IMG/VR virus record: IMGVR_UViG_3300025652_000061
Span: 878 to 64,877 of that record
Reading direction: 5' to 3' (one strand)
DNA from: a virus
Lineage: Duplodnaviria > Caudoviricetes
DNA: 64,000 nucleotides
The notes beneath the pieces are model-generated. The model saw only the letters and a list, made by a program, of their open reading frames with translations, was not told where the DNA came from and searched no databases. The position numbers were made by a program, and so were the translations under genes. This document shows positions 1 through 64,000 of the stretch, one piece after another (positions within the stretch are counted from its first letter, which is position 1; every line of letters starts with the position of its first letter).

Positions 1-477
1 ACCAACGTACTTGCCGCTCGTTGACGAGCGCGTATCGCCCGCTTCCACCTTCTCGCCATCAGCCGAATCAGCGCAAGCCTTGCAGTAGTCGATGAACCGC
101 TCGACACTTGGGTCTTGCTTCTTCTCCTGCTCAGCCAACTTGTACGCCTCGACCAACTCAGGGGTGGCACTCTTCGCCGCCTGAATCAGCTTGTTCATCC
201 ATGACCGGCTCATGCCATTGGTGAGGTGGGGAACAGCTTGGTCCCATCCATTGGGCAAGTCAGGGTTAGCCTTGAACTGCTCCTTCAGCGTCTCCTTCCA
301 AGCCTCTGAGACCTGCGGCAATTTCTCGCCGAGGGCAAGTGACCTGTCGAAAGCCTCAGCCTTTAGCTTGCCAATCTTGTCGACAGCAGTGGTGATGGTG
401 TTGGTGGTGAAACCTCCGCCGAACTTGTAGTTGGTAGCGGTCGGCGCGTCCGCTTGGGGGGTGTTTGTATTTTGCAT
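1..477 (-). CDS. Early hypothetical protein, 3'-truncated by the window edge (MQNTNTPQADAPTATNYKFGGG...)
   Basis: Manually translated; open from ATG at 477 to position 1; promoter motif directly upstream; absent from the ORF track because there is no stop. Confidence 0.8.
   Translation of the reverse strand, partial: MQNTNTPQADAPTATNYKFGGGFTTNTITTAVDKIGKLKAEAFDRSLALGEKLPQVSEAWKETLKEQFKANPDLPNGWDQAVPHLTNGMSRSWMNKLIQAAKSATPELVEAYKLAEQEKKQDPSVERFIDYCKACADSADGEKVEAGDTRSSTSGKYVG
16..29 (-). repeat. Dispersed palindrome GCTCGTCAACGAGC, copy 1
   Basis: Exact match (reads GCTCGTTGACGAGC on +), inside an early CDS. Confidence 0.95.
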
Positions 478-481
478 AGCA

Positions 482-512
482 CAAGTGTACGACAACATTT
501 CTAATCTCACAA
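482..512 (-). promoter_or_regulatory. Bacteroidota-type promoter TTG-N20-TACACTTG
   Basis: Same geometry as the copies at 60577, 62410 and 63532; ATG 4 nt downstream. Confidence 0.65.
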
Positions 513-587
513 GACAGAAGTGATATTTAATAGCCAACGGGTGTGAACCGACCACGGAGCGCGTCAACAGGGCGAGACACACAAGGT

Positions 588-601
588 GCTCGTCAACGAG
601 C
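588..601 (+). repeat. Dispersed palindrome, copy 2
   Basis: Exact match, in a probably non-coding region. Confidence 0.95.
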
Positions 602-764
602 AGTGCAGGACTACAGGCGAGACGTTACAGGTGAGCGGGACAAGGGGTGGGGTAAAGCGGACCCTCCCCATGTCTCTTCGGGGGATGCGTGGATGGGGTG
701 GGGGGGATGCATTCGTTACAGGCAGGGGACGGGAGGTGGTCGTTCGACGAGCGCGGGTGGTGGT

Positions 765-778
765 GCTCGTCAACGAGC
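765..778 (+). repeat. Dispersed palindrome, copy 3
   Basis: Exact match; degenerate copy GGTCGTTCGACGAGC about 27 nt upstream. Confidence 0.95.
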
Positions 779-1020
779 GGAGGTGGCGGTGGTGGTACGC
801 CCACAGAAAACGCCAAACAATCCGGATGCGGAATCCAAAACATGACCCCCCCCTATCGAAAAAAGTTGACTTCAGATTTGGGCTGGCCTACGTCAAACGC
901 TATAGAACCCAAACACTACGTACACCTACTTAAAAAACTCTACCTTTTTATTGCAAGCAGACAAGTGCGAGCAATTTGGTTAAGGTGGAGCACCTCGGAA
1001 AAGTCCGGGGTGTTCTTGTT

Positions 1021-1200
<180 letters not shown>

Positions 1201-1216
1201 GTACCTTCGTTGGACT

Positions 1217-2749
1217 ATGAATGAAATACCTAAAGACCTTCACTTCGAAGGCGACAAGCTCATCCGTGGCATTGAGCAGTTATCCAAGGCGGTAAAGTCC
1301 ACGCTTGGCCCGAGCGGCCAGACGGTACTTATCGAGAGTCCTCACCACACCCATGGCATTACAGTTACCAAGGACGGTGTTACTGTGGCTAAGGCTGTGG
1401 ACTTGCTTGACCCTGTCGAGAACTTAGCTGTCCGCATGATGAAGGAGGCTGCTGACCGGACGGCCAGTGAGGCGGGTGATGGTACTACTACGAGCATTGT
1501 TTTGGCTGAGGCTTTGGTCAAGGGTGGTATTGCTAAGCTGGACGACGCCAACAAGACGGATGTATTGCGCGAGTTGGTCGAGCTTACTCGCGGTGTTGTT
1601 GCGGACATTGACAGTCGCAGTCGTCGTTTAACTAAGAAGCACGTTCGCAACGTAGCTACTATCAGCGCCAACAACGACAGGGCTATTGGGAAGTTGATTG
1701 CTGACGTATATGGCAAGGTGGGCAAAGACGGTGTTGTCACTGTCGAGAAGAGCATGACCAGCGACACCGGCTTCAACGTCACCCACGGGCTCAAGCTCGA
1801 CCGTGGTTATTCGAGCGAGTTGTTTGTCAACGACCAGAGTCGTGACGAGTGCGTCTTAGAGGACTGCCACGTTATGGTTTGCGACAGTGAGATAAACAAC
1901 GTCTTGGCTATCGAGAACGTCTTGGGTCCTATCATCCGTGAGGGCAAGCGTCTTCTCATCGTTGCTCCGTGCAGCACTCACGTCATCAACACCCTTGCTG
2001 CCAATGTGGTCAAGAAGGGATTAAAGGTCTGCGTTGTTCCTCCTCCCAATTTCGGGTATAAGCAGCACGAGCTTATGCAAGACTTGGCGGTTATTGTTGG
2101 TGCCACGTACTACAGTGAGAAGACGGGCGACGACTTAAGCCTTATGGACCTTGGCGACTTGGGTTTTGCGGACCGCATTGTTGTGGGTCGTGGCGAGACA
2201 ATCATCGTCAAGGAGGCTCGCGAGGACGGCGTCGACGAGCGCATTGCTGAGCTTCACGAGGCTCATAAGCTTGCCCAGCGCAAGGGAGACAAAGACTTCA
2301 TCCATCAACGCATCGCGGGCCTCACCGGCGGCATTGGCGTCATTGAGGTCGGTGGCCATACTGACTTGGAGCAGAAGGAGCTATACGACCGTGTCGACGA
2401 TGCTGTGTGCGCTGTCCGCGCTGCTATGCAGGACGGCGTCGTTCCCGGCGCTGGCGTCACGCTGTACAACATCAGCTCTACCCTTTCTGGCGGCATTGCT
2501 TCCGACATCCTTTGCGCGGCTCTTCGCGCCCCCATGGACCAAATCATGACCAACGCTGGTGTCGACTACGACTACAGTATGACTGACGACGGCTTTGGTT
2601 TCGATGTTAAGAGCGGCGAGTACGGCGACCTTATGGAGATGGGCATCATCGACCCGGCTCGCGTGACCAAGACGGCATTGCAAAACGCTGTCAGCGTTGC
2701 CGTCACCATCCTCAGCACTCGGGCCATCATTACTCTCGCACGGGCATGA
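1217..2749 (+). CDS. groEL: Phage-encoded chaperonin GroEL (Cpn60)
   Basis: TLGPSG, VTKDGVTVAK, AGDGTTT, VVPGAG and IIDP motifs; no GGM tail. Confidence 0.97.
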   Translation: MNEIPKDLHFEGDKLIRGIEQLSKAVKSTLGPSGQTVLIESPHHTHGITVTKDGVTVAKAVDLLDPVENLAVRMMKEAADRTASEAGDGTTTSIVLAEALVKGGIAKLDDANKTDVLRELVELTRGVVADIDSRSRRLTKKHVRNVATISANNDRAIGKLIADVYGKVGKDGVVTVEKSMTSDTGFNVTHGLKLDRGYSSELFVNDQSRDECVLEDCHVMVCDSEINNVLAIENVLGPIIREGKRLLIVAPCSTHVINTLAANVVKKGLKVCVVPPPNFGYKQHELMQDLAVIVGATYYSEKTGDDLSLMDLGDLGFADRIVVGRGETIIVKEAREDGVDERIAELHEAHKLAQRKGDKDFIHQRIAGLTGGIGVIEVGGHTDLEQKELYDRVDDAVCAVRAAMQDGVVPGAGVTLYNISSTLSGGIASDILCAALRAPMDQIMTNAGVDYDYSMTDDGFGFDVKSGEYGDLMEMGIIDPARVTKTALQNAVSVAVTILSTRAIITLARA

Positions 2750-3003
2750 GGGAATATATAGAGAGGTGGCTGGAGCCTTTAGGCGCTAATACCCTTTTCG
2801 CCGACGGTTTTGACGAAGCCATCATCGGCATCACGGAGGTTGACGAGGGTTGGCGGACGTGTTACGATACGGGCCGCATCATGGAGCTGCTCGTCAACGA
2901 GCACGGTATGAGTGAGGTTGAGGCGATGGAGTATTTCGATTTTAATATTGCGGGCGCCTATGTGGGTCCGCTGACACCAATTTTTATTCAATGCGTCCTA
3001 TAG
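2746..3003 (+). CDS. Conserved phage hypothetical protein (ADGFDEAIIG...EYFDFNIAGAYVG)
   Basis: ATGA-coupled to groEL; motif familiar from aquatic phages. Confidence 0.8.
   Translation: MREYIERWLEPLGANTLFADGFDEAIIGITEVDEGWRTCYDTGRIMELLVNEHGMSEVEAMEYFDFNIAGAYVGPLTPIFIQCVL
2889..2902 (+). repeat. Dispersed palindrome, copy 4
   Basis: Exact match; encodes LVNE. Confidence 0.95.
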
Positions 3004-3248
3004 GAAAATACATTATCCTCGACGAGGTCAAGGAGGAGGTGACCACCGAGAGTGGCCTTTTGCTCAGCGCCGAAGACAAGAACCAGCTCCGCTACGGTCG
3101 TGGCATTGTTGTGGCTTCGGGCACCGACGTAGGCACCATCGTCTCTGGCGACGACCTGTACTACGACAAGCGTGCCAGCTACACCATGCTCATCGACGGC
3201 ACTGCGCGCACCATTATTTCTGAGCGCGACGTCGTCGTTGTCTTGTGA
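2991..3248 (+). CDS. groES: Co-chaperonin GroES (Cpn10)
   Basis: MRPIG start, TTESGLLL mobile loop, GIVVASG, C-terminal ISERDVVVVL; next to groEL. Confidence 0.9.
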   Translation: MRPIGKYIILDEVKEEVTTESGLLLSAEDKNQLRYGRGIVVASGTDVGTIVSGDDLYYDKRASYTMLIDGTARTIISERDVVVVL

Positions 3249-3642
3249 ACTCATTTATCTCCATCATGGCATTTCGGTAGACCTTATCGGTATACTTCAC
3301 GTTGCGCTTAAAGGATGGGTTCTTTTGGTCATCGGTAGGGAACTCCTTGCCGTCTATCAGTGCGTACATATATCCTATCACGCGCTTGGCTTTGTATGTC
3401 AGGTTGTATACGCCGAGTCTTGACTTTGACTCTACGGATACTTTCTCTACCCAACCATTCCTTCTCAATCGTTCAAAGCGGTCTTTATCCCATGAGAAGA
3501 CCTTGTCAAATTCCGAGAATTTGGCTTTAGTAAAGTATGGCTCATCGTATAGGAAGATGAGCATCTCTAGGTCGGCGTTGGTTATCCCATACTTACCCCT
3601 TATGAAGTATCGTATGACGCGCCAGTACTTTAAATAGTTCAT
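3214..3642 (-). CDS. Hypothetical protein, possibly a winged-HTH DNA-binding protein
   Basis: 142 aa; DLEMLIFLY...RFERLRRNGWV...YNLTYKA pattern resembles MarR-type wHTH; fills the gap between groES and 3671. Confidence 0.7.
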   Translation of the reverse strand: MNYLKYWRVIRYFIRGKYGITNADLEMLIFLYDEPYFTKAKFSEFDKVFSWDKDRFERLRRNGWVEKVSVESKSRLGVYNLTYKAKRVIGYMYALIDGKEFPTDDQKNPSFKRNVKYTDKVYRNAMMEINEFTRQRRRRAQK

Positions 3643-3670
3643 TGTAATTTGCTGTCACAAGATATTTGAT

Positions 3671-4033
3671 ATGCCACGAATCACAACCACTAAGTCTCAA
3701 GAGGACGGTGTCAAGAGGAAGACTAGGACCATGACCACTAAGTCTGGGGCTACAGTAACCCGCACCAAAACGAAGAGCAAGCTTGGCAAGACTAAGTCTC
3801 AGTCTAAGTCCACTACTTCTTCGAGCGCAAAAAACGGTCGCGTCTCTTCTAGGACCACTACCAACTATCGGACAAAGTCCAAGAAGGGTAAGGGTTCTGC
3901 TGCGAAGAGCAAGGGCACTAAGGTTGTTGTCAAGAAGAGCGGTATGGGAGACGGGTTTACTGGAAATACTGATTCTGGCAAGAGGAAGTCTAGAGCGAGT
4001 ATTACGAGCAAAAAGGCCAGAAGCCGGTACTGA
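3671..4033 (+). CDS. Highly basic K/R/S/T-rich protein
   Basis: Composition; first gene of a coupled cluster. Confidence 0.75.
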   Translation: MPRITTTKSQEDGVKRKTRTMTTKSGATVTRTKTKSKLGKTKSQSKSTTSSSAKNGRVSSRTTTNYRTKSKKGKGSAAKSKGTKVVVKKSGMGDGFTGNTDSGKRKSRASITSKKARSRY

Positions 4034-4125
4034 TGACCCGCGAAGAGTTTTCATATAAGATGGTGTGCTTCGGAATTGCCGGGGCCATCATCTGTATGAT
4101 TATCCATAAGTTTACTCATGGCTAA
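4033..4125 (+). CDS. 30-aa single-TM peptide (MTREEFSYKMVCFGIAGAIICMIIHKFTHG)
   Basis: TGATG coupling; hydrophobic core; manual translation. Confidence 0.5.
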   Translation: MTREEFSYKMVCFGIAGAIICMIIHKFTHG

Positions 4126-4243
4126 GAACAAGATTTGCCCAGCGGGCAAGGCCGCCGCAATGAGGAAGTACAAGAAGTGGAGTGCTTATGCCGCTATGTA
4201 TGCGAGCCGGTATTGCAAGGACAAAAATTTTGACAGGAAATAA
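4118..4243 (+). CDS. 41-aa basic protein (MAKNKICPAGKAAAMRKYKKWSAYAAMYASRYCK...)
   Basis: Manual translation; TAATG-coupled to the next gene. Confidence 0.75.
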   Translation: MAKNKICPAGKAAAMRKYKKWSAYAAMYASRYCKDKNFDRK

Positions 4244-4326
4244 TGGCAAGTAAAGGATATGGCAAGCCGTGTACGGCTAAGGTGAAGGCTAAGGTTATGA
4301 AGCCCCGCAAGCCTAAGAAAAAGTAA
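4243..4326 (+). CDS. 27-aa basic peptide (MASKGYGKPCTAKVKAKVMKPRKPKKK)
   Basis: TAATG coupling at both ends. Confidence 0.7.
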   Translation: MASKGYGKPCTAKVKAKVMKPRKPKKK

Positions 4327-4559
4327 TGGGCGAGCTCAAGAAGTGGCGCGACGAGAAGTGGGTGCGCATCGGTTTGGATGGCAGCATCAAGGGCGAGTGC
4401 GGCACGAGCAAGAACAAGAAGAGCCCAGATAGGTGCCTGCCCCTGTCTAAGGCCAAGAGTTTAAGCAAGGCTCAGCGTGCTGCTACGGCGCGTAAGAAGA
4501 AGGCTGGGAAGAAGCAGTTCGTTTCTAATACTCCTGCGGCAAGAGTTAGTCGCAAATAA
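4326..4559 (+). CDS. Basic protein, DUF5872-like (LKKWRDEKW...RCLP)
   Basis: Motif familiar from aquatic phages; coupled. Confidence 0.8.
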   Translation: MGELKKWRDEKWVRIGLDGSIKGECGTSKNKKSPDRCLPLSKAKSLSKAQRAATARKKKAGKKQFVSNTPAARVSRK

Positions 4560-4571
4560 TTATCTTTGGAT

Positions 4572-4691
4572 ATGACAGTTCAAGAAAAGAAAGAGTATCG
4601 TCGGTCTTTGCGCGATTGGCGCAAGGCAGTCATCCAAGCTAAAGAAGACGGTGTTGAGGCTCCGTCTCGCCCTCGTCGTGCTTCCAAGTAA
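4572..4691 (+). CDS. 39-aa basic protein (MTVQEKKEYRRSLRDWRKAV...)
   Basis: Perfect TATCTTTG box 3 nt upstream; manual translation. Confidence 0.65.
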   Translation: MTVQEKKEYRRSLRDWRKAVIQAKEDGVEAPSRPRRASK

Positions 4692-4774
4692 GCTCATTCG
4701 GTTCCTTAGCCGAAAGAGCGTCAAGCGCCTTGCCCGCTGGGTGATTCCGTATCTTGTAAAAAGAATAAAGCGTA

Positions 4775-5404
4775 ATGCCTATTCCCGCAGGCACAAAATT
4801 TCACGGCGTCGCCGCGAGCGTTGACACCACCGATAGGGGTAGTGCTACCGTGCAGCCTTTGCGCGACGCGTATACCATTGAGGAGATTGCTTCTTCGGGC
4901 ACTTCTGACGTGTATACGCTCAACTCTAGCACCGACGGCGACAACGTAGACTTGAACTTGGATGCTGTCAGCGGCCTCAACTCTACTGTCCAGCTCACGG
5001 CTGGTTCTGGTATCGGTCTCTCTCAGTCTGGCGGTAACAACGTCACCATTGACAATACGCTCAACAACGTTGGCGGCGTAGCTGTTTTGGAGCCTGAGTT
5101 TATGACTGTTGGTCCCGGCGGTTCATCTACTATTACTACGAGCAAAAATATTGTCGACTTGACTTGGGTCGGAGCTGCTGGCACCCACAATCTTACGTTG
5201 CCTTCTGCTGCTGCCATCCCGTATCGTTTTCTGCGTATCGTCAACGACGGCACTGTCACGGCACAGGACAAGGTCGATGTCTATGCTCCGGGTTCTGAGA
5301 CCATTGACGGGCAGGCATCGTATAGGATTAACAAGGTGTATAATGGTATTGCTGTCTGGTCTGACGGCAACAACTGGATTGTCATCCAAGCAAAGAGTAC
5401 GTAA
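4775..5404 (+). CDS. Putative virion fibre/decoration protein with MPIPxGTKFHGVA N-terminus
   Basis: G/S/T-rich; C-terminal LTLPSAA...TIDG...SDGNNWIVI beta domain typical of phage fibres. Confidence 0.75.
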   Translation: MPIPAGTKFHGVAASVDTTDRGSATVQPLRDAYTIEEIASSGTSDVYTLNSSTDGDNVDLNLDAVSGLNSTVQLTAGSGIGLSQSGGNNVTIDNTLNNVGGVAVLEPEFMTVGPGGSSTITTSKNIVDLTWVGAAGTHNLTLPSAAAIPYRFLRIVNDGTVTAQDKVDVYAPGSETIDGQASYRINKVYNGIAVWSDGNNWIVIQAKST

Positions 5405-5703
5405 TGGGTAGGATTCCACGCAGGTTTATTGTGAAAAAGGCACGCGGTCGCCAGTACAAGGAGCGACAAAGTGCTCGTGTCGACCGTCGTCTTGGCGGCG
5501 ACGGCACTGGTCATGGCGCCACTGTCAATCCTTTTACCAATAAATTCTTGAAGTCCCGCAGTCACCCTACGGTACAGAAGGAGGTGGATTGGTACAACTC
5601 TCCTCAGGGAGCTGACTTCAAGAGGGAGTATGAGTTGAAGAAGACTAACGCATTGGGTCGTCCCCGCAAGTATTTCAAATACAAGAAGCGCCGTGGCGAG
5701 TAA
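5404..5703 (+). CDS. Basic hypothetical protein
   Basis: TAATG-coupled; K/R-rich. Confidence 0.7.
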   Translation: MGRIPRRFIVKKARGRQYKERQSARVDRRLGGDGTGHGATVNPFTNKFLKSRSHPTVQKEVDWYNSPQGADFKREYELKKTNALGRPRKYFKYKKRRGE

Positions 5704-5983
5704 GAAAGACATGCCTTGCAACAAGCCTCGCCGGTCTACGAGCAAGGGCAAGAAGATGATGGTCAAGGCTTGTTCTGGTGGCAAGGAGAAGATTATCCAT
5801 TTCGGAGCCAAGGGCTACGGTCATAACTACAGTCCTGCTGCGCGTAAGAGTTTCAAGGCACGACACAAATGTGATACGGCCAACGACAAGCTCACGGCTC
5901 GTTACTGGGCGTGCAAGAAGTTATGGGCTGGCAAGGGCGGAAGCAAGAAGGCGAGCCCTAGCGGTCGGAAAGGAAAGTATTAA
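5693..5983 (+). CDS. Basic protein (IIHFGAKGY...ARKSFKARHKC...ARYWAC)
   Basis: GTG start; motif widespread in aquatic viruses. Confidence 0.8.
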   Translation: MASKKDMPCNKPRRSTSKGKKMMVKACSGGKEKIIHFGAKGYGHNYSPAARKSFKARHKCDTANDKLTARYWACKKLWAGKGGSKKASPSGRKGKY

Positions 5984-5993
5984 CTTAGTAGCT

Positions 5994-6200
5994 ATGAAAC
6001 AGGGATATAACTCTCGCCTCGATGAATCTCTCGGGGCCCGTCACGGAAAAAAGTCTCAGTCCATGAAGTCTCGTCGTAACGAGTCTAAGGGCGCAAGCAA
6101 GGCTTCCGGAAAGAACGCTTACGGTGGTGACCATTCTATGGAAGAGACTCGCCGCGTAAACAACGTTAAGTCTCACCTTTCAAGCTGCATTCGCAAGTGA
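5994..6200 (+). CDS. Basic protein (MKQGYNSRLDESLG...)
   Basis: ATG 5994 preferred over the ORF-track start 5778. Confidence 0.75.
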   Translation: MKQGYNSRLDESLGARHGKKSQSMKSRRNESKGASKASGKNAYGGDHSMEETRRVNNVKSHLSSCIRK

Positions 6201-6343
6201 AAGGTTTAGGCGACAGCATCGAGAAGGTCACCAAAGCCACCGGCATTAAGAAGGTGGTTGATACTGTGGCCAAGGCAACGGGTAAGGATTGCGGGTGCAA
6301 CAAGCGTCGTGACACATTAAACCGAATGTTCCCATACGAATAA
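6197..6343 (+). CDS. 48-aa protein (KGLGDSIEKVTKATGIKK...DCGCNKRR)
   Basis: GTGA and TAATG coupling; CGC motif; manual translation. Confidence 0.8.
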   Translation: MKGLGDSIEKVTKATGIKKVVDTVAKATGKDCGCNKRRDTLNRMFPYE

Positions 6344-6807
6344 TGGCATATCAGAAGTTACAAGTCGAGCGGGCCCTTGAGGTCATCGCCAGCGACACCA
6401 TCAACATCCCTAACGTTGCGGGCGCCACACTTAGTGGCACTACTGATGGAACGGGCACTAACCAGCTTGTCGACTCAGCCCAAGACTTTACGGCGGGAAA
6501 CATCAATGGTCTTGCTGGAAGTATCATTTACACGCCTACTACAGCTCATAAGGTAATCGGCGTAGTTGACGCCAATACCCTTTCTATTACTGGCACTATT
6601 GCTTCCAGTCAGGCTTACGTCATTTACTCTGACGCCAATACGGGGTGCGTCTTGTACAGCGGTGCTGGCGGAGACATCAAGGTTTTGACGGCGGGCAACG
6701 ACGAGGTGACATTTACTGGTGTTGCTGCTGGCGCTTTCATTCCCGTTCAGGTTTTGCGCGTCTTTGCTACCCCTGCTCCTCCTGCCGGAATCATAGCCCT
6801 TTGGTAA
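6343..6807 (+). CDS. Head spike base protein (RcGTA Rcc01079-like) with an internal insertion
   Basis: LYSGAGGDIKV...VTFTGVAAGAFIPVQVLRVFAT...IIALW C-terminal signature. Confidence 0.7.
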   Translation: MAYQKLQVERALEVIASDTINIPNVAGATLSGTTDGTGTNQLVDSAQDFTAGNINGLAGSIIYTPTTAHKVIGVVDANTLSITGTIASSQAYVIYSDANTGCVLYSGAGGDIKVLTAGNDEVTFTGVAAGAFIPVQVLRVFATPAPPAGIIALW

Positions 6808-6808
6808 T

Positions 6809-7648
6809 ATGTTTATTGCCATTGGTGATTCAGTAAACGGCGGCACTGGCACTGGCACTGGCACTGGTGGCGGTGGCGGCACTTCTCGCACGGCCCCTAT
6901 TTTTCAGTATAAGCTTCGCCCTGAGGACCGTATTCCTAAGACTACAAGGTTTGTATTTACTTCACTGAGCACTTTCCCCTTTGAGGTTTATATCGGCGAC
7001 GACACTTACGTGATTAACAGCTCCGCTGATACGATTGCTGTAAACGTTACCGACCCGAACCCTACTGATGTCAGCTTATCTGTTGGCGCTAAGGTCGAAA
7101 TAGATTGGTCTAGAGGTGGCTCATTTGGGATAAACAAGGTCTTACGTATCGATAATCTTATAGTAGGGGGTTCTGAGTTCATCAATTACGAAGACCGAGA
7201 CTTCTCTGATATCTCTACCCTTCCTGCTGAAATCTCATCGAGTTTAATCGGATGTTTTAGTGGCGCTACAGGATTGCCTTCTAACATCGGCTTATGGAAA
7301 GTTGACGGGGTAACCTTGTTCAACGACATGTTTGCGGGGGTACCGGAATCTGTTATGAGCGACACTTTCGGTCAGTGGAAGTTTGGTGACGGCGCTGATT
7401 TTGGCGCTAGTTCTTTCCCAAATCTTAGCGACGCGGACCTTGCGTCTTGCTTGGTTCAATGGGAAGCGAATGCAAACCAAGGGATTAATGTTGATGCTGC
7501 CGGACGACCTTTTGGTAGCGACCCTCGTGGCGGGGGTGCTATACGAGACTTAGACGAGACGGTATACCCTGCTGCTAAGACGGCCTACGACAATCTCATT
7601 GCTAACTCCAACTGGGACTTTGGAGACAGTATCAATTGGGTCTCATGA
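6809..7648 (+). CDS. Putative head fibre with degenerate DUF285/BspA repeats
   Basis: MFIAIG N-terminus plus (GT)n-G linker directly after the spike base; NIGLWKVDGVT..DMF repeat; C-terminus shared with 10039 and 11178. Confidence 0.65.
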   Translation: MFIAIGDSVNGGTGTGTGTGGGGGTSRTAPIFQYKLRPEDRIPKTTRFVFTSLSTFPFEVYIGDDTYVINSSADTIAVNVTDPNPTDVSLSVGAKVEIDWSRGGSFGINKVLRIDNLIVGGSEFINYEDRDFSDISTLPAEISSSLIGCFSGATGLPSNIGLWKVDGVTLFNDMFAGVPESVMSDTFGQWKFGDGADFGASSFPNLSDADLASCLVQWEANANQGINVDAAGRPFGSDPRGGGAIRDLDETVYPAAKTAYDNLIANSNWDFGDSINWVS

Positions 7649-7842
7649 GCAAAGTATATCTCCCAGTTGAGCCTGTGGTCGACCTTACTGAGTTCCTTGC
7701 TATTTTGCCGAACGTCACTGACGAAGCGAATAAAGGAGGATACGTACCTTTCGAAAACCTCATCCCCCCCAGCTCTATTCAGCTTACTGAAGCTGAGGAC
7801 GTAGCTGAAGGGTGGCCCGACCCTAACGCACCAGAAGAATAA
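7645..7842 (+). CDS. Small acidic hypothetical protein
   Basis: ATGA-coupled; 65 aa. Confidence 0.65.
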   Translation: MSKVYLPVEPVVDLTEFLAILPNVTDEANKGGYVPFENLIPPSSIQLTEAEDVAEGWPDPNAPEE

Positions 7843-7845
7843 GAC

Positions 7846-9138
7846 ATGCCTATACCTCCCGGAACAAAATTTCACGGCGTCGCTCCCGACGTCGAAACAG
7901 AGAACAAGGGGTCCGCGAGCCGCAATGCCAACCGTGACGTCTACACCATTGAGGAGTTTGGCGGCGGCGGCGGCGGCGGAATTTTTGAGACCGATATCCT
8001 GTACAACCTTACTAACGGACATACGTTCGGTCGCCTTTCTGGCAACGGAACCTACCCTGTTGGTGATAGTGGTGTAACGGTTGTCGATTTCATCCGCGAC
8101 GTTCTCATTATGCAGAGCGCGACTTTCAGTGCCACTCCTATCCCTGCTTGGCAATACAACCTCACTAACATCGACATCAATGTTCAGTGGCAGTATACCG
8201 GTGGAGACAACGCGACTTTGGTTCGCCGCGTCAACGGTGGGGCTATCGAAGAGTTGCAGACGGGCATTGCTCCCGGCAGCGGAACTTTCTTGGATGAGAC
8301 GCTGCCTACGTTCCCGGAGTTTGTCATCAACTACGTTTACTACTATCTGAACATCTTTGATGCTGAGGGCAATCAGCTCCTTCAGGACGTAGCTATTGCT
8401 ACCCAGCAAGCGTATATGGTTCCTGCTGTCACGACAAGTGTTGAAGCCGACAACGACGGTCGCTCTCCCGACGAGACTGGACTTATCCGAGAGTGGGGTA
8501 ATGACGCTAGTAGTATCGAAGGTGTAGCCACGAAGATGTCTACCTACGTTCCTATGACGGAGGTTCGCGTGTATCGCGGTGCTACTGAGCTTGCTTCAGC
8601 CACTGTTATTGGTGACCCTGCCAGCGAGACTTTAGCTGTTCCCGGAGATGCCCCTGCTAGTCCTACTACTGACTTTACGTATACGACGCAGGTTTCGGAT
8701 ACGCAGAGCGACAACGATGGTGACATCTATGCCAACATCAGTGCTGACCAGACGGTTTCTATGCGTCCTCCCATGATGTTTATCGCAAGCTCTTTGGATG
8801 GTTCTGGCGCTACTCCCGGTCAGGCTTTGTACAATTCTTACGCCTCGGCTACGGACGGCTACTTCCGTCTTTTCGCTGGCGAGTTTGCTGAGACGTTCTC
8901 TACTGTAGCTACCATGGCTGACGTAAGCAACTACGCTTGGATTCTCTATGACGATTCCCTTGGTGCTCCTGAGCTTCGTCAGGGCGGCCCTACAGGTCCT
9001 ATCGTCAACTTTGACGACTTCGGCACTGAGACCATCACTAACGACTTTGGTGTGAGTGTAACCGTTCGCTTGCTCCGTTCACCCTTTACTGGTCCTTTCT
9101 CTACAGGCACCAACTTCTACATTTCATCTAATGGCTGA
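7846..9138 (+). CDS. Putative virion fibre protein with MPIPxGTKFHGVA N-terminus
   Basis: N-terminal ~38 aa similar to 4775; poly-Gly linker; beta-rich acidic body. Confidence 0.75.
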   Translation: MPIPPGTKFHGVAPDVETENKGSASRNANRDVYTIEEFGGGGGGGIFETDILYNLTNGHTFGRLSGNGTYPVGDSGVTVVDFIRDVLIMQSATFSATPIPAWQYNLTNIDINVQWQYTGGDNATLVRRVNGGAIEELQTGIAPGSGTFLDETLPTFPEFVINYVYYYLNIFDAEGNQLLQDVAIATQQAYMVPAVTTSVEADNDGRSPDETGLIREWGNDASSIEGVATKMSTYVPMTEVRVYRGATELASATVIGDPASETLAVPGDAPASPTTDFTYTTQVSDTQSDNDGDIYANISADQTVSMRPPMMFIASSLDGSGATPGQALYNSYASATDGYFRLFAGEFAETFSTVATMADVSNYAWILYDDSLGAPELRQGGPTGPIVNFDDFGTETITNDFGVSVTVRLLRSPFTGPFSTGTNFYISSNG

Positions 9139-10039
9139 ATTTCCCGACCTACTCATCAACCCGAACCCTAACGCTCCTACTCTGGACGCTTCGGGGAATC
9201 AAGTTCGTGGAATCAATATCTTTGAGACTACGGCAGAGCGTGATGCGCTAAACATTACGGTTCGTATCCCCGGTGCCTTGGCTGTCATTAAGGGCAGTGA
9301 CGAGCTGTATCAGTATACGGCCTCTACTGTTGACGACACGGCTTGGCAAAACGCCTCTAACTGGTTGGGCGTTGGTTCTGCCGGCGGTTCTGGTGTACAG
9401 AACCTGAACAACCTAGACGGCAACCTTACTCTTGTCGGTGCCGGCGGTATTACGATTACTGACGATGGCAGCAGCACTATTACTGTTACTGGCGCCTCCG
9501 GCGGCGTTACAGACATTGACGGTGAGACCGGCTCTATTAATCTCACTGCCGGTGACGGCATTGAGGTTGATGTCGTTACTGGCACTGGAGAAATTCAGAT
9601 TAGTTCCACTGGCGGAAGCACTGAGGGCATTGACCTTTCTTTTGTCGTTCGTGACACCGCATACGCGAGTGACCAAGACCACGAAGGAACCGTATTCACC
9701 TTTGGTCTTACTGGCTCATTAGCGGTTGGTGTTTATCAGTATAATGGCACTACATGGAGCGCAGCTAGTAATGCGGCACCTTCCTCCGCTAAGGGGCTAT
9801 TGGGAATTGGACTGGGTAGCGCGGGCCTCTTACAGAGCGGGATATTTTGTTTGACTGTCGCCGCTCCTTTTACTGCTGGCGATGTACTGTATCTCGGTGC
9901 CGGTGGCAGTATTATTAATGACATCAGCGGCCTCACCCAAGGTGAAGTCGTGCGTGTTATTGGCACCTACCTAGGGCAGGATGGCAGTGTATACAAGACT
10001 TATTTTAATCCGAGTCCAGACTGGATTGAGATTGCGTAA
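9131..10039 (+). CDS. Putative virion structural/fibre protein
   Basis: GVxxxxxxxGxxxLxxxxGI repeats; FNPSPDWIEIA C-terminus. Confidence 0.75.
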   Translation: MAEFPDLLINPNPNAPTLDASGNQVRGINIFETTAERDALNITVRIPGALAVIKGSDELYQYTASTVDDTAWQNASNWLGVGSAGGSGVQNLNNLDGNLTLVGAGGITITDDGSSTITVTGASGGVTDIDGETGSINLTAGDGIEVDVVTGTGEIQISSTGGSTEGIDLSFVVRDTAYASDQDHEGTVFTFGLTGSLAVGVYQYNGTTWSAASNAAPSSAKGLLGIGLGSAGLLQSGIFCLTVAAPFTAGDVLYLGAGGSIINDISGLTQGEVVRVIGTYLGQDGSVYKTYFNPSPDWIEIA

Positions 10040-11181
10040 TGCCGGGGCTCAAGAAGTTTTCTAATGTAGATGTCACTGACATTGAAGGTGTGTCTTCGGT
10101 ATCGAGTATCGCGGGGATTAGTGGTGTTCAACTTTTAGGTTCACCATTAATTCTTCGGTTGACAATTGCCAATGATGGAGACGAGTGGGACCCTACAGTT
10201 AGAATGAATTCCGGCACTGGAGTTATTGATTGGGGAGATGGGAGCCCTACTGAATCGGTTAGCACAGCCGGCGTTCCTCCTCATACGTACGCTACTGCCG
10301 GGACATACGATGTAACGCTGACCCCTTTCACAGGTTCTCAAACCCGTACGGTTGGTTTGTCTAACTTTGACACTCCGGACACACAAATCACAGAGGTCCT
10401 TGCTTTTGGAGACTGTGGACGTGTAGGATTTAGGAGGTGGACTTCTCTTGTTACAATCCCTCTCAATGGTTATTTAGACCTAACGGGGATTGAATTTTTT
10501 CAGAACGATACTTTTAGGGATTGTTCCTCTTTTGTTGGGCCAACAAGCATGTCGGGCTACGCGTCTTTGGATGCGTTTTCTTCTCTTGGGGGAGTCTTTC
10601 AAGCGGCGCCTTTATTTAATAGGCCCGGTCTTAATGATTTAGACACCTCCTCGGTCACGATTCTTTCTCTAGCGTTTAACGGAGCTTCTGCGTTTAACCA
10701 GCCCCTTAACAGCTGGGTTGTCAGTGGTGTGACGACTATGTTTGGGATGTTTGACGGAGCTTCTGCGTTTGACCAAGACATCAGCGGTTGGGACGTTGGT
10801 CTTGTGGAGAATATGAACGTTATGTTTCGCGGCACCAGCGTGTTCAATCAGGACATCAGTGGTTGGGATGTCAGTAGTGTGACGACTATGGGCAGCATGT
10901 TTTCTAATGCTTCTGCGTTTGACCAAAATCTAGGAGCGTGGCAGTTTAAGAATAACGCGGATGCTAATAACTTCTTTAAAGGTTCCGGCATTAGCGATGC
11001 GAATTTAGCGTTGTGTCTAGAGGGCTGGGATAGCGTTGGTCAAGGCACGGGGGTCAATATGTTTAATATGGTAACAAGGACTTTAAGTGAGTCTACCTAT
11101 CCGAACGCGAAGACTGCGTACGACAATCTCATTGCTACCTATAGCTGGGACCTTACCAACTCAATCACTTGGGTAGCATGA
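10039..11181 (+). CDS. BspA/DUF285 repeat protein with PKD-like domain
   Basis: IDWGDG...HTYATAGTYDV; FNQDISGWDVSSVTTMxxMF repeats. Confidence 0.9.
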   Translation: MPGLKKFSNVDVTDIEGVSSVSSIAGISGVQLLGSPLILRLTIANDGDEWDPTVRMNSGTGVIDWGDGSPTESVSTAGVPPHTYATAGTYDVTLTPFTGSQTRTVGLSNFDTPDTQITEVLAFGDCGRVGFRRWTSLVTIPLNGYLDLTGIEFFQNDTFRDCSSFVGPTSMSGYASLDAFSSLGGVFQAAPLFNRPGLNDLDTSSVTILSLAFNGASAFNQPLNSWVVSGVTTMFGMFDGASAFDQDISGWDVGLVENMNVMFRGTSVFNQDISGWDVSSVTTMGSMFSNASAFDQNLGAWQFKNNADANNFFKGSGISDANLALCLEGWDSVGQGTGVNMFNMVTRTLSESTYPNAKTAYDNLIATYSWDLTNSITWVA

Positions 11182-13106
11182 GTTGTATAAAAAAAATATC
11201 TGGAAAGACACTAGCTAACGCCGACTCTATTAACGCGCGATTGGCCGCAGACGTAGAGAATGTAGACGGAGTTCCCTTTTGTTCTGAGTTCTCGTTCAGG
11301 CTAGACACTACTCTTGGCGACGCTTCAAATGATTTTTCTATTCCTCTTCCTTCTACCGTCACTCCTGATTTTGTTGTTCAATGGGGAGATGGAGTTGTAG
11401 AAACTATTACCGATTCTTCTGTCGCTTCTTTAACTCATACGTACTCTTCTTCTGGTCAGTACGACGTTATCATTACAGGTAGTTTGGCGGGCGAATTTGG
11501 GCGAGGTAATACTACTCATATAGAAAAAGTCACTTCAATACTGAGTTGGGGAAGTCCATTTACTCTCCTTTCTAGGCTTCAAAACTTCAGTAACCTGTCG
11601 TCTATTCAGGCAACGGATTATCCGTTAAATATTGTAGGCGCGTTTTTGTTTGCTGGTTGTGACAGCTTAAACGCCGACCTTTCTTTTTGGAACGACAACT
11701 TCGCTGCTGGTTTTGGCGGATTTGAGTCATGCTTTAGCGGCTGTACATCTTTTAATGGAGACGTATCTGGGTGGTCGATAACTGACAATGCGCAGAATAT
11801 GTTTAGGCTTTGCACGTCGTTTAATCAGGACCTTACGATGTGGGACGTCAGTACGGTAACCTCGACGCAGTTTATGTTTTATGATGCTGATGCCTTTGAC
11901 TTCAACAACATTAATGGATGGCAGTTTGCTGACGGGTGTGATGCGTCAGATATGTTTAACAATAGGTATGGAATTGGAACCTATACACAGGCTGAGATAG
12001 CTAAGTTCGCTGACTTATGGGAAAGCTTTGATTTTCCCACTCAAGGGGAAAATGTAAATACAGCCGTGTTTATGACTGACACTAATCAGTTTGAACAAAT
12101 GATTCTTCCCAAGGGGTCTTTTCCTGATGCAGATGTTGCAATCGACAACCTCGTTGCAAAGGGTTGGACTTCAGCAGGTAACATTACTCAACCTACGTTA
12201 AAACTTCTTCTTGACACCTCTTTAGGCGGGAATACTGTCACCTTCCCAAGTACCAGTGGCAACAACCGAATTATCGATTGGGGCGATGGAACTTGGGAAA
12301 GAATAGTTAATACTGCTGACCCGTCACACACATATAGCTCTACTGGTCAGTACACATGTACTATAGCTGTTAGTGGTGGGTCGTTTGTCTTTCAAGCACA
12401 GTTTGCTCCTTACACCGGTGTCTCACAGTTAATTGAGGTGACAGATACTGAGGCCCTAACTAGTAGTGGTTTAGGTTCATCATTTGGGTCGTGTACAAAC
12501 CTCACTTTTATTTCTGATGAGTTTTTGTCCGTCACAACAAGTTTTAGGGACCTTCTGCGCGGCTGCACTTCCTTCAACCAAGACATTAGCGGATGGGACG
12601 TAAGTGGCGCTACAAATATGAATAGTATGTTTTATGATGCTACTTCCTTCAACCAAGACATTAGCGGATGGCAGGTGGGTGGCGTTACAGATATGTCTTC
12701 TATGTTTTTCGGCGCCAGCGCGTTCAACCAAGACATCAGTGGCTGGGATGTGAGTGCTGCTAATACTCTTGGAGCTATGTTTTTTACCGCCACCTCTTTT
12801 GACCAAAGCCTTGGGCCATGGCAGTTTAAAAACAGCGCCAATGCAACCATACTTTTTTTTGCTACATCAATTAGCAATGCAAATGTCGCGAACAGCATTA
12901 TTGGTTGGAATTCTAATCCAAACCAAGGAGTGGGGGTTAATTGGCAGAATCTGACTGACGGAAAAACACTTAGTGAAAGCGCCACCGTTGCTGTAGATGG
13001 TTATGACGGAGCGGCAGGAAAAGCTGCGTATGACAATATAATTTTAGCGACAGGTAGCGGTGGTTTGGGCTGGACTGGAAACCCGAATATTACTTGGGTA
13101 GCGTAA
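11178..13106 (+). CDS. BspA/DUF285 repeat protein with two tandem PKD+DUF285 units
   Basis: Two WGDG...HTY motifs; 25-aa repeats; identical 30-nt DNA repeat at 12567 and 12642. Confidence 0.9.
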   Translation: MSCIKKISGKTLANADSINARLAADVENVDGVPFCSEFSFRLDTTLGDASNDFSIPLPSTVTPDFVVQWGDGVVETITDSSVASLTHTYSSSGQYDVIITGSLAGEFGRGNTTHIEKVTSILSWGSPFTLLSRLQNFSNLSSIQATDYPLNIVGAFLFAGCDSLNADLSFWNDNFAAGFGGFESCFSGCTSFNGDVSGWSITDNAQNMFRLCTSFNQDLTMWDVSTVTSTQFMFYDADAFDFNNINGWQFADGCDASDMFNNRYGIGTYTQAEIAKFADLWESFDFPTQGENVNTAVFMTDTNQFEQMILPKGSFPDADVAIDNLVAKGWTSAGNITQPTLKLLLDTSLGGNTVTFPSTSGNNRIIDWGDGTWERIVNTADPSHTYSSTGQYTCTIAVSGGSFVFQAQFAPYTGVSQLIEVTDTEALTSSGLGSSFGSCTNLTFISDEFLSVTTSFRDLLRGCTSFNQDISGWDVSGATNMNSMFYDATSFNQDISGWQVGGVTDMSSMFFGASAFNQDISGWDVSAANTLGAMFFTATSFDQSLGPWQFKNSANATILFFATSISNANVANSIIGWNSNPNQGVGVNWQNLTDGKTLSESATVAVDGYDGAAGKAAYDNIILATGSGGLGWTGNPNITWVA

Positions 13107-13187
13107 AATGGAGCTGAAGTATATTTACAAGGAGAACGAACACGACCAGTATTGGATTTACTGGGAGAGTCCAGTATACGAGGCGAG

Positions 13188-13391
13188 ATGTCCAGCACCA
13201 TTACCCTATTCGAAATCCTCACTGTCGCAGCGGCACTTGTCGGGATTTACTTCAAGATGCAAACCGAGGTCGGAAAGCTGAAGGGCCGTATCGCTATGTT
13301 GGAGAAGCAAGAGTTGCAGATTATGGGTATGCTGGAAAAGCTCGTCGATGCTGTCGATGAACTCAAAATTCTTGTAGCCCGTCAAAGATGA
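13188..13391 (+). CDS. TM plus coiled-coil lysis-associated protein (holin-like)
   Basis: N-terminal TM helix; ATGA-coupled to the endolysin. Confidence 0.6.
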   Translation: MSSTITLFEILTVAAALVGIYFKMQTEVGKLKGRIAMLEKQELQIMGMLEKLVDAVDELKILVARQR

Positions 13392-13741
13392 AGTACTTCA
13401 CCTACTCCGAGTTCGACAGTCCCGACCTTACCGGCTCGGGTCATGAGATGGAGCCCATCTTCTTGGAGAAGCTGGATTTGGCTCGTGAGTACAGCGGCGT
13501 ACCCTATGTTATCAACTCTGGGTTCCGGACGCCAGAAGCAAATGAAGCGGCGGGGGGAGTACCGGGAAGCAGCCACCTTACGGGCTGGGCGGCGGACATC
13601 CGCACCGACAGTTCCAACCGTAGGTTCCTTGTCTTGAAGGGACTCTTAGCCGTCGGATTCAATCGCATTGGCATAGGGCATAATTTCATCCATGTGGATT
13701 GTGACCCGAGCAAGGCGGGCAGCGTCACTTGGTTGTACTGA
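13388..13741 (+). CDS. Endolysin, peptidase M15A family
   Basis: INSGFRT, SSHLTGWAADI and FIHVD zinc-peptidase motifs. Confidence 0.9.
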   Translation: MKYFTYSEFDSPDLTGSGHEMEPIFLEKLDLAREYSGVPYVINSGFRTPEANEAAGGVPGSSHLTGWAADIRTDSSNRRFLVLKGLLAVGFNRIGIGHNFIHVDCDPSKAGSVTWLY

Positions 13742-13759
13742 ATTGTGTACCTTGGTTCT

Positions 13760-13924
13760 ATGATTGATTTCATTGCAGAGAACTGGGTTCCCCTTACCAT
13801 CGCCATCATGGCGCTCATCAAGGTCGTCGTGAATTTAACTCCTACGGATGCTGACAATGCCGTATTTGGTTATCTCGATATCCTTATTACTGCTATTACT
13901 GGCGACCGCCGTAAGAAGAAGTAA
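13760..13924 (+). CDS. Putative holin (MIDFIAENWVPLTIAIMALIKVVVNLTPTDADN...DRRKKK)
   Basis: 54 aa, two hydrophobic segments, basic C-terminus, follows the endolysin; manual translation. Confidence 0.7.
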   Translation: MIDFIAENWVPLTIAIMALIKVVVNLTPTDADNAVFGYLDILITAITGDRRKKK

Positions 13925-13925
13925 G

Positions 13926-14720
13926 ATGGCTAAGATTAGTAGTGTACCTAGCTACCCGCTAAAGAGCACTCCGGTAGGGGCGGACACGGTTATTGGTACC
14001 GATTCTGAATCCGATGATGCTACTAAGCAGTTTACTGTTCAGGGTATTGTTGACTTGGCTCAAGGGGCTGGTACTATCCCCGACCTTCAGGCGGTATTGT
14101 CTTCGGGCGATACGGCCACGGAGGACATCAACCTTACTGGGGACATTACGTCTACTACACTAACGTCTCCCACAATTACGTCCACATCTCTGATTGCGGG
14201 TAATATCATCCAGTCTTCGGGTGGTATTATTTTATCTTCTGGAACTTTTACTACAGGAGGAAGCAATGGATTTGAAGGTCAAACACTGGTATCTAACGGA
14301 GGCATTAGCCCTAGTTGGGAAGACCTTGTGTTTAAAGTTCAGGTGGAATTGACGCCAGCTCAAATGCTCAACCTCGACACTACCCCCGTACAGATTGTTG
14401 CGGCTCCGGGGTTGTTGAGGAGTATTCAGGTTATTTCTGCGGCACTGCGGTTGCAGTTCAATAGCGTTCAGTATGACTTTCCTGACCCAATTAAGTTGGG
14501 CACCTACACCGGTGTTTCTGAAGAGGGGCAGTTTACGATTAACGCAGGGTCTATTAATGCTAATGGACCGGGATACTTTTGTCTCAACCAGCAAACCGTA
14601 GACAACGCTAGGCTGTCCGAGAACACGGCTCTTGCTCTCTATACGGACAACCCTCCTGCTACAACAAACGGGAACAGCAACTGCTATATGCAGGTAATGT
14701 ACCGCATTGTAACGCTGTGA
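13926..14720 (+). CDS. Putative virion structural protein (MAKISS...GTD...TKQFTV)
   Basis: ATG 13926; LQAVLxxG fibre-type motif. Confidence 0.75.
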   Translation: MAKISSVPSYPLKSTPVGADTVIGTDSESDDATKQFTVQGIVDLAQGAGTIPDLQAVLSSGDTATEDINLTGDITSTTLTSPTITSTSLIAGNIIQSSGGIILSSGTFTTGGSNGFEGQTLVSNGGISPSWEDLVFKVQVELTPAQMLNLDTTPVQIVAAPGLLRSIQVISAALRLQFNSVQYDFPDPIKLGTYTGVSEEGQFTINAGSINANGPGYFCLNQQTVDNARLSENTALALYTDNPPATTNGNSNCYMQVMYRIVTL

Positions 14721-14941
14721 GAGACATCCGCAAGGTTTGCATCGGTCCTGACTACAAGGACTCAATGTGCTACGTGGTGGGACAAGCTGTACTAGGCAAC
14801 TCCCACTTCGTACACTTAATTAAATACAATGAGGATACGGGCAGTATCGTCATATACATTGAGAAGGGAGAGGTGGTCATCCTATGGAAAGAGTTCAATG
14901 GAACCATGCCCATTTCAATAGAATACAATATCAACTTTTGA
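14717..14941 (+). CDS. Conserved hypothetical protein (IRKVCIGPDYKDSMCYVVGQ)
   Basis: GTGA coupling; precedes the packaging block. Confidence 0.8.
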   Translation: MRDIRKVCIGPDYKDSMCYVVGQAVLGNSHFVHLIKYNEDTGSIVIYIEKGEVVILWKEFNGTMPISIEYNINF

Positions 14942-15492
14942 GAGCCGTCAATCAGTTTATAGTCAAGGGAAAGAGATACAACAACACTAAGGGCGACCTC
15001 ATCGTAAGTACGAGCGAGGAAGACCACCGCTTCGCTAACCGTGAGGGCGTGGTTGTGGCCCTACCGGTGGGGTATGACGGACCTATATCTGTTGGGGATA
15101 CCCTACTGGTCCATCACAACGTCTTCAAGTACTACAATGACATGCAGGGCAGGCGCCAAAGCGGGCGCAGCTTTTTGAAGGACGACCTCTTCCTTGTCGA
15201 TTTCGACCAGTTCTACATGTTCCGCTCGTCAACGAGCGCGTGGCAAACCCAAGGGAGGTATTGCTTTGTTGAACCGATACCCCCTAAAGACTCAACGATA
15301 TTCAAGCCTCTTACGGAGGAGCCATTGATGGGTGTTATGAGATATCCTAATGACTATCTTTTGTCTCAGGGCGTAGAGGCTGGCGATGAGGTTACGTTTC
15401 GTCCGGAGAGCGAGTACGAGTTTCAAGTTGACGGAGAGAAGTTGTATAGGATGTTTGACCACCAGATAACATGCAAGATTCAAAGAAGCTAA
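14938..15492 (+). CDS. Tandem GroES-like protein
   Basis: TTG start overlapping TGA; two units (GVVVALP..ISVGDTLLVHHN and GVMRYPN..GVEAGDEVTF..EYEFQVDGEKLYRM). Confidence 0.7.
   Translation: MRAVNQFIVKGKRYNNTKGDLIVSTSEEDHRFANREGVVVALPVGYDGPISVGDTLLVHHNVFKYYNDMQGRRQSGRSFLKDDLFLVDFDQFYMFRSSTSAWQTQGRYCFVEPIPPKDSTIFKPLTEEPLMGVMRYPNDYLLSQGVEAGDEVTFRPESEYEFQVDGEKLYRMFDHQITCKIQRS
15224..15237 (+). repeat. Dispersed palindrome, copy 5
   Basis: Exact match; encodes RSSTS between the two GroES-like units. Confidence 0.95.
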
Positions 15493-15746
15493 AGGAGCGC
15501 ATCATCGCTGCGGGGCGCATCGCTGTTGAAGAGCTCATCAAGGTGGCTCAAGAGGATATCCTTAAGCCGGGCGAAGACGACGACCTCGCAGCGGACAGGC
15601 TAAAGAATGCGGCGGCTACCAAGAAGCTCGCCATCTTCGACGCGCTAGAGATTTTGAGTCGCATCGATTCCGAGGAAGAGGCTTTAGCGGAGACTCCAAA
15701 CAGGACTGATAGTAAAGTGGGTTTTGCAGAGCGAAGGTCTAGATAG
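15471..15746 (+). CDS. Putative terminase small subunit
   Basis: Helical 91-aa protein immediately upstream of TerL; call rests on position only. Confidence 0.55.
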   Translation: MQDSKKLKERIIAAGRIAVEELIKVAQEDILKPGEDDDLAADRLKNAAATKKLAIFDALEILSRIDSEEEALAETPNRTDSKVGFAERRSR

Positions 15747-17955
15747 TCTATACACCACTGTGGTGGGGCACGTATCCAAGGGGGTCGTTGCCAGTAAGAA
15801 CCGTGCTAAGACGTGGCACTACGGCTATAACGAGAAGTACGACATGGTCGTCATCTCTAAGTCGGGGCGGATAGGTGAGGTCATCAATATCAACGGGCTG
15901 TGTATCGCCCTTCCTCCCACTCCCAAAGACTTGCCACAGGGGAAAAACCGATGGGTACGCGAGGAGCTACCTAAGTCGTTAAGCCGCATACAGAACATCT
16001 TCCAGTGGAACGATATGCACAACGCCTTTAAGGCGAACTGGGTGGACTATATCGAAGCGGAATTCGACCGCCGCGAGGACGGTCATTGGTTCATTAACAA
16101 TGGTGTCCCTACCTATATGACTGGTTCCCACTACATGTATTTGCAGTGGACAAGTATCGATGTGGGCTACCCTGACTTCCGTGAGGCGAATAGGATATTC
16201 TTTATCTTCTGGGAGGCGTGTCGTGCCGACTCCCGCAGCTTCGGTATGGCTTACCTTAAGATTCGCCGTTCGGGGTTCTCGTTCATGGGTTCTTCGGAGT
16301 GTGTCAATACGGGTACGCTGGCTAAAGACTCACGGGTTGGGATACTCTCGAAGACAGGTTCGGATGCAAAGAAGATGTTCACGGATAAGGTGGTGCCCAT
16401 TGCTAACCGACTTCCGTTTTTCTTCAAGCCTATACAAGACGGTATGGATAAGCCTAAGACGGAGCTGGCTTTCCGTGTTCCGGCGTCTAAGATTACGAAG
16501 AAGAATATGTACGATATCGAGGCGGAAGAGATTCTCGGCCTCGACACAACTATAGACTGGAAGAACACCGACGATAACTCCTACGACGGAGAGAAACTTC
16601 TCCTGCTGGTACATGACGAAAGTGGGAAGTGGATTAAGCCCAACAACATCCTCAACAACTGGCGCGTCACCAAGACGTGCTTGCGTTTGGGAAGTAAGAT
16701 TATTGGAAAGTGCTTGATGGGTTCCACCTCGAACGCATTGGCTAAGGGAGGTTCCAACTTCAAGAAGCTGTACGAGGACTCTGACCCCGCTATGCGTAAT
16801 GCCAATGGGCAGACCAAGAGCGGTATGTATTCCCTATTCATACCTATGGAATACAACATGGAGGGTTTCATAGACCAGTACGGGCACCCCGTCTTCCATG
16901 CTCAAGAGAAGCCTGTAAAGGGCGTCGATGGTGAGATGATTCGCGGGGGTGCTGTAGACTATTGGCAGGCGGAGGTCGAGAGCTTAAAGAGCGACCCCGA
17001 TGCGCTCAACGAATTCTACCGTCAGTTCCCACGCACGGAGTCCCATGCCTTCCGTGACGAGAGCAAGCAGAGCCTTTTTAACCTCACTAAAATCTACCAG
17101 CAGATAGACTATGCCGACAGCCTAGTCAAGGAGCACTACCTCACGCGGGGGTCTTTCAGTTGGGAGAACGGAATCAAAGACAGCAAAGTAATATTCCGTC
17201 CCGACAAGCGCGGTCGTTTCAATATCTCTTGGTTCCCTAAGACGGGATTACAGAACCGATGGATAGACAAGCGTGGTGTGAAATTCCCTGCCAATGAGCA
17301 CCTTGGTTCTTTTGGATGTGACTCCTACGACATTAGTGGTACTGTGGGTGGCGGCGGTTCTAACGGTGCTCTCCATGGAATGACCAAGTTTCACATGGAT
17401 GACGCTCCCACCAACCAGTTCTTTTTGGAGTATGTCGCCAGACCACAGACGGCAGAGATATTTTTCGAGGAGGTGCTCATGGCATGCGTGTTTTATGGGA
17501 TGCCTATCCTTATTGAGAATAATAAGCCAAGGCTATTGTACCACTTTAAGAACCGGGGGTACCGTGGCTTCTGTATGAATCGCCCCGACAAGCATCTTAA
17601 CAAGCTCTCTAAGACCGAGCGGGAGCTCGGCGGTATCCCCAACAGTTCTGAGGATGTTAAGCAGGCCCATGCCGCAGCTATCGAGAGTTACATAGAGAAG
17701 CACGTAGGCATAGACATGGATGGAACCTTCCGTGAGAACGGTGAGATGGGTGAGATGCCTTTCGTTCGTACCCTCGAGGACTGGGCCCGCTTTGATATCA
17801 GCAACAGGACTGCTTTTGACGCTACTATTAGCAGCGGTCTCGCTGTTATGGCGAACCAAAAGGACCTGTATACGCCTCAACAGAAGAAGAGTTCAATAAG
17901 CATTACCTTGCCTAGGTATACCAATAAGGGTTTCAGGAGCGAACTCAACAGATAA
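15724..17955 (+). CDS. terL: Terminase large subunit
   Basis: Walker A-like KIRRSGFS, Walker B LLLVHDESGK, motif III GSTS, nuclease GCDSYD and DATISS. Confidence 0.92.
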   Translation: MQSEGLDSLYTTVVGHVSKGVVASKNRAKTWHYGYNEKYDMVVISKSGRIGEVININGLCIALPPTPKDLPQGKNRWVREELPKSLSRIQNIFQWNDMHNAFKANWVDYIEAEFDRREDGHWFINNGVPTYMTGSHYMYLQWTSIDVGYPDFREANRIFFIFWEACRADSRSFGMAYLKIRRSGFSFMGSSECVNTGTLAKDSRVGILSKTGSDAKKMFTDKVVPIANRLPFFFKPIQDGMDKPKTELAFRVPASKITKKNMYDIEAEEILGLDTTIDWKNTDDNSYDGEKLLLLVHDESGKWIKPNNILNNWRVTKTCLRLGSKIIGKCLMGSTSNALAKGGSNFKKLYEDSDPAMRNANGQTKSGMYSLFIPMEYNMEGFIDQYGHPVFHAQEKPVKGVDGEMIRGGAVDYWQAEVESLKSDPDALNEFYRQFPRTESHAFRDESKQSLFNLTKIYQQIDYADSLVKEHYLTRGSFSWENGIKDSKVIFRPDKRGRFNISWFPKTGLQNRWIDKRGVKFPANEHLGSFGCDSYDISGTVGGGGSNGALHGMTKFHMDDAPTNQFFLEYVARPQTAEIFFEEVLMACVFYGMPILIENNKPRLLYHFKNRGYRGFCMNRPDKHLNKLSKTERELGGIPNSSEDVKQAHAAAIESYIEKHVGIDMDGTFRENGEMGEMPFVRTLEDWARFDISNRTAFDATISSGLAVMANQKDLYTPQQKKSSISITLPRYTNKGFRSELNR

Positions 17956-20391
17956 ATGAAGGATGTCAAAATCAACATTTCTTCCGCAGGGTTTCCGAGT
18001 CAGTTCGTTTCTGACAAAGAGAAAGCCTCGGATGAGTATGGCCTAATGATTGGTCAAGCCATTCAATACGAGTGGTTTAAAAAAGATGGCAACCAGTGCC
18101 GGTTTTATGACCAATGGCGAGAGTTTAACCGCTTGCGTCTGTATGCTCGTGGTGAGCAGAGTATCGCCAAGTACAAGAACGAGCTTGCTGTCGACGGCGA
18201 CCTCTCGTATTTGAATCTGGATTGGACGCCGGTCCCTATCCTTCCTAAGTTCGTAGACATCGTCGTCAACGGCATGTCCGAGAGGGTCTTTAAAGTCAAG
18301 GCATACGCCCAAGACGCGCTGTCCCAGTCTAAGCGCAGCAAGTACCAAGACATGGTCGAGGGGCAGATGGTAGCCAAGCCGGTTCTGGAGATTATACAAC
18401 AGAACTCTGAGGTCAATCCGTTTATGATGGACCCCGACGAGTTGCCTAACAGCGACGAGGAACTTAAGGTCTATATGCAGCTTAACTACAAGCCTGCTAT
18501 TGAGATTGCCGAGGAGGAGGCCATCAACACCATCCTTGAAGAGAACCACTATACCGACTTGCGCAAGCGTTTAGATTACGACCTTACCGTATTGGGCATC
18601 GGGGTATCTAAGCACGAGTTCTTGCCCGGAGCCGGCGTTCAGGTCTCGTATGTCGACCCCGCCAATGTGGTATACAGCTACACTGAAGACCCATATTTCA
18701 AGGACTGCTTCTACTGGGGAGAAATTAAGACGCTCCCTATCACGGAGCTCATAAAGATTGACCCCAACCTCACCAACGAGGACTTGGAGGAGATTAGTAA
18801 GTACAGCCAGAGCTGGTACGACTACTACAACGTGGCTCAGTTCTACGAAAACGATATCTTCTATCGCGACACAGCTACGTTGATGTACTTCAACTACAAG
18901 ACGACCAAGAAGATTGTCTATAAGAAGAAGATTCTTGAGGGCGACGGAGCCCGCGTAATTGAGAAGGACGACCAGTTCAATCCTCCCGAAGAGATGATGG
19001 AGGAGGGTAAGTACGAGAAGGTCGAGAAGACCATCGACGTATGGTATGACGGCATCATGGTCATGGGCACCAACATCTTGCTCAAGTGGGAGGAAGCTTA
19101 CAACATGGTGCGTCCCAAGTCTGCCAGTCAGCACGCTCTGCCCAACTATGTGGCTACAGCACCGCGTATGTACAAGGGTGTTATCGAGTCGCTTACGCGG
19201 CGTATGATTCCTTTCGCCGACCTCATTCAGATTACCCACCTCAAGCTCCAGCAGGTCATCTCGCGTACCGTTCCTGACGGCGTGTATATCGATGCCGACG
19301 GACTCAACGAGGTCGACCTAGGTACGGGCAATGCTTACAGCCCTGAAGACGCACTCCGGCTGTACTTCCAAACCGGTAGCGTTGTGGGAAGGTCGTACAC
19401 CCAAGATGGGGACTACAACCAAGGTAAGGTTCCTATTCAGGAGCTCAACAGCAACAGCGGTGCGGCTAAGACGCAGATGCTGATTGGCAATATGAATCAC
19501 TACTTGCAGATGATTCGTGACGTAACGGGCTTGAACGAGGCCCGCGACGGTAGTACCCCAGACCCACACTCTTTGGTGGGCTTGCAAAAGCTGGCCGCCG
19601 CCAACAGCAACACGGCTACGCGCCACGTCCTTGACGGCAGCCTTTTTATGTTCCGGTCTCTGGCCGAGGCCCTCACGTACCGTATCAGTGACGTACTAGA
19701 GTATGCTGATTTCAAGGAGGAGTTTGTAAACCAGATTGGTAAGTACAACGTCAGTATCCTCGAGGAGATTAGCGAGCTATACCTGTACGACTTTGGCATT
19801 TTCATTGAGGTCACCCCCGACGAAGAGGAGCGGCAGCAGCTTGAGGCTAATATCCAAATGGCCTTGAGCAAGGGCGGTATCGACCTTGAGGACGCCATCG
19901 ACATCCGAGAGATTAAAAACCTGAAGCTCGCCAATCAATTGCTTAAGATTAAGCGCGTCGCCAAGCAGGAGGAGGAGCGCCAGTTCCAGCTTCAGCAGCA
20001 GCAGATGCAGGCGCAAGCCAACATGGAATCCCAGCAGATAGCAGCGCAATCGGCTATGCAAAAGATTCAGGCTGAGGCCCAGAGCAAGATGCAGGTCAAG
20101 CAGGCGGAGATTGCTTTCGATATTGAGAAGATGCAGGCCGAGGCACGGGCTAAGGCGCAGCTCATGGACCTTGAGTTTCAGTACAATATGCAGCTTAACG
20201 GCATGCAAGAGAAGGGTTTACAGCAACGGGAAGACGAACGCGAAAAAGCAAAGGCAGACCGTATCAGTCAGCAAAACTCTGAGCAAAGCAAGCTTATTGA
20301 CCAACGGAAGAATAACTTACCACCCATGAAGTTTGAATCTAACGAGGACAGCCTCGATGGGTTCGACTTGGCAGAATTTAGTCCACGATAA
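17956..20391 (+). CDS. Portal protein
   Basis: 811 aa directly after TerL; IRDVTGLNEARDG motif; Q-rich C-terminal coiled coil. Confidence 0.85.
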   Translation: MKDVKINISSAGFPSQFVSDKEKASDEYGLMIGQAIQYEWFKKDGNQCRFYDQWREFNRLRLYARGEQSIAKYKNELAVDGDLSYLNLDWTPVPILPKFVDIVVNGMSERVFKVKAYAQDALSQSKRSKYQDMVEGQMVAKPVLEIIQQNSEVNPFMMDPDELPNSDEELKVYMQLNYKPAIEIAEEEAINTILEENHYTDLRKRLDYDLTVLGIGVSKHEFLPGAGVQVSYVDPANVVYSYTEDPYFKDCFYWGEIKTLPITELIKIDPNLTNEDLEEISKYSQSWYDYYNVAQFYENDIFYRDTATLMYFNYKTTKKIVYKKKILEGDGARVIEKDDQFNPPEEMMEEGKYEKVEKTIDVWYDGIMVMGTNILLKWEEAYNMVRPKSASQHALPNYVATAPRMYKGVIESLTRRMIPFADLIQITHLKLQQVISRTVPDGVYIDADGLNEVDLGTGNAYSPEDALRLYFQTGSVVGRSYTQDGDYNQGKVPIQELNSNSGAAKTQMLIGNMNHYLQMIRDVTGLNEARDGSTPDPHSLVGLQKLAAANSNTATRHVLDGSLFMFRSLAEALTYRISDVLEYADFKEEFVNQIGKYNVSILEEISELYLYDFGIFIEVTPDEEERQQLEANIQMALSKGGIDLEDAIDIREIKNLKLANQLLKIKRVAKQEEERQFQLQQQQMQAQANMESQQIAAQSAMQKIQAEAQSKMQVKQAEIAFDIEKMQAEARAKAQLMDLEFQYNMQLNGMQEKGLQQREDEREKAKADRISQQNSEQSKLIDQRKNNLPPMKFESNEDSLDGFDLAEFSPR

Positions 20392-20402
20392 AATATATAT
20401 AA

Positions 20403-21458
20403 ATGGAAATTAAAGTACGTGACCTCGGTGAGGTCGAAGCAAAATCTACGCAGCAGGTTGAACAGGAGCTGCTCGATAAGCATGAGGCGGAGGTAAGCGG
20501 TGAGACCGCACCTGAGCCTGAGGCGCCAACGCTGTCAGAAGATGACGTAAGGTCTTTCTTGAGCAACCGCTATGGCCGGGAGATTAACTCTTTGGATGAG
20601 CTGGCTGAGGTGCGCGAGACGACACCTGACTTGCCTGAGGACGTAGCTGCATACTACAAGTACAAGCAGGATACTGGTCGCGGCCTTGAGGACTTTATGA
20701 AAGTCAATCGCAATCTCGAAGATTCCGACGATGACTCACTCCTAAAAGAATACTTTATGGCCACCGAAGACGTCCTCGACGCTGACGACGTAGAGGTACT
20801 TATGGAGGACTATAAGTTTGATGAAGACCTCGATGAAGAGGTTGAAATTAAAAAGGCTAAATTAGCCAAGAAGAAAGCTGTTGCTAAAGCTCGGAAGTTC
20901 TTCGAAGAGCAGAAGGAGAAGTACCAAGCCCCTCTTGAGTCAAGGGGTGCTGGTTCTCTGGAAGACTCCGAAGAATACCAAAGCTATAAGCAATATGTTG
21001 AGCAGGCAAAGACGTACAACGAGGAGCAGGCGCGTAGGAGGGAGTGGTTTGACGAGAAAACAAACGAGGTGTTCAGTGAACAGTTCAAGGGTTTTGAGTT
21101 CAACCTCGACGACAAGTCCTATGTGTATACCCCTAGTGACCGTGGTGAATTGAAAAAGCTACAGAAGACTCCAGAGGCTTGGTTAAGCAAGTATCTGGAT
21201 GACAAGGGCTTGGTCAAGAACGCCAAGGAATATCACAAGTCTTTGGCTGTTGCGATGAACCCCGAGAAGTTTGCCCGATTCTTTTTTGAGCAGGGAAAAG
21301 CTGAAGCGGTAGATGGAGTCATGCGCAAGACGAAAAACATCAATATGTCTGAACGCAGCGCCCCGCAAGCCGTATCAAAGGGGGAATTCAAAGTTCGAGC
21401 CGTAACGCCCAGTTCGGGTAACGGCTTGAAAATTCGTAGTACAAGAAACAAATCTTAA
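20403..21458 (+). CDS. Putative capsid scaffolding protein
   Basis: Acidic helical protein between portal and capsid; FFEQGKAEA motif. Confidence 0.7.
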   Translation: MEIKVRDLGEVEAKSTQQVEQELLDKHEAEVSGETAPEPEAPTLSEDDVRSFLSNRYGREINSLDELAEVRETTPDLPEDVAAYYKYKQDTGRGLEDFMKVNRNLEDSDDDSLLKEYFMATEDVLDADDVEVLMEDYKFDEDLDEEVEIKKAKLAKKKAVAKARKFFEEQKEKYQAPLESRGAGSLEDSEEYQSYKQYVEQAKTYNEEQARRREWFDEKTNEVFSEQFKGFEFNLDDKSYVYTPSDRGELKKLQKTPEAWLSKYLDDKGLVKNAKEYHKSLAVAMNPEKFARFFFEQGKAEAVDGVMRKTKNINMSERSAPQAVSKGEFKVRAVTPSSGNGLKIRSTRNKS

Positions 21459-21464
21459 GAAAAC

Positions 21465-22904
21465 ATGGCAGGTTCAGTACAAGTAACCCCGGGGTTTCAA
21501 CTCCAGCCGAGCGCAGACCAGATTCCGCTCTCGACGAATTACATCACCAATTTCGACTTCCTCAACCAGTATCTCCCTGATACTTACGAGAAGGAGTTCG
21601 AGCGTTATGGTAATCGCACAGTAGCATCGTTCCTCCGTATGGTGGGCGCGGAGTTGCCATCCAATTCAGACCTCATTAAGTGGGCTGAGCAGGGTCGCCT
21701 CCACACCAAGTATGTTAGCTGTGGAACTACTGCGGCTTCGGCAGCTCCCACCGCTATTATTCAGGTCAATGACATCTTGAACGCTAACGGATTTGTTGGA
21801 GGCCATACGGCGAACAACATCGCTATCCGCGTTGGACAGACGGTTATGATTGACCAGAACAACGGTACCGGAAGTAACAAGGCTATTGTCACCGACGTCG
21901 ACCTTGCAAACAATCGGATTACTGTGGCTTTCTATGACGCTACTGGATACGTTGGTGCTGCGGGTGCTTTTGCGGACACTAACCTTACCATCTTCATCTA
22001 CGGTTCTGAGTTCTCAAAGGGCACGAACGGAATGGACGGTTCCCTCGAAGCTGAGGACGAAATCTTTGAGTGCAGTCCAGTCATCATGAAGGACAAGTAT
22101 GCGGTCAACGGTTCTGACATGGCTCAGATTGGATGGATTGAAGTGACCACCGAGAACGGTGCTAACGGATACCTCTGGTACATGAAGTCCGAGCACGAGA
22201 CCCGTCTCCGCTTCGACGATTATCTCGAGACTACTATGCTGGAGGCTATTCCTGCTGACGTAGGTGGTGCCGGCTCAGGTGCGGCGACTGCTGGCTTCAA
22301 GGGCACCGACGGTATCTTCTATACCATCGAGACTCGCGGCAACGTCTGGTCTGGCGGTATCCCCGCTGCTTTGGCTGACTTCGATGCAATCATCTCTCGC
22401 TTGGATAAGCAGGGTGCTATCGAGGAGAACGTCATCTTCGTTAACCGTGACTTCGGGTTCGCCATCGACGATATGTTGGCTGCTCAAAACAGCTACGGTG
22501 CTGGTGGTACGAGCTACGGCTTGTTCGACAACGACGAGCAGATGGCTCTCAACCTTGGCTTCACGGGCTTCCGCCGTGGTTACGACTTCTACAAGTCTGA
22601 CTGGAAGTACTTGAATGACCCAACTATGCGTGGTGGTCTCGCTTCTGGCGGCATCAACGGCATGATGGTTCCTGCTGGAAGCACTACGGTCTACGACCAA
22701 GTGTTGGGTAAGAACGCCAAGCGTCCGTTCCTCCACGTCCGCTACCGCGCCTCTGAAACTGAGGACCGCCGGTATAAGACTTGGATTACAGGTTCTGCCG
22801 GAGGTGCTGCTACCAGCGACCTCGACGCGATGGAAGTCAACTACCTCTCTGAGCGCGCAGTCTGCACTATGGGAGCGAACAACTTCTTCTTGTTCCAAGA
22901 CTAA
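21465..22904 (+). CDS. Major capsid protein
   Basis: QYLPDTYEKEFERYGNRT, WAEQGRLH, LSERAVCTMGANNF; strong codon bias; position. Confidence 0.85.
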   Translation: MAGSVQVTPGFQLQPSADQIPLSTNYITNFDFLNQYLPDTYEKEFERYGNRTVASFLRMVGAELPSNSDLIKWAEQGRLHTKYVSCGTTAASAAPTAIIQVNDILNANGFVGGHTANNIAIRVGQTVMIDQNNGTGSNKAIVTDVDLANNRITVAFYDATGYVGAAGAFADTNLTIFIYGSEFSKGTNGMDGSLEAEDEIFECSPVIMKDKYAVNGSDMAQIGWIEVTTENGANGYLWYMKSEHETRLRFDDYLETTMLEAIPADVGGAGSGAATAGFKGTDGIFYTIETRGNVWSGGIPAALADFDAIISRLDKQGAIEENVIFVNRDFGFAIDDMLAAQNSYGAGGTSYGLFDNDEQMALNLGFTGFRRGYDFYKSDWKYLNDPTMRGGLASGGINGMMVPAGSTTVYDQVLGKNAKRPFLHVRYRASETEDRRYKTWITGSAGGAATSDLDAMEVNYLSERAVCTMGANNFFLFQD

Positions 22905-22965
22905 TTCTAACCGGGTATTGGGGGCGCAATGGGCGCCCCCGCTATCCACCCTCAAATAAATTATT

Positions 22966-23697
22966 ATGAAAAACAAAGTATACCGACTGAAGCGGAAGAA
23001 TACCCCTATCGCATTTATGATTCCCGGTCGTGGAAATTCACGTAACCCACTTCTTTATTGGGACGAAGAGCGCGGAGAGAACCGCCCCTTGCGTTACGCC
23101 CGGAATCAAAAAACTCCATTCGAAGATGAGCAGGACGGAAATGCCGTTGTTGAACCCATTGTATTCGAAGACGGATTTTTAAGCGTACCAAAGACTAACC
23201 CTGTATTGCAGGAGTTCCTTCATTACCATCCTATGAATGGTGTTAAGTATGAAGAGGTCAACGAAGAGCGCGACGCTGGCGCTGAGGTTGAGCAGCTTAA
23301 CCTTGAGGTAGACGCCTTGGTCGAGTGCAAAAACATGAACATCGAAGCCCTTGAGCACGTCTCTCGCATCCTCCTTGGCATCGACCCATCTCGTATCACC
23401 ACGTCGGAATTGCGTCGCGATATGCTCATCTATGTGCGCCGAGACCCAGAGACATTCCTTCGTGTGGTCAACGACCCCGACCTGAAGTTGCAGTCTAAGA
23501 TTCAGAGATTCTTCGACGACAACCTGCTTTCTTTCCGCCGCAACAAGACGGAGATTTGGTTCAACGGGCCTACGAATAAAAAGAAACTCGTGACTATTCC
23601 TTTCGGTGAAGACCCTGTGGCTTTGGCTACGTCCTATCTACTTAGTGACGAAGGACTCGACCACCTTCGGGCCCTCGATGTTTTAATTTCAGAATAG
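22966..23697 (+). CDS. Conserved hypothetical protein following the capsid gene
   Basis: 243 aa; LRYARNQKTPF, IVFEDGFL. Confidence 0.8.
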   Translation: MKNKVYRLKRKNTPIAFMIPGRGNSRNPLLYWDEERGENRPLRYARNQKTPFEDEQDGNAVVEPIVFEDGFLSVPKTNPVLQEFLHYHPMNGVKYEEVNEERDAGAEVEQLNLEVDALVECKNMNIEALEHVSRILLGIDPSRITTSELRRDMLIYVRRDPETFLRVVNDPDLKLQSKIQRFFDDNLLSFRRNKTEIWFNGPTNKKKLVTIPFGEDPVALATSYLLSDEGLDHLRALDVLISE

Positions 23698-23709
23698 TAC
23701 ATTTGATTT

Positions 23710-24024
23710 ATGGATAGGTTAATTTCTTTCACCGTCGAACCTTCTGACGGAACCCCGTATCAGAAGTTGGTTAATACCGACAGTATTCTACCCGCTCTGA
23801 GTACCGGAGCCTTTCAAGTCTCTGGTTTCTATGGCACCTTTGCGAGTCAATTAGCATGGAATGTAGCCGGTGAGCTTCGTGTTGGTGGAGGAGCCGCCAG
23901 TGTGAATGAGCTTTCGGCCTATATCTCCAATGCGCTGCTTTCTTTCAATAGCGTTTCAGGACCTATTCAAGTGGTGGAGCCTAGCCCGATTTTCAAAATC
24001 ACAAACCTTACAACGCAATCATGA
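23710..24024 (+). CDS. Putative capsid decoration protein, paralog 1
   Basis: TACATTTG box upstream; weak similarity to the next two genes. Confidence 0.6.
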   Translation: MDRLISFTVEPSDGTPYQKLVNTDSILPALSTGAFQVSGFYGTFASQLAWNVAGELRVGGGAASVNELSAYISNALLSFNSVSGPIQVVEPSPIFKITNLTTQS

Positions 24025-24407
24025 GTGCTAAGTTTTTAGGCCCTTTCGTCTCTTATGAAGGTTACGACCCTTCTGACACTTCCTTTGACAACTATCGCAC
24101 ATACGTGAACTTCAGTAACGTCATGGAGATTTATCAGGATAGCGAGGATGCCGAATATATATCTATGTATAGGCATCTTTATATGGGGACTTCTCCCTCA
24201 GGCTCTTTTACTGGCGCCTACCTTGAGTTTTATCCAACAGGCGGAGAGGGCGACGTGTTAGCTGATTCTGATTACGGATTCACTAAGTTTTTGAATAGGA
24301 ACGTCAGTAACGTCCTTACCTCTTCTCCCGAGCAGGTCGTTATTAAACCTGAATACCCTCAGAGCTTAGCAGCGGTATCTCAGCAAACTTATTGTTCCCC
24401 ATTCTGA
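24021..24407 (+). CDS. Putative capsid decoration protein, paralog 2
   Basis: ATGA-coupled. Confidence 0.6.
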   Translation: MSAKFLGPFVSYEGYDPSDTSFDNYRTYVNFSNVMEIYQDSEDAEYISMYRHLYMGTSPSGSFTGAYLEFYPTGGEGDVLADSDYGFTKFLNRNVSNVLTSSPEQVVIKPEYPQSLAAVSQQTYCSPF

Positions 24408-25222
24408 TGAAGACGATTTCAATCCCCCGTTCTCGGCAACTAGCAAACGTAGAGAACAACATGTTTGTGAGTGTTGCAACGTGGAACTCATTTGATACCA
24501 GCACCTTTGAGTTAGTGTCAAACGCCTCTACCTTCATTACTTCAAACGTTCAACCCGGATACATTGTATTCAACCCGGAGAATTCTTCTAGTTGGGCTGA
24601 AGTCGTGAGTGTAGATAGCGAGACTCAGCTCACCCTCAGCGGTGCTTTTTCTACTACTGTTATCGGAGGAACTACTGAGCTAAAGAGGTTTAGTATTGTT
24701 CTTCCTGCCGTAGCCTTCTACGTCTCGACCACAGATTTGGCTACCGCAAAAGAATGGTGGTCTACATATAAGGTTGGTGACAGGATTCAGTCTGTAGGAC
24801 AGCAGAACAAAACCGTAGCAAACCTTGCTGTGGCTACCATTTTAGATATCACTATCGATGTTGATGCGGGCTATGCAGAAATGACGGTAGATAAGCCTAT
24901 GCAAACAAACAACGATATATTGGTATACAAGCAAGGCGATATTTCGGCAATCCCGGTAAACTACATTAGCGGCATTCAATTTTATCGGTCCTTCGAAACA
25001 AGCGATGGCGAGTTTTACGCAGATATTGCTATGGGCAACGGTGACCAGTATTCCTTATACCCACTTACCGAAGTGCTGAATAGTGCCGAAGACGTGATTG
25101 CGCTTCAGCCTAAGTTTGAGGCGGCTATTATGAATGCTGTTTCGGAGGTGCTCCGCGCTCCGTGGCCTACTGCAAATGCCATGATTGAAGATTCATATGG
25201 CTGGGACCTCTTATTCAATTAA
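24407..25222 (+). CDS. Putative capsid decoration protein, paralog 3, with inserted beta domains
   Basis: TGATG-coupled; insertion resembles the one in 6343. Confidence 0.6.
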   Translation: MKTISIPRSRQLANVENNMFVSVATWNSFDTSTFELVSNASTFITSNVQPGYIVFNPENSSSWAEVVSVDSETQLTLSGAFSTTVIGGTTELKRFSIVLPAVAFYVSTTDLATAKEWWSTYKVGDRIQSVGQQNKTVANLAVATILDITIDVDAGYAEMTVDKPMQTNNDILVYKQGDISAIPVNYISGIQFYRSFETSDGEFYADIAMGNGDQYSLYPLTEVLNSAEDVIALQPKFEAAIMNAVSEVLRAPWPTANAMIEDSYGWDLLFN

Positions 25223-25247
25223 TAATCGGTATCACTTACTACCAGAG

Positions 25248-25271
25248 AAAGCCACCTTCGGGTGGCTTTTT
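25248..25271 (+). terminator. Intrinsic terminator GCCACC-TTCG-GGTGGC-TTTTT
   Basis: Perfect stem, cUUCGg loop, U-tract, intergenic. Confidence 0.9.
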
Positions 25272-25293
25272 CGTTTGGCGCTATCTTTAGGGA

Positions 25294-26022
25294 ATGATTA
25301 ACTCCGTGCGTAATACGGTCTTGTCGATTCTGAACAAGAACAACTACGGTTACGTCTCTCCCTCCGACTTCAACCTGTTTGCTAAGCAGGCGCAGCTAGA
25401 GATTTTTGAGGGATACTTTACCGACCTCAACAACACTATCAACGCAGAGAACGCCCGTATGTCGGGCACGGACTACGTCGATATGAACAAAAGCATTCAG
25501 GAGTCTATCGACATCTTCTCTGTCACCAATGTCCTTACTCAACAGGGTGGCCCCATTTCTAATACGTTTAGTGTGCCATCCCTTGCAACTACGGGTGACG
25601 ACTACTACCTACTAAACAAGGTGCTTTGTTTGAACAATGGCGTGTATTCTGCTGAAGCTTCTGCCGTTAGTCACAGCCGCATCACAATGCTCAACAACTC
25701 AAACTTAACTGCGCCGTCCGCTCAGTATCCAGCGTATGTGGTTCAGGGCAATACCCTTACTGTATTTCCAAACACGTTTGATGCGGCGGGAGATGTTCAG
25801 GCCCAGTATATCCGATACCCCTTTGACCCTAAGTGGACATATACAATCCTTGGCAACGGTGAGCCGGTGTTTACTCAAACTGGAGACTACCAAGACTTTG
25901 AGCTACCGATTGACGACGAGCCTAAATTGGTGTATCGCATCTTGCAGATGGCAGGTATTAGTATCCGCGAGGCTGATGTGTATGGGTTTGCCAAAAACGA
26001 AGAGGCACAAAGCAAACAGTAA
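25294..26022 (+). CDS. Head-tail adaptor / tail ring protein
   Basis: LNKNNYGYVSPSDFNLFAKQAQ; resembles crAss-like ring proteins; position. Confidence 0.65.
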   Translation: MINSVRNTVLSILNKNNYGYVSPSDFNLFAKQAQLEIFEGYFTDLNNTINAENARMSGTDYVDMNKSIQESIDIFSVTNVLTQQGGPISNTFSVPSLATTGDDYYLLNKVLCLNNGVYSAEASAVSHSRITMLNNSNLTAPSAQYPAYVVQGNTLTVFPNTFDAAGDVQAQYIRYPFDPKWTYTILGNGEPVFTQTGDYQDFELPIDDEPKLVYRILQMAGISIREADVYGFAKNEEAQSKQ

Positions 26023-26945
26023 TGGCGTACATCACAGACTATCAGTACTACGAGAACGACGGTAACGCACCCGAGAATGCCAATTGGGGCAGCTACCAGT
26101 ACGTCTCGTTAGAGGACATCGTCAACAACTTCCTGTTGATGTATAGTGGCAACCACTCTTCGGTCAACAACGAGGAGCGGTACAAGGTCTTGTTTCATGC
26201 CAAGCGTGCTATACAGGAGTTGAATTACGACGCGCTCAAGGAGATTAAGGTTCTCGAGCTTGACGTGTGTGATACACTTCGCTTTGTGCTCCCCCAAGAC
26301 TATGTCAATTGGGTACGTATCTCCCTGTATAAGGACGGAGTTCTTCGACCGTTAACAGAGAACATCCAGACGAACTGGAGCTCTGCGTACCTACAGGATA
26401 ACAACTGCCGTATCCTTTTCGACGAGAACGGACAGATTCTAAGGCCCCAAGACTCGACCCTAGATGTCAACCGCATTGCCGGAACCAACCGCAGCATATA
26501 CCTCAACGAGAACAGCCCCTTAAACGGAGAGGAGGGGTACTACTACGAGGGATGTTGGTATTTCGACTGGGCTATCGGAGCGCGGTATGGCCTCAATACC
26601 GAGACGGCTAACGCCAACCCTACGTTCAGCATCAACAAGAAGGGTGGCGTCATCAATTTCAGCAGCGGCATGGCTAATGAGCTTTGTATCCTTGAGTATG
26701 TCAGCGATGGCATGGAGTCGGGAGACAACTCTGAGATTAGCGTAAACAAGATGTTTGAGGACTACGTGTATGCGTACATTCAATATGCTATCCTTGACGC
26801 TAAGCTGGGCGTACAGGAGTACGTAATTAGGAGGGCCTTAAAGAAAAAGAGTGCTTTGTTGCGCAACGCGAAGATTCGTGTAAGCAATATCCATCCGGGT
26901 CGGTTGCTGATGAATATGCGTGGTCGCGATAAGTGGATTAAGTAA
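26022..26945 (+). CDS. Tail ring/tubular structural protein
   Basis: FHAKRAIQELNYD, LPQDYVNWVRIS, ILEYVSDG. Confidence 0.65.
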   Translation: MAYITDYQYYENDGNAPENANWGSYQYVSLEDIVNNFLLMYSGNHSSVNNEERYKVLFHAKRAIQELNYDALKEIKVLELDVCDTLRFVLPQDYVNWVRISLYKDGVLRPLTENIQTNWSSAYLQDNNCRILFDENGQILRPQDSTLDVNRIAGTNRSIYLNENSPLNGEEGYYYEGCWYFDWAIGARYGLNTETANANPTFSINKKGGVINFSSGMANELCILEYVSDGMESGDNSEISVNKMFEDYVYAYIQYAILDAKLGVQEYVIRRALKKKSALLRNAKIRVSNIHPGRLLMNMRGRDKWIK

Positions 26946-29900
26946 TGTCAAATCTGGTAAGGAACTTCATCAAGGGGCGTATGAACAAGAGCGTCGACGA
27001 GCGTCTTGTTCCCCAAGGAGAGTATATCAACGCTGAGAATATCCGCATGGGTTCCACTGAGGACTCGGAGATAGGGGCGGTAGAAAATACCAAGGGCAAT
27101 ACCCAACTTACCACGCTGGTGTACCCACCTACGGGAACGGTCTTAAGCGATAACGCCACCTGCATAGGGGCGTATAGCGACGACGCTAATGAGACGCTGT
27201 ACTGGTTCGTTCATGACCCATCCTTTACTGAAGGAGCGACAGGCAAGCTTGACCTTATTGTTTCCTTTAACACGCGCTCCGAAGACCTCGTGTATCATAT
27301 CGTCAGCATCGACGACGGTGGCGGAGATGATACCACGCTGAACTTCAACCCACAGTATCTGATAACTGGCATCAACTTGGTTGATGGGCTGCTGTTCTTT
27401 ACCGACGACGCCAATCCGCCACGACGAATTAACGTTACACGCTCGTACCCTCAGCCCGTAGCTAACATCGACGACAACGAGCTTGGAGACAGGGTTATGG
27501 TTCTTAAGGGTATTCCTCTTGCTTCGCCTTCTTTGGCGCTCATTGAGGTAGACAACTCCCAGAACAACTATATGGAGGAGCGCATCATCTGCTTCGCGTA
27601 TAGGTACCGATATGAGGAGGGTGAGTACTCGGCTACCTCACAGTTTACCGGTCCGGCATTTACTGCTGGCTCTTTCTTTTTCTCTGCCGAAAGCCTTACT
27701 AACGAGGGCATGGAGAACCAGACTAACAACGCTCTGGTGACCATAAACACAGGCGGCAATCTAGTCAAGGGATTCGACCTCTTATTTAAGGAGATGGACG
27801 ATAGCATCGTCCGCGTTATAGAGCGGTTTGATAAGCAGCAAGACGGTATTCCCGACGACTCTACATTCACTTACGAGTTTGACAACAGCAAGATTTTCAC
27901 CATCCTTCCTGAGAGTGAGATACTAAGGCTGTATGACAACGTCCCGCGCTTAGCACAGGCGCAGACCTTGATGGGGAATAGGCTCGTCTATGGCAACTAC
28001 CTCGAGGGCTATGACCTTATCGAGAGGCCCGGAGTGCCTATCCGCCTCAACTATTTTGTTACGCATATTAAAGAGGAGCTTGGAAACGCGAGTGTTTCTT
28101 TCACCATCTCGAACGCCACTACCTATCTGTTGGATGGTCAGGGGCTGACACCGAACCTGACGATGGAGATTACCATCACAGACTTCACTAACGTGGAGAT
28201 GGGCGACACCTTTGAGATATCGGTCGAGGCAAACCACGAGTCTTGGACTACTGTTTCTGGAACGTCACCCACTTCTACTGTTCCTGTCGACTCTGTTGTT
28301 TCTTGGACATATACCGTCGACGCCGACTACAATACGTTGGCCGATATGTGTACCAGCCCCGGGTTCTCCAACAGCTTAGGTACCCCAACAAACATTGAGA
28401 CCGACCCGGCCCTTTATGCCAACTCCGACCAGTCCATCTTTACCAATGCGTGGAATAACATTTTCCCTCTAACGGCTACTGGTGGCACTCCCGACCCACA
28501 AAACTTGGTGGGTACGGGCGTCAATCAAATCGGCGACTCTATCCTAGGTACCGTCGTTAGTGACGATACGTTCCGGCTTCTGTTCCCAATACCTAAATAC
28601 ACCAGCGGTGGTACCACCTCTTATGAAAGCGTTGGTTTATCAGAATCAACTAGCAGGGTTAACTACTACTCTGTTGGGGCACAGAGGAGCTTACACAGCA
28701 ACCGGAGTTACGAGGTTGGCATCGTGTATATGGATGCCTACGGTCGCTCTAGTACTGCGCTCGTCAGCGAGCGCAATCAAATCCACATTCCTTGTGGCGA
28801 CTCTATCTTCCGAAACCAAGCAAGGGTTCAGATTCCGTATTGGAACCCAGCTCCTTATTGGGCTGAGACATACAAGTTCGTCATTAAGCCCGACCGGGAG
28901 GGGTATGAGACTATTTACTCAAACTACTATTTCGAAAATGGAGGGACGAAATACTTTCTGTTAGAGGGCGAGCAAGCTGCCAAGGCAGAAAAGGGAGACA
29001 GGTATGTTGTCAAGTCTGACGCTGGAGGCGCAATCACCTCGTGTGAATACATAACGGTATTAGAAAAAAGCATTATAGGAGTAGGGGCCCTTAATGAAAC
29101 CCCTCCCCTTCCAGCTATAGCGGGAACATACATCTCAGTCAAGTCTGCTGAAACGAACATCGACACCAGCGTTGACTTCCCGTTTTATGATTCCGGTTCT
29201 CAAAAGGAATGTGCTGGAGTGTTGGGTGGTCTTTTAGCGGGTCTTGCCGATGTCCCGCTCGTTGAGATTGGCAACATCCCTACTTACGCAATAAACGCTG
29301 GGACTAGAATTACCATAGTCATAAAAACCACACGGGGAGGAACTGGAGACGGGAACAACGCTTGTGAGTCAAGGTACATGAAGCTTGAGGAGTCGTTCAC
29401 GGTCTTAGAGGACTATACCGACTTTGCGGATTGGTTTTATGGCAACCCCGAAGTCGTAGCAAGGCTGCAATCTCATGTTGTTGAGACGGGGGGCAACACG
29501 GAATATCCTGTTATGGTTATTAGTAGTGGCCCATTACCGAGTGGAGTCCAACAGCCCGATTCCATTGCGGATGGAGGCGTATTCATTAAGGTCAGCACCA
29601 GTAATGGTATTTCATTCGACGTCAAAGGGACGGGCTCTTGTGGTTCTGCAACTGGAGCTGGTTTTAACTCCAGCAGGAAAGGCTGCGTAAAAGTGCGGGT
29701 TCAAATAGTTCCAGCAAATGAAACTATAGTCTTTGAGACCGAGCCGCAAAACGCATTTCCCGACCTATGGTATGAGTCTAGCGAATCCTATGACATCGTC
29801 TACGATGCGGTGACAGGGAACCGCTATCACCGAGGGAACCTACAGAACCAGAGCGCCACACAAAACGCTATCGTAGACACAGGGTTTTTCAACTGTATCA

Positions 29901-31600
29901 CTTATGGCAATGGCATCGAGAGCTACAAGATTCGCGACTCGATAACTGGTAAGCCGATTACTCTTGGCAACCGCGTCACCACCGTCAGTGAGCAGGACTA
30001 CAAAGAGATTCGCCGCTTTGCCGACCTGACATACAGCGGGGTATACAACGACGAGACGAACCTCAACAAGCTCAATGAGTTCAACCTTGGCTTGCTAAAC
30101 TTCAAGCCGCTAGAGGACAGCTATGGGCCTGTGGCTAAGCTTTTTGGTAGGCGTACCGATATCCTAACGTTGCAGGAGGATAAGATTAGCTACGTCTTAG
30201 CGGGTAAGAACCTACTTACCGACTCTACGGGAGAGAGCGTAGTCACATCCATCCCTGAAGTGTTGGGCACACAGGTGGCCCGCGTTGAGGACTTTGGCAT
30301 CAGCAATAACCCCGAAAGCTTTGCGGAGCGCGGACCACACAAGTTCTTTACCGATGCCAAGCGCGGTGCTGTCATCCATCTCTTTGGAGAAGGGCAGAAA
30401 GAACAACTCTTGGTTGCTAGTGAGAACGGAATGCGTAGCTGGTTCCGCGATGAGTTTATCGCAAGCTTTAATACGCAGAAGCTCGGCGGCTACGACCCAT
30501 ATATGAACGAGTATGTGTTGGCAAGCAGCGACACGCTACTCCCCGGGCCTCCCGAGTGTATCCCCTGTGGCGTTACGCAGACGTTCCTGCTTAGTAGTCC
30601 GGGGCAATCGTTCTGTGTTGATGTAGGCGACTCTGTTGGTGATGTAACTGTTTCTTACACCATATCGCAAGACAACCCTGCTGATACGATAGACATTTCT
30701 ACCACCTATCCTATTGGTGCTGCCCCGGTAGTTACTTCGGGCATTAGTGAGTCTAACCCTACGGCTATACCCATCATCGATAAGAACACCGTTCAAAATG
30801 GTGTGGTCAATGTAGACGTCGACTATGCTGGAACAGACAGGTTTATTTTGAGCATTACGGTATCGTGTCCCGATGCGGACCAGATTACCGTTAAGCTCGT
30901 TACGCTGACACGCCCTTCTCAATCGGGTCAGTTGATTCATAACGAGTACCGATGGGATGCTGGGTCTTTCAATTCCCCTTTGCATAGTGAGCAGATAAAG
31001 TTTGCGGTTGGAAGCACCCTTCCTGTCATGAGTCAGTTTGCGCAGTTCTCTGGTTCGCAAGGCGGTGGCATCATACCTACCGATGGTGCTAACGTAGAGA
31101 TGCGTTACAACAGGTTTGGGAACGACAACTACATACTCGACCCGGCTGACAGGTTCTACTACTTGCGTAGCAACACCGACTACGCCAACACCCCTGTCGA
31201 CATTGAGGCTCTGCGTGCTGCTGCACTTCCCTCCACAGGCATTGTGCCTGCCGGAGGTCCGGCCTTGTATACCGGGAACTTCACTATGCCTGCCACCGGG
31301 GACTTCTTGTATCTCATTTGGGATTACTCTTCGGCCCTTCCTACCGCTTTGTGTTTTAGTGCATCAAAGGTTGGCGCGTGTTGCGAGTGCGTCTGCGACC
31401 CCGCTAACTGCCAACAGTACACTGTTTACAACGCAAGCAGCAGCAATATGACGGTGGAGTATACCGAGTGTGGCGGCGGCACCGAATATGTTACCATTGC
31501 TGGTAAGAACACAATCAGTTTGTGCTCAGACACCTACCCGGTTGCTATTTCTGGTCAGACAGACTTCATGCAGGTGACCATCACTAATTGCGAATGTTGA
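26945..31600 (+). CDS. Tail stabilization/muzzle protein, N-terminal part, with Cys-rich extension
   Basis: FIKGRMNKSVDERLVPQGEY, LFFTDDANPPRRIN, FAYRYRY, GNRLVYGNY, FGISNNPESF, FFTDAKRGAV. Confidence 0.75.
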   Translation: MSNLVRNFIKGRMNKSVDERLVPQGEYINAENIRMGSTEDSEIGAVENTKGNTQLTTLVYPPTGTVLSDNATCIGAYSDDANETLYWFVHDPSFTEGATGKLDLIVSFNTRSEDLVYHIVSIDDGGGDDTTLNFNPQYLITGINLVDGLLFFTDDANPPRRINVTRSYPQPVANIDDNELGDRVMVLKGIPLASPSLALIEVDNSQNNYMEERIICFAYRYRYEEGEYSATSQFTGPAFTAGSFFFSAESLTNEGMENQTNNALVTINTGGNLVKGFDLLFKEMDDSIVRVIERFDKQQDGIPDDSTFTYEFDNSKIFTILPESEILRLYDNVPRLAQAQTLMGNRLVYGNYLEGYDLIERPGVPIRLNYFVTHIKEELGNASVSFTISNATTYLLDGQGLTPNLTMEITITDFTNVEMGDTFEISVEANHESWTTVSGTSPTSTVPVDSVVSWTYTVDADYNTLADMCTSPGFSNSLGTPTNIETDPALYANSDQSIFTNAWNNIFPLTATGGTPDPQNLVGTGVNQIGDSILGTVVSDDTFRLLFPIPKYTSGGTTSYESVGLSESTSRVNYYSVGAQRSLHSNRSYEVGIVYMDAYGRSSTALVSERNQIHIPCGDSIFRNQARVQIPYWNPAPYWAETYKFVIKPDREGYETIYSNYYFENGGTKYFLLEGEQAAKAEKGDRYVVKSDAGGAITSCEYITVLEKSIIGVGALNETPPLPAIAGTYISVKSAETNIDTSVDFPFYDSGSQKECAGVLGGLLAGLADVPLVEIGNIPTYAINAGTRITIVIKTTRGGTGDGNNACESRYMKLEESFTVLEDYTDFADWFYGNPEVVARLQSHVVETGGNTEYPVMVISSGPLPSGVQQPDSIADGGVFIKVSTSNGISFDVKGTGSCGSATGAGFNSSRKGCVKVRVQIVPANETIVFETEPQNAFPDLWYESSESYDIVYDAVTGNRYHRGNLQNQSATQNAIVDTGFFNCITYGNGIESYKIRDSITGKPITLGNRVTTVSEQDYKEIRRFADLTYSGVYNDETNLNKLNEFNLGLLNFKPLEDSYGPVAKLFGRRTDILTLQEDKISYVLAGKNLLTDSTGESVVTSIPEVLGTQVARVEDFGISNNPESFAERGPHKFFTDAKRGAVIHLFGEGQKEQLLVASENGMRSWFRDEFIASFNTQKLGGYDPYMNEYVLASSDTLLPGPPECIPCGVTQTFLLSSPGQSFCVDVGDSVGDVTVSYTISQDNPADTIDISTTYPIGAAPVVTSGISESNPTAIPIIDKNTVQNGVVNVDVDYAGTDRFILSITVSCPDADQITVKLVTLTRPSQSGQLIHNEYRWDAGSFNSPLHSEQIKFAVGSTLPVMSQFAQFSGSQGGGIIPTDGANVEMRYNRFGNDNYILDPADRFYYLRSNTDYANTPVDIEALRAAALPSTGIVPAGGPALYTGNFTMPATGDFLYLIWDYSSALPTALCFSASKVGACCECVCDPANCQQYTVYNASSSNMTVEYTECGGGTEYVTIAGKNTISLCSDTYPVAISGQTDFMQVTITNCEC

Positions 31601-31601
31601 C

Positions 31602-32525
31602 ATGGGACTTATATCCAACTACTATTTAAACGGAACTACGCTCACCACGTCTACGAACATCTATTCTGATGCGGCACTTACCACGCCGGCCCCAGACGGG
31701 TTCTACTCGCAGAATGGATTCTATCGTGAGGCCGTGGCGGGAGTGTTGGGCACAACACAGGCGTGTCCTAGTTGTATCTCCTCGTGCCCATTGAATATCT
31801 CTACGCTTATGTCCTCTACGGGTCTGTATAGCGTTGAGGTTGAGATTAACGCTACGGTTGGCGCGGTCATTATTACGTTCGACCCACGCTCTACTCCGTA
31901 TGCTATTCGCGCTACATACAACAACACGGTATACAACGCTATCAGCTCCCCTGTCGATGGATACCACAAGGCCACCTCAAGTACGAACCCTACGTACATA
32001 GGTAATGGCTCCGACCCGTGTGCGTCTACATTGGTTTCAAACTCTCCTTACGGTGCGGTAACAGAATACAACTGGTACGACACAGCCTTCTACGATACGG
32101 GCAATACTAGCAGCGTTGTCGTTTCTGCTGGCGACGCCAGCTTTACTACTGGAGCTAGTCCCGGAAGCTGCGTTATGGTCATCCCTAAGATTACCACTCC
32201 GTCAGCCAATCTATTGATTGAGGTGGTAGAGCCGGCATCGTGTACGGGTCTTGCGTCCCTCAATGTCGCGTGCCCTGTTACTCTTTCTTCTTTCTTAGGC
32301 TCTGATGTTGGAGCAGTTTGTGGAGCTGGCATCAGCAACACCTATTACAACGTCCCTGTTACTGGCACTGTTGGCGCCCCGGCATTGTACGACTGGGTCT
32401 TCTTAGACGAAAACGCCGAAGACGCACTGCCCGATGGAGACTACATTTTTGCTGACGGAAGTAACGGAACGCCACACACCATTACCAATGGCATTATCAC
32501 TAATGTCGGAACCCCCTGTCCATAA
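31602..32525 (+). CDS. Cys-containing tail accessory protein
   Basis: IYSDAALTTPAPDGFYS motif; beta-rich. Confidence 0.7.
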   Translation: MGLISNYYLNGTTLTTSTNIYSDAALTTPAPDGFYSQNGFYREAVAGVLGTTQACPSCISSCPLNISTLMSSTGLYSVEVEINATVGAVIITFDPRSTPYAIRATYNNTVYNAISSPVDGYHKATSSTNPTYIGNGSDPCASTLVSNSPYGAVTEYNWYDTAFYDTGNTSSVVVSAGDASFTTGASPGSCVMVIPKITTPSANLLIEVVEPASCTGLASLNVACPVTLSSFLGSDVGAVCGAGISNTYYNVPVTGTVGAPALYDWVFLDENAEDALPDGDYIFADGSNGTPHTITNGIITNVGTPCP

Positions 32526-33301
32526 TGCCGTACACGCTTACATACAGTCCACCTGCTGAGGGCTGGCCTTCGTTCTATTCGTTTGAACCAGAGTGGATAC
32601 AGGGCATGAACCAGTACCTGTATACGTTCAATGGTGGCAACCTCTTTCGGCACAACACCAACGAGGTGCGCAACAACTTCTATGGGCAGCAGTTCAACAG
32701 CACCATTCAAAGCGTCTTCAACGACGACCCTATCGTCAATAAGGTTTTCAAGACATTACAGATTGAGGGCAACAGACCTTGGGCCGCTACGTTTACCTCC
32801 GACCAGCAGGACGGGAGGTTTATGGACGTAGGGTTCTTTGAGAAGAAGGAGGGCGACTGGTTTGCTTTCGTTCGTACTGAGAACAACAACCCCGCTTTAC
32901 CCGATGAGTACGCCCTGCGCTCTCTCAGCGGCATTGGTATCAGCGATGTAGTTGCTGCGGGTCAGGTCGACTTTGCATTGACGGTAAGTATTGGAAGCAT
33001 ACTTAGCATTGGCGACTACCTGTACTATGCCCTTCCCCCGCTTTACGATTCTATTGTCTATGCTGGTGTGGTTACATCTGTTAACGTAGATATCCCTAAC
33101 GGAATCAACCAAATCCTACACAATAACGGAGGCATTCCTACCCTTGTGCAAGACGCATTATGGTTGGGCATCAAGAACCAACAAGCAGAGTCTAACGGAC
33201 TCCTTGGGCACTACGGAGTCTTTGAGCTGACCAACACCGATACCGAGGCTGTGGAGATGTTTGTGGCACGGACCGAAGCTATGAAGTCGTATCCCGGCTA
33301 A
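32525..33301 (+). CDS. Tail stabilization protein, C-terminal part, as a separate gene
   Basis: TLTYS..GWPSFYSF.PE..YTFNGGNLFRHN, NKVFKTL, KKEGDWF. Confidence 0.65.
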   Translation: MPYTLTYSPPAEGWPSFYSFEPEWIQGMNQYLYTFNGGNLFRHNTNEVRNNFYGQQFNSTIQSVFNDDPIVNKVFKTLQIEGNRPWAATFTSDQQDGRFMDVGFFEKKEGDWFAFVRTENNNPALPDEYALRSLSGIGISDVVAAGQVDFALTVSIGSILSIGDYLYYALPPLYDSIVYAGVVTSVNVDIPNGINQILHNNGGIPTLVQDALWLGIKNQQAESNGLLGHYGVFELTNTDTEAVEMFVARTEAMKSYPG

Positions 33302-33318
33302 GCGTTACTTTTATATTG

Positions 33319-33801
33319 ATGGAAGAGATTCTGCATAACATCCATACCGAGAGAGGTTTGATTTGGGAATCTATTGAGGATTTGCACAAGGTCATGTTAA
33401 AGACCGAGGGTGTGGCGCATCACCACACCGAGGCTATGGAGGAACTCTTACCCGTCACTCATCACATTGAGAACGGGATGTATACCCGAGAGATTTTTAT
33501 GCCACAGGGGGCTTTTGTCGTAAGCTTCATCCACAAGCAGAACCACCCGTCTTTCTTTTTGGAAGGCGATATGTCTTTGCTCATGGACACCGGCGAGGTC
33601 AAGCGTATCAAGGGCCCTATGGTGGTGCATACAGAGGTCGGAACACAACGCGTGGCATACATCCATGAGGATACGCGCTGGGTATGCGTGTATCGCACCG
33701 ACGCAACGACGGTAGAGGAGGCAGAAAAAGACGCATACACCCTTGACTTCAGGCAGTTGCCGGAGTCAGTAATACAAAAAAAATTATGGCAGGAGCACTA
33801 G
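33319..33801 (+). CDS. Cupin-fold phage protein
   Basis: HHIENGMYTREIFMP..IHKQNH..GTQRVAYIHEDT. Confidence 0.75.
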   Translation: MEEILHNIHTERGLIWESIEDLHKVMLKTEGVAHHHTEAMEELLPVTHHIENGMYTREIFMPQGAFVVSFIHKQNHPSFFLEGDMSLLMDTGEVKRIKGPMVVHTEVGTQRVAYIHEDTRWVCVYRTDATTVEEAEKDAYTLDFRQLPESVIQKKLWQEH

Positions 33802-36362
33802 CAGCAGCCCTAATCGCTGGCAAAGCAATTACTGCGGCGGCAGTCGCAAGCGGCGTCTCAGGAGCGCAAATGATTGGCGGCACGATAAAGTCTTTTTCTG
33901 AAGCGGGAAAAGCTAGGCGGCGAGGCATCAAGGCTGAGCGTGCTGTCACAGATAGTCTCAAGGCTGCAAGGAGGCAGATTGACGTGAACACGGCTGAGCG
34001 TCTGTCTATCCCCAAAGAGCCTTACGAGCTTATGCGCGAGGCTGCACTCGTCTCTGGTGGCACAGGTATGCAGGCTGGCGTCGAGGGGGAGACCCGTGGT
34101 GCAGCGGCTACAGCGGGCCGCATGCAAATGGCCAACCTTGCCAACCAGTCTCAAATCCGAAGCGACATGGGCAAGGATATGTTTGAGATTGAGAAGATGA
34201 TTGCTGCTGACGACCTGCGCCGTAGGGAGCAGATGGCGGGCATCTCAATGACGGAGGCGGAGGGAGCGGCTAAAGCTGCCCGTGACGCAGAAGAAGACCG
34301 CGCGGCATATATAAAGGGCGGCTTCAAGGGCCTCACGGCAATTGGAAAGCAGGCCCTTAGTAGTTATGCTCAAGGCAACTTTGAAAACGCGGATACCGAT
34401 AGGGCAAGACGGCGCTCTGCTGAGGAAAGCGTTGGCGTATTAGACTCTCAAGGAGTTCCCGTAACGCCTCAAGATGTAGATATGTCTGGTTTCGGTTTCG
34501 ACTATGACGTCGACGGCGTCCCCGGCAATAATTTTCCGCCACCACCGCCCGATACTTATGTCACTCCGGGAGGCAATGTCGAGGCCCCTGAAGAAGGGGA
34601 CATTGGATTTACTGGTCCACCACAACCGCCTACCGCACGGGAGCTAAGGCAACAAGAACGAGCTGCTCGTCAGCGAGCGCGTCAACAGCGGCGTGCTGGA
34701 ACAACGTCTTACGACCCTGTATCTGCTCAGATGGGCCCGTCGTCTGCCGGCGTAGGTATGGAAGGAGAGATGTACCCCGGAGGTATCCCCGCCCCGCCCT
34801 CTTCTACGAGCTACGATACGGAGCCTATGAGCCCCGAAGAACGTCGTCGCGTCAGGGCTCGGCAAGAGTACGAGGAGCGTGCTGGCAATGCTGGTGGACA
34901 AAACGTTGCGGGCCCAAGGGTAGAGCAACCTGTAGAAACGCAAGTCGAGTTCCGTCGGCGACGCGATGCCGAGGAGCTACCGCAGCCAACGCCACAGCAG
35001 GCCGCGCCAACGCCACAGACAAGCCGCTCTTCCGTCCCTCCTATGACGCCACAGGAGCAGGCTGTAGCTACCGCACAGCTCCAGCAGCGGCGGGAGATGG
35101 AGGCTACAATGAGGATTGAGCGTGCCGCAGCAGGCATGACCGTTGGCATGAGCAACGCTACTATAACGCCAGAGCTGGCCGCTTTCTATGGTGTTGAGAC
35201 TGAGCTATCTCCTCAAGGTAGAGAAGGCGCCGTACCACCAGAAAGAGAGGCTACAGGACCACGTTCTGTTACCGACCCTACTGGCGGGGGGTCTGACACC
35301 ACTTCAACGGCCACCCCACGACCTCCAGCTACAGATGTTCCATACCCTCGAACAGAAGAGGTCAGGCAATCATCCGAGCTTTTGCAGGCCCTGACGGACA
35401 ATAAGATTCCTGTGATTATTTCTCAGCCGGCGACACCGCAGGTTGTGGAGGAATCCAATGCAGAAATGAGAAGTGCAGGTGAAGAAATTGGACCCGCCAC
35501 TGCTAAAATGGTTGAACGGGCTATTGAAAACACAGACCCAAGGAACCCCCTTCCGGTACTGATGCAGTACATAGGAGTTCAGGAACCGGTATACATCCCC
35601 AATCCTGAAGGTGTTAAGAACGAAGAGGGCGAAATAATTAAAATCCCAACCGACAGTACCGGTGCCGAAAACTTTGAGGGTGAGGAGTTTGTCTCAAAAT
35701 TTTGGGATAATCTAACCGGATATAAAGGGAAAAAAACACAGGACCGTTTAACTGAACGAGATGCATGGTGTGCTGCCTTTATGAATACAGTGCTCGTAGA
35801 TTCAAACCTGACGACGGTTAGGGGAGGAGTGGCTAATGAAGCAAAAGCTTTATCGTATGGTTCAACTCTTATAGGAGAAAACATATACACCAGTGAAGAG
35901 GGTGCTAAGAAAACCCAAGGGTATTTGAAGAGTATCGCTGACAAGCGTAAAAACGACACCCTAGAAGATTACGGAGGTAATCCCAAGGCTGGTGGAAACC
36001 TACGTAACGCACGGATTGGAGACGTGGTTGTTATCAAAGGGTCTGGTGATGGATATCACGTTACTGTTTTTGCTGGGTTTGATGACGACGGAAATATGCT
36101 TGGCGCTGGAGGAAATCAAAGCAATGAGGTAAATATCACACCTTACAAGACTGATAGAATTACGTCCATCCGACGTCCTGAGGCAATGGCTATGTCAGAA
36201 CAAGATTTAGAGGCGGTAAGCAATCTTCTGGTGGGTAGGGACGACGCAACTAAAGCATCCAGTAGGTTCTATGAAGAATACGACCCCACTTTTGTTGGCC
36301 CACCGCAAGCGCCTAGGGAGTATAAAAATGAGGGAACAGCAGAAGTTGCAAGCACACTATGA
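33786..36362 (+). CDS. Internal virion (ejection) protein with C-terminal CHAP/NlpC-P60 (TIGR02594-like) peptidoglycan hydrolase
   Basis: Ala/Gly-rich N-terminus; Pro-rich linker; WCAAFMN...GDVVVI..YHVTVF..GGNQSNEV. Confidence 0.8.
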   Translation: MAGALAAALIAGKAITAAAVASGVSGAQMIGGTIKSFSEAGKARRRGIKAERAVTDSLKAARRQIDVNTAERLSIPKEPYELMREAALVSGGTGMQAGVEGETRGAAATAGRMQMANLANQSQIRSDMGKDMFEIEKMIAADDLRRREQMAGISMTEAEGAAKAARDAEEDRAAYIKGGFKGLTAIGKQALSSYAQGNFENADTDRARRRSAEESVGVLDSQGVPVTPQDVDMSGFGFDYDVDGVPGNNFPPPPPDTYVTPGGNVEAPEEGDIGFTGPPQPPTARELRQQERAARQRARQQRRAGTTSYDPVSAQMGPSSAGVGMEGEMYPGGIPAPPSSTSYDTEPMSPEERRRVRARQEYEERAGNAGGQNVAGPRVEQPVETQVEFRRRRDAEELPQPTPQQAAPTPQTSRSSVPPMTPQEQAVATAQLQQRREMEATMRIERAAAGMTVGMSNATITPELAAFYGVETELSPQGREGAVPPEREATGPRSVTDPTGGGSDTTSTATPRPPATDVPYPRTEEVRQSSELLQALTDNKIPVIISQPATPQVVEESNAEMRSAGEEIGPATAKMVERAIENTDPRNPLPVLMQYIGVQEPVYIPNPEGVKNEEGEIIKIPTDSTGAENFEGEEFVSKFWDNLTGYKGKKTQDRLTERDAWCAAFMNTVLVDSNLTTVRGGVANEAKALSYGSTLIGENIYTSEEGAKKTQGYLKSIADKRKNDTLEDYGGNPKAGGNLRNARIGDVVVIKGSGDGYHVTVFAGFDDDGNMLGAGGNQSNEVNITPYKTDRITSIRRPEAMAMSEQDLEAVSNLLVGRDDATKASSRFYEEYDPTFVGPPQAPREYKNEGTAEVASTL

Positions 36363-38530
36363 GCTATTTTAAGTACGCGGAAAGGTCAGCAGAGTCTAGG
36401 GTAGACTGGGGGGAAATCAGCAAGAGCATGGTCGACATGCTCAATGAGCAGACACGACTAAGAAACCTTAAGCTTGACGAGGCCCAAAAGCGGCAGACAG
36501 AAATCAACACTAAGGCGTCCGAGGCGCCGATAGGTTCCGATAGGGATGCCAATGCTACTACATCAAACTTTGCTGGAGACGTCACGGAGTATTCCCTGAT
36601 GCTCGACCGCCTGTGGCGTAGCGGGAAGATGGACTACCGAGAGTATATGACTGCCACAAGCAACCTCATGACTGGTACCACCGCATACTTTAAGCAAAAG
36701 GAAAATTACGACGCCACATACGAGGAGCACGTAAAGCGCATGCAGCCTAACGAGAATGGATTTATTCCGGGCTCTACGGTGGAGGAAATTGCCTTGTCTC
36801 GGGCAGAGGATTTTGGGAACTTCAACAAATACAGACCAGAAATCGATGCCCCAACAGGGAACCTGTTCCTAGTAAACGACGACGGCACACGCTTTGCTGG
36901 CGTGACCGAGCTTGGTGTCGATGTGCTTTCCACCTACAACCGTATCAACCTTACTGAGCAGGTGAAGGGCGTAGTGGACAACGTAGGAAGTCGTGAAGTA
37001 ATTCTTTCTAACGGAAGGGTAGCTACCGTAGCCAGCGCTCTAGCCGAAAGCGAACGCACCGGCGATGAGGCAGCTACCAATGCATATAAAGAAGCTGAGA
37101 GCGGGTATATCTCCAGCATCCTTGGCGTCAATGACAACGCCACTACGTCCACCCTTGCCGACTACTCTGGCAACTTTGTCAGCGGGTATATCACTGATGA
37201 GGAAACCTTGAAGCGTGCTTCAGAGGTCGATTCCAACGTGATTATTATGATGCCCAGCCCCAGAGATTCTCGTAGGTATATCGGCGCCGTAGAGGACGAC
37301 ATCACCGATGAGGATTTTAAGAACTACATCGTCGGCCAGATGGGCGTCGAGGAGGGCAGCGAGCAGTACAACAACCTCGTCAACAACCGAAAGAGACAGA
37401 AGGGTTTGGCGGAAGGTTTTGTTCGCAATATGATTCGCGCGGGCTTAGACTATACGGAGACGGAGCGGGAGGTAACTCCATATAAGGCACCCTCTTTAGA
37501 GGAAAGGAAGTATATGGATGATGTGAGCGCGAGAAACAACATGGCGGCGCATTGGATGACCATTCTTACTGGTGACCCAGAGGCTAGAGACGTAGCTATT
37601 GCAGCCCTTGAGACGCAACCTAACGTACAAGAAATCGACGACGCTACCGACCAAGTCATTGTAACCTTTGTAGATGATTCAGGAGGTACAAGCCAAAAAG
37701 CATATCCTAAGACACAAGTAGGGAGGCGGGACCGAACAACAGAAGGTGGGGAGCTGGTTGCGGCCCCAAGGCTTAATGTACATGATTGGGCTATTACGGG
37801 AATGGATGTCCATAATTCTGCCGAGGACCAATTGATTAGGGCTGGAGTACAAGCGGGGCTGATACAGGTAGGTGAAGACGGTGCGGTGACAGGAATGGTT
37901 TCAGCTGACACGTCTACCGGAATTGGGACGCGAACCAACATCCTTGAACCTGTTGACTTTGGCAGCGGGACTATCAAATTGGCGCTGCCTGCTGATGTCA
38001 AGATTAAAAACACCTTGGTTCCAAAGGGTACTGTAACAGAGTTTACTCCTGAGGGTGCGCTCGAAGCAACCATGAAGGTGTCAGAGACTGGTCAGGATTA
38101 CGAGGAGGGCGTTAGCACCGTGCTCGACGCCATGTTCAACGGCAATATCGACACCTCTCAAATCATCTCATTCGATGAGGACGTTGTAAGCAGCAAGACC
38201 GCAGAGCAGATAGAGCAAGACGTTTTGCGCGTGATGATTCCAGACCTTATGGAATTCCCTCTGTTTATTCCTATTGATTCAGAGCATAGTCCGGCAGAAA
38301 TCAAAGCCATAGTACGAGAGCTTGAAGACGCGGCAAACAATAATGTTATGGTGAGCGGAGAAAACCTCAGGGAATTCATACAGAGTATCCGTGACGAAGA
38401 CTATAGGAAGCTGGTGGCGAACACAAACAGAATTATGAAGGGTACTTCCGATTTTACTCGAACAAGCCGAGCATCTCGTACTTCTCCGGCCCCTTCACCC
38501 GAAGCTCCACGCCCAGTTCAGATGCGGTAA
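36359..38530 (+). CDS. Internal virion protein
   Basis: 723 aa, VDWGEISK N-terminus; lies between the ejection genes. Confidence 0.65.
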   Translation: MSYFKYAERSAESRVDWGEISKSMVDMLNEQTRLRNLKLDEAQKRQTEINTKASEAPIGSDRDANATTSNFAGDVTEYSLMLDRLWRSGKMDYREYMTATSNLMTGTTAYFKQKENYDATYEEHVKRMQPNENGFIPGSTVEEIALSRAEDFGNFNKYRPEIDAPTGNLFLVNDDGTRFAGVTELGVDVLSTYNRINLTEQVKGVVDNVGSREVILSNGRVATVASALAESERTGDEAATNAYKEAESGYISSILGVNDNATTSTLADYSGNFVSGYITDEETLKRASEVDSNVIIMMPSPRDSRRYIGAVEDDITDEDFKNYIVGQMGVEEGSEQYNNLVNNRKRQKGLAEGFVRNMIRAGLDYTETEREVTPYKAPSLEERKYMDDVSARNNMAAHWMTILTGDPEARDVAIAALETQPNVQEIDDATDQVIVTFVDDSGGTSQKAYPKTQVGRRDRTTEGGELVAAPRLNVHDWAITGMDVHNSAEDQLIRAGVQAGLIQVGEDGAVTGMVSADTSTGIGTRTNILEPVDFGSGTIKLALPADVKIKNTLVPKGTVTEFTPEGALEATMKVSETGQDYEEGVSTVLDAMFNGNIDTSQIISFDEDVVSSKTAEQIEQDVLRVMIPDLMEFPLFIPIDSEHSPAEIKAIVRELEDAANNNVMVSGENLREFIQSIRDEDYRKLVANTNRIMKGTSDFTRTSRASRTSPAPSPEAPRPVQMR

Positions 38531-38548
38531 TCTAGCTATATTTACTTC

Positions 38549-41500
38549 ATGACAGAAGTAAGGCTTGGACCTGACAATGCGTCGTTTACAGAGAAGGTGA
38601 ACAATGAGTACACCAAAAACATCTACCGGTACGTAACCGAAATCGACAAAAGCTTAAGTAAAGACTTAAGCGAGATAGACTTCGAGCGTGCTGTACAAGA
38701 CGAGGCGTATGCAACTGAGATGTACGGGTTCATCTCTTCACACGACAATACTTTTAAGGAAGACGTTTCGCTGGAACAGTTCCTTTCTTCAGTAAAAAAA
38801 AAAGAACTCGAGCAGCCTACGGAGTCTGTATCGGAAGATGGTTTATCGGAGTCTCAGCTCGCTACTAGGCCAATTGAAAGCGAGCGTATACTCGGCGGTC
38901 TATCAGACCGCAGGTTTGAAGTTCAGCAGGAGGCTGAGCAGCGCAAGCTATCGGGCATACCGGAAGATGAGCCTATCGACCTTCCGGAAAGCTTTGTCGT
39001 TGCTGACGAGTTCTATACTCCAGAACAGCGGGCGTTGCGCCAGCGGCGTATCGATGAGTTTGATTTACAAGGTGACGCCGAGGAGTTTCGGCGTTATCAA
39101 GAGCTTATGGACGCCCAAGGTGAGGTTGAAATTCCCGAGCTCACTACCGTATTACAGAACACTAACGTAAGCCAAGACAGTGTCGACGCCTTGAGGATGG
39201 CGTATGGTCAGTATGGATTTCGTTTTGAAGGAGACGTTGCTGATGGCAATGGAACCATAGTGGCATACAACAACTACTTCGGTGATGCTGCTGCGATAGA
39301 ACTTAAAGTACATAATGGAGAGGTTCTCGGTATCGAGCAGCTTAATGTTTTTTTAAGCAACAACAAGGCTCCTGTTAATGCCGTTACACCTCAGGAACGG
39401 TCCGAGGCGGAGCGGGCTTTACGCATACAGGAGATGCGACGAGGTAGTCGCAAGCAGCTTGACGGTCGTGTCGACACACATAACCTATCATTTGTTGAGC
39501 AGAACGGAAAATACTTGGTGTTTCCAACCCTGTTTCCAAAAGACCCCACATCAACGCTTAGTAATCCATCTGCGTGGCTTGACCTGAATGAGGAGCAAGC
39601 GTTAGATGAGGCCAAGCGTCGCGACGAGGTGTTGTTTGTGAATACTGAGGAGGAAGCAAAGGCACTTGTCGACGGTAGCTGGCAAGACTTCGACACCATG
39701 GACCTCGAGGGCGAGCGTCTATACCGCGAGTATGGTCGTGACTATTACGCCGAGCGTCAAGCGGGTCGTGACTTGCAGGATATGATGGACGAGTACAAGG
39801 CCATCGAGACCCTTGAGTATGGTACACGAGTCGAAGACAATGAGTTGGTGAGAAAGTACCCGCAGTATTTCATCGACGGAAATATGGTTCGTGATGACAT
39901 GGGTGACAAGAAGAAGGAGCTTGAGTTGAGCATCGATATTTTGTCTGAGCAGATGGACGAAGAGGAGCTGGAGAGACTCAACGAAGACTTCGATTCTATC
40001 CTCGATACGCGACTAAGTGAGCGTGCCACCCGTGCGGCTTCAATAGGTCGTGACGCAAGAATTCTGATGGACGATGCCAAGGTCCGTGCCCAAACACAGT
40101 TCGGCCTTAACATCGAGGATTTGGTGGGCTCTGAGGCCGCTGACCCAAGGGAGTTTCAAGAGAAACTTAACATCGTCGAGACCTATGCAGCAGGAGCTAA
40201 GGAGCGGTTCCAAGCCGCTCAGATGTATGAGCAGGCTGAGCTTTACTTCGACAAGAAACTCAACAAACAGATTACAGGCATCCTCGTAGATGGGGCATCC
40301 AACTCTTGGAATAATGAATGGGAACGTAGTGTAGCTCGCGGAGAAGCTGGCATATTGCTTACGTCCATGCACTTTGGCCTTGGCCCCAATGCATCTCGTG
40401 AGGATGTAGTGCGTGCTGCGGGTCAAATGCTGGACCACGAAAACAAAAACACCGGGCGCTCTAAAGCCCGTGTCAACGATGCCGCTACATGGGGACAGAC
40501 TAAGGATGCGTTCTTTGAGTCTCCTCTTGACTACACAGCGGCGGTGCTATCCGAGTCTATTGGTATGCTTATGCCTCAGGTTTTTAACTGGAGGACAGGC
40601 GGAATGATGGCCGCAGGTGCTGGAGTAGGCGCTTTAACGGCGGGGCCCGGAGGCGCACTCGCAGGTGCTATAGAGGGACTAGGCTACGCAGCTACGGGTG
40701 CATTCGCCATTGCTGAGTATGGCCTTGAGATGGGTCAAGCTTTTATCGATGTGGCCATGGAGGAGGGCTACGACCTAAAGGACCCGATACAGGCTATGCG
40801 TGCTGCTCAGGACTTAGAGATGTGGGAACGCGCTGAGAAACGAGGCCATCAACGCGGTGTTCCTATCGCAATTGCATCTGCCCTGAGTAACCTTGCGGCT
40901 GGACGGATAATCACAGCAAGTAAGTATTTACCGGGTAGGGTTCGAATTCCAGCACAAGCGGCTGGGGTGATGGCTGAGCGGGTAACTATAGACCCTTTGT
41001 TTGAGATGGCGGGCGAGTATGGTGCCCTTGTCAGTTCTGGACAGTTCACTGGAAGTACGGCGAATTGGAAAGAGATATATGCCGAAGGCTTGGGAGCTAT
41101 GGGTCAGGGGGCTCCAATGGCTGTTTTGAATACGGCCAGTAGGATGGTGCGCGAGAACAGGTTCAAGATGGCTGTGGGCCTAATGGATATCGGCAGCCTC
41201 AGTGAGGAAAGGGCCAACCTCGGAATGATACAGCGTTGGGTAAACAATATGGAGAAGCTCGAAAAAATCTCTCCGGAGATGGCAGAGTATATCCGTAGGA
41301 ACGTAGGTCTCTTACGTGAGGCCAATGTATTGTTGGGGCGTAAGCCAAACTCCAGAGGCAGGTTTGCTGACCCTGAGGTAACGGCTCGTCTTGTGCGTTT
41401 GCTTGAGGCCAAAAAAATTATTGAAGGTGACGGGCGTTCCTCACAGCAAAACCAAAGCGGTGCATTCTCTGAGCTATTGTCACGCATCAACGATGAGATA

Positions 41501-44500
41501 GCGGAGACTGTAAGGACGGGTCGCCTCTCAGAGGAGGGGGTAGAGTTAAACCCTTCGCAGCGAGAGTTTACTCCGGGCATGGAACCAGACCTTAGTCAAG
41601 AGGAGGAGCTGGAGTTGCTCGTGGCTAAAGCAAGGCCCGGCGTATATCAGATTGACGGGTCCTTTATGGACCGTGTCAAGTTCGTAAACACAATAAAAGA
41701 AGAGAAGGATATTAGAAAGCTCAAGAAAGCCGTCGTCCTTAACGACCCCCTTGTAGCCAGCCTTTTAAAAATACAGCAAAATGCCATTCAAAAGCGAAAA
41801 GCAACGCCGCTACCTGTGGGCGAACAAGCCCAGTCTAGCGAAGAAGTGGACGAAGAAGTACGGGTCGACCCCCCCACGCAAGAAGAGCTTGATGACTACA
41901 AGGAAGGCTCGTTAACGAGCGAGCGCATTAGCCTCATCGAGGGTGACATCGTAGAGATTCTGGCATCGAAAGGTGAGCTCGATGCAATACAACAGCAGTT
42001 CTATGAATTCAATGCTGAAGAGATAGACCGTCGCGTCACAGAGTTCAATGCATTTGTAGAAGACAATGTCATTACTGAAGACGGCAAGCCTGTAACAAAA
42101 GAGAACTTAGGGATTATAGCCAAGGCAAAGAATGCTGTAGCTGCCCTAGCCAAGAACTTCCCTGAGGTTAAGGTCGTGCTCCATGACACAAGAGAGTCAT
42201 ATGAGAAGGCTTCTAAGGACACGACGGGGTCCGGGACATACTTGTGGGACCAGAAAGAAATCCACATCGACCTTACCACAGCTAATGATAGGACGGTAGC
42301 TCACGAAACCTTCCACGCTGTACTGAGGAATAGCATCGACGAGTCTGATGTGAGGGCCCTGATGGACGACTTCGTAGAGACGTTGCTGAAAGTATTGCCC
42401 GAAGACTCTGACATTTTGTCTCGCCTCAACGAGTTCATGCAACGGTATGAGGAAGGTGTCCGAAGCGAGGAGTTCGTGGCTGAGTTCTTTGGTATGGTGG
42501 CTGATGCGTATCCAGAGCTCGACGTCAAAGAGAAGGGTGTCGTCGCCCGTTTCTTGGAGCGGCTGGCTTCCATGCTCAACATTGAGCTCAACCTCTCTAC
42601 CGACCTGAACAAGCGAGACAAGCAAATCCTGTCTTTGCTGGAGACGCTCTCGGGCAAGGTGGCTGAGGGTAAGACCATCACCAAACGAGAGATATCCGCC
42701 TTCAAGGGTCTTACAGAGACCAAGAAGAAGACTGACCCAGAGGTAGAGGTAGAGAGTGTATTGCCGAAGAGGAGCACTCTTGGTTTCTCTGACAAGGAGC
42801 TGGTATTGCAGTCGGAGCGTGAGTTCGGGAAGAACGGAGCTGTCGGAGTATATGTAGACCCCGACACCGGAGAGATTGCAGCCGTGGTTGCGATACCGGA
42901 TAAGACCAGCGACGCAAACTACCTTGGGTACAAGAGGCTCTACGAGAATGGTAAGGCCACGAACAAGTTCGCAATCAAGGCTGACCTTAGTACGGCGGAG
43001 AAAGGCTCTACTCGCCCTGCGTTTGAGGCTGCTGTCGAGTCGCTACCCGACGACCACGTGTTGGTGGAGGCGGACAACATTTCCTCCGATGGCATTACCC
43101 TGTGGCTCAACCAGCTCCGCAACAAGTACGCGCCAACAGGAAACGTGTTTACGGTGCCTGTCAACGTGGCCGGAACAAAGGTTGACTTGGGCGGCCAGCC
43201 CGCGCCCGGACGGGACGTGTTCAACCGGGGTTTCTTCAGCAAGGGAGAGGCCAATTCGGCAGAGGCAAAGCTCAACGACCTCATCAAGGATATTCCGGGC
43301 GCAAAGATTACACGTAAGTCTGAGGCTAACAACCTATTTAGTTTCGAAGTCACGCTACCTGAGTTGGGGCGCTCGTCAACGAGCGGCGTCTCCTCGCAGC
43401 AGTTAGCTCTGGACAACTTACGCGCATCGCAGCAGAGGTCGTCTGAATACAAAGATTCAGACATAGAGGCATTGGCGTTTGAAGGTATCCTTGCGCACTT
43501 TACTGTGGCCAACATAAGGGAGTTTGAGCCGGGCAGAGGGCGTGTGCAATACTATGGTGAGGGGATATACTTCACAGGAAGACGCTCATACGCAAGCCTA
43601 TTTTCCTTCCTAAGCACCAATGAAATGGTGTCTTTCGTGGACGTGTCCAAAATGAATCTTCTTACTATACATAATTCATACAATGTATCGGCTGAGTTAG
43701 AGAATCAGATAGTGGACATGCTCATGGAAATGGGGCCTGCATACGACTGGAGGGGGGGCTTAATGAATAGGCAAGAAGTTTTTGACATGCTTTTTGATTC
43801 AGAAAACCCGGGGCTTACACCCTTGTTTAGAGTTCACTCTCAGGTTGTTAGGATGGGTCTGAACAAGGAGGCCGCAAGAATTCCGGCACCCAAAAACGTG
43901 GATGCAAATGCCGGGCAATATGTCCGCCCCCTATTCGAGAAGTTCTTCCCAGAGTATCAAGGCATCGTCAATAGAGAAGACCGAGAAAATGGACTGCCCA
44001 TAGATGTCGTGGTATGGGACTACGATGCTATCAATAAAAATATTGTTTCCGCCCCCCTCAATCGGCTTAAGAATATTCGTAACCTCTCCGCTTCAGAAGA
44101 GAAGCTTACTAGGCCCCGTTGGGGTGGGCGCTCCTCGCAGCAGGTCAATGTCGAAAGCAATGAGGACGGTAGCTTTACGTTCCGCACTGAGGGTGGCAGG
44201 CTCGATGCGTTCCTTGATGGCAACGTAGTTACGCTGGACAACATCTTTGTTGAGCCAGACGTACAGAGACAAGGCGTGGCGACACAGTTGGTCGATGCGG
44301 CGATGGATGAGTTCCGCGACGAAGAGAGTCTAAGTGTAGTAGACGAGGACGGCAATACGATTGAAGAGCCGCAGCCTTTTATTATCGCAATTGGCACTCG
44401 AGTTACTGCCGAGGGTGACGCCTTCTATGACGCCGTCATAGATGGTATCGAAGCGTTCAATAGACGCAATGACAGTAAGCCTGAATTCAATGAGGACGGA

Positions 44501-47500
44501 TTGTCTGAGGTGCGCATGTCTCGGCAGATGGGCTTGGAGGAGGCCACGCAGGAGTGGGTTGAGGAGAACTTCAAGAACGCCGACGCGGGTCTGCGCGAGT
44601 TCCTTGTGGAGTTTGTCAAGCAGCCGGGTGTACGCCTGTTCCTAAACCCTATCGGCGGAGGCTTCTTCTACGCCAACCAAGACAAGGGGAGCACAGAGCT
44701 TGACGTTCGCACAAGCATATATATGGAGAGGGGGTTAGTTTACCTCGACCTTCTTGAGGTGGTTGCGGGAGACAAGAGTCAGGGTGCGGGCACACGGTTC
44801 ATGCAAGACTTTGTGGCTGCCCTTGATGCGTCAAATCAATCCGCAGAACTGCTTGCTTGGCCACCTAAGTGGTACCAACAGGGCATGAGCGACGAAGAGA
44901 TGGAGGCCATCTCCAAGCGTCTGCAATCGTTCTACAGCCGCTTTGGTTTTACTCCCAAGAGTAAGTTCGATGACAACAGTATGACCCGTGAGCCGGGTGC
45001 TGTTCCGAAAGAGCGCACGGCGTTGGAAGAGCGCACGGCACGGGAGCGGGCAAATGTACTCACCAGCATCGCTGACACTCGAACTAAGAAAAATGTGTTG
45101 GGTCACATCATTGCTCAGACTTACGATGTTTATTCGGAACAATATGAGGATAAAACTGAGTTCGCCCGAATCGATAGGGCAGTTGACCCATACGATGAGG
45201 GCGTTCTTGCTACCGACCTTTATAGTGGAAGGGTTACAGCAGAACAGATTGAGGAGATAAACGATGAGTACGGAGACGGCCTCATCAACGAGGACGGTTT
45301 TGCTGAGAACTTTGAAGACTTTGTAGACTCGGATATAGTAGACGACTACGTCGACCTCGTCATCGAGGAAAAAGAAATTAGTGGACGGCTTCGTAATGTT
45401 GAGCGCCGGGTAAAAGAAGAAGGTGAGGCGGCAGGCCGGCGTGAGCGTAGGCTCGGTAAGCTGGAGGACAATACGATGGCTCTTGAACACATCCTCGCTG
45501 TAAACGAAGATGTGTATGGTCGGACTGAGACGGATGTATACAATCAGTATGAGGCATACTTGGAGGGGCGTTTGGATGAGGCCGACAAGGAGTACCTGCG
45601 TTCTCTTGAACTCGGTATCGACGTCGAGACAGGCGAGGTGGACAATGCCAGCAACCTATACGATGTCTTCCAAGAGCTTCAAGATGTTCGCGAACAACGC
45701 AATGACCTTGAGCGCCGCTCCTCGCAGCAGCGCGCCATGGAGACGGACGGCACGGGTCTAGACGTACAGGGTACCGAAGAGGTAGTCACGGGGGAAGTCA
45801 GCCCAACGGTGCTTGACAAAAAGAATCAGGAGCTTACCGATGATTACCGACTTGAAGATGCGGTAGGAACCATCAAAAGCGTGGCCTCAAGAGCCGTTAG
45901 TGCCGCTAGAAAAGCTGCTGCCGGTAAGGTTTCCTACAACAAAAGGAACCCTAGGACCGGGAAGGTTAAGGTGATAACGGTAGAGTATCCGTATCAGAAC
46001 AAGAAACTTTTATCTCTCCTCAATCGCAGGACCAACGCTGCAAAAAAGGCCACCGGGAAAAAGAAAGCCGCCCTGATGGAGCGGGTGAAAGAGACTACGT
46101 CTCAGATACTGGATGAGTTCGTGGACACCATGACCGAGAACATCCTCGCGGTATATGACACGCTTACACCAGAATTTATTGAGGCATCAAAGGAGTGGTA
46201 TGTCGGAGCCAATAGGGTAGCCAATGAGTTGGCAAGGAAGTACAACATTTCTCCTGAGCAAGCCGGGGCTGTCTTGGCTGTGCTGAGCCCACAGAACGAT
46301 TGGTTTAACAACATCTCGGTGGCGGAGAGGGCGATAGAGGTGATGTCAAAGCATTCCAATACCCCGTTCAGCAGGGAGATATTCGAGAAGGCTCTAGACA
46401 AAAACAAGACTGGTGCGTGGTCTTCCTTCCTGAAGGACGCCTTCGCTCGTTATGAGGGCATGACCCTTGAGCAGATGAATGAACAGGGGGTGGCTCTGGC
46501 AACGCAAACCGTCATCTTGCGTGCTATCGACCAAGCCTTGTATCCCGGTAAGGTCTTGCTTACCGACCCCGACGGTAGGTTCCTTGGCTTTGATACCACT
46601 CCTGTGCGTTGGGGTGCTACATCAGAGATTGCCAAAGCTATTTCAGCGTTCCGCAATCCCGACATTGATAGCATCCGGATGAACCTTGGGTATGGGAACA
46701 AGGTCCGCAACTTCTACAATAATATTGTAGACCCTAACTCAAGCTACCCCTACGTAACTGCTGACACCCACGCCGTTGCTGTGGCCATGTCTACCCCCAT
46801 GTCTGCCGATGACGCGGGTGGAGTGGGTCTTTTTGATGGTGGCTTTAGCCCGATGTATATGCTTGTCAAAGAAGCTTACATCAACGCTGCTGAGATAGCT
46901 GGCATCAGGCCCAGAGAGATGCAGTCTATTACTTGGGAGGCTGTACGGGTTGGCATGAACAACGCCAACAGAACTGCTGCCGCAGTAGAAAAAAACAAAT
47001 CCAAACTCAAGAGTCTAGTTGAAAACGAAAACGTCTCTCCTTATGAAGCAGCAAGAAGAATCCTTATCAACAACCCCAGCGTCAACCCTGAGTGGGCAAC
47101 AGCAAGAGGAATCCAAGTCCAAATTCCTGACCTTCGAGAGGGAGTTAGGGAGAAAGCCGAATCGAGAGGACGCGATATACTATCTCTACGGGGACGCTCC
47201 GGAAGAGACGTGGGAGACACCGGTGCCGGAGTGGGTGTTCAGCCTACCGAAGACCGCTCCTCGCAGCAGCGATTAGCCCCTAATGGAAAGCCCAGTAACC
47301 TGACGCCTGAGCAGTACGACTTGGTTCGTACTGAGGCTTTCAAGAACTGGTTTGGAGATTGGGAGAACGACCCGAAGAATGCCTCAAAAATAGTCGACGA
47401 TAACGGGGAACCCATGGTGGTGTACCATGGAAGCGTGGACCCCGACATACAAGAGTTTAGCGAGGAGGGTGCTCGAGAGCGACGCAGGTCCGGTCTAAAC

Positions 47501-50500
47501 GAGCTTGGGGTCTTCTTCTCTTCGAACCGAGACCTAGCTCAGGATTATGCAAAGGGCAGGGCAGAGATGTCTAGGGTGGCCGATGAGCAGATGCGAGAGC
47601 GGGGGGTTGTGAGAGACGATGTTCGTCAGGGGGACTATGTGCCGTCTGTGTATGCAGCATTCTTGGACATGAAGAATCCCTACCGCTTCGACGGCAAGGG
47701 CAAGTTCTACCCTGACTACTACAACGAGGTGCCATACCTTGAAATCTGGCCTAACTATGGCAAGAGCGGTAAGCGGGCTGTCACGGCATATCTAGGAGAT
47801 AATACCGCGTACGAAACTCCGTATGATGGAGTGGTGGCAGAGAACGTAATCGACTACCACTCGTTTGCTTCTCAACCAGACTTTGACCCCCTTGGAGACA
47901 CCGTCATTGTCCCCTTCTCCTCCAAGCCCACCATCAAGCTGGCTGACGGGAGCAACACCACGTTTAGTACCGATGACTCTCGCATAAGTAGGCAGATTCC
48001 GCCTAGCCGTCAGGTGGAGAAGAACGTAGAGGAAGCCTTCCGAGAGGGCACACCGTTTGAGGCGTCGGACTTTGAGGTGAAGTCATCGCAGCAGAAGCTA
48101 GAGCGATTGGCTCAGCCCGACGACAGCATGCAGGACATCATCGACCGGGGACGGGAAAGGTATATGCCTGACTCCGTAATCGTGGCGGTGCTCATCAAGA
48201 AGTACGGACGGAAGAACATGAAGGCCATCAGTAATGCAATGGCCATCAACTACGACATTTTCCGTGCCATGCCCAAAGTCTTTGGTGATGTCAAAGGTGG
48301 TCTAAAGGCAGGCAGAGAAATCTATATCGACGTCATGAAGGCGCTCGATGAGTTTGCTTCACCGAAGAAGGAGAAGCTTAAGCCACTGAGAGGAAAGGTC
48401 CGTAATGATAGGATTGCGGAGTTGCGTAAGGAGTTCCCGAAGGAGGAAGAGAAGAGCGATAAGCAGCTCCTGAAAGACCACCCGCGCAAGGTGAAGCTAA
48501 TAGCACCAACCAAGGCAGAGGTGGTAGCCAAGGCGATGGAGCTACTGACGGAGAACCCAGAGTTTAAGAAGCAGACGCCCGACTTGCAGGATAAGATGGT
48601 CGTAGGCTTTAACAGGGCTATGAGTACCCGCGCCAACAAGGGCATACAAAACAAGTTGCGCGAGCTGCGTAACAACATCAGTATGCGTAAGCAGGGAGCC
48701 AAGGCGGCTGCCGAGGTGAAGAATCAGATGCGAGCCCTGATGGAAGAGGCTTTGCCAAAAGCTGTGTATTCTAAAGGTGAGGTCAAAAGGATGCTTGGCA
48801 TCATCGATAGGGTCAATGAGAAAAACTATCAGGTAGAGGCAGAGAAACTTATCTCGGTCATAGAATCCAAGAGGCAGGAGATGAGCAACAATGTCCTGAA
48901 GGACATACAACGCTTTGTTCGTAAGGCCGCACGCACATACAAAACCTCATCAGGTAGGGTGCGTACCCGTGGCTTAGACGCCGCCGGACAGGCTTATTTC
49001 CAAGAGGCGGAGAGGGTGATGCTCGCCATAAAGAACAACGATGTCGAGACGCTAGGGCGGATGGCAGAAGAGCACGCAAATAACGCGCTCGTCAACGAGC
49101 TGATTAACGCTCGCAACGAGGGCGCCAAGCTTACCGTAAAGGAACAGTCGCTACTCGATAGGGTCAGCGCATACGATATGTTCATCCGCCTGCTCGACAT
49201 GAACCTCGAAGAGAGGGAGGCCGTGCTCGAAGACTTGCGTATCAACGAGGGTTTCTCCCGCTTTGCTCTCAACCAGCAGCGACTCATCAATGCACGCAGG
49301 GCAGAAGCCCTACGTCAAGGTGCAGCGGAAGACGTAGCGTCAAACTACGGGTCTATTATCCTCGGTCCCGATGGGCTTCCGATGAACGACAATGAGATTG
49401 GTGCCAAGCGTAGCGTAATCCTAGCGCGGTGGAAGGACTCTACCGCACGGGAGAAATACGACATGCTCAAGGACTTGATGAAGACCATGAGTCAAGAGAG
49501 CGCGGGAAAGTTGGCCAAAGGTCTTAGGCAAGGCATCCACCTAGGTACATATTCCAGCATCCTCGGAGACTACTTCTACGAGAACATCTTCTCTTCGGTC
49601 AACAGGATGGAAGAGGAGTACAACAGGGGGGTAATCAACCTGTCTGCAAAAATAGATGAGCTGGCCAACAGCATCGACGGTATTGAAGACGGGTATGCGG
49701 AGATAGCGGAGCTGGCGATGTCCAACACAAAGATGTTTACCCTGAACATGAAGGGTAGGCAGCAGGCTTTCTTCATGGATAGCCTCATGCGGCTGTATGC
49801 TTTGTCTTTGAACCCATTACAGAGGCAGCGCCTTGTAGAGATGGGCATAGACATGTCTGAGCTCGACGCCATCATAGACCCTAGGCTCAAGGAGTTTGTA
49901 GAGAAGACGGTAGACTTCCTGTCCAACGAATACTACGAGGGCATCAACGATGTATACCGTAGCGTCAATAGCGTTAATCTCCCACACATAGAGAACTACT
50001 TCCCTACACAAACGCTGGTGCCGACAAAGGTTTCTATCAATGAGCTGAAGGAGGGGTTGTTGGGCATGCCGTCAGCACAGACGGCATCGGCTTTGAAGTT
50101 GCGTACCGCAACTACGGGTGAGATTGCCCTTGGCTCCGAAGCGGGTGGCCTCAGCTTTTTCCAAGTGCTGGAACAGCACAACAAAAGCATGGAAAGGTTC
50201 AAGGCTTTTGCGGAAGGAACGAGGGACATCAATAGCATCCTTTCCACACAAGAGTTGCGCTCGCTGCTTACGGTATTCAACGGTAACCAGATGCTGAACC
50301 TGTTGGTCAACAACAGTGTCAACCCCGAGCAATTTGTTTCGGAGATGTCGTATCCACTTGCGGATTGGATGACTAAAAAATTCACCTTTGCCGCGCTGGC
50401 CTTCAAGGTGTTTCAGGCATTCAAACAATTTGCGTCTATCCCCATGGCTTTTGAGGGGTACAAGTATCGCCCTGACTCCAACAGGTTTACTGACGCCCTG

Positions 50501-51478
50501 ATGTTTAGCTTCGATGTGGCTCGCCTTACAGTACACATGCTGGCTGAGCTCGCTACGCTAGGGAAATACAAGGGACCTGTAGCCGAGGCTATGGATATAT
50601 CGGCTACGTTCCAGCAGCGGGTAAAGCAAGGATTCAGCGGAGACATATACACCTTGGAACAAGGCAGCGTAGGCATACGAAACCCACGCGATAAGTTCAA
50701 AAAGGGACAGCGGTTTGTGAAGGGCATGGAACGGGCTGGCGGTATGACCACGGCCATCGGAGATATCGGTGGTGTGATGGGATACTTTGTCAACTACCGC
50801 CGCAACATTGAGAACGGGATGTCAAAGGAGGAAGCTCTGGAGAAGTTCAACGACTTCAATGTGACACAGCAGTCGCGCCGACCTTCGGAAAGGGTTCCGG
50901 TACAGATTTATCAGAACGGAATATTGCGGCTATTCACAGCCTTCGGAAGCACATACTTCCTCTATGCCAACAACACTATTCAGGCCGGAAACAAAATCCT
51001 GAGGGCCATAAGAAAGGGAGAGAAGCCAAGCTCGAAGGACGTGCGCCGCTTCTACCTTAACGCAATATATGGTCACGTAATATGGACGATGGCAGCCAAC
51101 GCTTCTCTGCTAATTAAAGGAGATAAAGAAGACAGAGAGAAGGCGTTGAAGAGAATGCTTGTGTCTCCCTTGGGTCCCCTTACTCTTATACCCATAGTTG
51201 GTGCTCAAGTGAAGCAAGTCATGAACGCTCTCGCCGGCGACGACTTTAAAGCGTCGGTTGGTTTGGACCCACTGGAAGGCTTAATACGTGAGGTCAAAAA
51301 ATCATTTAAAGAAGAGCGTTACGGGCGTGCCGTGTCCGAGATATTTGAGTACGGACTGGGAGTCAACTTTGATATGTTCCGTGGTCTGTATAAGATAGCG
51401 GAAGGAGAAGAGGTTACCGAGGGTACCTATGAAGCTCTGGGAATACCGAAGACAACAAGGCCGGAGTCAGACGAGTGA
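38549..51478 (+). CDS. Giant polyvalent internal virion protein (zincin peptidase, GNAT x2-3, ADP-ribosyltransferase-like x2, DUF7178-like HhH-glycosylase-type domain)
   Basis: 4309 aa; HETFH..EEFVAE; QRQGVATQL and KSQGAGTRF..FYSRFGF; YGEGIYFT and FKNWFGDWE..VVYHGS..GVFFS..YDGV; AVLSPQNDW..KVRNFYNN..VTADTHA..MQSITW. Confidence 0.85.
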   Translation: MTEVRLGPDNASFTEKVNNEYTKNIYRYVTEIDKSLSKDLSEIDFERAVQDEAYATEMYGFISSHDNTFKEDVSLEQFLSSVKKKELEQPTESVSEDGLSESQLATRPIESERILGGLSDRRFEVQQEAEQRKLSGIPEDEPIDLPESFVVADEFYTPEQRALRQRRIDEFDLQGDAEEFRRYQELMDAQGEVEIPELTTVLQNTNVSQDSVDALRMAYGQYGFRFEGDVADGNGTIVAYNNYFGDAAAIELKVHNGEVLGIEQLNVFLSNNKAPVNAVTPQERSEAERALRIQEMRRGSRKQLDGRVDTHNLSFVEQNGKYLVFPTLFPKDPTSTLSNPSAWLDLNEEQALDEAKRRDEVLFVNTEEEAKALVDGSWQDFDTMDLEGERLYREYGRDYYAERQAGRDLQDMMDEYKAIETLEYGTRVEDNELVRKYPQYFIDGNMVRDDMGDKKKELELSIDILSEQMDEEELERLNEDFDSILDTRLSERATRAASIGRDARILMDDAKVRAQTQFGLNIEDLVGSEAADPREFQEKLNIVETYAAGAKERFQAAQMYEQAELYFDKKLNKQITGILVDGASNSWNNEWERSVARGEAGILLTSMHFGLGPNASREDVVRAAGQMLDHENKNTGRSKARVNDAATWGQTKDAFFESPLDYTAAVLSESIGMLMPQVFNWRTGGMMAAGAGVGALTAGPGGALAGAIEGLGYAATGAFAIAEYGLEMGQAFIDVAMEEGYDLKDPIQAMRAAQDLEMWERAEKRGHQRGVPIAIASALSNLAAGRIITASKYLPGRVRIPAQAAGVMAERVTIDPLFEMAGEYGALVSSGQFTGSTANWKEIYAEGLGAMGQGAPMAVLNTASRMVRENRFKMAVGLMDIGSLSEERANLGMIQRWVNNMEKLEKISPEMAEYIRRNVGLLREANVLLGRKPNSRGRFADPEVTARLVRLLEAKKIIEGDGRSSQQNQSGAFSELLSRINDEIAETVRTGRLSEEGVELNPSQREFTPGMEPDLSQEEELELLVAKARPGVYQIDGSFMDRVKFVNTIKEEKDIRKLKKAVVLNDPLVASLLKIQQNAIQKRKATPLPVGEQAQSSEEVDEEVRVDPPTQEELDDYKEGSLTSERISLIEGDIVEILASKGELDAIQQQFYEFNAEEIDRRVTEFNAFVEDNVITEDGKPVTKENLGIIAKAKNAVAALAKNFPEVKVVLHDTRESYEKASKDTTGSGTYLWDQKEIHIDLTTANDRTVAHETFHAVLRNSIDESDVRALMDDFVETLLKVLPEDSDILSRLNEFMQRYEEGVRSEEFVAEFFGMVADAYPELDVKEKGVVARFLERLASMLNIELNLSTDLNKRDKQILSLLETLSGKVAEGKTITKREISAFKGLTETKKKTDPEVEVESVLPKRSTLGFSDKELVLQSEREFGKNGAVGVYVDPDTGEIAAVVAIPDKTSDANYLGYKRLYENGKATNKFAIKADLSTAEKGSTRPAFEAAVESLPDDHVLVEADNISSDGITLWLNQLRNKYAPTGNVFTVPVNVAGTKVDLGGQPAPGRDVFNRGFFSKGEANSAEAKLNDLIKDIPGAKITRKSEANNLFSFEVTLPELGRSSTSGVSSQQLALDNLRASQQRSSEYKDSDIEALAFEGILAHFTVANIREFEPGRGRVQYYGEGIYFTGRRSYASLFSFLSTNEMVSFVDVSKMNLLTIHNSYNVSAELENQIVDMLMEMGPAYDWRGGLMNRQEVFDMLFDSENPGLTPLFRVHSQVVRMGLNKEAARIPAPKNVDANAGQYVRPLFEKFFPEYQGIVNREDRENGLPIDVVVWDYDAINKNIVSAPLNRLKNIRNLSASEEKLTRPRWGGRSSQQVNVESNEDGSFTFRTEGGRLDAFLDGNVVTLDNIFVEPDVQRQGVATQLVDAAMDEFRDEESLSVVDEDGNTIEEPQPFIIAIGTRVTAEGDAFYDAVIDGIEAFNRRNDSKPEFNEDGLSEVRMSRQMGLEEATQEWVEENFKNADAGLREFLVEFVKQPGVRLFLNPIGGGFFYANQDKGSTELDVRTSIYMERGLVYLDLLEVVAGDKSQGAGTRFMQDFVAALDASNQSAELLAWPPKWYQQGMSDEEMEAISKRLQSFYSRFGFTPKSKFDDNSMTREPGAVPKERTALEERTARERANVLTSIADTRTKKNVLGHIIAQTYDVYSEQYEDKTEFARIDRAVDPYDEGVLATDLYSGRVTAEQIEEINDEYGDGLINEDGFAENFEDFVDSDIVDDYVDLVIEEKEISGRLRNVERRVKEEGEAAGRRERRLGKLEDNTMALEHILAVNEDVYGRTETDVYNQYEAYLEGRLDEADKEYLRSLELGIDVETGEVDNASNLYDVFQELQDVREQRNDLERRSSQQRAMETDGTGLDVQGTEEVVTGEVSPTVLDKKNQELTDDYRLEDAVGTIKSVASRAVSAARKAAAGKVSYNKRNPRTGKVKVITVEYPYQNKKLLSLLNRRTNAAKKATGKKKAALMERVKETTSQILDEFVDTMTENILAVYDTLTPEFIEASKEWYVGANRVANELARKYNISPEQAGAVLAVLSPQNDWFNNISVAERAIEVMSKHSNTPFSREIFEKALDKNKTGAWSSFLKDAFARYEGMTLEQMNEQGVALATQTVILRAIDQALYPGKVLLTDPDGRFLGFDTTPVRWGATSEIAKAISAFRNPDIDSIRMNLGYGNKVRNFYNNIVDPNSSYPYVTADTHAVAVAMSTPMSADDAGGVGLFDGGFSPMYMLVKEAYINAAEIAGIRPREMQSITWEAVRVGMNNANRTAAAVEKNKSKLKSLVENENVSPYEAARRILINNPSVNPEWATARGIQVQIPDLREGVREKAESRGRDILSLRGRSGRDVGDTGAGVGVQPTEDRSSQQRLAPNGKPSNLTPEQYDLVRTEAFKNWFGDWENDPKNASKIVDDNGEPMVVYHGSVDPDIQEFSEEGARERRRSGLNELGVFFSSNRDLAQDYAKGRAEMSRVADEQMRERGVVRDDVRQGDYVPSVYAAFLDMKNPYRFDGKGKFYPDYYNEVPYLEIWPNYGKSGKRAVTAYLGDNTAYETPYDGVVAENVIDYHSFASQPDFDPLGDTVIVPFSSKPTIKLADGSNTTFSTDDSRISRQIPPSRQVEKNVEEAFREGTPFEASDFEVKSSQQKLERLAQPDDSMQDIIDRGRERYMPDSVIVAVLIKKYGRKNMKAISNAMAINYDIFRAMPKVFGDVKGGLKAGREIYIDVMKALDEFASPKKEKLKPLRGKVRNDRIAELRKEFPKEEEKSDKQLLKDHPRKVKLIAPTKAEVVAKAMELLTENPEFKKQTPDLQDKMVVGFNRAMSTRANKGIQNKLRELRNNISMRKQGAKAAAEVKNQMRALMEEALPKAVYSKGEVKRMLGIIDRVNEKNYQVEAEKLISVIESKRQEMSNNVLKDIQRFVRKAARTYKTSSGRVRTRGLDAAGQAYFQEAERVMLAIKNNDVETLGRMAEEHANNALVNELINARNEGAKLTVKEQSLLDRVSAYDMFIRLLDMNLEEREAVLEDLRINEGFSRFALNQQRLINARRAEALRQGAAEDVASNYGSIILGPDGLPMNDNEIGAKRSVILARWKDSTAREKYDMLKDLMKTMSQESAGKLAKGLRQGIHLGTYSSILGDYFYENIFSSVNRMEEEYNRGVINLSAKIDELANSIDGIEDGYAEIAELAMSNTKMFTLNMKGRQQAFFMDSLMRLYALSLNPLQRQRLVEMGIDMSELDAIIDPRLKEFVEKTVDFLSNEYYEGINDVYRSVNSVNLPHIENYFPTQTLVPTKVSINELKEGLLGMPSAQTASALKLRTATTGEIALGSEAGGLSFFQVLEQHNKSMERFKAFAEGTRDINSILSTQELRSLLTVFNGNQMLNLLVNNSVNPEQFVSEMSYPLADWMTKKFTFAALAFKVFQAFKQFASIPMAFEGYKYRPDSNRFTDALMFSFDVARLTVHMLAELATLGKYKGPVAEAMDISATFQQRVKQGFSGDIYTLEQGSVGIRNPRDKFKKGQRFVKGMERAGGMTTAIGDIGGVMGYFVNYRRNIENGMSKEEALEKFNDFNVTQQSRRPSERVPVQIYQNGILRLFTAFGSTYFLYANNTIQAGNKILRAIRKGEKPSSKDVRRFYLNAIYGHVIWTMAANASLLIKGDKEDREKALKRMLVSPLGPLTLIPIVGAQVKQVMNALAGDDFKASVGLDPLEGLIREVKKSFKEERYGRAVSEIFEYGLGVNFDMFRGLYKIAEGEEVTEGTYEALGIPKTTRPESDE
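41781..41915 (+). CDS. Nested out-of-frame basic protein MPFKSEKQRRYLWANKPSLAKKWTKKYG... (44 aa)
   Basis: +1 frame of the giant gene; A-rich leader; matches from memory the MPFKSxxQRR small phage protein family. Confidence 0.75.
   Translation: MPFKSEKQRRYLWANKPSLAKKWTKKYGSTPPRKKSLMTTRKAR
41907..41920. repeat. Perfect-palindrome variant GCTCGTTAACGAGC
   Basis: One mismatch to the consensus; contains the TAA of the nested gene. Confidence 0.8.
43371..43384 (+). repeat. Dispersed palindrome, copy 6
   Basis: Exact match; at a module junction of the giant gene. Confidence 0.95.
47043..47276 (+). CDS. Candidate nested out-of-frame protein (77 aa; ...FERELGRKPNREDAIYYLYGDAPEETWETPVPEWVFSLP...)
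   Basis: +1 frame looks globular while the main frame is an R/G-rich linker. Confidence 0.5.
   Translation: MKQQEESLSTTPASTLSGQQQEESKSKFLTFERELGRKPNREDAIYYLYGDAPEETWETPVPEWVFSLPKTAPRSSD
49087..49100 (+). repeat. Dispersed palindrome, copy 7
   Basis: Exact match; encodes LVNE. Confidence 0.95.
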
Positions 51479-51616
51479 CCAGTGTATATCGATAAAGCGA
51501 ACGTCGCAGTCCTCGTTCTTGCAGCGCCAAGAGACCATAAGTAAATCGGTGTCTCCGTCTTTGGAGTCGTGGTCACCGGTCCACGTCATGGTCTTACGGC
51601 ACTCCGGGCACTTCAT
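51467..51616 (-). CDS. 49-aa zinc-ribbon-like protein (MKCPECRK...WRCKNEDC)
   Basis: Manual translation; CxxC and CxxxxC; ATGA-coupled. Confidence 0.75.
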   Translation of the reverse strand: MKCPECRKTMTWTGDHDSKDGDTDLLMVSWRCKNEDCDVRFIDIHWSLV

Positions 51617-52125
51617 AGTCCGTTGTATATCCTGTTCAATCGGATGAGCACCTCTTGTTCTGTCCCGGGCTTGGTGCGTTCTCGTACCAAGTCTATCAAT
51701 CGCTCGAGACGGCGCTCGCTCTTGACGTGCTTACGCAGGTCCTGATACTTGTCGAGTATCTCTTCGTAGTCCTTCTGTAGCTCTAAGAACTTACCTCTCA
51801 ACTCAGGTGGAGAGTAGTAGAATACGGGGTCTTCGCCGATGTACTCTTCGCGGGCATAGATGTATTTCTTTCGGAAGGGCTTGTTGGTCTCTAACAACAT
51901 CTCTCCTTTCCGTATGTAATGAAGGACGGTAGAGTGGTTGCGACCAAGGATGCGACCGATGTGTGTTGGCGTAACTCCCTGCTCGTTGACGAGCATAGAG
52001 AAACATATACGGGAGTCAACGTATCGACGCTCCCGACACCGGCTGTATACATCACCGTGAAAGCACACGAAACAAATATCGGCAAGGCGACTCACTTGGT
52101 TCGGGTGGTGTGGAGGTTCATTCAT
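51613..52125 (-). CDS. DnaA C-terminal (domain IV)-like HTH protein
   Basis: RERRYVDSR..THIGRILGRNHSTVLHY. Confidence 0.8.
   Translation of the reverse strand: MNEPPHHPNQVSRLADICFVCFHGDVYSRCRERRYVDSRICFSMLVNEQGVTPTHIGRILGRNHSTVLHYIRKGEMLLETNKPFRKKYIYAREEYIGEDPVFYYSPPELRGKFLELQKDYEEILDKYQDLRKHVKSERRLERLIDLVRERTKPGTEQEVLIRLNRIYNGL
51981..51994 (-). repeat. Dispersed palindrome, copy 8
   Basis: Exact match inside the DnaA-CTD-like gene. Confidence 0.95.
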
Positions 52126-52433
52126 TGTAATATTAGTTTTTTGTCTATCATCATGTCGAGGTATTCGTCACAATCGATGGTAGTAAAATCAAGGAGAACA
52201 GGTACCCATTCCTCAACATTGTAGTACTCAATCTTGTAGTATAGGTCGCCGTCGACGCGGCCACCCGCTTCGGAGGTGTCCTCTTCATTGAACTCGAAGT
52301 ACTCTAGCGAATCCTTTATCTGCTTCAGTACGCGAACCCGATGCTTTGGCGCGACCTTCATGATGCCGTCGACAAAGGCTTCGTCAATCTCATACGGTTC
52401 TTCAACCTCGATATACTTCTGTTTCGATACCAT
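52122..52433 (-). CDS. Hypothetical protein
   Basis: 103 aa; coupled. Confidence 0.75.
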   Translation of the reverse strand: MVSKQKYIEVEEPYEIDEAFVDGIMKVAPKHRVRVLKQIKDSLEYFEFNEEDTSEAGGRVDGDLYYKIEYYNVEEWVPVLLDFTTIDCDEYLDMMIDKKLILQ

Positions 52434-52641
52434 GTTGTCTCAGCTCTTTCATGCGGTACTCCTGAAGCTTAGACACCTTGCCCGTTGGCCTCTTGACTTC
52501 GGAGAAAAGAACGCCACTGTTAGGGGGTATAGCTACGAGGTCGGGGATGCCGTTCTTGTTGGTCTTGATGAGCTTAATGACATAGTAGCCTTCCTCTTCC
52601 AATTCCTTGATTCTCCGCGACTGTATCTGCTGCTCCGTCAT
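52402..52641 (-). CDS. VRR-NUC / Holliday-junction-resolvase-type endonuclease
   Basis: GIPDL..FSEVKRP.GKVSKLQ. Confidence 0.88.
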   Translation of the reverse strand: MTEQQIQSRRIKELEEEGYYVIKLIKTNKNGIPDLVAIPPNSGVLFSEVKRPTGKVSKLQEYRMKELRQHGIETEVYRG

Positions 52642-52646
52642 CTTAC

Positions 52647-53870
52647 CTACAAGGTAAGAACGTCCCTTCGAAAGTGACTCAACGTGTAGTCCTTCTTACC
52701 TGACACCGCTTTGTGGATTTTTGTTTCTATGCCACGTTCCGCGAATACCCAATAGATGTCGCTCTCTTTTCTGTCCTTGGTCGTCATCCTATCTCGCGAC
52801 TGCCAGTAGCTGGTGGCGGAGAAGTCGATGTTGTAGTACACGAGCGCCGAAGCCTTGCGTAAGCTGATGCCCTCGCGGCCACTGACTATCTGCAACGCAA
52901 TGCTTTTGTCGGTAGTATCAAACTCGGTAAGGTCGGTGGTTAGCTCGTCGCCATAGACGTTCTTCAAAGCCTGTAGCTCAGCCTTGAACTTGTAGAAGAT
53001 GGCAACCTTGTCTGACCTAAACCTGTCGTGGATATACTGCGCCTTGCTGTGGTCGAAGACCATATACCCCCCGCTCTCAAACTTCACCGTACCCGAGTAC
53101 ATCTGGTGTAGCTTCTGCATAAGCTTGACCGGGGTATCGGCGAGCACAACCTCTTCCTTCCCGTCGATGACGCGGTGCTTGCGTAGCTCCGAGCACATTC
53201 TGTATGTCCTGTCTTCCATAGGTACGCGGAGGATATGCTCGTTGAGCTGACTCTGAAAGCCCGCGTCCTTTTGACTGAAGCTAATCATGTACGGCTTCAT
53301 GGCCAGAAGGATAGACGGCAGTCCCTTGTCGTAGAACTTCATTGGCAACGAGTTGATGACGCGCTCCTGAACGTCGACGTAATCGTCAGCAAAGCGGTAG
53401 AAGTTTTTGTACCCACGGAAGGGGTTGGTGTCTATCCCATAGACCTGATGGTACATCTGGCTGTACGACTCCGGAGTAGGGGTGCCGGACAGCAAGATGA
53501 CGAACCTGTTGCGCGTCATATCCCGCACGGCTTTAGCTCTCTTACTAGCCTTAGGGAAGGCCCCAAGCCCGTGTGCCTCGTCCAAGATGATGAGGTCCCA
53601 GTTAATCTTCGGGAGCTTATGCATGCTCTCGTAGTTGATGGCGAAGAATTCATACGGGAGACACAGCTTCTTGGCATCTTCTCCGATGCTACCCAACGCC
53701 TTCTTCTTGGTCAGGAACAGCACGCTCTGGACACCCATCTCCTCAGCTATCTTCAGTGAGGTGATGGTCTTGCCCGTGCGCACCTCCATGGCGAGGTATA
53801 CAAATTTGTGCTTCCTGAGTATGACCTTGGCCTTGTCAACAATGGTCCGTTGATAGCTCCTTAACTCCAT
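52647..53870 (-). CDS. SF2 (SNF2-like) DNA helicase
   Basis: RTGKT, ILDEAH, LSGTPTPE, WQSRDR. Confidence 0.9.
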   Translation of the reverse strand: MELRSYQRTIVDKAKVILRKHKFVYLAMEVRTGKTITSLKIAEEMGVQSVLFLTKKKALGSIGEDAKKLCLPYEFFAINYESMHKLPKINWDLIILDEAHGLGAFPKASKRAKAVRDMTRNRFVILLSGTPTPESYSQMYHQVYGIDTNPFRGYKNFYRFADDYVDVQERVINSLPMKFYDKGLPSILLAMKPYMISFSQKDAGFQSQLNEHILRVPMEDRTYRMCSELRKHRVIDGKEEVVLADTPVKLMQKLHQMYSGTVKFESGGYMVFDHSKAQYIHDRFRSDKVAIFYKFKAELQALKNVYGDELTTDLTEFDTTDKSIALQIVSGREGISLRKASALVYYNIDFSATSYWQSRDRMTTKDRKESDIYWVFAERGIETKIHKAVSGKKDYTLSHFRRDVLTL

Positions 53871-56275
53871 GACATCTCGCTTTGCTGTTCGCCCTCATGC
53901 TTGGTGCGGATACGCATCCATCGACCCGTGCTATCTCGGCCCTCTTCAGGCGATATGCCGTGTCTGTATATGCAGTATGCCACGAGCCACTTGTAGAACT
54001 TGGTTCGTGAGATAGTCATCTTCGCCTTGGGTGCGTAGTCCGGGTTCTGTTCTATGAAGTCATGGTACAGGGTGTCCTTGTACAGCTTGTAGTGGACCTG
54101 AAGGTCAGCGTTCTGCTCACCGCCGACGAGGCCGCACCACTCGATGAAGTCGTGGCTGGTCTCAGCACTGAGTTGCCTGATGCCGAGGTTAATGAACTTG
54201 CTTTCGATGAGTCCGGTGCCGAGGTATGAGCGTAAGCACGCGACCATGTAGTTGTCGAAGGCGCACCAATCGTCCTCATCCCAGTCGGCAAAGAAGTGCT
54301 TACCGAATTCTTGTATCGGAGTGAACGACTTGCTATAGTACTGGTGTAGCTCGAGCTCCCACTTCCTGCGTGCGAAGCTGTTGCCCGCACCCTTGATGGC
54401 GTAGTTGGTGGTGATACCAATCTTCGGGGACTTCTCAAAAGGAATCTTGATGGCGTCCTTGTTCTTCTTCTCCAGTGTCAAACCCTCTGTTACTACGCTG
54501 AATAGACGCTCGAAGTCAAAGTTCTTCTTCACGTCATCGAAGCAAAGTATCTGAGTGTCAGCACTTACGAGTTGGTATGGGAAGCTACGCTCGAAGGCGA
54601 ACGCTTTGCCGTCTATCACCACGAGCTTCTTCATGTGACTCAGTGCGTTCATGAACAGGCCCTTGCCTGTACCACCCTCAGGGTTGTCGCTGATGACCTC
54701 ATCGTTGAGGATGACGGCGGGGCAGTAGCTCAAGTTCTTGTACCCGTGGAGCATATACCCGATGGTACTCTCCATGGTTGTTGTCCTGCTGTCCTCGTTG
54801 TTGCAGATGTTACCGATGAATTTTTGGTAGTCGCAGTCGTCGTATTCGCACGTCGTAAACAGCCGGTCTATGATGTGGTCTTGCCAGACGTACCCACCGA
54901 GGTCGAGGTAGTCGATGATGGTCACCGCCTCGGGCGTGATACGCACCGCGCAGTTGCGGTAGTATAGGTATGCCGTGGCGGACGTATCCTCCATGAAGTA
55001 CACATCGATGGTGGCAAGCAGCGTAAGGAACTCCTCACGGAAGTACCGCACGGCATCGGCGAAGAAGTTGTAGATGGTCTTGTCCTCAAGGTCGAGGAGG
55101 TAGCCGAGGATGAAATCCTTTATCTCCTTCTCGCTCGTGTGGTCGATGAGGTTGTTGGTCACCTTGACGAAGACGTAGTTCTTACTGCCCTCGGGGGCGT
55201 ACTTGTAGAACCCGTTGTCTTCGAGGAAGGTCTTGAAGTCGAGGGGTACAATCTTGATGACACCCTTCTCAGTCTTGAGCCAGAAGGTCTGCTCCTCGTT
55301 CTCTCTCTCCACACGCTCGAGGACGGCCTCTACTACGTCGCCCTCAACCTCGCCCTTTAGTTGGGAGCGGACTTCTTTTTTTGATACACCGCGCTTGAGC
55401 TGTGCCTTGATGTTGTTGATGCGGTCAGTATCCTCGTAGTATCGAGTGCCATGGTTGGCGGTGTGGCTGTACGCCGAGGTCAGCGTGCGCTCTATCTCTT
55501 TGGATGTGAAGTCGGACTGCTCAAACTGACGTAGGATGTGCGAAGCAAGGCTTCTGTTGATGCCGAAATCATTGAAGGCCATAGCAAGCTTGAACACATT
55601 GGCGTTGCGCTCACCATCTACTAGCCCGTATTTCTTGGTCCACCACTTGAGTAGTATGTCAGCCGTCTTGTTCTCATCGGTGATTGCGATGGTAGGCATG
55701 TCTCGGCTGACCTCTACCTCGACGTAGTCAGAGTCTTCGATGCCTGTCCACAGCTCACTCTTCTCATTGACATAAATGAGAGGGTCGTATGACTCGTAGC
55801 ACACGCGGCTTACGTTCTTGCAGGTCTTGTCGAAATGGTCAGAGTTGAAGTGCTTGTCGAGTGCGTTGAAGTAGTTGGTGTGGTTGTCTGCATCCTCAGG
55901 GATACGGACAAGGGCCTTGAGACCATTGCCTGATGGTGAGGTGAAGACGGAGTAGATGTGTCTGTCTTTCTCCAACCTACTGCGCTCGGTCTTCATGTCC
56001 TTCTTGGTTACATAACCATCGAAGTCAAGGCAGATGAACCCGCTGTGTTCTTGTATAGAAGAGTCGTTTCTTTTGTTGAAGATGCCGGAGAAGCATACCG
56101 CAGGTAGCTTCTTCTTTATCTCGTTACGCAAAGCTTTGTCATTCTCCTTACGGATTCTTGTGACGAGGTCTTTGCTTGCTCCTTCCTTGATTCTTGTGAG
56201 CACGAAGGCTACTGAACGATGGAACGGAGTCTCGGTGTCCCGGATATTCTTGAAGATTGTGACGATTTCCGACAT
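53861..56275 (-). CDS. Primase-helicase (BT4734/VirE-N-like AEP domain, PriCT, P-loop helicase)
   Basis: KKKLPAV.FSG.F..R..HSG.ICLDFD, FTSPSGNGLK, DGERNA, GGTGKG, LCFDD. Confidence 0.88.
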   Translation of the reverse strand: MSEIVTIFKNIRDTETPFHRSVAFVLTRIKEGASKDLVTRIRKENDKALRNEIKKKLPAVCFSGIFNKRNDSSIQEHSGFICLDFDGYVTKKDMKTERSRLEKDRHIYSVFTSPSGNGLKALVRIPEDADNHTNYFNALDKHFNSDHFDKTCKNVSRVCYESYDPLIYVNEKSELWTGIEDSDYVEVEVSRDMPTIAITDENKTADILLKWWTKKYGLVDGERNANVFKLAMAFNDFGINRSLASHILRQFEQSDFTSKEIERTLTSAYSHTANHGTRYYEDTDRINNIKAQLKRGVSKKEVRSQLKGEVEGDVVEAVLERVERENEEQTFWLKTEKGVIKIVPLDFKTFLEDNGFYKYAPEGSKNYVFVKVTNNLIDHTSEKEIKDFILGYLLDLEDKTIYNFFADAVRYFREEFLTLLATIDVYFMEDTSATAYLYYRNCAVRITPEAVTIIDYLDLGGYVWQDHIIDRLFTTCEYDDCDYQKFIGNICNNEDSRTTTMESTIGYMLHGYKNLSYCPAVILNDEVISDNPEGGTGKGLFMNALSHMKKLVVIDGKAFAFERSFPYQLVSADTQILCFDDVKKNFDFERLFSVVTEGLTLEKKNKDAIKIPFEKSPKIGITTNYAIKGAGNSFARRKWELELHQYYSKSFTPIQEFGKHFFADWDEDDWCAFDNYMVACLRSYLGTGLIESKFINLGIRQLSAETSHDFIEWCGLVGGEQNADLQVHYKLYKDTLYHDFIEQNPDYAPKAKMTISRTKFYKWLVAYCIYRHGISPEEGRDSTGRWMRIRTKHEGEQQSEMSWS

Positions 56276-56433
56276 AGGTGTGTCGCTTTTGGTGTCGATA
56301 TATTGTAGTTAAAATACTGATACTCAGTCTTAGTGTCGGTTATGTCGATTCTCCTTGTATGTATGTAGGAGAAAAGAAAAGTAAAGTACTCTCTCTCTCT
56401 CTATAAGGGGGAAAGAAAATCGACATTCGACAC
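56267..56433. repeat. Origin/operator-like element copy B: TGTCG iterons around (CT)7-ATAAGGGGG
   Basis: Arms at 56333-56350 and 56418-56433; directly upstream of the primase-helicase. Confidence 0.75.
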
Positions 56434-56435
56434 AG

Positions 56436-56464
56436 ACAAAAGAGGGGGGCCGTTGCCCCCCTCT
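56436..56464 (-). terminator. Intrinsic terminator (10-bp stem AGAGGGGGGC/GCCCCCCTCT, short U-run)
   Basis: Perfect hairpin at 56441-56464, downstream of 56495-56779. Confidence 0.75.
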
Positions 56465-56494
56465 CGCTCCGTCTGATGGAGTAAGGGAGATGAA

Positions 56495-56779
56495 TCAGAA
56501 CGGAGACTCTTCCTCAGTCGGGGGCTCTACCTCAGCCTTCGGCTTCGGCTCCCATGTGTCAAGCTCGAAGTAGTAGCGGCCATCTTGGCTGAGCTTCATC
56601 TCGAAGTTGACCCATCCCCTCTTGGCATTGTTCTTTATCATGGTGAGGAACTCACCCTCTTCGCCGTCATCATCGAAGACCTTGATGCCAACCTTGGCTT
56701 TGATAAAATCTGGAGCCTCCTCGTTGGGCTTCTTCCAATTCATTCCGGGTGCGTACACCCTGTCTTTCTCTTCACTCAT
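56495..56779 (-). CDS. Putative single-stranded DNA-binding protein
   Basis: Acidic tail ending PF; GWVN..YFELDTWEP; follows Sak and exonuclease. Confidence 0.6.
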   Translation of the reverse strand: MSEEKDRVYAPGMNWKKPNEEAPDFIKAKVGIKVFDDDGEEGEFLTMIKNNAKRGWVNFEMKLSQDGRYYFELDTWEPKPKAEVEPPTEEESPF

Positions 56780-57519
56780 AGTGTTTGGGTTATATAAAAA
56801 GTTTCAATTGTATCTGTAGCATCAGGCCCAAAGAACTTGTCGTAGACCTCAAGGCCCCGTTCGACTTTCTCTCTCCCTCGGGTGATGAAATCCTCGCTTG
56901 GTTCGTACATGCCCATCCTGCCTGTCTTCTTGTCGATGACGAAGAACACCAGCGGTACGCCGAACAATGTCTCATAGATGTAGCATTGGCTGTCGTAGCC
57001 ATACTTGCGTGCCGACCACTTGAAGTCGTCGATGTTGCCAGTGGTCTTCAGGTCGATGACGCGGTCAGGACAGAGGATGTCTGCCTTGCCCTTGAACTCT
57101 CGACCCATGATGTTACCTACGATAGGTTCCTCATACTTGTTGGCGTCATCACGGATGGCTTCGAAGAAGTCGTAGTTGCCAAGCATCTTCTGCGCCCACC
57201 CATGTATCTCCTGCATCTCCTTGGTTAGGAGCATGAACGGTACACCAAGGTTTGCACACGCGTCCTTGTACTTGTTGGTGTCGCGGCGGGAGGCATCGAC
57301 ACACGCTACATTAGCTGCCTTCTCCGGCTCAAGGATGAGCTGATGAAAGAGGCGACCTTTCGCAAACACAGGGTTGTCAGGGGTGGGGACACCGAACTTA
57401 GACGGGTCGTCAAGCAAGACCTTGATGTCCGAGTTGGACATGTACTGCCTGCCGAACTCTCCGTAGTAGCTCTCGTCATCCCGCAGTTTTTCTATGACGT
57501 TCTCGATGATGTCGCTCAT
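56776..57519 (-). CDS. PD-(D/E)XK exonuclease (RecE/DUF3799-like)
   Basis: SNSDIK, GRLFHQLILEP, KGKADI..IDLKTT, YGYDSQCYIY. Confidence 0.88.
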   Translation of the reverse strand: MSDIIENVIEKLRDDESYYGEFGRQYMSNSDIKVLLDDPSKFGVPTPDNPVFAKGRLFHQLILEPEKAANVACVDASRRDTNKYKDACANLGVPFMLLTKEMQEIHGWAQKMLGNYDFFEAIRDDANKYEEPIVGNIMGREFKGKADILCPDRVIDLKTTGNIDDFKWSARKYGYDSQCYIYETLFGVPLVFFVIDKKTGRMGMYEPSEDFITRGREKVERGLEVYDKFFGPDATDTIETFYITQTL

Positions 57520-58109
57520 AGGTTCTCCTTCAATGCCTTCTGGACTTTGGTGCTCACCTTGTACTTGGTGCGCAACTGCTCAAGAATCCATGGAAGCCCC
57601 TTGTCCTTCTGCTCAATGACGAACTTCAAGACCTTGGCCCAGTTCTTGTCATCGACCTCAAGACTAATGCGCTCGTTGACGAGCGGCTTAGAGGGTGCTT
57701 CCTTGGCCTTACTACTAGCGACTGAGGTATCCTCCTTCAGCCACAGCGAAAGTCCAAGGCCGTGCATCGCAATAGCCTTCACGGTAGCGCGTTGAATGGT
57801 CTTGTTGACCTCGAAGCTATTGACCTTGTCAATCGGGATGGAGTTGTTGCGGTGGTCCATGACACAAAGCATGTCGATGTGCTCTTGCTCCTCCACGACG
57901 ATACCCACCTTAACATAGGCCCACCTGCCGTCAGTAAAGTAGTTGAGTCCCGTGTGCTCAGACTCATAGATGATACGCTGAGCATTGGGGTAGTTCTGCT
58001 TTAGCAAAGACCAAGCCCGCGCCCAAGGCAGGTAGTCATTATGGCCCTTCTTCTCAATGAATGAGCTGACGTCGATGGCCTGAAGCGTGTTGTAGATGGA
58101 CTCTTTCAT
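57516..58109 (-). CDS. Sak/Rad52-like single-strand annealing protein (DUF1071)
   Basis: EKKG..YLPWARAW, VMDHRN, QRATVKAIAMHGLGL. Confidence 0.88.
   Translation of the reverse strand: MKESIYNTLQAIDVSSFIEKKGHNDYLPWARAWSLLKQNYPNAQRIIYESEHTGLNYFTDGRWAYVKVGIVVEEQEHIDMLCVMDHRNNSIPIDKVNSFEVNKTIQRATVKAIAMHGLGLSLWLKEDTSVASSKAKEAPSKPLVNERISLEVDDKNWAKVLKFVIEQKDKGLPWILEQLRTKYKVSTKVQKALKENL
57671..57684 (-). repeat. Dispersed palindrome, copy 9
   Basis: Exact match in the Sak linker. Confidence 0.95.
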
Positions 58110-58393
58110 TTCAGTTTATTAATGAGGGTGGTGTAGTCAGGGTCGGTGTCTACCTGCTCGGCGATGCGCTTGATGCCGTGACCAATAGAAGACAAAGCGA
58201 TGTCGTATCCGTTATCACCCATGTACTTCTTGATGTACGTGTTGGGCATGGGACGATGACTGCACAGGTAGTACAGGATGTGACGAGCGTCAACAACCTC
58301 ACGGTTCTTGTCTTTGGTGAATAGTTGCTCGCGACTTACCTCGAAGTGCTGTGTAACCTTGTCTGTGTACTCTTCAAATACTTCTCGTTTCAT
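58106..58393 (-). CDS. Second DnaA C-terminal-like HTH protein
   Basis: FEVSREQLF.K.KNREVVDARHILYYLC...SSIGHGIKRI. Confidence 0.75.
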   Translation of the reverse strand: MKREVFEEYTDKVTQHFEVSREQLFTKDKNREVVDARHILYYLCSHRPMPNTYIKKYMGDNGYDIALSSIGHGIKRIAEQVDTDPDYTTLINKLK

Positions 58394-58611
58394 TCTGTTT
58401 CAATTAAAATTTCTTCGATGTATAACTTGCCGTTCCTTAGCTCCACATTGTTTTGGTCGCCGAACTTGAAGTGATTGTGTTGGGCCAACTCCTCGCCCAA
58501 TGCTTTGCTCAATCCATTGTGTGCTGATGGCTGACTGCGGTATGCCTTAGACCACACGGTGCCAAGGGTTTCAGTCTCGTAATGAAGGAGGTAAATATAT
58601 TCCATCTTCAA
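58390..58611 (-). CDS. Hypothetical protein
   Basis: Coupled at both ends; start may be ATG 58605. Confidence 0.65.
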   Translation of the reverse strand: MKMEYIYLLHYETETLGTVWSKAYRSQPSAHNGLSKALGEELAQHNHFKFGDQNNVELRNGKLYIEEILIETE

Positions 58612-59348
58612 AAGAATCTGACGTGAGAGCGACGACGATAGTTGTATACATTCTCGAAGACACGCAAGAACTCTTCAGTAGAGGCGGCATGAACAAATAA
58701 GTGCGGGTTCTTCTCTGCGCGTTCAAGCAACGTCTTCCAATCGAAGCCTTCGATGGTACGCAAGCACCGCAAGAACGCAGTTACAAAGTTAGACTTCAGG
58801 TAGAAATCCCAACGCCGGAACTGAATCAGAGCATCGAGCCTCTCCATGGCCGCCTCCTTGCTGTCGCGAAACTCCCATGTGCCACCGCCGAGGTTCATCT
58901 TCTTCTGCTTGGTGTTGGCTGTAGCGGCACTGCCCTGAGCCAACATACTCGCGATGCGTAACGACACCTTGGGCTCGACCGCTTGGCACTCCTCAAGGAA
59001 GTCAAGTAGCCTGATGTAATGGTCGTTGCCTTGGGCGGCATAGCTACGCGCTTTGTCTAACGGAGTCCACGCCTTGGACAGGCTGTTAAGAACCACCACC
59101 CTGTCGATGCTGATTGCGTCAGTAACAATGTACTTGACGTTGATGCCAAGCGATTGGCAAGCAAGGAAGCGGTGCTGACCCTCAAGAATGTTACCCTCGG
59201 CATCGACGAGGATGGGTTGGCTTAAGCCGTTGTCGTGGATGTCTTTGGCAAGACGCTTGACGTGGCCATCGTCAACGTGTCTGTTGAGTTTGATAAACGA
59301 GAATTGAGAGTAGTCATTGGTCTCGACTACGGAGTTGTTTCTGGACAT
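58608..59348 (-). CDS. ParB/Srx N-terminal-domain protein
   Basis: NRHVD..HVKRL..DI..NGL.QPILVD..ILEGQHRFLAC. Confidence 0.85.
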   Translation of the reverse strand: MSRNNSVVETNDYSQFSFIKLNRHVDDGHVKRLAKDIHDNGLSQPILVDAEGNILEGQHRFLACQSLGINVKYIVTDAISIDRVVVLNSLSKAWTPLDKARSYAAQGNDHYIRLLDFLEECQAVEPKVSLRIASMLAQGSAATANTKQKKMNLGGGTWEFRDSKEAAMERLDALIQFRRWDFYLKSNFVTAFLRCLRTIEGFDWKTLLERAEKNPHLFVHAASTEEFLRVFENVYNYRRRSHVRFF

Positions 59349-59472
59349 GATGTATTGTTTTCTTTAATGAATTCCATATTGAATCTTTTCCATAGCGTTG
59401 CTCATAGCCCCGCTCTAATTCCGTCAGTAAAGCCTGAAGCTCCACCATTTCTTCCTTCTTCGAGTTCTCCAT
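59314..59472 (-). CDS. Small hypothetical protein
   Basis: MENSKKEEMVELQALL...; overlaps both neighbours. Confidence 0.45.
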   Translation of the reverse strand: MENSKKEEMVELQALLTELERGYEQRYGKDSIWNSLKKTIHHVQKQLRSRDQ

Positions 59473-59905
59473 AGGTTCCCGGTACACGTCCGTGTTCTTC
59501 AAGATAGATGCTCTTGTCTAAGTCAGACACGTCTATGATTGTACTCTCTGTACCTTCTGTCTCGGCTCCGTCAAGGGCGTTCTCAAAGAACGTATGACAC
59601 CGCACCGTTTTCATTATGAGTACGTCACCCATGCGGTGTATGGCTACGCCATAGTCGCACGGGTCTTGTTTGCGCTCATGCCCCAAGGTCTCAGCCTTGT
59701 ACATCATCTCTCTCCAAAAAAAGTAGCTGTCCATGGTGAACCCATGGGAAGCGGGCATCTGCACCTCTTGGCCGGAATTGACCCCGTGAATGTAGCCGCT
59801 CACTTTAGGGTTGTTGAAGATGTCACAGCAGGTGACACCAAGCCCGAAGGCCATAGCCTGACCAACGGCTTCCGCATAACTGCGGGTTTGAGAATTGTTC
59901 TTCAT
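59402..59905 (-). CDS. Hypothetical protein
   Basis: ATG 59905, ATGA-coupled. Confidence 0.7.
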   Translation of the reverse strand: MKNNSQTRSYAEAVGQAMAFGLGVTCCDIFNNPKVSGYIHGVNSGQEVQMPASHGFTMDSYFFWREMMYKAETLGHERKQDPCDYGVAIHRMGDVLIMKTVRCHTFFENALDGAETEGTESTIIDVSDLDKSIYLEEHGRVPGTYGELEEGRNGGASGFTDGIRAGL

Positions 59906-60330
59906 GACTTGAGGATTCCTTCGATATGCTCGTCGGACATTTTGTGGTCGGCAAAGCTGACTAACTCCTTGATGGCGTCCTCTTCTACAGTGACATCTCC
60001 GTTGTAACTGAAGCCGCCGCTTTCCACCTCGACGTTTAACTCGACGCCACCCCTCCAACTATCCGTCTGTACTTCCATGCTCTCCTCGTGTGCCGTAGCT
60101 CCGAGGTCGTACGCAGAGCGCAACATCTCGATGACCTGCTCCTTGGTATACTGAGGCTCAGGCTTGAGCAAGGGGCCGTCGATGGCAAGGCTTGCCTTCA
60201 TGTCCATCAGGTTGGAACGCGCTCCGTCGATAAGGAAGTTGAGCTGTTCGAGTAATGTGTCACGAGTCTGCGGCGTGACTTCCGGGGTTGACTGCTCGTC
60301 AACGAGCGGGGGGGAAACTTGTTCGTTCAT
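59902..60330 (-). CDS. Acidic hypothetical protein
   Basis: 142 aa; coupled. Confidence 0.75.
   Translation of the reverse strand: MNEQVSPPLVDEQSTPEVTPQTRDTLLEQLNFLIDGARSNLMDMKASLAIDGPLLKPEPQYTKEQVIEMLRSAYDLGATAHEESMEVQTDSWRGGVELNVEVESGGFSYNGDVTVEEDAIKELVSFADHKMSDEHIEGILKS
60294..60307 (+). repeat. Dispersed palindrome, copy 10
   Basis: Exact match; encodes LVDE on the - strand. Confidence 0.95.
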
Positions 60331-60557
60331 TGCACTTTATTTTTATTTTTGATATAGGTCGCCATGGTGTGCGCATATGGAAACCCATTTTGAATTTTAC
60401 TGAAGATGGCAACCTCGGCTCCGTCATGAACGTCCACCCCAAGGGTGAACCCTACGCCGTGACGAAGTAGCCCGTACTCTAGCACCTCTATCTTCTCCCC
60501 CGCCCGCAATCGGCGGTTGAGTTCTGCCTTGCTCTTGGCCCGAACGTATACTCTCAT
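60327..60557 (-). CDS. Early hypothetical protein
   Basis: 76 aa; downstream of a promoter. Confidence 0.75.
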   Translation of the reverse strand: MRVYVRAKSKAELNRRLRAGEKIEVLEYGLLRHGVGFTLGVDVHDGAEVAIFSKIQNGFPYAHTMATYIKNKNKVQ

Positions 60558-60576
60558 TGTAGTTATGAATCATACT

Positions 60577-60607
60577 GCAATATACAAATAATAGCCGGAC
60601 TATGCAA
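60577..60607 (-). promoter_or_regulatory. Early promoter TTG-N20-TATATTGC
   Basis: Intergenic; member of a repeated motif family. Confidence 0.75.
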
Positions 60608-60626
60608 GCGGATTGATACATTTATT

Positions 60627-60911
60627 TTACTGCTCATCTGTTCTCATTAGCAAGGTTTCAAAGTTCTCACTGCCGATGGTATATCCACGGGCCGTGTCGT
60701 GAAGGAGAAGCACGTCGGGTGTGATTCCTTTCTCCGTGAGGTAGCGGCAAGCTTGCTCAAGGACATCGCCCAAGGCGTAGTCGTATTCGAGGAATACTCT
60801 CGTACCCTGTCTCATATCCTTGACGCGCACCCGCGCACCCTTGGTGTTAGTAGGTCCGTAGAACTCTACATGGAAGGCTCTGTGTCTTTTCATCTTACGA
60901 ATTTCTTCCAC
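60627..60911 (-). CDS. Early hypothetical protein (GPTNTKGARVRV)
   Basis: Motif common in phage early genes; start may be 60893. Confidence 0.75.
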   Translation of the reverse strand: MEEIRKMKRHRAFHVEFYGPTNTKGARVRVKDMRQGTRVFLEYDYALGDVLEQACRYLTEKGITPDVLLLHDTARGYTIGSENFETLLMRTDEQ

Positions 60912-61138
60912 ACCATCTCCGGCAACTGCTCACGGCAAGCCGTGTCCATGTTGTCGATGTACTCTAGTATCTCTTCGTCACTTGCGTGGCGGCGAAGCAG
61001 AGGGGATAGGCCACGGACGTTGGCTATATCACCGCATAGGTCCTCCCACCCGTTGCGCCTGTTGTACTCAGCCATGAGGTCGGCGCGGTTGCGGCACAAC
61101 TCTGCCATGTGTTTGTCGAGGTGATTTGTCCTTACCAT
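60890..61138 (-). CDS. Early hypothetical protein
   Basis: Coupled. Confidence 0.7.
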   Translation of the reverse strand: MVRTNHLDKHMAELCRNRADLMAEYNRRNGWEDLCGDIANVRGLSPLLRRHASDEEILEYIDNMDTACREQLPEMVWKKFVR

Positions 61139-61377
61139 TATTTCTCGTTCTGTTGTTCGTACTTCTCGTCAGGGTCACGCTCGCCTTGGCATTCGCATCG
61201 GCGGGTGGTGGAGTTGGGGTCGGCGTAGTGGCCCGTGTAAACGAACCCCTCGCCGCCGCATTGCGGACACTCCTCTTCCTCTTCCTGAAGGCTCAATACA
61301 AACCGAGCCATCTGTTGGAACGAGCCGAACCCCTTGAGATGCTCGACCATGTTGTCAATCTTCTCTTGATAGGTCAT
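61138..61377 (-). CDS. Small protein with CxxCxGxG zinc motif
   Basis: CPQCGGEG...CEC. Confidence 0.7.
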   Translation of the reverse strand: MTYQEKIDNMVEHLKGFGSFQQMARFVLSLQEEEEECPQCGGEGFVYTGHYADPNSTTRRCECQGERDPDEKYEQQNEK

Positions 61378-61559
61378 TTGTTAATCTCTTCGATGATGTA
61401 GATGTGGCGACAACTCTCGCCGGCGTTGAATTCATCGACGTTGCGGTACTCTGTATCCATGTACTTGTTGAAGTCCTCGAGGTAGTAGTCAAGGCTCTTG
61501 AAGGCGAAGCCCTCGTCTAGTGGGTCGTCGGTCTCGACGACGAAGTAAAATGGTTTCAT
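61374..61559 (-). CDS. Early hypothetical protein
   Basis: ATGA-coupled. Confidence 0.7.
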   Translation of the reverse strand: MKPFYFVVETDDPLDEGFAFKSLDYYLEDFNKYMDTEYRNVDEFNAGESCRHIYIIEEINK

Positions 61560-61888
61560 AGCTTTCCTGCTTCAATGGTGTGTAAGATGTCGGTGTCTCC
61601 GTTCTTGATGGGGTGGATTTCGAACAGCCACTCCTTGTCATAGGATATGTTGATGTCCAAGGCGCCTCCGTGGCTGAACCACAGGTCATCGTCGCCATTG
61701 CTCATGCAGGTGATGACGTCTTTTGGGATTTCGATGTCGCCGAACACCTCGCTTGGGACGATGACCTTGTCGCCTTGCAAAGCCCTCATGGCCTCGGTCT
61801 CAATGTTGCTTAGCATTGTCATGGGGGGGTTAGAACCCTCTTGAATGTGGCGGACACAGCGTAGGATGAGCATCATATGGTCTCTCAT
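61556..61888 (-). CDS. Early hypothetical protein
   Basis: ATGA-coupled. Confidence 0.7.
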   Translation of the reverse strand: MRDHMMLILRCVRHIQEGSNPPMTMLSNIETEAMRALQGDKVIVPSEVFGDIEIPKDVITCMSNGDDDLWFSHGGALDINISYDKEWLFEIHPIKNGDTDILHTIEAGKL

Positions 61889-62391
61889 AGCTCTTGTATT
61901 GAATTGAACTTGGCGCGGTTAGCATCGCGGTCAAGGTTGAGTGAGTGGATGTACTCATAGGCATCGTTCCAATCGTCGAACGCCTTGCCGTCAACGTGGT
62001 ACTTGAACACCTTGTACTTGTTGGGCTGTCCGTCATTGTCGTACACCTCCGTCACGTCGATGCCGAACTCGTTGGTAAGGATGTCCATCACCGCAGTGGG
62101 CAACGACCCGACACCATCGTAGTCAACGAGCTTGCCGCCGTGAATCTCAAGGCCACCCTCGGCGTAGTATTTCTCGCCGTCCCACTTGGTGTCGTGGAAC
62201 TCGAACCACGCATGGCCCGAAGCCTTAGTGCCTACATGAACAATGACCTCGACGTTCTCGTCTCGGTGTACATCCTGACCCGTACTGAGTACGGTGTGAC
62301 CAAGGGTAGGATAGATGACCTTGGCATTGATGAGTTTGTCTTTCATGTCTATTGTTTTGCGCTCGTCAACGAGCGGGGTTGGGTGTGGCAT
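61885..62391 (-). CDS. Early hypothetical protein (YAEGGL...LVDYDGVGSLP)
   Basis: Start 62391 or 62346. Confidence 0.75.
   Translation of the reverse strand: MPHPTPLVDERKTIDMKDKLINAKVIYPTLGHTVLSTGQDVHRDENVEVIVHVGTKASGHAWFEFHDTKWDGEKYYAEGGLEIHGGKLVDYDGVGSLPTAVMDILTNEFGIDVTEVYDNDGQPNKYKVFKYHVDGKAFDDWNDAYEYIHSLNLDRDANRAKFNSIQEL
62361..62374 (+). repeat. Dispersed palindrome, copy 11
   Basis: Exact match about 35 nt downstream of an early promoter. Confidence 0.95.
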
Positions 62392-62409
62392 GGTGTATTG
62401 AATGATGAC

Positions 62410-62440
62410 GCAATGTACAACTAATGTTTGAACTATGCAA
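62410..62440 (-). promoter_or_regulatory. Early promoter TTG-N20-TACATTGC
   Basis: Intergenic; repeated motif with AT-rich upstream part. Confidence 0.75.
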
Positions 62441-62454
62441 GCGAATTGATATAT

Positions 62455-62655
62455 TTATTTTAGGAAACTCTTCCTGATACGCTCCATCTTGGCTTGGTTC
62501 GCAACCAAAACCCTGTACCAAGGCACAAGCCGAAGCAACGTGGATACAACCCACATCTGTGCAGTCGTCATCTCAAGGGTGATGGTCGTCAGGTCTTTGT
62601 GCCAATGCCACTTGCCTGATTTCAATTGGCTGAAGAACATTCTCTCTTTCGTCAT
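62455..62655 (-). CDS. Early hypothetical protein
   Basis: ATG 62655, ATGA-coupled. Confidence 0.65.
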   Translation of the reverse strand: MTKERMFFSQLKSGKWHWHKDLTTITLEMTTAQMWVVSTLLRLVPWYRVLVANQAKMERIRKSFLK

Positions 62656-63104
62656 CGTGCAAATACTTTGATGGTGACGCACATATTGCGCTTTTGCGTG
62701 ACCTCACACCTGACAAACGATTGTTGAATGTGTCCGTTCTCGTCCTCGTCAGGCTCGAAGACGCAGTCAGGATACTGACTGATGAACTGCTCAAGCTGAT
62801 GCTCCTCGTTGGCCTCAAGACCGCTCACGTCGCCGTTGATGAGGGGAGCAACCAAGTGGTAGCCGATGTCGCACCTGTCGTTTGCCACTCGCGTTATCTG
62901 TACCTCGCGACCAATAGGCCACCGCAGTCTCCATCGCTTTGGCCAACGGCTTGAGGGTATCTCCTCAATCGTCATGGCCGTCATGTGGTTGTCCCACATG
63001 GTCTTGGCTTGTTCGAACGCGTCCTCCTTGGTCTCAAAGGAGGCGATGAGGGTAGTGTCGCTACCCTTGGGCGATGCCGCCCATCCAGTGATAAGATATC
63101 TCAT
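62652..63104 (-). CDS. Early hypothetical protein (APLINGDVSGL)
   Basis: ATG 63104, ATGA-coupled. Confidence 0.7.
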   Translation of the reverse strand: MRYLITGWAASPKGSDTTLIASFETKEDAFEQAKTMWDNHMTAMTIEEIPSSRWPKRWRLRWPIGREVQITRVANDRCDIGYHLVAPLINGDVSGLEANEEHQLEQFISQYPDCVFEPDEDENGHIQQSFVRCEVTQKRNMCVTIKVFAR

Positions 63105-63241
63105 GAGTAGCGCAACCAATATGCCGCGACGAATGCGAACGTGAGAAGGGAGAACATGAGACCCACAGCAGGGTCGTATGTCAGGAGGTAGAAGATGCCG
63201 ATAGTCAGCAATACGGTGATGCAGAAATAAATGTGTGTCAT
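63101..63241 (-). CDS. 46-aa two-TM membrane protein (MTHIYFCITVLLTIGIFYLL...)
   Basis: Manual translation; ATGA-coupled at both ends. Confidence 0.7.
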   Translation of the reverse strand: MTHIYFCITVLLTIGIFYLLTYDPAVGLMFSLLTFAFVAAYWLRYS

Positions 63242-63528
63242 TTGTTGAGGACGATTTTTGCCGCTTCGAGCAAGGGTGAATCAGAGACGAGTTGGCCAAT
63301 GTGAAAGCACATCTCGTGACTGCTCGTCAACGAGCAGTTGTCATTGTCTACCCTACGAACACGGATGTGGGTAGAGTCCAACCTGTGGTAGCGCGATACC
63401 TCTTGGCGGCTAATCACAGGTGAGGCATGACCCTGCAATGGGCCGTACTCGGTGACCAATACTGCGGTCAAGTCAGTATGCCCGGAAGAGGTCGGGGCAA
63501 GGAGGGCGGTGGGCTGTATCTCAAACAT
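63238..63528 (-). CDS. Early hypothetical protein
   Basis: ATG 3 nt after the promoter box. Confidence 0.6.
   Translation of the reverse strand: MFEIQPTALLAPTSSGHTDLTAVLVTEYGPLQGHASPVISRQEVSRYHRLDSTHIRVRRVDNDNCSLTSSHEMCFHIGQLVSDSPLLEAAKIVLNK
63322..63335 (+). repeat. Dispersed palindrome, copy 12
   Basis: Exact match; symmetry extends to ACTGCTCGTCAACGAGCAGT. Confidence 0.95.
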
Positions 63529-63531
63529 AGT

Positions 63532-63562
63532 GCAATGTACGAATAATGTTTTATCTGTGCAA
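63532..63562 (-). promoter_or_regulatory. Early promoter TTG-N20-TACATTGC
   Basis: Intergenic; repeated motif. Confidence 0.75.
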
Positions 63563-63579
63563 GTGAATTAGCATTTAAT

Positions 63580-63831
63580 TTAAAGGTGCATATTACTGAT
63601 GATGAACCGAACGCCGCTCGGGATGCGGGACACAGGTTCAATGAGGTGGACAATGCCGCCGCCCTCGACGTCGATGACGGAGTCAGTCTCGAAGGCAACG
63701 CAAACCGCATTTTCCAAGTCGTTGAGGTGAATGCCTGTGGTCAACGAAAGCATGGCCATGCGGGCCGTCGTTGTCTCAGGGTCGTGTGCGCTGAAGCTGA
63801 CGACCAAGTGGTTCCAATTTATTTTGCTCAT
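63580..63831 (-). CDS. Early hypothetical protein
   Basis: 83 aa; ATG start. Confidence 0.6.
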   Translation of the reverse strand: MSKINWNHLVVSFSAHDPETTTARMAMLSLTTGIHLNDLENAVCVAFETDSVIDVEGGGIVHLIEPVSRIPSGVRFIISNMHL

Positions 63832-63887
63832 ATCGAATGTCTTCTACCCCCAAGACCCCCCTGCGGTGAGCAGGGAGGCGAGGGGCC

Positions 63888-63901
63888 GCTCGTCAACGAG
63901 C
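63888..63901 (+). repeat. Dispersed palindrome, copy 13
   Basis: Exact match, intergenic. Confidence 0.95.
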
Positions 63902-64000
63902 AGTTCAGAACGTGATGGAGTGCATCAACTCCGTGTCCGATATCACGCCCGCCTCCTGTAGGAAGGCCATGGTGTTGTTCAACGGGATGCCCACTCCCAA

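What the first reader, a model, noticed from the sequence alone, without database searches (positions are those of the whole stretch)
41761..41920. A complete small basic gene hidden in the +1 frame of the 4309-aa gene
Seen: after an A-rich leader (TTTTAAAAATACAGCAAA), ATG 41781 opens MPFKSEKQRRYLWANKPSLAKKWTKKYGSTPPRKKSLMTTRKAR* (stop ends 41915), while the main frame reads as a linker (NAIQKRKATPLPVGEQAQSSEEVDEE). From memory, MPFKSxxQRR(Y/F)xxA..P..AKKW is a stand-alone small phage protein family, so this looks like a real gene fully overprinted by the giant ORF, just upstream of the peptidase domain. Its stop codon lies inside the perfect palindrome variant. Gene callers would miss it.
Basis: partly seen in the sequence, partly recalled or inferred. 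Interest (0 to 1): 0.8.

Follow-up and report, generated by a model that had tools for sequence, protein, structure and literature searches.

The report
Conserved small gene nested in giant phage gene
A complete 44-residue basic protein gene sits in a second reading frame inside a 4309-residue phage virion gene, and relatives keep it there under purifying selection, so one stretch of DNA encodes two proteins.

Summary
ATG 41781 to TAA 41915 is an intact 44-codon ORF in the +1 frame of the 4309-codon ORF 38549-51478. Its product belongs to a large, unannotated phage family: 955 cluster representatives at E<=1e-3, best 1.2e-11, with the motif almost always at residue 1. It has no Pfam family; the only match is PHROG 1375, of unknown function.

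The host gene is a polyvalent virion protein (ART-PolyVal, GNAT, DUF7178, an HExxH motif) of a Bacteroidota-type podovirus. Three independent metagenome contigs show no indel here, so this is not an assembly artefact.

Six relatives (portals 75-80% identical) carry an intact homologous ORF at the same place in their giant genes. Across the 7 sequences pN/pS is 0.37 in the nested frame and 1.55 in the host frame. A more distant clade nests the family in its scaffold gene, in the same frame relation (32 of 83 sampled ORFs).

The start context resembles this phage's real starts: A-rich, unstructured, no Shine-Dalgarno. No slippery site is conserved.

Best reading: a real embedded gene translated by internal initiation. 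Expression is unmeasured and the protein's function is unknown.

The parts
38549..51478 (+). Host gene: 4309-aa polyvalent virion protein (frame 0)
   Evidence: ORF. Pfam ART-PolyVal 7e-17, DUF7178 1.2e-31 and a sub-threshold to borderline GNAT match. HETFH at aa 1252. Homologous giant genes are annotated 'structural protein' in Flavobacterium phages.
41642..41779 (+). Last conserved host-frame block before the overlap (GVYQIDG...LLKIQQ); it anchors the orthologous position
   Evidence: Collinear BLASTP alignment of the window's giant protein with the host frame of L180, 29% over 535 aa, running into the overlap.
41766..41768 (+). TAA in the +1 frame that closes the nested frame 4 codons before its ATG
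   Evidence: Read; open frame of 48 codons.
41763..41780 (+). A-rich, weakly structured leader without a Shine-Dalgarno sequence
   Evidence: 10 A in -15..-1, A at -3, dG -3.3 for -25..+24. It is the only one of 136 internal out-of-frame ATGs of the giant gene this A-rich; real starts average 6.1 A and dG -4.8. The phage's genes lack SD sequences.
41781..41915 (+). Nested gene: 44 aa, +1 frame, MPFKS family
41781..41867 (+). Conserved family core (aa 1-29), predicted as two helices. The same DNA read in frame 0 gives an acidic linker.
   Evidence: Family consensus. AlphaFold2 helices 6-15 and 17-27, mean pLDDT 74. DNA similarity to nested copies in other phages is confined to this stretch.
41868..41912 (+). 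Basic tail of the nested protein (TPPRKKSLMTTRKAR; 6 K+R, 0 D+E)
   Evidence: The orthologous nested ORFs also have basic tails.
41869..41875 (+). C7 run (codons ACC CCC CCA of the nested frame). A formal -1 slippery heptamer, C_CCC_CCA, specific to this lineage.
   Evidence: No indel in independent contigs. Absent from 6 of 6 orthologues.
41907..41920 (+). Perfect-palindrome variant of the 14-nt genome-wide motif. Its T at 41913 makes the nested stop codon TAA.
42302..42316 (+). HETFH zincin motif of the host protein's peptidase module, downstream of the overlap
   Evidence: Homologous to an internal part of the giant structural protein of Flavobacterium phages.

Best explanation
41781-41915 is a functional protein-coding gene embedded in the +1 frame of the giant polyvalent virion-protein gene. 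Three things are shown:
- It is a complete member of a widespread family of small phage proteins.
- The embedded arrangement is kept at the orthologous position in related phages.
- Within the overlap, purifying selection acts on the nested frame. The host frame is only kept open and acidic, as a disordered linker at a module boundary.

Inferred: the small protein is made by independent internal initiation at ATG 41781 on the giant gene's mRNA. The start would be selected by an A-rich, unstructured, Shine-Dalgarno-less leader, as is usual in Bacteroidia and their phages, and translation ends at TAA 41915.

The product is a basic 44-residue protein (15 K+R, 1 D+E) with a predicted two-helix hairpin and a disordered basic tail.

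Weakly inferred: because the family is nested in late virion genes (scaffold gene, ejected polyvalent protein gene), it acts in head assembly or as a small internal virion protein that binds nucleic acid or an acidic partner. I give about 0.3 to that functional guess. The confidence below refers to 'real, selected, separately translated embedded gene'.
For: 1. Family membership.
- phmmer gave 955 representatives at E<=1e-3, best 1.2e-11.
- 131 short members were found in the 5.8-billion-cluster collection, with 53-93% identity among the 120 listed.
- The motif starts at residue 1 in 234 of 261 family proteins on hand, and the window has the consensus residue at all strongly conserved positions.

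2. Not an artefact. Contigs of three runs cross the region without any gap: X10 41400-43438 with 1 difference, X14 41510-41988 with 1 difference, and X17 40500-42664 with 73 differences.

3. Orthologous conservation.
- Of 16 viral records with portals 75-91% identical, 7 hold a family match 18-21.5 kb downstream of the portal, as in the window.
- In 6 of those 7 it is an ATG-started ORF of 42-61 aa lying wholly inside an open frame that spans the locus; the full open frames measure 2805 and 3603 aa.
- The host proteins align collinearly into the overlap at only 29% identity, while the nested cores share 13-21 of 29 residues.

4. Selection on the 7 sequences.
- pN/pS is 0.37 in the nested frame and 1.55 in the host frame.
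- Amino-acid identity is 61% against 40%.
- Diversity by nested codon position is pos3 0.447 > pos1 0.381 > pos2 0.245.

5. The same signature in a second host gene.
- 32 of 83 sampled family ORFs lie inside a scaffold-position gene, between portal and capsid-like genes, always in the same frame relation and never in the other frame (0 of 83).
- There pN/pS is 0.30 nested against 1.57 host. In a non-overlapped control block the host frame gives 0.32 and a mock +1 frame gives 1.13.

6. The host frame is kept open on purpose. In non-nested family genes that frame is free of stops over codons 1-29 in only 4 of 48.

7. Start context.
- ATG 41781 looks like the phage's real starts and unlike 135 other internal out-of-frame ATGs.
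- The six orthologues have 6-10 A in -15..-1 and dG -0.1 to -3.8.
- The phage's genes lack SD sequences.
- Bacteroidetes lack SD sequences and tune initiation by structure and upstream A (abstract of PMC6847099).

8. Codon usage. The +1 frame here scores in the top 0.23% of +1-frame windows of the giant gene.
Against: - There is no direct evidence of translation. No RNA run holds the stretch, and no proteomic data were available.
- Some relatives lack the family. 9 of 16 portal relatives gave no match. Most of these are fragments, but one 100%-complete record (G003) also has none. In another (G005) the gene is free-standing. So neither the gene nor its nesting is indispensable.
- The pN/pS figures are simple Nei-Gojobori proportions on 26-28 codons with near-saturated synonymous sites. 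No overlap-aware model was used, and related sequences are not independent.
- The 80 family loci are the best of at least 558 ranked by similarity to the window's protein, so '32 of 83' is a biased sample and largely one phage clade.
- The differences of the 3.4%-diverged contig X17 inside the ORF were cut from the output, so within-species variation could not be read.
- The function is unknown: no Pfam family, no solved relative and no fold match.
Confidence: 0.8

Rival explanations
1. Frameshift coupling. The nested ORF is not an independent end product. A -1 slip on C_CCC_CCA (41869-41875) would carry ribosomes from the MPFKS frame into frame 0, giving an MPFKS-headed version of the downstream roughly 3200-aa polyprotein. 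Alternatively, a +1 slip of frame-0 ribosomes on the C run would end the giant protein early at TAA 41915.
For: - The heptamer is present in the right frame.
- The family has many in-frame long forms, with the motif at residue 1 followed by 141-652 aa (25 of 83 ORFs; 200-640 aa forms).
- In one viral contig (L043) the motif is in frame with the scaffold C-terminal domain, and the scaffold's N-terminal ORF stops just after the overlap.
Against: - 0 of 6 orthologous nested ORFs have any X_XXY_YYZ heptamer.
- Only 14 of 30 scaffold-nested ORFs have one, and at varying codons.
- The only nearby hairpin starts 31 nt after the C run, too far for a standard stimulator (the 5-9 nt spacing rule is recalled).
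- All nested ORFs end in their own stop after a basic tail, like the free-standing members.
- None of the 94 in-frame long forms tested resembles the window's downstream sequence; only L043 resembles a scaffold.
Confidence: 0.07
2. Relic. The ORF is a recently captured or decaying copy with no function in this phage. It is kept only because frame 0 needs an open linker.
For: - Expression is unproven.
- One complete relative lacks the family, and in one it is free-standing.
- The giant gene contains 12 other alternative-frame ORFs of similar length.
Against: - The ORF is intact in 7 of 7 giant-gene instances, although the host proteins are only about 29% identical.
- Selection shows on the nested frame, not the host frame.
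- The window has the consensus residue at every strongly conserved position.
- The initiation region is start-like.
Confidence: 0.08
3. A nucleic-acid element. The conservation reflects a DNA or RNA signal (a protein-binding site or an RNA structure) rather than a second protein.
For: - The core is conserved at the DNA level between unrelated contigs. 33-37-nt pieces of other contigs match 41836-41872 with 3-5 differences.
- A genome-wide 14-nt motif overlaps the stop.
Against: - Variation follows the codon periodicity of the nested frame, with most change at its third positions.
- The same protein is encoded by free-standing genes in unrelated phages.
- The region around the start is predicted to be unstructured.
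Confidence: 0.03
4. Assembly or sequencing error. A miscounted C run creates a false frame relation, and the true layout is two ordinary genes.
For: If the run were C8, the MPFKS frame would flow into the downstream frame and the upstream frame would stop at about 41894 (reading; frames).
Against: - Contigs of three runs cross the run with no gap, including one from a 3.4%-diverged strain. Two of these runs, X10 and X17, are not marked as a possible source of the record.
- Relatives without any C run have the same nested layout.
- Giant continuous genes with an internal peptidase module are normal in this clade.
Confidence: 0.01

Closest known systems
Embedded out-of-frame phage genes, e.g. 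Rz1 inside Rz of phage lambda (+1 frame), and the overlapping genes of phiX174 (recalled from general knowledge; no paper was read here)
   Same: A complete small gene lies wholly inside a larger gene in another frame on the same strand. Both frames are maintained in relatives, and separate initiation at an internal start is presumed.
   Different: - The nested gene belongs to a family that mostly exists as free-standing genes or as the N-terminus of larger proteins, so it did not arise by overprinting inside this host gene.
- The same family is nested in two unrelated host genes (scaffold gene, polyvalent protein gene) in the same frame relation.
- The host frame is a poorly constrained acidic linker.
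- No functional link between nested and host products is known.
MPFKS small-protein family (PHROG 1375, unknown function; no Pfam family)
   Same: An N-terminal 29-residue motif from residue 1, a basic tail, a length of 44 aa within the 35-72 aa range of the free-standing members seen, and 53-93% identity to the 120 listed short members.
   Different: The window's copy has no intergenic space of its own; it is read through by a 4309-codon ORF. Its codon third positions avoid every stop in the host frame, which only 4 of 48 non-nested members do.
Polyvalent proteins of phages and conjugative elements (Iyer et al. 2017, PMC5512222; abstract and outline seen)
   Same: The host gene combines disparate domains (ART-PolyVal, GNAT, a zincin-like HExxH motif, DUF7178) in one giant polypeptide of a phage. 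Relatives are annotated as structural proteins.
   Different: That paper's abstract says nothing of a second gene encoded inside a polyvalent-protein gene. A full-text search for 'polyvalent protein' + 'phage' + 'overlapping gene' found one unrelated paper.
Programmed -1 frameshift pairs in phage structural genes (tail chaperone G/GT type; recalled)
   Same: A short product and a possible long product share an N-terminus, and the window has a formal slippery heptamer.
   Different: The heptamer is not conserved: 0 of 6 orthologues and 14 of 30 scaffold-nested copies, at varying places. The host frame has its own start far upstream.
DUF3008 (PF11450), small proteins starting MPxKS (the start motif is recalled)
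   Same: The language-model search named a DUF3008-containing viral cluster as the nearest named cluster, score 0.83. Both are small and basic.
   Different: No HMM match for the window's protein at E<=10, or for any of the 40 family members at E<=1. A score of 0.83 is below the tool's reliability line.

Membership tests
MPFKS small-protein family (PHROG 1375) | Significant sequence match to family members or the family profile | tested here: met
   phmmer best E=1.2e-11, 955 representatives at E<=1e-3. PHROG 1375 E=4.3e-4. tblastn 79% over 24 aa, E=2e-5.
MPFKS small-protein family (PHROG 1375) | Motif M-P-F-x-S-x-x-Q...W/Y...P..A..W starting at the initiator Met | tested here: met
   The motif is at residue 1 in 234 of 261 family proteins. 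The window has the consensus residue at M1 P2 F3 S5 E6 K7 Q8 R9 R10 Y11 L12 W13 A14 N15 P17 A20 W23 T24 Y27 G28 S29.
MPFKS small-protein family (PHROG 1375) | Short basic C-terminal tail (short forms) | tested here: met
   Tail TPPRKKSLMTTRKAR has 6 K+R and 0 D+E. Comparable tails appear in the alignment.
Embedded (nested) out-of-frame gene | The whole ORF, start to stop, lies inside a longer ORF in another frame on the same strand | tested here: met
Embedded (nested) out-of-frame gene | Both reading frames are maintained in relatives | tested here: met
   6 orthologous giant-gene instances. 32 scaffold-gene instances in the first sample and 8 of 8 loci from a pattern search, one of them a contig already counted.
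Embedded (nested) out-of-frame gene | Purifying selection on the nested frame | tested here: met
   pN/pS 0.37 against 1.55 for the host frame, and 0.30 against 1.57 with controls 0.32 and 1.13. This is a simple method, not an overlap-aware model.
Embedded (nested) out-of-frame gene | The nested product is actually translated | not testable with these tools
   No RNA holder was listed and no proteomics was available. Only the start context is supportive.
Polyvalent protein (host gene) | Several unrelated effector or enzymatic domains in one phage polypeptide | tested here: met
   ART-PolyVal 62.9 bits (cut-off 31.2), DUF7178 110.6 bits (cut-off 27), GNAT models 15.8-24.6 bits (Acetyltransf_1 23.9 against a cut-off of 20.7). 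HETFH motif.
Polyvalent protein (host gene) | Packaged in the virion and delivered with the DNA | not testable with these tools
   Only annotation is available: homologous giant genes of Flavobacterium phages are labelled 'structural protein'.
Programmed -1 ribosomal frameshift cassette | A conserved slippery heptamer X_XXY_YYZ in the upstream frame | tested here: not met
   The window has C_CCC_CCA, but 0 of 6 orthologues have any heptamer, and 14 of 30 scaffold-nested copies have one at varying codons.
Programmed -1 ribosomal frameshift cassette | A stimulatory structure a few nucleotides downstream of the slip site | tested here: not met
   The only nearby hairpin (41907-41920) begins 31 nt after the run. 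The spacing rule is recalled.
DUF3008 (PF11450) | Match to the Pfam model | tested here: not met
   0 families for the 44-mer at E<=10. 0 of 40 family members match DUF3008 at E<=1. There is only an Atlas feature score of 0.83.

The most novel reading that the evidence does not exclude
The MPFKS gene is a portable dual-coding cassette. Read one base earlier, its DNA encodes a stop-free acidic disordered peptide, so it can live inside linkers of late virion genes. It has settled in at least two unrelated hosts (scaffold gene, polyvalent ejected-protein gene), always in the same frame. The basic nested protein and the acidic host segment, both written on the same DNA, would be charge-complementary partners. 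The small protein would bind the very linker that encodes it, or the packaged DNA, to control packaging, processing or release of its host protein.
Probability: 0.12. Interest if true: 0.85.

Novelty: new variant of a known kind. Interest (0 to 1): 0.7.

Why it matters
Embedded genes are routinely missed by gene callers. Here the exact 44-mer is absent from a 5.8-billion-cluster protein collection, although the phage occurs in many assemblies.

This case offers an unusually clean comparative signal. The nested protein is 45-72% identical over its 29-residue core, where the one host protein aligned (L180) is only about 29% identical. The selection signature flips from host frame to nested frame exactly over the overlap.

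It also shows one small-gene family nested in two different late virion genes of Bacteroidota podoviruses, in the same frame. This points to a reusable way of hiding a gene inside a disordered linker.

Three things follow:
- It adds a gene to the inventory of polyvalent-protein loci.
- It gives a natural test bed for start-site choice by Shine-Dalgarno-blind Bacteroidia ribosomes inside a translated ORF.
- It flags an uncharacterised family of at least 955 clusters for functional work.

Tried and rejected
Searches that found no close relative or nothing useful:
- DNA search of 41000-43000 against cultured phages: no match.
- Protein-pattern scans with 41000-42700: only two 37%-identical viral loci whose homology stops before the overlap; one 87%-identical metagenome contig that ends at about 41245 and one distant locus; nothing in genome contigs.
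- An exact 30-mer of the ORF in viral contigs: 0 hits.
- L006/L007 records searched for the family: nothing, and both are incomplete records.

Sequencing runs:
- No RNA holder was listed.
- The laid runs were contigs only, and the table of differences was cut, so the 40 or so differences of X17 beyond 41023 could not be read.
- X16 has no cover of 41843-42610.

Function searches with no result:
- Pfam for the 44-mer and for 40 family members: no family.
- PDB sequence search with the profile: best E=0.98.
- Foldseek against PDB with the AlphaFold2 model: best E=10.
- PHROG and Pfam on four scaffold-type host proteins: no credible family.
- Neighbours of one long-form and one free-standing member: mostly unknown function.
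- The Atlas gave only unnamed viral clusters and a sub-threshold DUF3008 lead.

Literature searches that found nothing on this family or on nesting in polyvalent or scaffold genes.

Ideas rejected:
- Long in-frame family members being homologues of the window's downstream sequence: 0 of about 150 family proteins tested, apart from one weak 28-aa hit elsewhere in the giant protein.
- The free-standing copy in G005 being preceded by the window's N-terminal block: no similarity.

Tools not used or closed:
- Supplementary files of papers were not consulted; virion proteomics tables of the Flavobacterium phage papers might bear on expression.
Full report
**What is there.** The window is nearly all of a 64,877-bp viral record rated 100% complete. 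ORF 38549-51478 (+) encodes 4309 aa. Inside it, in the +1 frame, ATG 41781 opens a 44-codon ORF that ends at TAA 41913-41915. A TAA four codons upstream closes that frame. The host frame reads the same DNA as an acidic linker, NAIQKRKATPLPVGEQAQSSEEVDEEVRVDPPTQEE. The stop lies in GCTCGTTAACGAGC, the one perfect-palindrome copy of a 14-nt motif present 16 times against 0.19 expected.

**Is it more than chance?** An alternative-frame ORF of this length is not unusual. The giant gene has 13 ATG-started ones of 40 aa or more, and 16 stop-free +1 runs of 48 codons or more. The homology is what exceeds chance:
- phmmer against 1.84 billion cluster representatives found 955 proteins at E<=1e-3, best 1.2e-11. 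Nearly all align query residue 1 to their own residue 1.
- A second collection gave 131 short members, with 53-93% identity among the 120 listed and none named.
- tblastn found the motif as small ORFs in unrelated phages. One is an annotated 39-aa CDS in a marine phage, one a 72-aa CDS in Streptomyces phages, and one an unannotated 35-aa ORF in phage C75C1.
- PHROG 1375, of unknown function, matches at 4.3e-4. Pfam has nothing.
- As a control, 10 of the other 12 alternative-frame ORFs of the giant gene were scanned, and 0 of 10 hit a PHROG at E<=0.01.
- The window's protein has the consensus residue at all strongly conserved family positions.

**The host gene and the phage.** The giant protein carries ART-PolyVal, DUF7178, a GNAT match and an HETFH zincin motif. 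That makes it a polyvalent protein in the sense of Iyer et al. 2017 (PMC5512222, abstract seen). The phage's genes have no Shine-Dalgarno sequences and have A/T-rich leaders. Its portal matches phages of Flavobacterium, Cellulophaga, Tenacibaculum and Maribacter. In Flavobacterium phages the homologous peptidase module lies deep inside a continuous 3694-aa gene annotated 'structural protein'. A continuous giant frame is therefore normal for the clade.

**Artefact excluded.** A C7 run (41869-41875) follows the conserved core. With one more C, the small frame would flow into the downstream frame, so I treated a homopolymer error as a serious rival. Contigs of three runs cross the region with no gap: X10 41400-43438, X14 41510-41988, and X17 40500-42664 with 73 substitutions. 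Two of these runs, X10 and X17, are not marked as a possible source of the record. The frame layout is real.

**Orthologues.** Searches with the giant protein itself found only distant relatives whose similarity stops before the overlap. I therefore collected portal relatives: 80 loci were kept of at least 528. I searched 16 of the longer records, with portals 75-91% identical, using a family profile.
- 7 of 16 have a match, each 18-21.5 kb downstream of the portal, as in the window.
- In 6 of these 7 the match is an ATG-started ORF of 42-61 aa inside an open frame that fills the whole locus. Two of these open frames measure 2805 and 3603 aa in full.
- In the seventh the gene is free-standing. 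Its ATG overlaps the stop of a large ORF.
- The window's giant protein and the host frame of L180 align collinearly for 535 residues at 29% identity, right into the overlap. The position is therefore orthologous.
- The nested cores share 13-21 of 29 residues with the window.
- One complete relative (G003) has no family member.

**Selection.** Over codons 2-27 of the 7 sequences, pN/pS is 0.37 in the nested frame and 1.55 in the host frame. Amino-acid identity is 61% against 40%. Diversity is highest at nested third positions. These are simple Nei-Gojobori proportions on few codons.

**A second host gene.**
- A profile-guided scan of viral contigs returned 80 of at least 558 family loci. Of 83 family ORFs, which include four from named phages, 32 lie wholly inside an open frame of roughly 390-430 codons (shorter where the contig ends) in the same frame relation. 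None lies in the other frame.
- 25 are in-frame long forms and 26 are free-standing.
- The 32 host genes sit between a portal (PHROG 6547) and a capsid-like structural gene (PHROG 13704), which is the scaffold position.
- They belong to a clade whose portal is 48% identical, and whose scaffold is 32% identical, to the window's. The window's own scaffold gene lacks the segment.
- There the nested frame gives pN/pS 0.30 and the host frame 1.57. A non-overlapped block of the same host gene gives 0.32, and a mock +1 frame gives 1.13.
- A DNA-pattern search for the window's variant found 8 more loci, all nested in scaffold genes; one is the same contig as L029.
- DNA similarity between the window and these copies is confined to the 29-codon core.
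- In non-nested members the host-equivalent frame is stop-free over codons 1-29 in only 4 of 48. Nested copies have therefore been shaped to keep the host frame open.

**How it is probably expressed.**
- ATG 41781 has 10 A in -15..-1, A at -3, and a predicted dG of -3.3 for -25..+24.
- The phage's 28 real starts average 6.1 A and -4.8. The 136 internal out-of-frame ATGs of the giant gene average 4.05 A and -10.1. Only this one reaches 10 A.
- The six orthologues have 6-10 A and dG -0.1 to -3.8.
- Bacteroidetes lack SD sequences and tune initiation by structure and upstream adenines (PMC6847099, abstract).
- Codon usage of the +1 frame here is in the top 0.23% of +1 windows of the gene.

I infer independent internal initiation. 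This is not shown.

**Frameshifting considered.**
- For: the window's C_CCC_CCA is a formal -1 heptamer; the family has long in-frame forms; and one contig (L043) has the motif in frame with the scaffold C-terminal domain.
- Against: 0 of 6 orthologues and only 14 of 30 scaffold-nested copies have any heptamer, at varying places. Every nested ORF also ends in its own stop after a basic tail.

**The protein.** It has 15 K+R and 1 D+E. AlphaFold2, run with a 40-sequence alignment, predicts helices 6-15 and 17-27 and a disordered tail, with mean pLDDT 74. No solved relative or fold match was found. Its function is unknown. Because the family is nested in late virion genes, I favour, at low confidence, a role in head assembly or as a small internal virion protein.

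**Verdict.** This is a real, conserved embedded gene. The kind is known, but this variant has unusual features: a widespread small gene housed in the linker of a giant polyvalent gene, and the same family housed in scaffold genes elsewhere. Literature searches found no description of it.

Noticed in passing
window, 16 sites: 16, 588, 765, 2889, 15224, 28759, 34665, 41907, 43371, 49087, 51981, 57671, 60294, 62361, 63322, 63888: The 14-nt motif GCTCGTCAACGAGC (up to 2 mismatches) occurs 16 times against 0.19 expected. It has no conserved flanks, occurs in both orientations, and lies in coding DNA (different codon phases) as well as non-coding DNA. It looks like a sequence-specific DNA site rather than a promoter or terminator.
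   Followed up: partly
window 41438, 43391, 43424, 44132, 45719, 47258, 48083 (giant protein aa 964, 1615, 1626, 1862, 2391, 2904, 3179): The peptide SSQQ or ASQQ recurs, five times as R/K-SSQQ, apparently between modules of the giant protein. These are possible processing sites for the built-in zincin peptidase (processing of polyvalent proteins by such peptidases is proposed in the abstract of PMC5512222).
   Followed up: no
window 40500-43500: This stretch is held at a word share of 0.95 or more by 11 runs from 9 named studies plus one run naming no study, labelled marine, seawater, freshwater, aquatic and mollusc metagenomes, dated 2012-2023. That is unusually wide for one phage genotype.
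   Followed up: no
L043:2850-4044: In one viral contig the MPFKS motif is in frame with the scaffold C-terminal domain (347 aa), and the scaffold's own N-terminal ORF stops right after the overlap. This is either a natural frame switch or an assembly indel.
   Followed up: partly
L185:1417-1578 (- strand): In a complete relative with terminal repeats (G005) the family member is free-standing. Its ATG overlaps the stop (TAATG) of an ORF of at least 499 aa that is unrelated to the window's N-terminal block.
   Followed up: partly
window 47043-47276: A 77-aa +1-frame ORF over a Lys-rich part of the giant gene scores better in codon usage than frame 0 there. It has no PHROG match. This is probably a composition effect.
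   Followed up: partly
window 38794-38803: An A10 homopolymer lies inside the giant ORF, 245 nt after its start. It is the longest run in the window.
   Followed up: no
window 47330-47419 (giant protein aa 2928-2957): A 68-aa family member (P0120) aligns weakly (40% over 28 aa, E=0.002 in a one-protein search) with the segment just before and at the start of the ART-PolyVal domain. This is possibly chance.
   Followed up: no

Follow-up and report, generated by a model that had tools for sequence, protein, structure and literature searches.

The giant protein of this phage carries a short repeated peptide that is present far above chance, lies at the edges of the protein's modules and is kept at the same joints of its orthologues in three spellings (SSQQ, VSEQR and AAEQR). 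We propose that the protein is polyvalent cargo and that the junction peptide is a putative recognition site at which an embedded zincin would cut the modules apart, a reading to which we assign, from sequence comparisons, a probability of about 0.55. The peptide is a probable cutting signal because related phages retain the same joints, each in its own spelling.

The window analysed here is a stretch of 64,000 nucleotides (positions 878 to 64,877) of IMG/VR record IMGVR_UViG_3300025652_000061, a complete virus record of 64.9 kb. Its giant ORF, P0001 (38549..51478, + strand), encodes a modular polyvalent protein of 4309 aa and is the last gene of a block encoding portal, capsid, muzzle and tail proteins; from this gene position, P0001 is probably packaged in the virion. 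Muzzle proteins of the Crassvirales type were recognized by crAss_MUZ (26945-31600; 31.0 bits against a cut-off of 27) and crAss_MUZ_C (32525-33301; 61.4 bits against 27). P0001 combines the unrelated domains GNAT, DUF7178 and ART-PolyVal, each above its Pfam cut-off, where two or more such domains define a polyvalent protein, and ART-PolyVal is itself a signature domain of this class (PF18760, 62.9-64.2 bits against a cut-off of 31.2). The parts of the gene, compared with the orthologues P0003, P0004 and L009, are as follows.

38549..41449 (+), N-terminal chassis, aa 1-967, including a hydrophobic stretch rich in Gly; 31-34% identical to P0003, P0004 and L009; no Pfam family
41435..41449 (+), RSSQQ site (aa 963) upstream of the zincin; codons CGT TCC TCA CAG CAA; lineage-specific
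41996..42748 (+), zincin-like domain, aa 1150-1400; HETFH at 42302-42316, invariant Glu residues about 55 aa downstream
42751..43389 (+), 213-codon cassette, aa ~1401-1614; missing from a natural variant that is about 97% identical
43388..43402 (+), VSSQQ junction (aa 1614)
43421..43435 (+), RASQQ junction (aa 1625), 11 aa past VSSQQ
43436..44143 (+), m3, ART-like, aa 1630-1865; among four orthologues, only in this phage
44129..44143 (+), RSSQQ junction (aa 1861), copy 1 of the 15-mer
44144..44527 (+), m4, GNAT acetyltransferase, aa 1866-1993; Acetyltransf_1, 29.4 bits against a cut-off of 20.7
44513..44527 (+), RMSRQ junction (aa 1989); spelled RVSEQM in P0003 and P0004
44528..45730 (+), m5, aa 1994-2394, GNAT-like N-terminal part and acidic coiled region
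45716..45730 (+), RSSQQ junction (aa 2390), copy 2 of the 15-mer
45731..47269 (+), m6, DUF7178, aa 2395-2907; 118 bits against a cut-off of 27
47255..47269 (+), RSSQQ junction (aa 2903), copy 3 of the 15-mer
47270..47995 (+), m7, ART-PolyVal ADP-ribosyltransferase, aa 2908-3149; 64.2 bits against a cut-off of 31.2
47981..47995 (+), RISRQ junction (aa 3145); spelled NISEQR in P0003 and P0004
47996..48094 (+), 33-aa spacer, closed off by the KSSQQ junction (48080-48094; aa 3178)
48095..51475 (+), C-terminal chassis, aa 3183-4309, helical with hydrophobic segments

The domains named in a first-pass annotation of this DNA hold in Pfam for the GNAT of aa 1866-1993, DUF7178 and ART-PolyVal and are weaker for m3 and the second GNAT. 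The ART-like call for m3 comes from a sub-threshold PARP match (E 0.032) and from language-model look-alikes, among which ART-PolyVal clusters scored 0.94; the GNAT-like part of m5 (aa 1994-2184), for which Pfam gave no match, has look-alike clusters only (score 0.94). Neither the first module once called GNAT-like nor the zincin has a Pfam match, the zincin retaining HExxH and the invariant Glu.

Within P0001, the junction peptide x-S-[Q/R]-Q is present in nine copies, RSSQQ being repeated at four of them and VSSQQ, RASQQ, KSSQQ, RMSRQ and RISRQ each occurring once; every motif coordinate of the first-pass annotation was correct. In a de novo count, SSQQ was the top 4-mer of the protein, with 6 occurrences against 0.03 expected (Poisson 4e-13), and SQQ was observed 7 times against 0.42 expected. 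Across the other proteins (16,241 aa outside the giant gene), S[QR]Q was at background (6 observed, 3.5 expected). At the DNA level, the 15-mer CGCTCCTCGCAGCAG is present in three copies, at 44129, 45716 and 47255, all on the + strand and in frame, and had zero matches in 100 dinucleotide shuffles. The shorter TCGCAGCAG was found in 8 copies counting both strands, against 0.68 expected, and six of these lie within the giant gene in its reading frame, ending the 15-mers at 43388, 43421, 44129, 45716, 47255 and 48080. DNA similarity between the junctions is confined to the motif, with none beyond it. The modules and junctions had all been placed downstream of the HETFH zincin, which is wrong for the 41435 site; this site lies upstream of HETFH, and no motif is present at the matching place in P0003 or P0004. 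Motif copies also stand in tandem, 8-33 aa apart, at aa 1616/1627 of P0001 and aa 2120/2128 of L009.

In the orthologues, the spelling differs: P0003 and P0004 carry [V/I]SEQ[R/K/M] at 8 sites each and L009 carries [A/G]AEQ[R/K] at 9 places, and in each case the junction spelling ranks first or nearly so among the 4-mers of the orthologue's own protein. We compared full-length proteins without pre-cutting in six comparisons with the three orthologues. Internal BLASTP alignment ends fell within 10 aa of a motif in 40 of 83 cases, against 3.35 expected at random (maximum 10 in 2000 trials), the ends being non-independent given the common descent of the four proteins. The motif thus delimits modules, as had been suggested, and the breakpoints of module gain and loss in orthologues cluster at it. 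Pieces cut at the motif align over their whole length (for example, residues 1-128 of 128 with 2-129 of 129). This applies to m4 and P0003 m2 (75% identical), to m5 and P0004 m2 (67%), to m6 and its three orthologues (58-65%) and to the C-terminal chassis of P0001 and those of P0003, P0004 and L009 (38-47%). P0003 and P0004 have no counterpart of m3, and where P0001 has the 33-aa spacer they carry a second ART cassette (207-212 aa). Where cassettes of two lineages are 78-82% identical, they bear flanking motifs in each lineage's own spelling: L009 m4 and P0003 m5 are 78% identical, with chassis parts at 39-49%, and the ART cassettes of P0001 (m7) and P0003 (m6) are 82% identical. By these comparisons, the spelling follows the protein that houses a cassette, not the cassette itself. 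The repeated motif is absent from P0005-P0020 and MW202828, orthologues that have a different zincin and a small number of cassettes.

The zincin domain of P0001 carries H1252, E1253 and H1256, and HExxH and the downstream Glu residues (alignment positions 158, 159 and 163) are invariant in 8/8 aligned sequences. This pattern of HExxH and a downstream Glu is that of gluzincins, and one of the invariant Glu residues would serve as the third zinc ligand. No Pfam peptidase family reached E 1 for the domain. For an AF2 model of it (pLDDT 68.7), the best whole-domain fold match was PPEP-2 (6fpc_A; Z 7.4, rmsd 4.0, 143/185 aligned), at a Z within the range that the tool calls common. Foldseek gave a best E of 0.028 and none at 0.001 or better, and the matches listed were zinc metallopeptidases save two entries of 3-dehydroquinate synthase.

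A profile search with the zincin returned 927 family representatives, most of them giants of 2000-3800 aa. At -10 to +50 aa from the end of the zincin domain, R[QKE]Q was present in 53 of 124 relatives, against a background of 5.9% per such interval, a count that excludes three training proteins and uses a regular expression composed after examples had been seen. De novo counting of 3-mers near the zincin end gave RKQ 24 times (3.35 expected) and PRQ 11 times (0.75 expected). P0001 itself has no R[QKE]Q directly after the zincin, the nearest candidate being a degenerate QSER at aa 1421-1424. Cassette-rich relatives repeat variants of their own (QRQQ, RQQK and GR[D/E]QK four times each; RAAEQRV). 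A repeated spaced motif beyond shuffles was obtained for only 6/124 large relatives (p under 1.2e-8, the lowest that shuffles reached), three of the six being 40-aa structural repeats. Taken together, the comparisons support the notion that the motif behaves as a peptide-level signal common to a large zincin-bearing family.

In the proposed mechanism, the N- and C-terminal chassis and the embedded gluzincin-like HETFH domain would frame variable effector cassettes (ART-like, GNAT, GNAT-like, DUF7178 and ART-PolyVal). The x-S-[Q/R]-Q peptide would be this lineage's spelling of a family-wide signal with the core [E/Q/R]-Q-[R/K/Q], anchored on Gln. At the junctions, the zincin would split the polyprotein into its single modules, which could happen in the head once the protein is packaged or in the host once it is ejected; we infer the cleavage itself, its protease, and its place and time. 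Processing of polyvalent proteins, which occur in phages and conjugative elements, by their own embedded zincins was proposed in 2017 by Iyer, Burroughs, Anand, de Souza and Aravind (PMC5512222; the available part of the text does not name a cleavage site), and the candidate cut sites are what would be added here. We found no paper that says where the cut falls in polyvalent proteins. The window supplies exact candidate sites, namely nine junctions in P0001, with the same joints respelled in three other ways in relatives, and the 927 zincin representatives form a family in which protease-site co-variation can be tested. If the sites are real, modules could be delimited and expressed singly for anti-defence assays, hundreds of uncultured phages would be open to cut-site prediction, and a protease and its sites would offer a natural case of specificity shifting together.

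Several known systems resemble the proposed one in part. PPEP-1/PPEP-2 and anthrax lethal factor have a strict specificity for a short linear motif. These M34-type enzymes are what the modelled domain matches best in structure and share HExxH and a downstream Glu, but the likeness is weak (Z 7.4, E 0.03-0.4, 10-16% identity), and they are secreted enzymes whose substrates are host or cell-surface proteins rather than the polypeptide to which they belong. MARTX toxins of Vibrio are giant multi-effector proteins in which an internal protease cuts inter-effector linkers after delivery. They are secreted by bacteria and use an inositol hexakisphosphate-activated cysteine protease, whereas P0001 would be a phage virion protein with a zincin; the likeness is one of mode of action only, and Pfam gave no match to a MARTX-type cysteine protease domain in P0001, whole or in pieces. 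T4 gp21 and phiKZ gp175 are separate serine prohead proteases that cut after Glu, and their motifs, which the junction peptide resembles in being short and repeated, are three residues long, keep the residue ahead of the cut constant and recur in many internal head proteins. RNA virus polyproteins are cut after Gln by 3C or 3C-like proteases. They share with P0001 a short linear motif at every junction in which Gln never varies, dialects that differ from virus to virus and an embedded protease (putative in P0001), and differ in protease class, in that P0001 belongs to a DNA phage and in that its products are proposed to be injected effectors rather than replication proteins. Polyvalent proteins were likened to RNA-virus polyproteins in part of PMC5512222. 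As described there, numerous unrelated effectors, ART-PolyVal and GNAT among them, occur in one giant phage polypeptide with an embedded HExxH and predicted autoproteolytic release; unlike the proteins in the available part of that text, P0001 has an explicit junction peptide with lineage-specific spellings and a zincin that matches no Pfam peptidase model. Like crassviruses, the phage has muzzle homologues, and its giant gene is placed after the tail genes, as are the cargo/RNAP-associated genes of phiCrAss001. The large proteins encoded by the latter reside in the head until they are ejected (Bayfield et al. 2023, PMC10172136; the text contains no word with the stem 'cleav'), and homology between crassvirus cargo proteins and P0001 was not detected.

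We consider it unlikely that the peptide is an uncut inter-module element, be it a linker cap or a folding, packaging or ordered-unfolding signal needed by every module. Such an element would be compatible with evidence that consists of sequence and does not show cleavage, with the phage's own Cpn60 and Cpn10-like protein, and with crAss-type cargo, thought to traverse the tail unfolded (PMC10172136, available part). However, a structural linker need not be respelled in concert at all joints, which a reader of changeable specificity explains better, and tandem copies make little sense as structural caps. The chances are still slimmer that the peptide is a cleavage site for another reader, either an unrecognized phage maturation protease or a host protease after ejection, with the zincin acting on host targets. 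The fold evidence for the zincin is weak, and three further proteins of the head/tail module bear motif-like peptides close to a terminus (RISQQ at aa 771 of 811 of the portal, PRSRQ at aa 14 of ORF 24392-25222 and VSQQ at aa 120 of 128 of ORF 24021-24407), as a general maturation protease would leave. T4 gp21 and phiKZ gp175 also cut at short motifs, of the form x-x-E. Against this, Pfam shows no separate prohead maturation protease among the 62 other ORFs, in which an M15 cell-wall peptidase is the only protease family matched, and ORF 20403-21458, in the portal-capsid gap, matches nothing in Pfam or solved structures. Moreover, the motif trails the zincin domain in 53 of the 124 relatives, and one host protease is hard to square with lineage-specific spellings.

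A primary role at the DNA level, in which the motif would be a 13-15-nt in-frame microhomology for exchange, deletion or duplication of cassettes and the peptide a by-product, is very improbable, although DNA-level traces are present. TCC TCG CAG CAG is common to 5/6 SSQQ sites (P 1.4e-7 under the codon usage of the giant gene, where TCG and TCC make up about 15% of Ser codons each), a Sak annealing protein and a PDDEXK nuclease are encoded, and the similarity pattern of the ART cassette clashes with that of the chassis. In a contig from run X17, 42664 is followed by 86 other letters and then by 43390, so that the 213-codon cassette is missing, and in run X19 a loose end adjoins 43390; identity of the cassette-less variant resumes exactly at the 13-mer (43390), the right breakpoint being at the motif. 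In a second run, the junction of the form lacking the 213 codons reads R-S-S-Q-Q. However, motif DNA is absent from the left edge of this indel in the window. P0004 has lost a GNAT cassette and retains its last 16 residues; the breakpoint is therefore upstream of the motif, by at least 13 residues. In addition, highly similar cassettes bear different motifs in different lineages, the nine sites of L009 draw on every one of the four Ala codons, on both codons for Gln and on five different codons where Arg or Lys stands, and the SARD sites of L049 use both Ser codon families. As judged from these codons, the motif is selected as a peptide, not as DNA: DNA identity is not the selected feature, because it is absent in the AAEQR orthologue. 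The codon sharing shows that there is DNA-level action as well in this lineage, and the identical codons are most likely a secondary, lineage-specific trace of one junction's sequence copied to others. Neither 41435, which has other codons, nor L009 shows this conservation as DNA. The idea of a 15-bp microhomology for cassette swapping is weakly supported: the shared synonymous codons are real here, but the L009 codons, the P0004 breakpoint and the left edge of the indel speak against it.

Within the preferred reading of cutting by the embedded zincin, we can only tentatively suggest a private, rewritable code. The zincin and all junctions would respell together (SSQQ, VSEQR, AAEQR, RQQK, QRQQ), and the spelling would have been spread here between joints by short-patch gene conversion, leaving in-frame 13-15-nt repeats that may now permit cassette loss or gain in frame. 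Foreign cassettes would then be usable only once given the local code. In a second run, the junction of the form lacking the 213 codons reads R-S-S-Q-Q.

The late genes of the phage encode a large terminase, a P22-like portal, capsid proteins and tail proteins. Within this block and its giant protein, the following features are referred to here.

Late gene block (window coordinates) and junction peptides (residues of the giant protein)
26945-31600: crassvirus muzzle protein homologue 1
32525-33301: crassvirus muzzle protein homologue 2
38549-51478 (+): giant gene, 4,309 codons, last gene of the block
aa 963, 1861, 2390 and 2903: RSSQQ
aa 1614: VSSQQ
aa 1625: RASQQ
aa 1989: RMSRQ
aa 3145: RISRQ
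aa 3178: KSSQQ

A de novo count of 4-mers in the giant protein gave SSQQ as the most over-represented word (6 versus 0.03 expected); in the rest of the phage, S[QR]Q stayed at background (6 versus 3.5 expected, 16,241 aa). At the DNA level, the 15-mer CGCTCCTCGCAGCAG was present in three copies (44129, 45716 and 47255) and in none of 100 shuffles, and the 9-mer TCGCAGCAG in eight copies versus 0.68 expected, six of them in frame within the giant gene. The repeated junction peptide and DNA motif described in the first-pass annotation were thus confirmed. No DNA similarity between junction copies was detected past the motif itself. The minus-strand GAGGAG in the reverse complement of the 15-mer was rejected as a ribosome-binding site, since no minus-strand ORF begins downstream of any copy.

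The domain calls of the first-pass annotation were upheld by Pfam for GNAT (aa 1866-1993), DUF7178 (aa 2395-2907) and ART-PolyVal (aa 2908-3149). Two of its other calls received weaker support: aa 1630-1865 gave only a sub-threshold PARP match, with a likeness of 0.94 to ART-PolyVal clusters in a language-model atlas, and the start of the module at aa 1994-2394 resembled GNAT clusters (score 0.94). No Pfam family was found for aa 1401-1614 or for either chassis part, i.e., the conserved N- and C-terminal parts that frame the cassettes. An AlphaFold model of aa 1600-2200, computed from a four-row alignment and aimed at the flexibility of the junction linkers, had a mean pLDDT of 40, too low for use.

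We then compared the giant with its relatives. A search of 5.8 billion proteins recovered P0003 (4,411 aa) and P0004 (4,625 aa), both full-length and similar in their cassettes, and a set of relatives of 3,000-3,500 aa without those cassettes; a metagenome scan yielded L009, an ORF of 4,010 codons whose 5' end is open. At the aligned junctions, P0003 and P0004 read [V/I]-S-E-Q-[R/K/M] and L009 reads [A/G]-A-E-Q-[R/K]. One joint is spelled RSSQQR-LAPNGKPSN in the window phage versus RVSEQR-TAPNGQPSN in P0003, and another occurs in three spellings, RSSQQRAM-ETDGTG (window phage), ISEQRSI-ETDGTG (P0004) and RAAEQRVDIK-TDGTG (L009). In all four proteins the local spelling ranked top or near-top among 4-mers; the same count did not find it in the few-cassette relatives or in MW202828, the closest named phage record (74% terminase identity). 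The giant of MW202828 has zero SQQ and a different zincin, HEFGH, unmatched by our zincin profile, and was therefore set aside as an informant on the motif.

Individual cassettes can be more alike than the proteins that carry them. Module m4 of L009 is 78% identical to module m5 of P0003, versus 39-49% for the chassis parts of the same pair. The ART cassette is 82% identical between the window phage and P0003; P0003 and P0004 share only 61% identity in it, versus 67-73% in their chassis parts. The flanking motifs tracked lineage in each such comparison, the pattern expected when all junctions have to be recognised by a reader specific to the lineage. In these alignments, junction spelling belongs to the host protein and not to the cassette. 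A G-L-S-E-x-[Q/K] peptide was also observed about 80-100 residues from the N-terminus in all four orthologues (window 38840-38860, aa ~98-104), spelled LSESQ in the window phage and LSERK, LSEQQ and SSEQR among the other three; it may be an additional conserved site.

Pieces cut at the motif aligned end to end between proteins, and adjacent pieces could be unique. Since cutting beforehand forces the alignment ends, the test was redone on uncut proteins. Six pairwise comparisons yielded 83 internal alignment ends, which are not independent of one another; 40 of them lay at most 10 residues from a motif and 56 at most 25 residues. Random placement gave 3.35 ends within 10 residues and a maximum of 10 in 2,000 trials. 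Orthologue breakpoints, the check named in the first-pass annotation, thus gathered at the motif. As for content, the ART-like module was found in the window phage alone among the orthologues compared, P0003 carries one extra module and P0004 two, and P0004 is without the first GNAT. P0003 and P0004 also have a second ART at a place where the window phage has a 33-residue spacer (aa 3150-3182). Descent of this spacer from a second ART cassette, largely deleted in the window phage, was considered, but the alignment was too weak to sustain it.

Whether the motif is maintained as peptide or as DNA was addressed through its codons. Across its nine AEQ[R/K] matches, L009 employs each of the four Ala codons, each of the two Gln codons and five different codons for the Arg/Lys residue (the match at aa 2849 did not serve as a junction when modules were analysed later); with codons this varied, selection in L009 acts on the peptide. 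In the window phage, TCC TCG CAG CAG is used at five of the six SSQQ sites, the one at 41435 being spelled differently, even though TCC and TCG each make up ~15% of Ser codons (P = 1.4e-7 for at least five of six sites sharing any one 12-nt spelling). Given this probability and the varied codons of L009, the DNA identity of the junctions is real but particular to the lineage of the window phage. Independent point mutations cannot easily have produced the shared codons, and the simplest reading is that one junction was copied to the others. A Sak-type single-strand annealing protein adjoins a PDDEXK nuclease (DUF3799) at 56776-58109 (- strand); with these two the phage has a recombination pair of its own, which could carry out short-patch conversion.

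The phage was near-identical in runs of 16 studies. Specifically, 43300-48200 was near-identical in 20 public runs dated 2012 to 2024 and labelled marine, seawater, freshwater, sediment or mollusc, an unusually wide range for one phage genotype; no RNA run was among the sequencing runs listed as carrying the phage. For natural variants, contigs of four runs were compared with the giant gene. In run X17, one contig (~97% identical) passes from 42664 to 43390 through 86 letters of different sequence. It thereby lacks 213 codons in frame, and its identity to the window restarts precisely at the VSSQQ 13-mer. The corresponding loose end in run X19, read with the window, gives D-G-P-R-S-S-Q-Q. Loose ends in runs X12 (behind 47257) and X16 (behind 45712) read R-A-A-E-Q-R; they belong to L009-type relatives, which stop resembling the window at the motif. 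The first-pass annotation had also proposed the motif as a microhomology for swapping cassettes. The X17 restart is in line with this, but at the left boundary of the 213-codon indel the window has no copy of the motif DNA, and P0004, which lost the GNAT, kept the last 16 residues of that cassette; both count against a crossover in the motif.

Two further contigs deserve mention. Inside the ART-PolyVal cassette, a variant contig that is elsewhere ~97% identical carries a strongly diverged 218-nt stretch of the same length (47552-47771), apparently a hypervariable patch within the ART enzyme. A contig joining 46905 to 47154 (depth 60, short side 40 letters) is probably from another organism.

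A candidate reader lies within the giant itself. When aa 1150-1400 were aligned to seven relatives, no variation was seen in HExxH (1252-1256) or in three Glu ~55 positions downstream. The model of this zincin domain (pLDDT 68.7) had no Foldseek match among solved structures at E 0.001 or better; the rows listed were zinc metallopeptidases (collagenase H at E 0.028, PPEP-1 and anthrax lethal factor) and two 3-dehydroquinate synthase rows. In a wide structure search PPEP-2 was the only whole-domain match (Z 7.4, rmsd 4.0, 143 aligned), which is suggestive of a zinc peptidase fold for the model and no proof of one. An uncontrolled complex prediction with a 36-residue junction peptide (score 0.00) gave no verdict.

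At an E-value cut-off of 0.001 the zincin profile retrieved 927 representatives, 335 of which also passed 1e-30. Giants of 2,000-3,800 aa make up nearly all of the best 150, and in these the domain sits around residue 1,000-1,500. Among 124 giants, with the three training proteins left out, 53 had R-[Q/K/E]-Q within -10 to +50 residues of the domain end (background 5.9% per window). A de novo 3-mer count gave RKQ (24 versus 3.35 expected) and PRQ (11 versus 0.75), ranking beside words from a conserved downstream domain. Members rich in cassettes each have a variant that recurs at the spacing of modules: QRQQ four times in P0108, GR[D/E]QK four times in P0048, RQQK four times in P0092 (once directly before an LAPNGK ART cassette), and RAAEQRV in P0162 and P0115. 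The core common to these variants is [E/Q/R/D]-Q-[R/K/Q], and the zincin-bearing family is one with its own junction dialects. In P0182 the best pattern was AER.R (five times, p 5.8e-10), which was not counted as a junction motif because its contexts were unlike other junctions.

The motif would be explained most economically as the cleavage code of a polyprotein, with the embedded zincin as its reader. We infer cleavage, as well as the cut position, the protease and the timing: the zincin would recognise and cut every junction. An S-x-Q cut register was modelled on the phiKZ motif, which is S/A/G-x-E, and was dropped, since alanine occupies the "Ser" position in L009. Processing of polyvalent proteins was proposed by Iyer et al. 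(PMC5512222), in passages that give no cleavage site, and our literature search found no paper naming one in polyvalent proteins. Motif-like peptides were also seen near the termini of three head/tail-module proteins: DRISQQNS in the portal (17956-20391; aa 771/811), AVSQQ at aa 120 of a 128-aa protein (24021-24407) and IPRSRQ at aa 14 of a 276-aa protein (24392-25222). They may be additional targets of that protease or chance occurrences.

A metagenome locus (L049:6917-18250) encodes a giant of 3,778 aa that is unrelated, bears DUF7178 and has a different HExxH (HEVAH, aa 1459). Seven sites in it, spaced 140-250 aa from one another, read S-A-R-D-[E/D], and looser copies also occur; the sites use both Ser codon families (AGC and TCC). 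The giant seems to represent a second family, one with a separate junction code. In a first scan of 88 giants, eight had a pattern of five or more spaced copies, two of which were periodic repeats, versus 1 of 88 proteins with any such pattern in the shuffled control.

The virus record (64,877 bases, of which the window omits 877) was rated 100% complete by CheckV; Flavobacterium, Cellulophaga and Tenacibaculum are the hosts of its nearest named phages. A DNA search of phage records for close relatives returned a single irrelevant 162-nt match, and viral-contig searches found only two distant or truncated loci with the N-terminal piece of the giant and only one with the full-length alignment; P0031 is a 90%-identical variant. 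The phage also encodes a Cpn60/GroEL-type chaperonin (1217-2749; 165.7 bits) and, at 14884-15492, a protein whose C-terminus weakly resembles Cpn10 (E 0.0015). Upstream of the head genes, two adjoining proteins with PKD and DUF285 (BspA-like repeat) domains (10039-13106) are probably adhesins or fibres.
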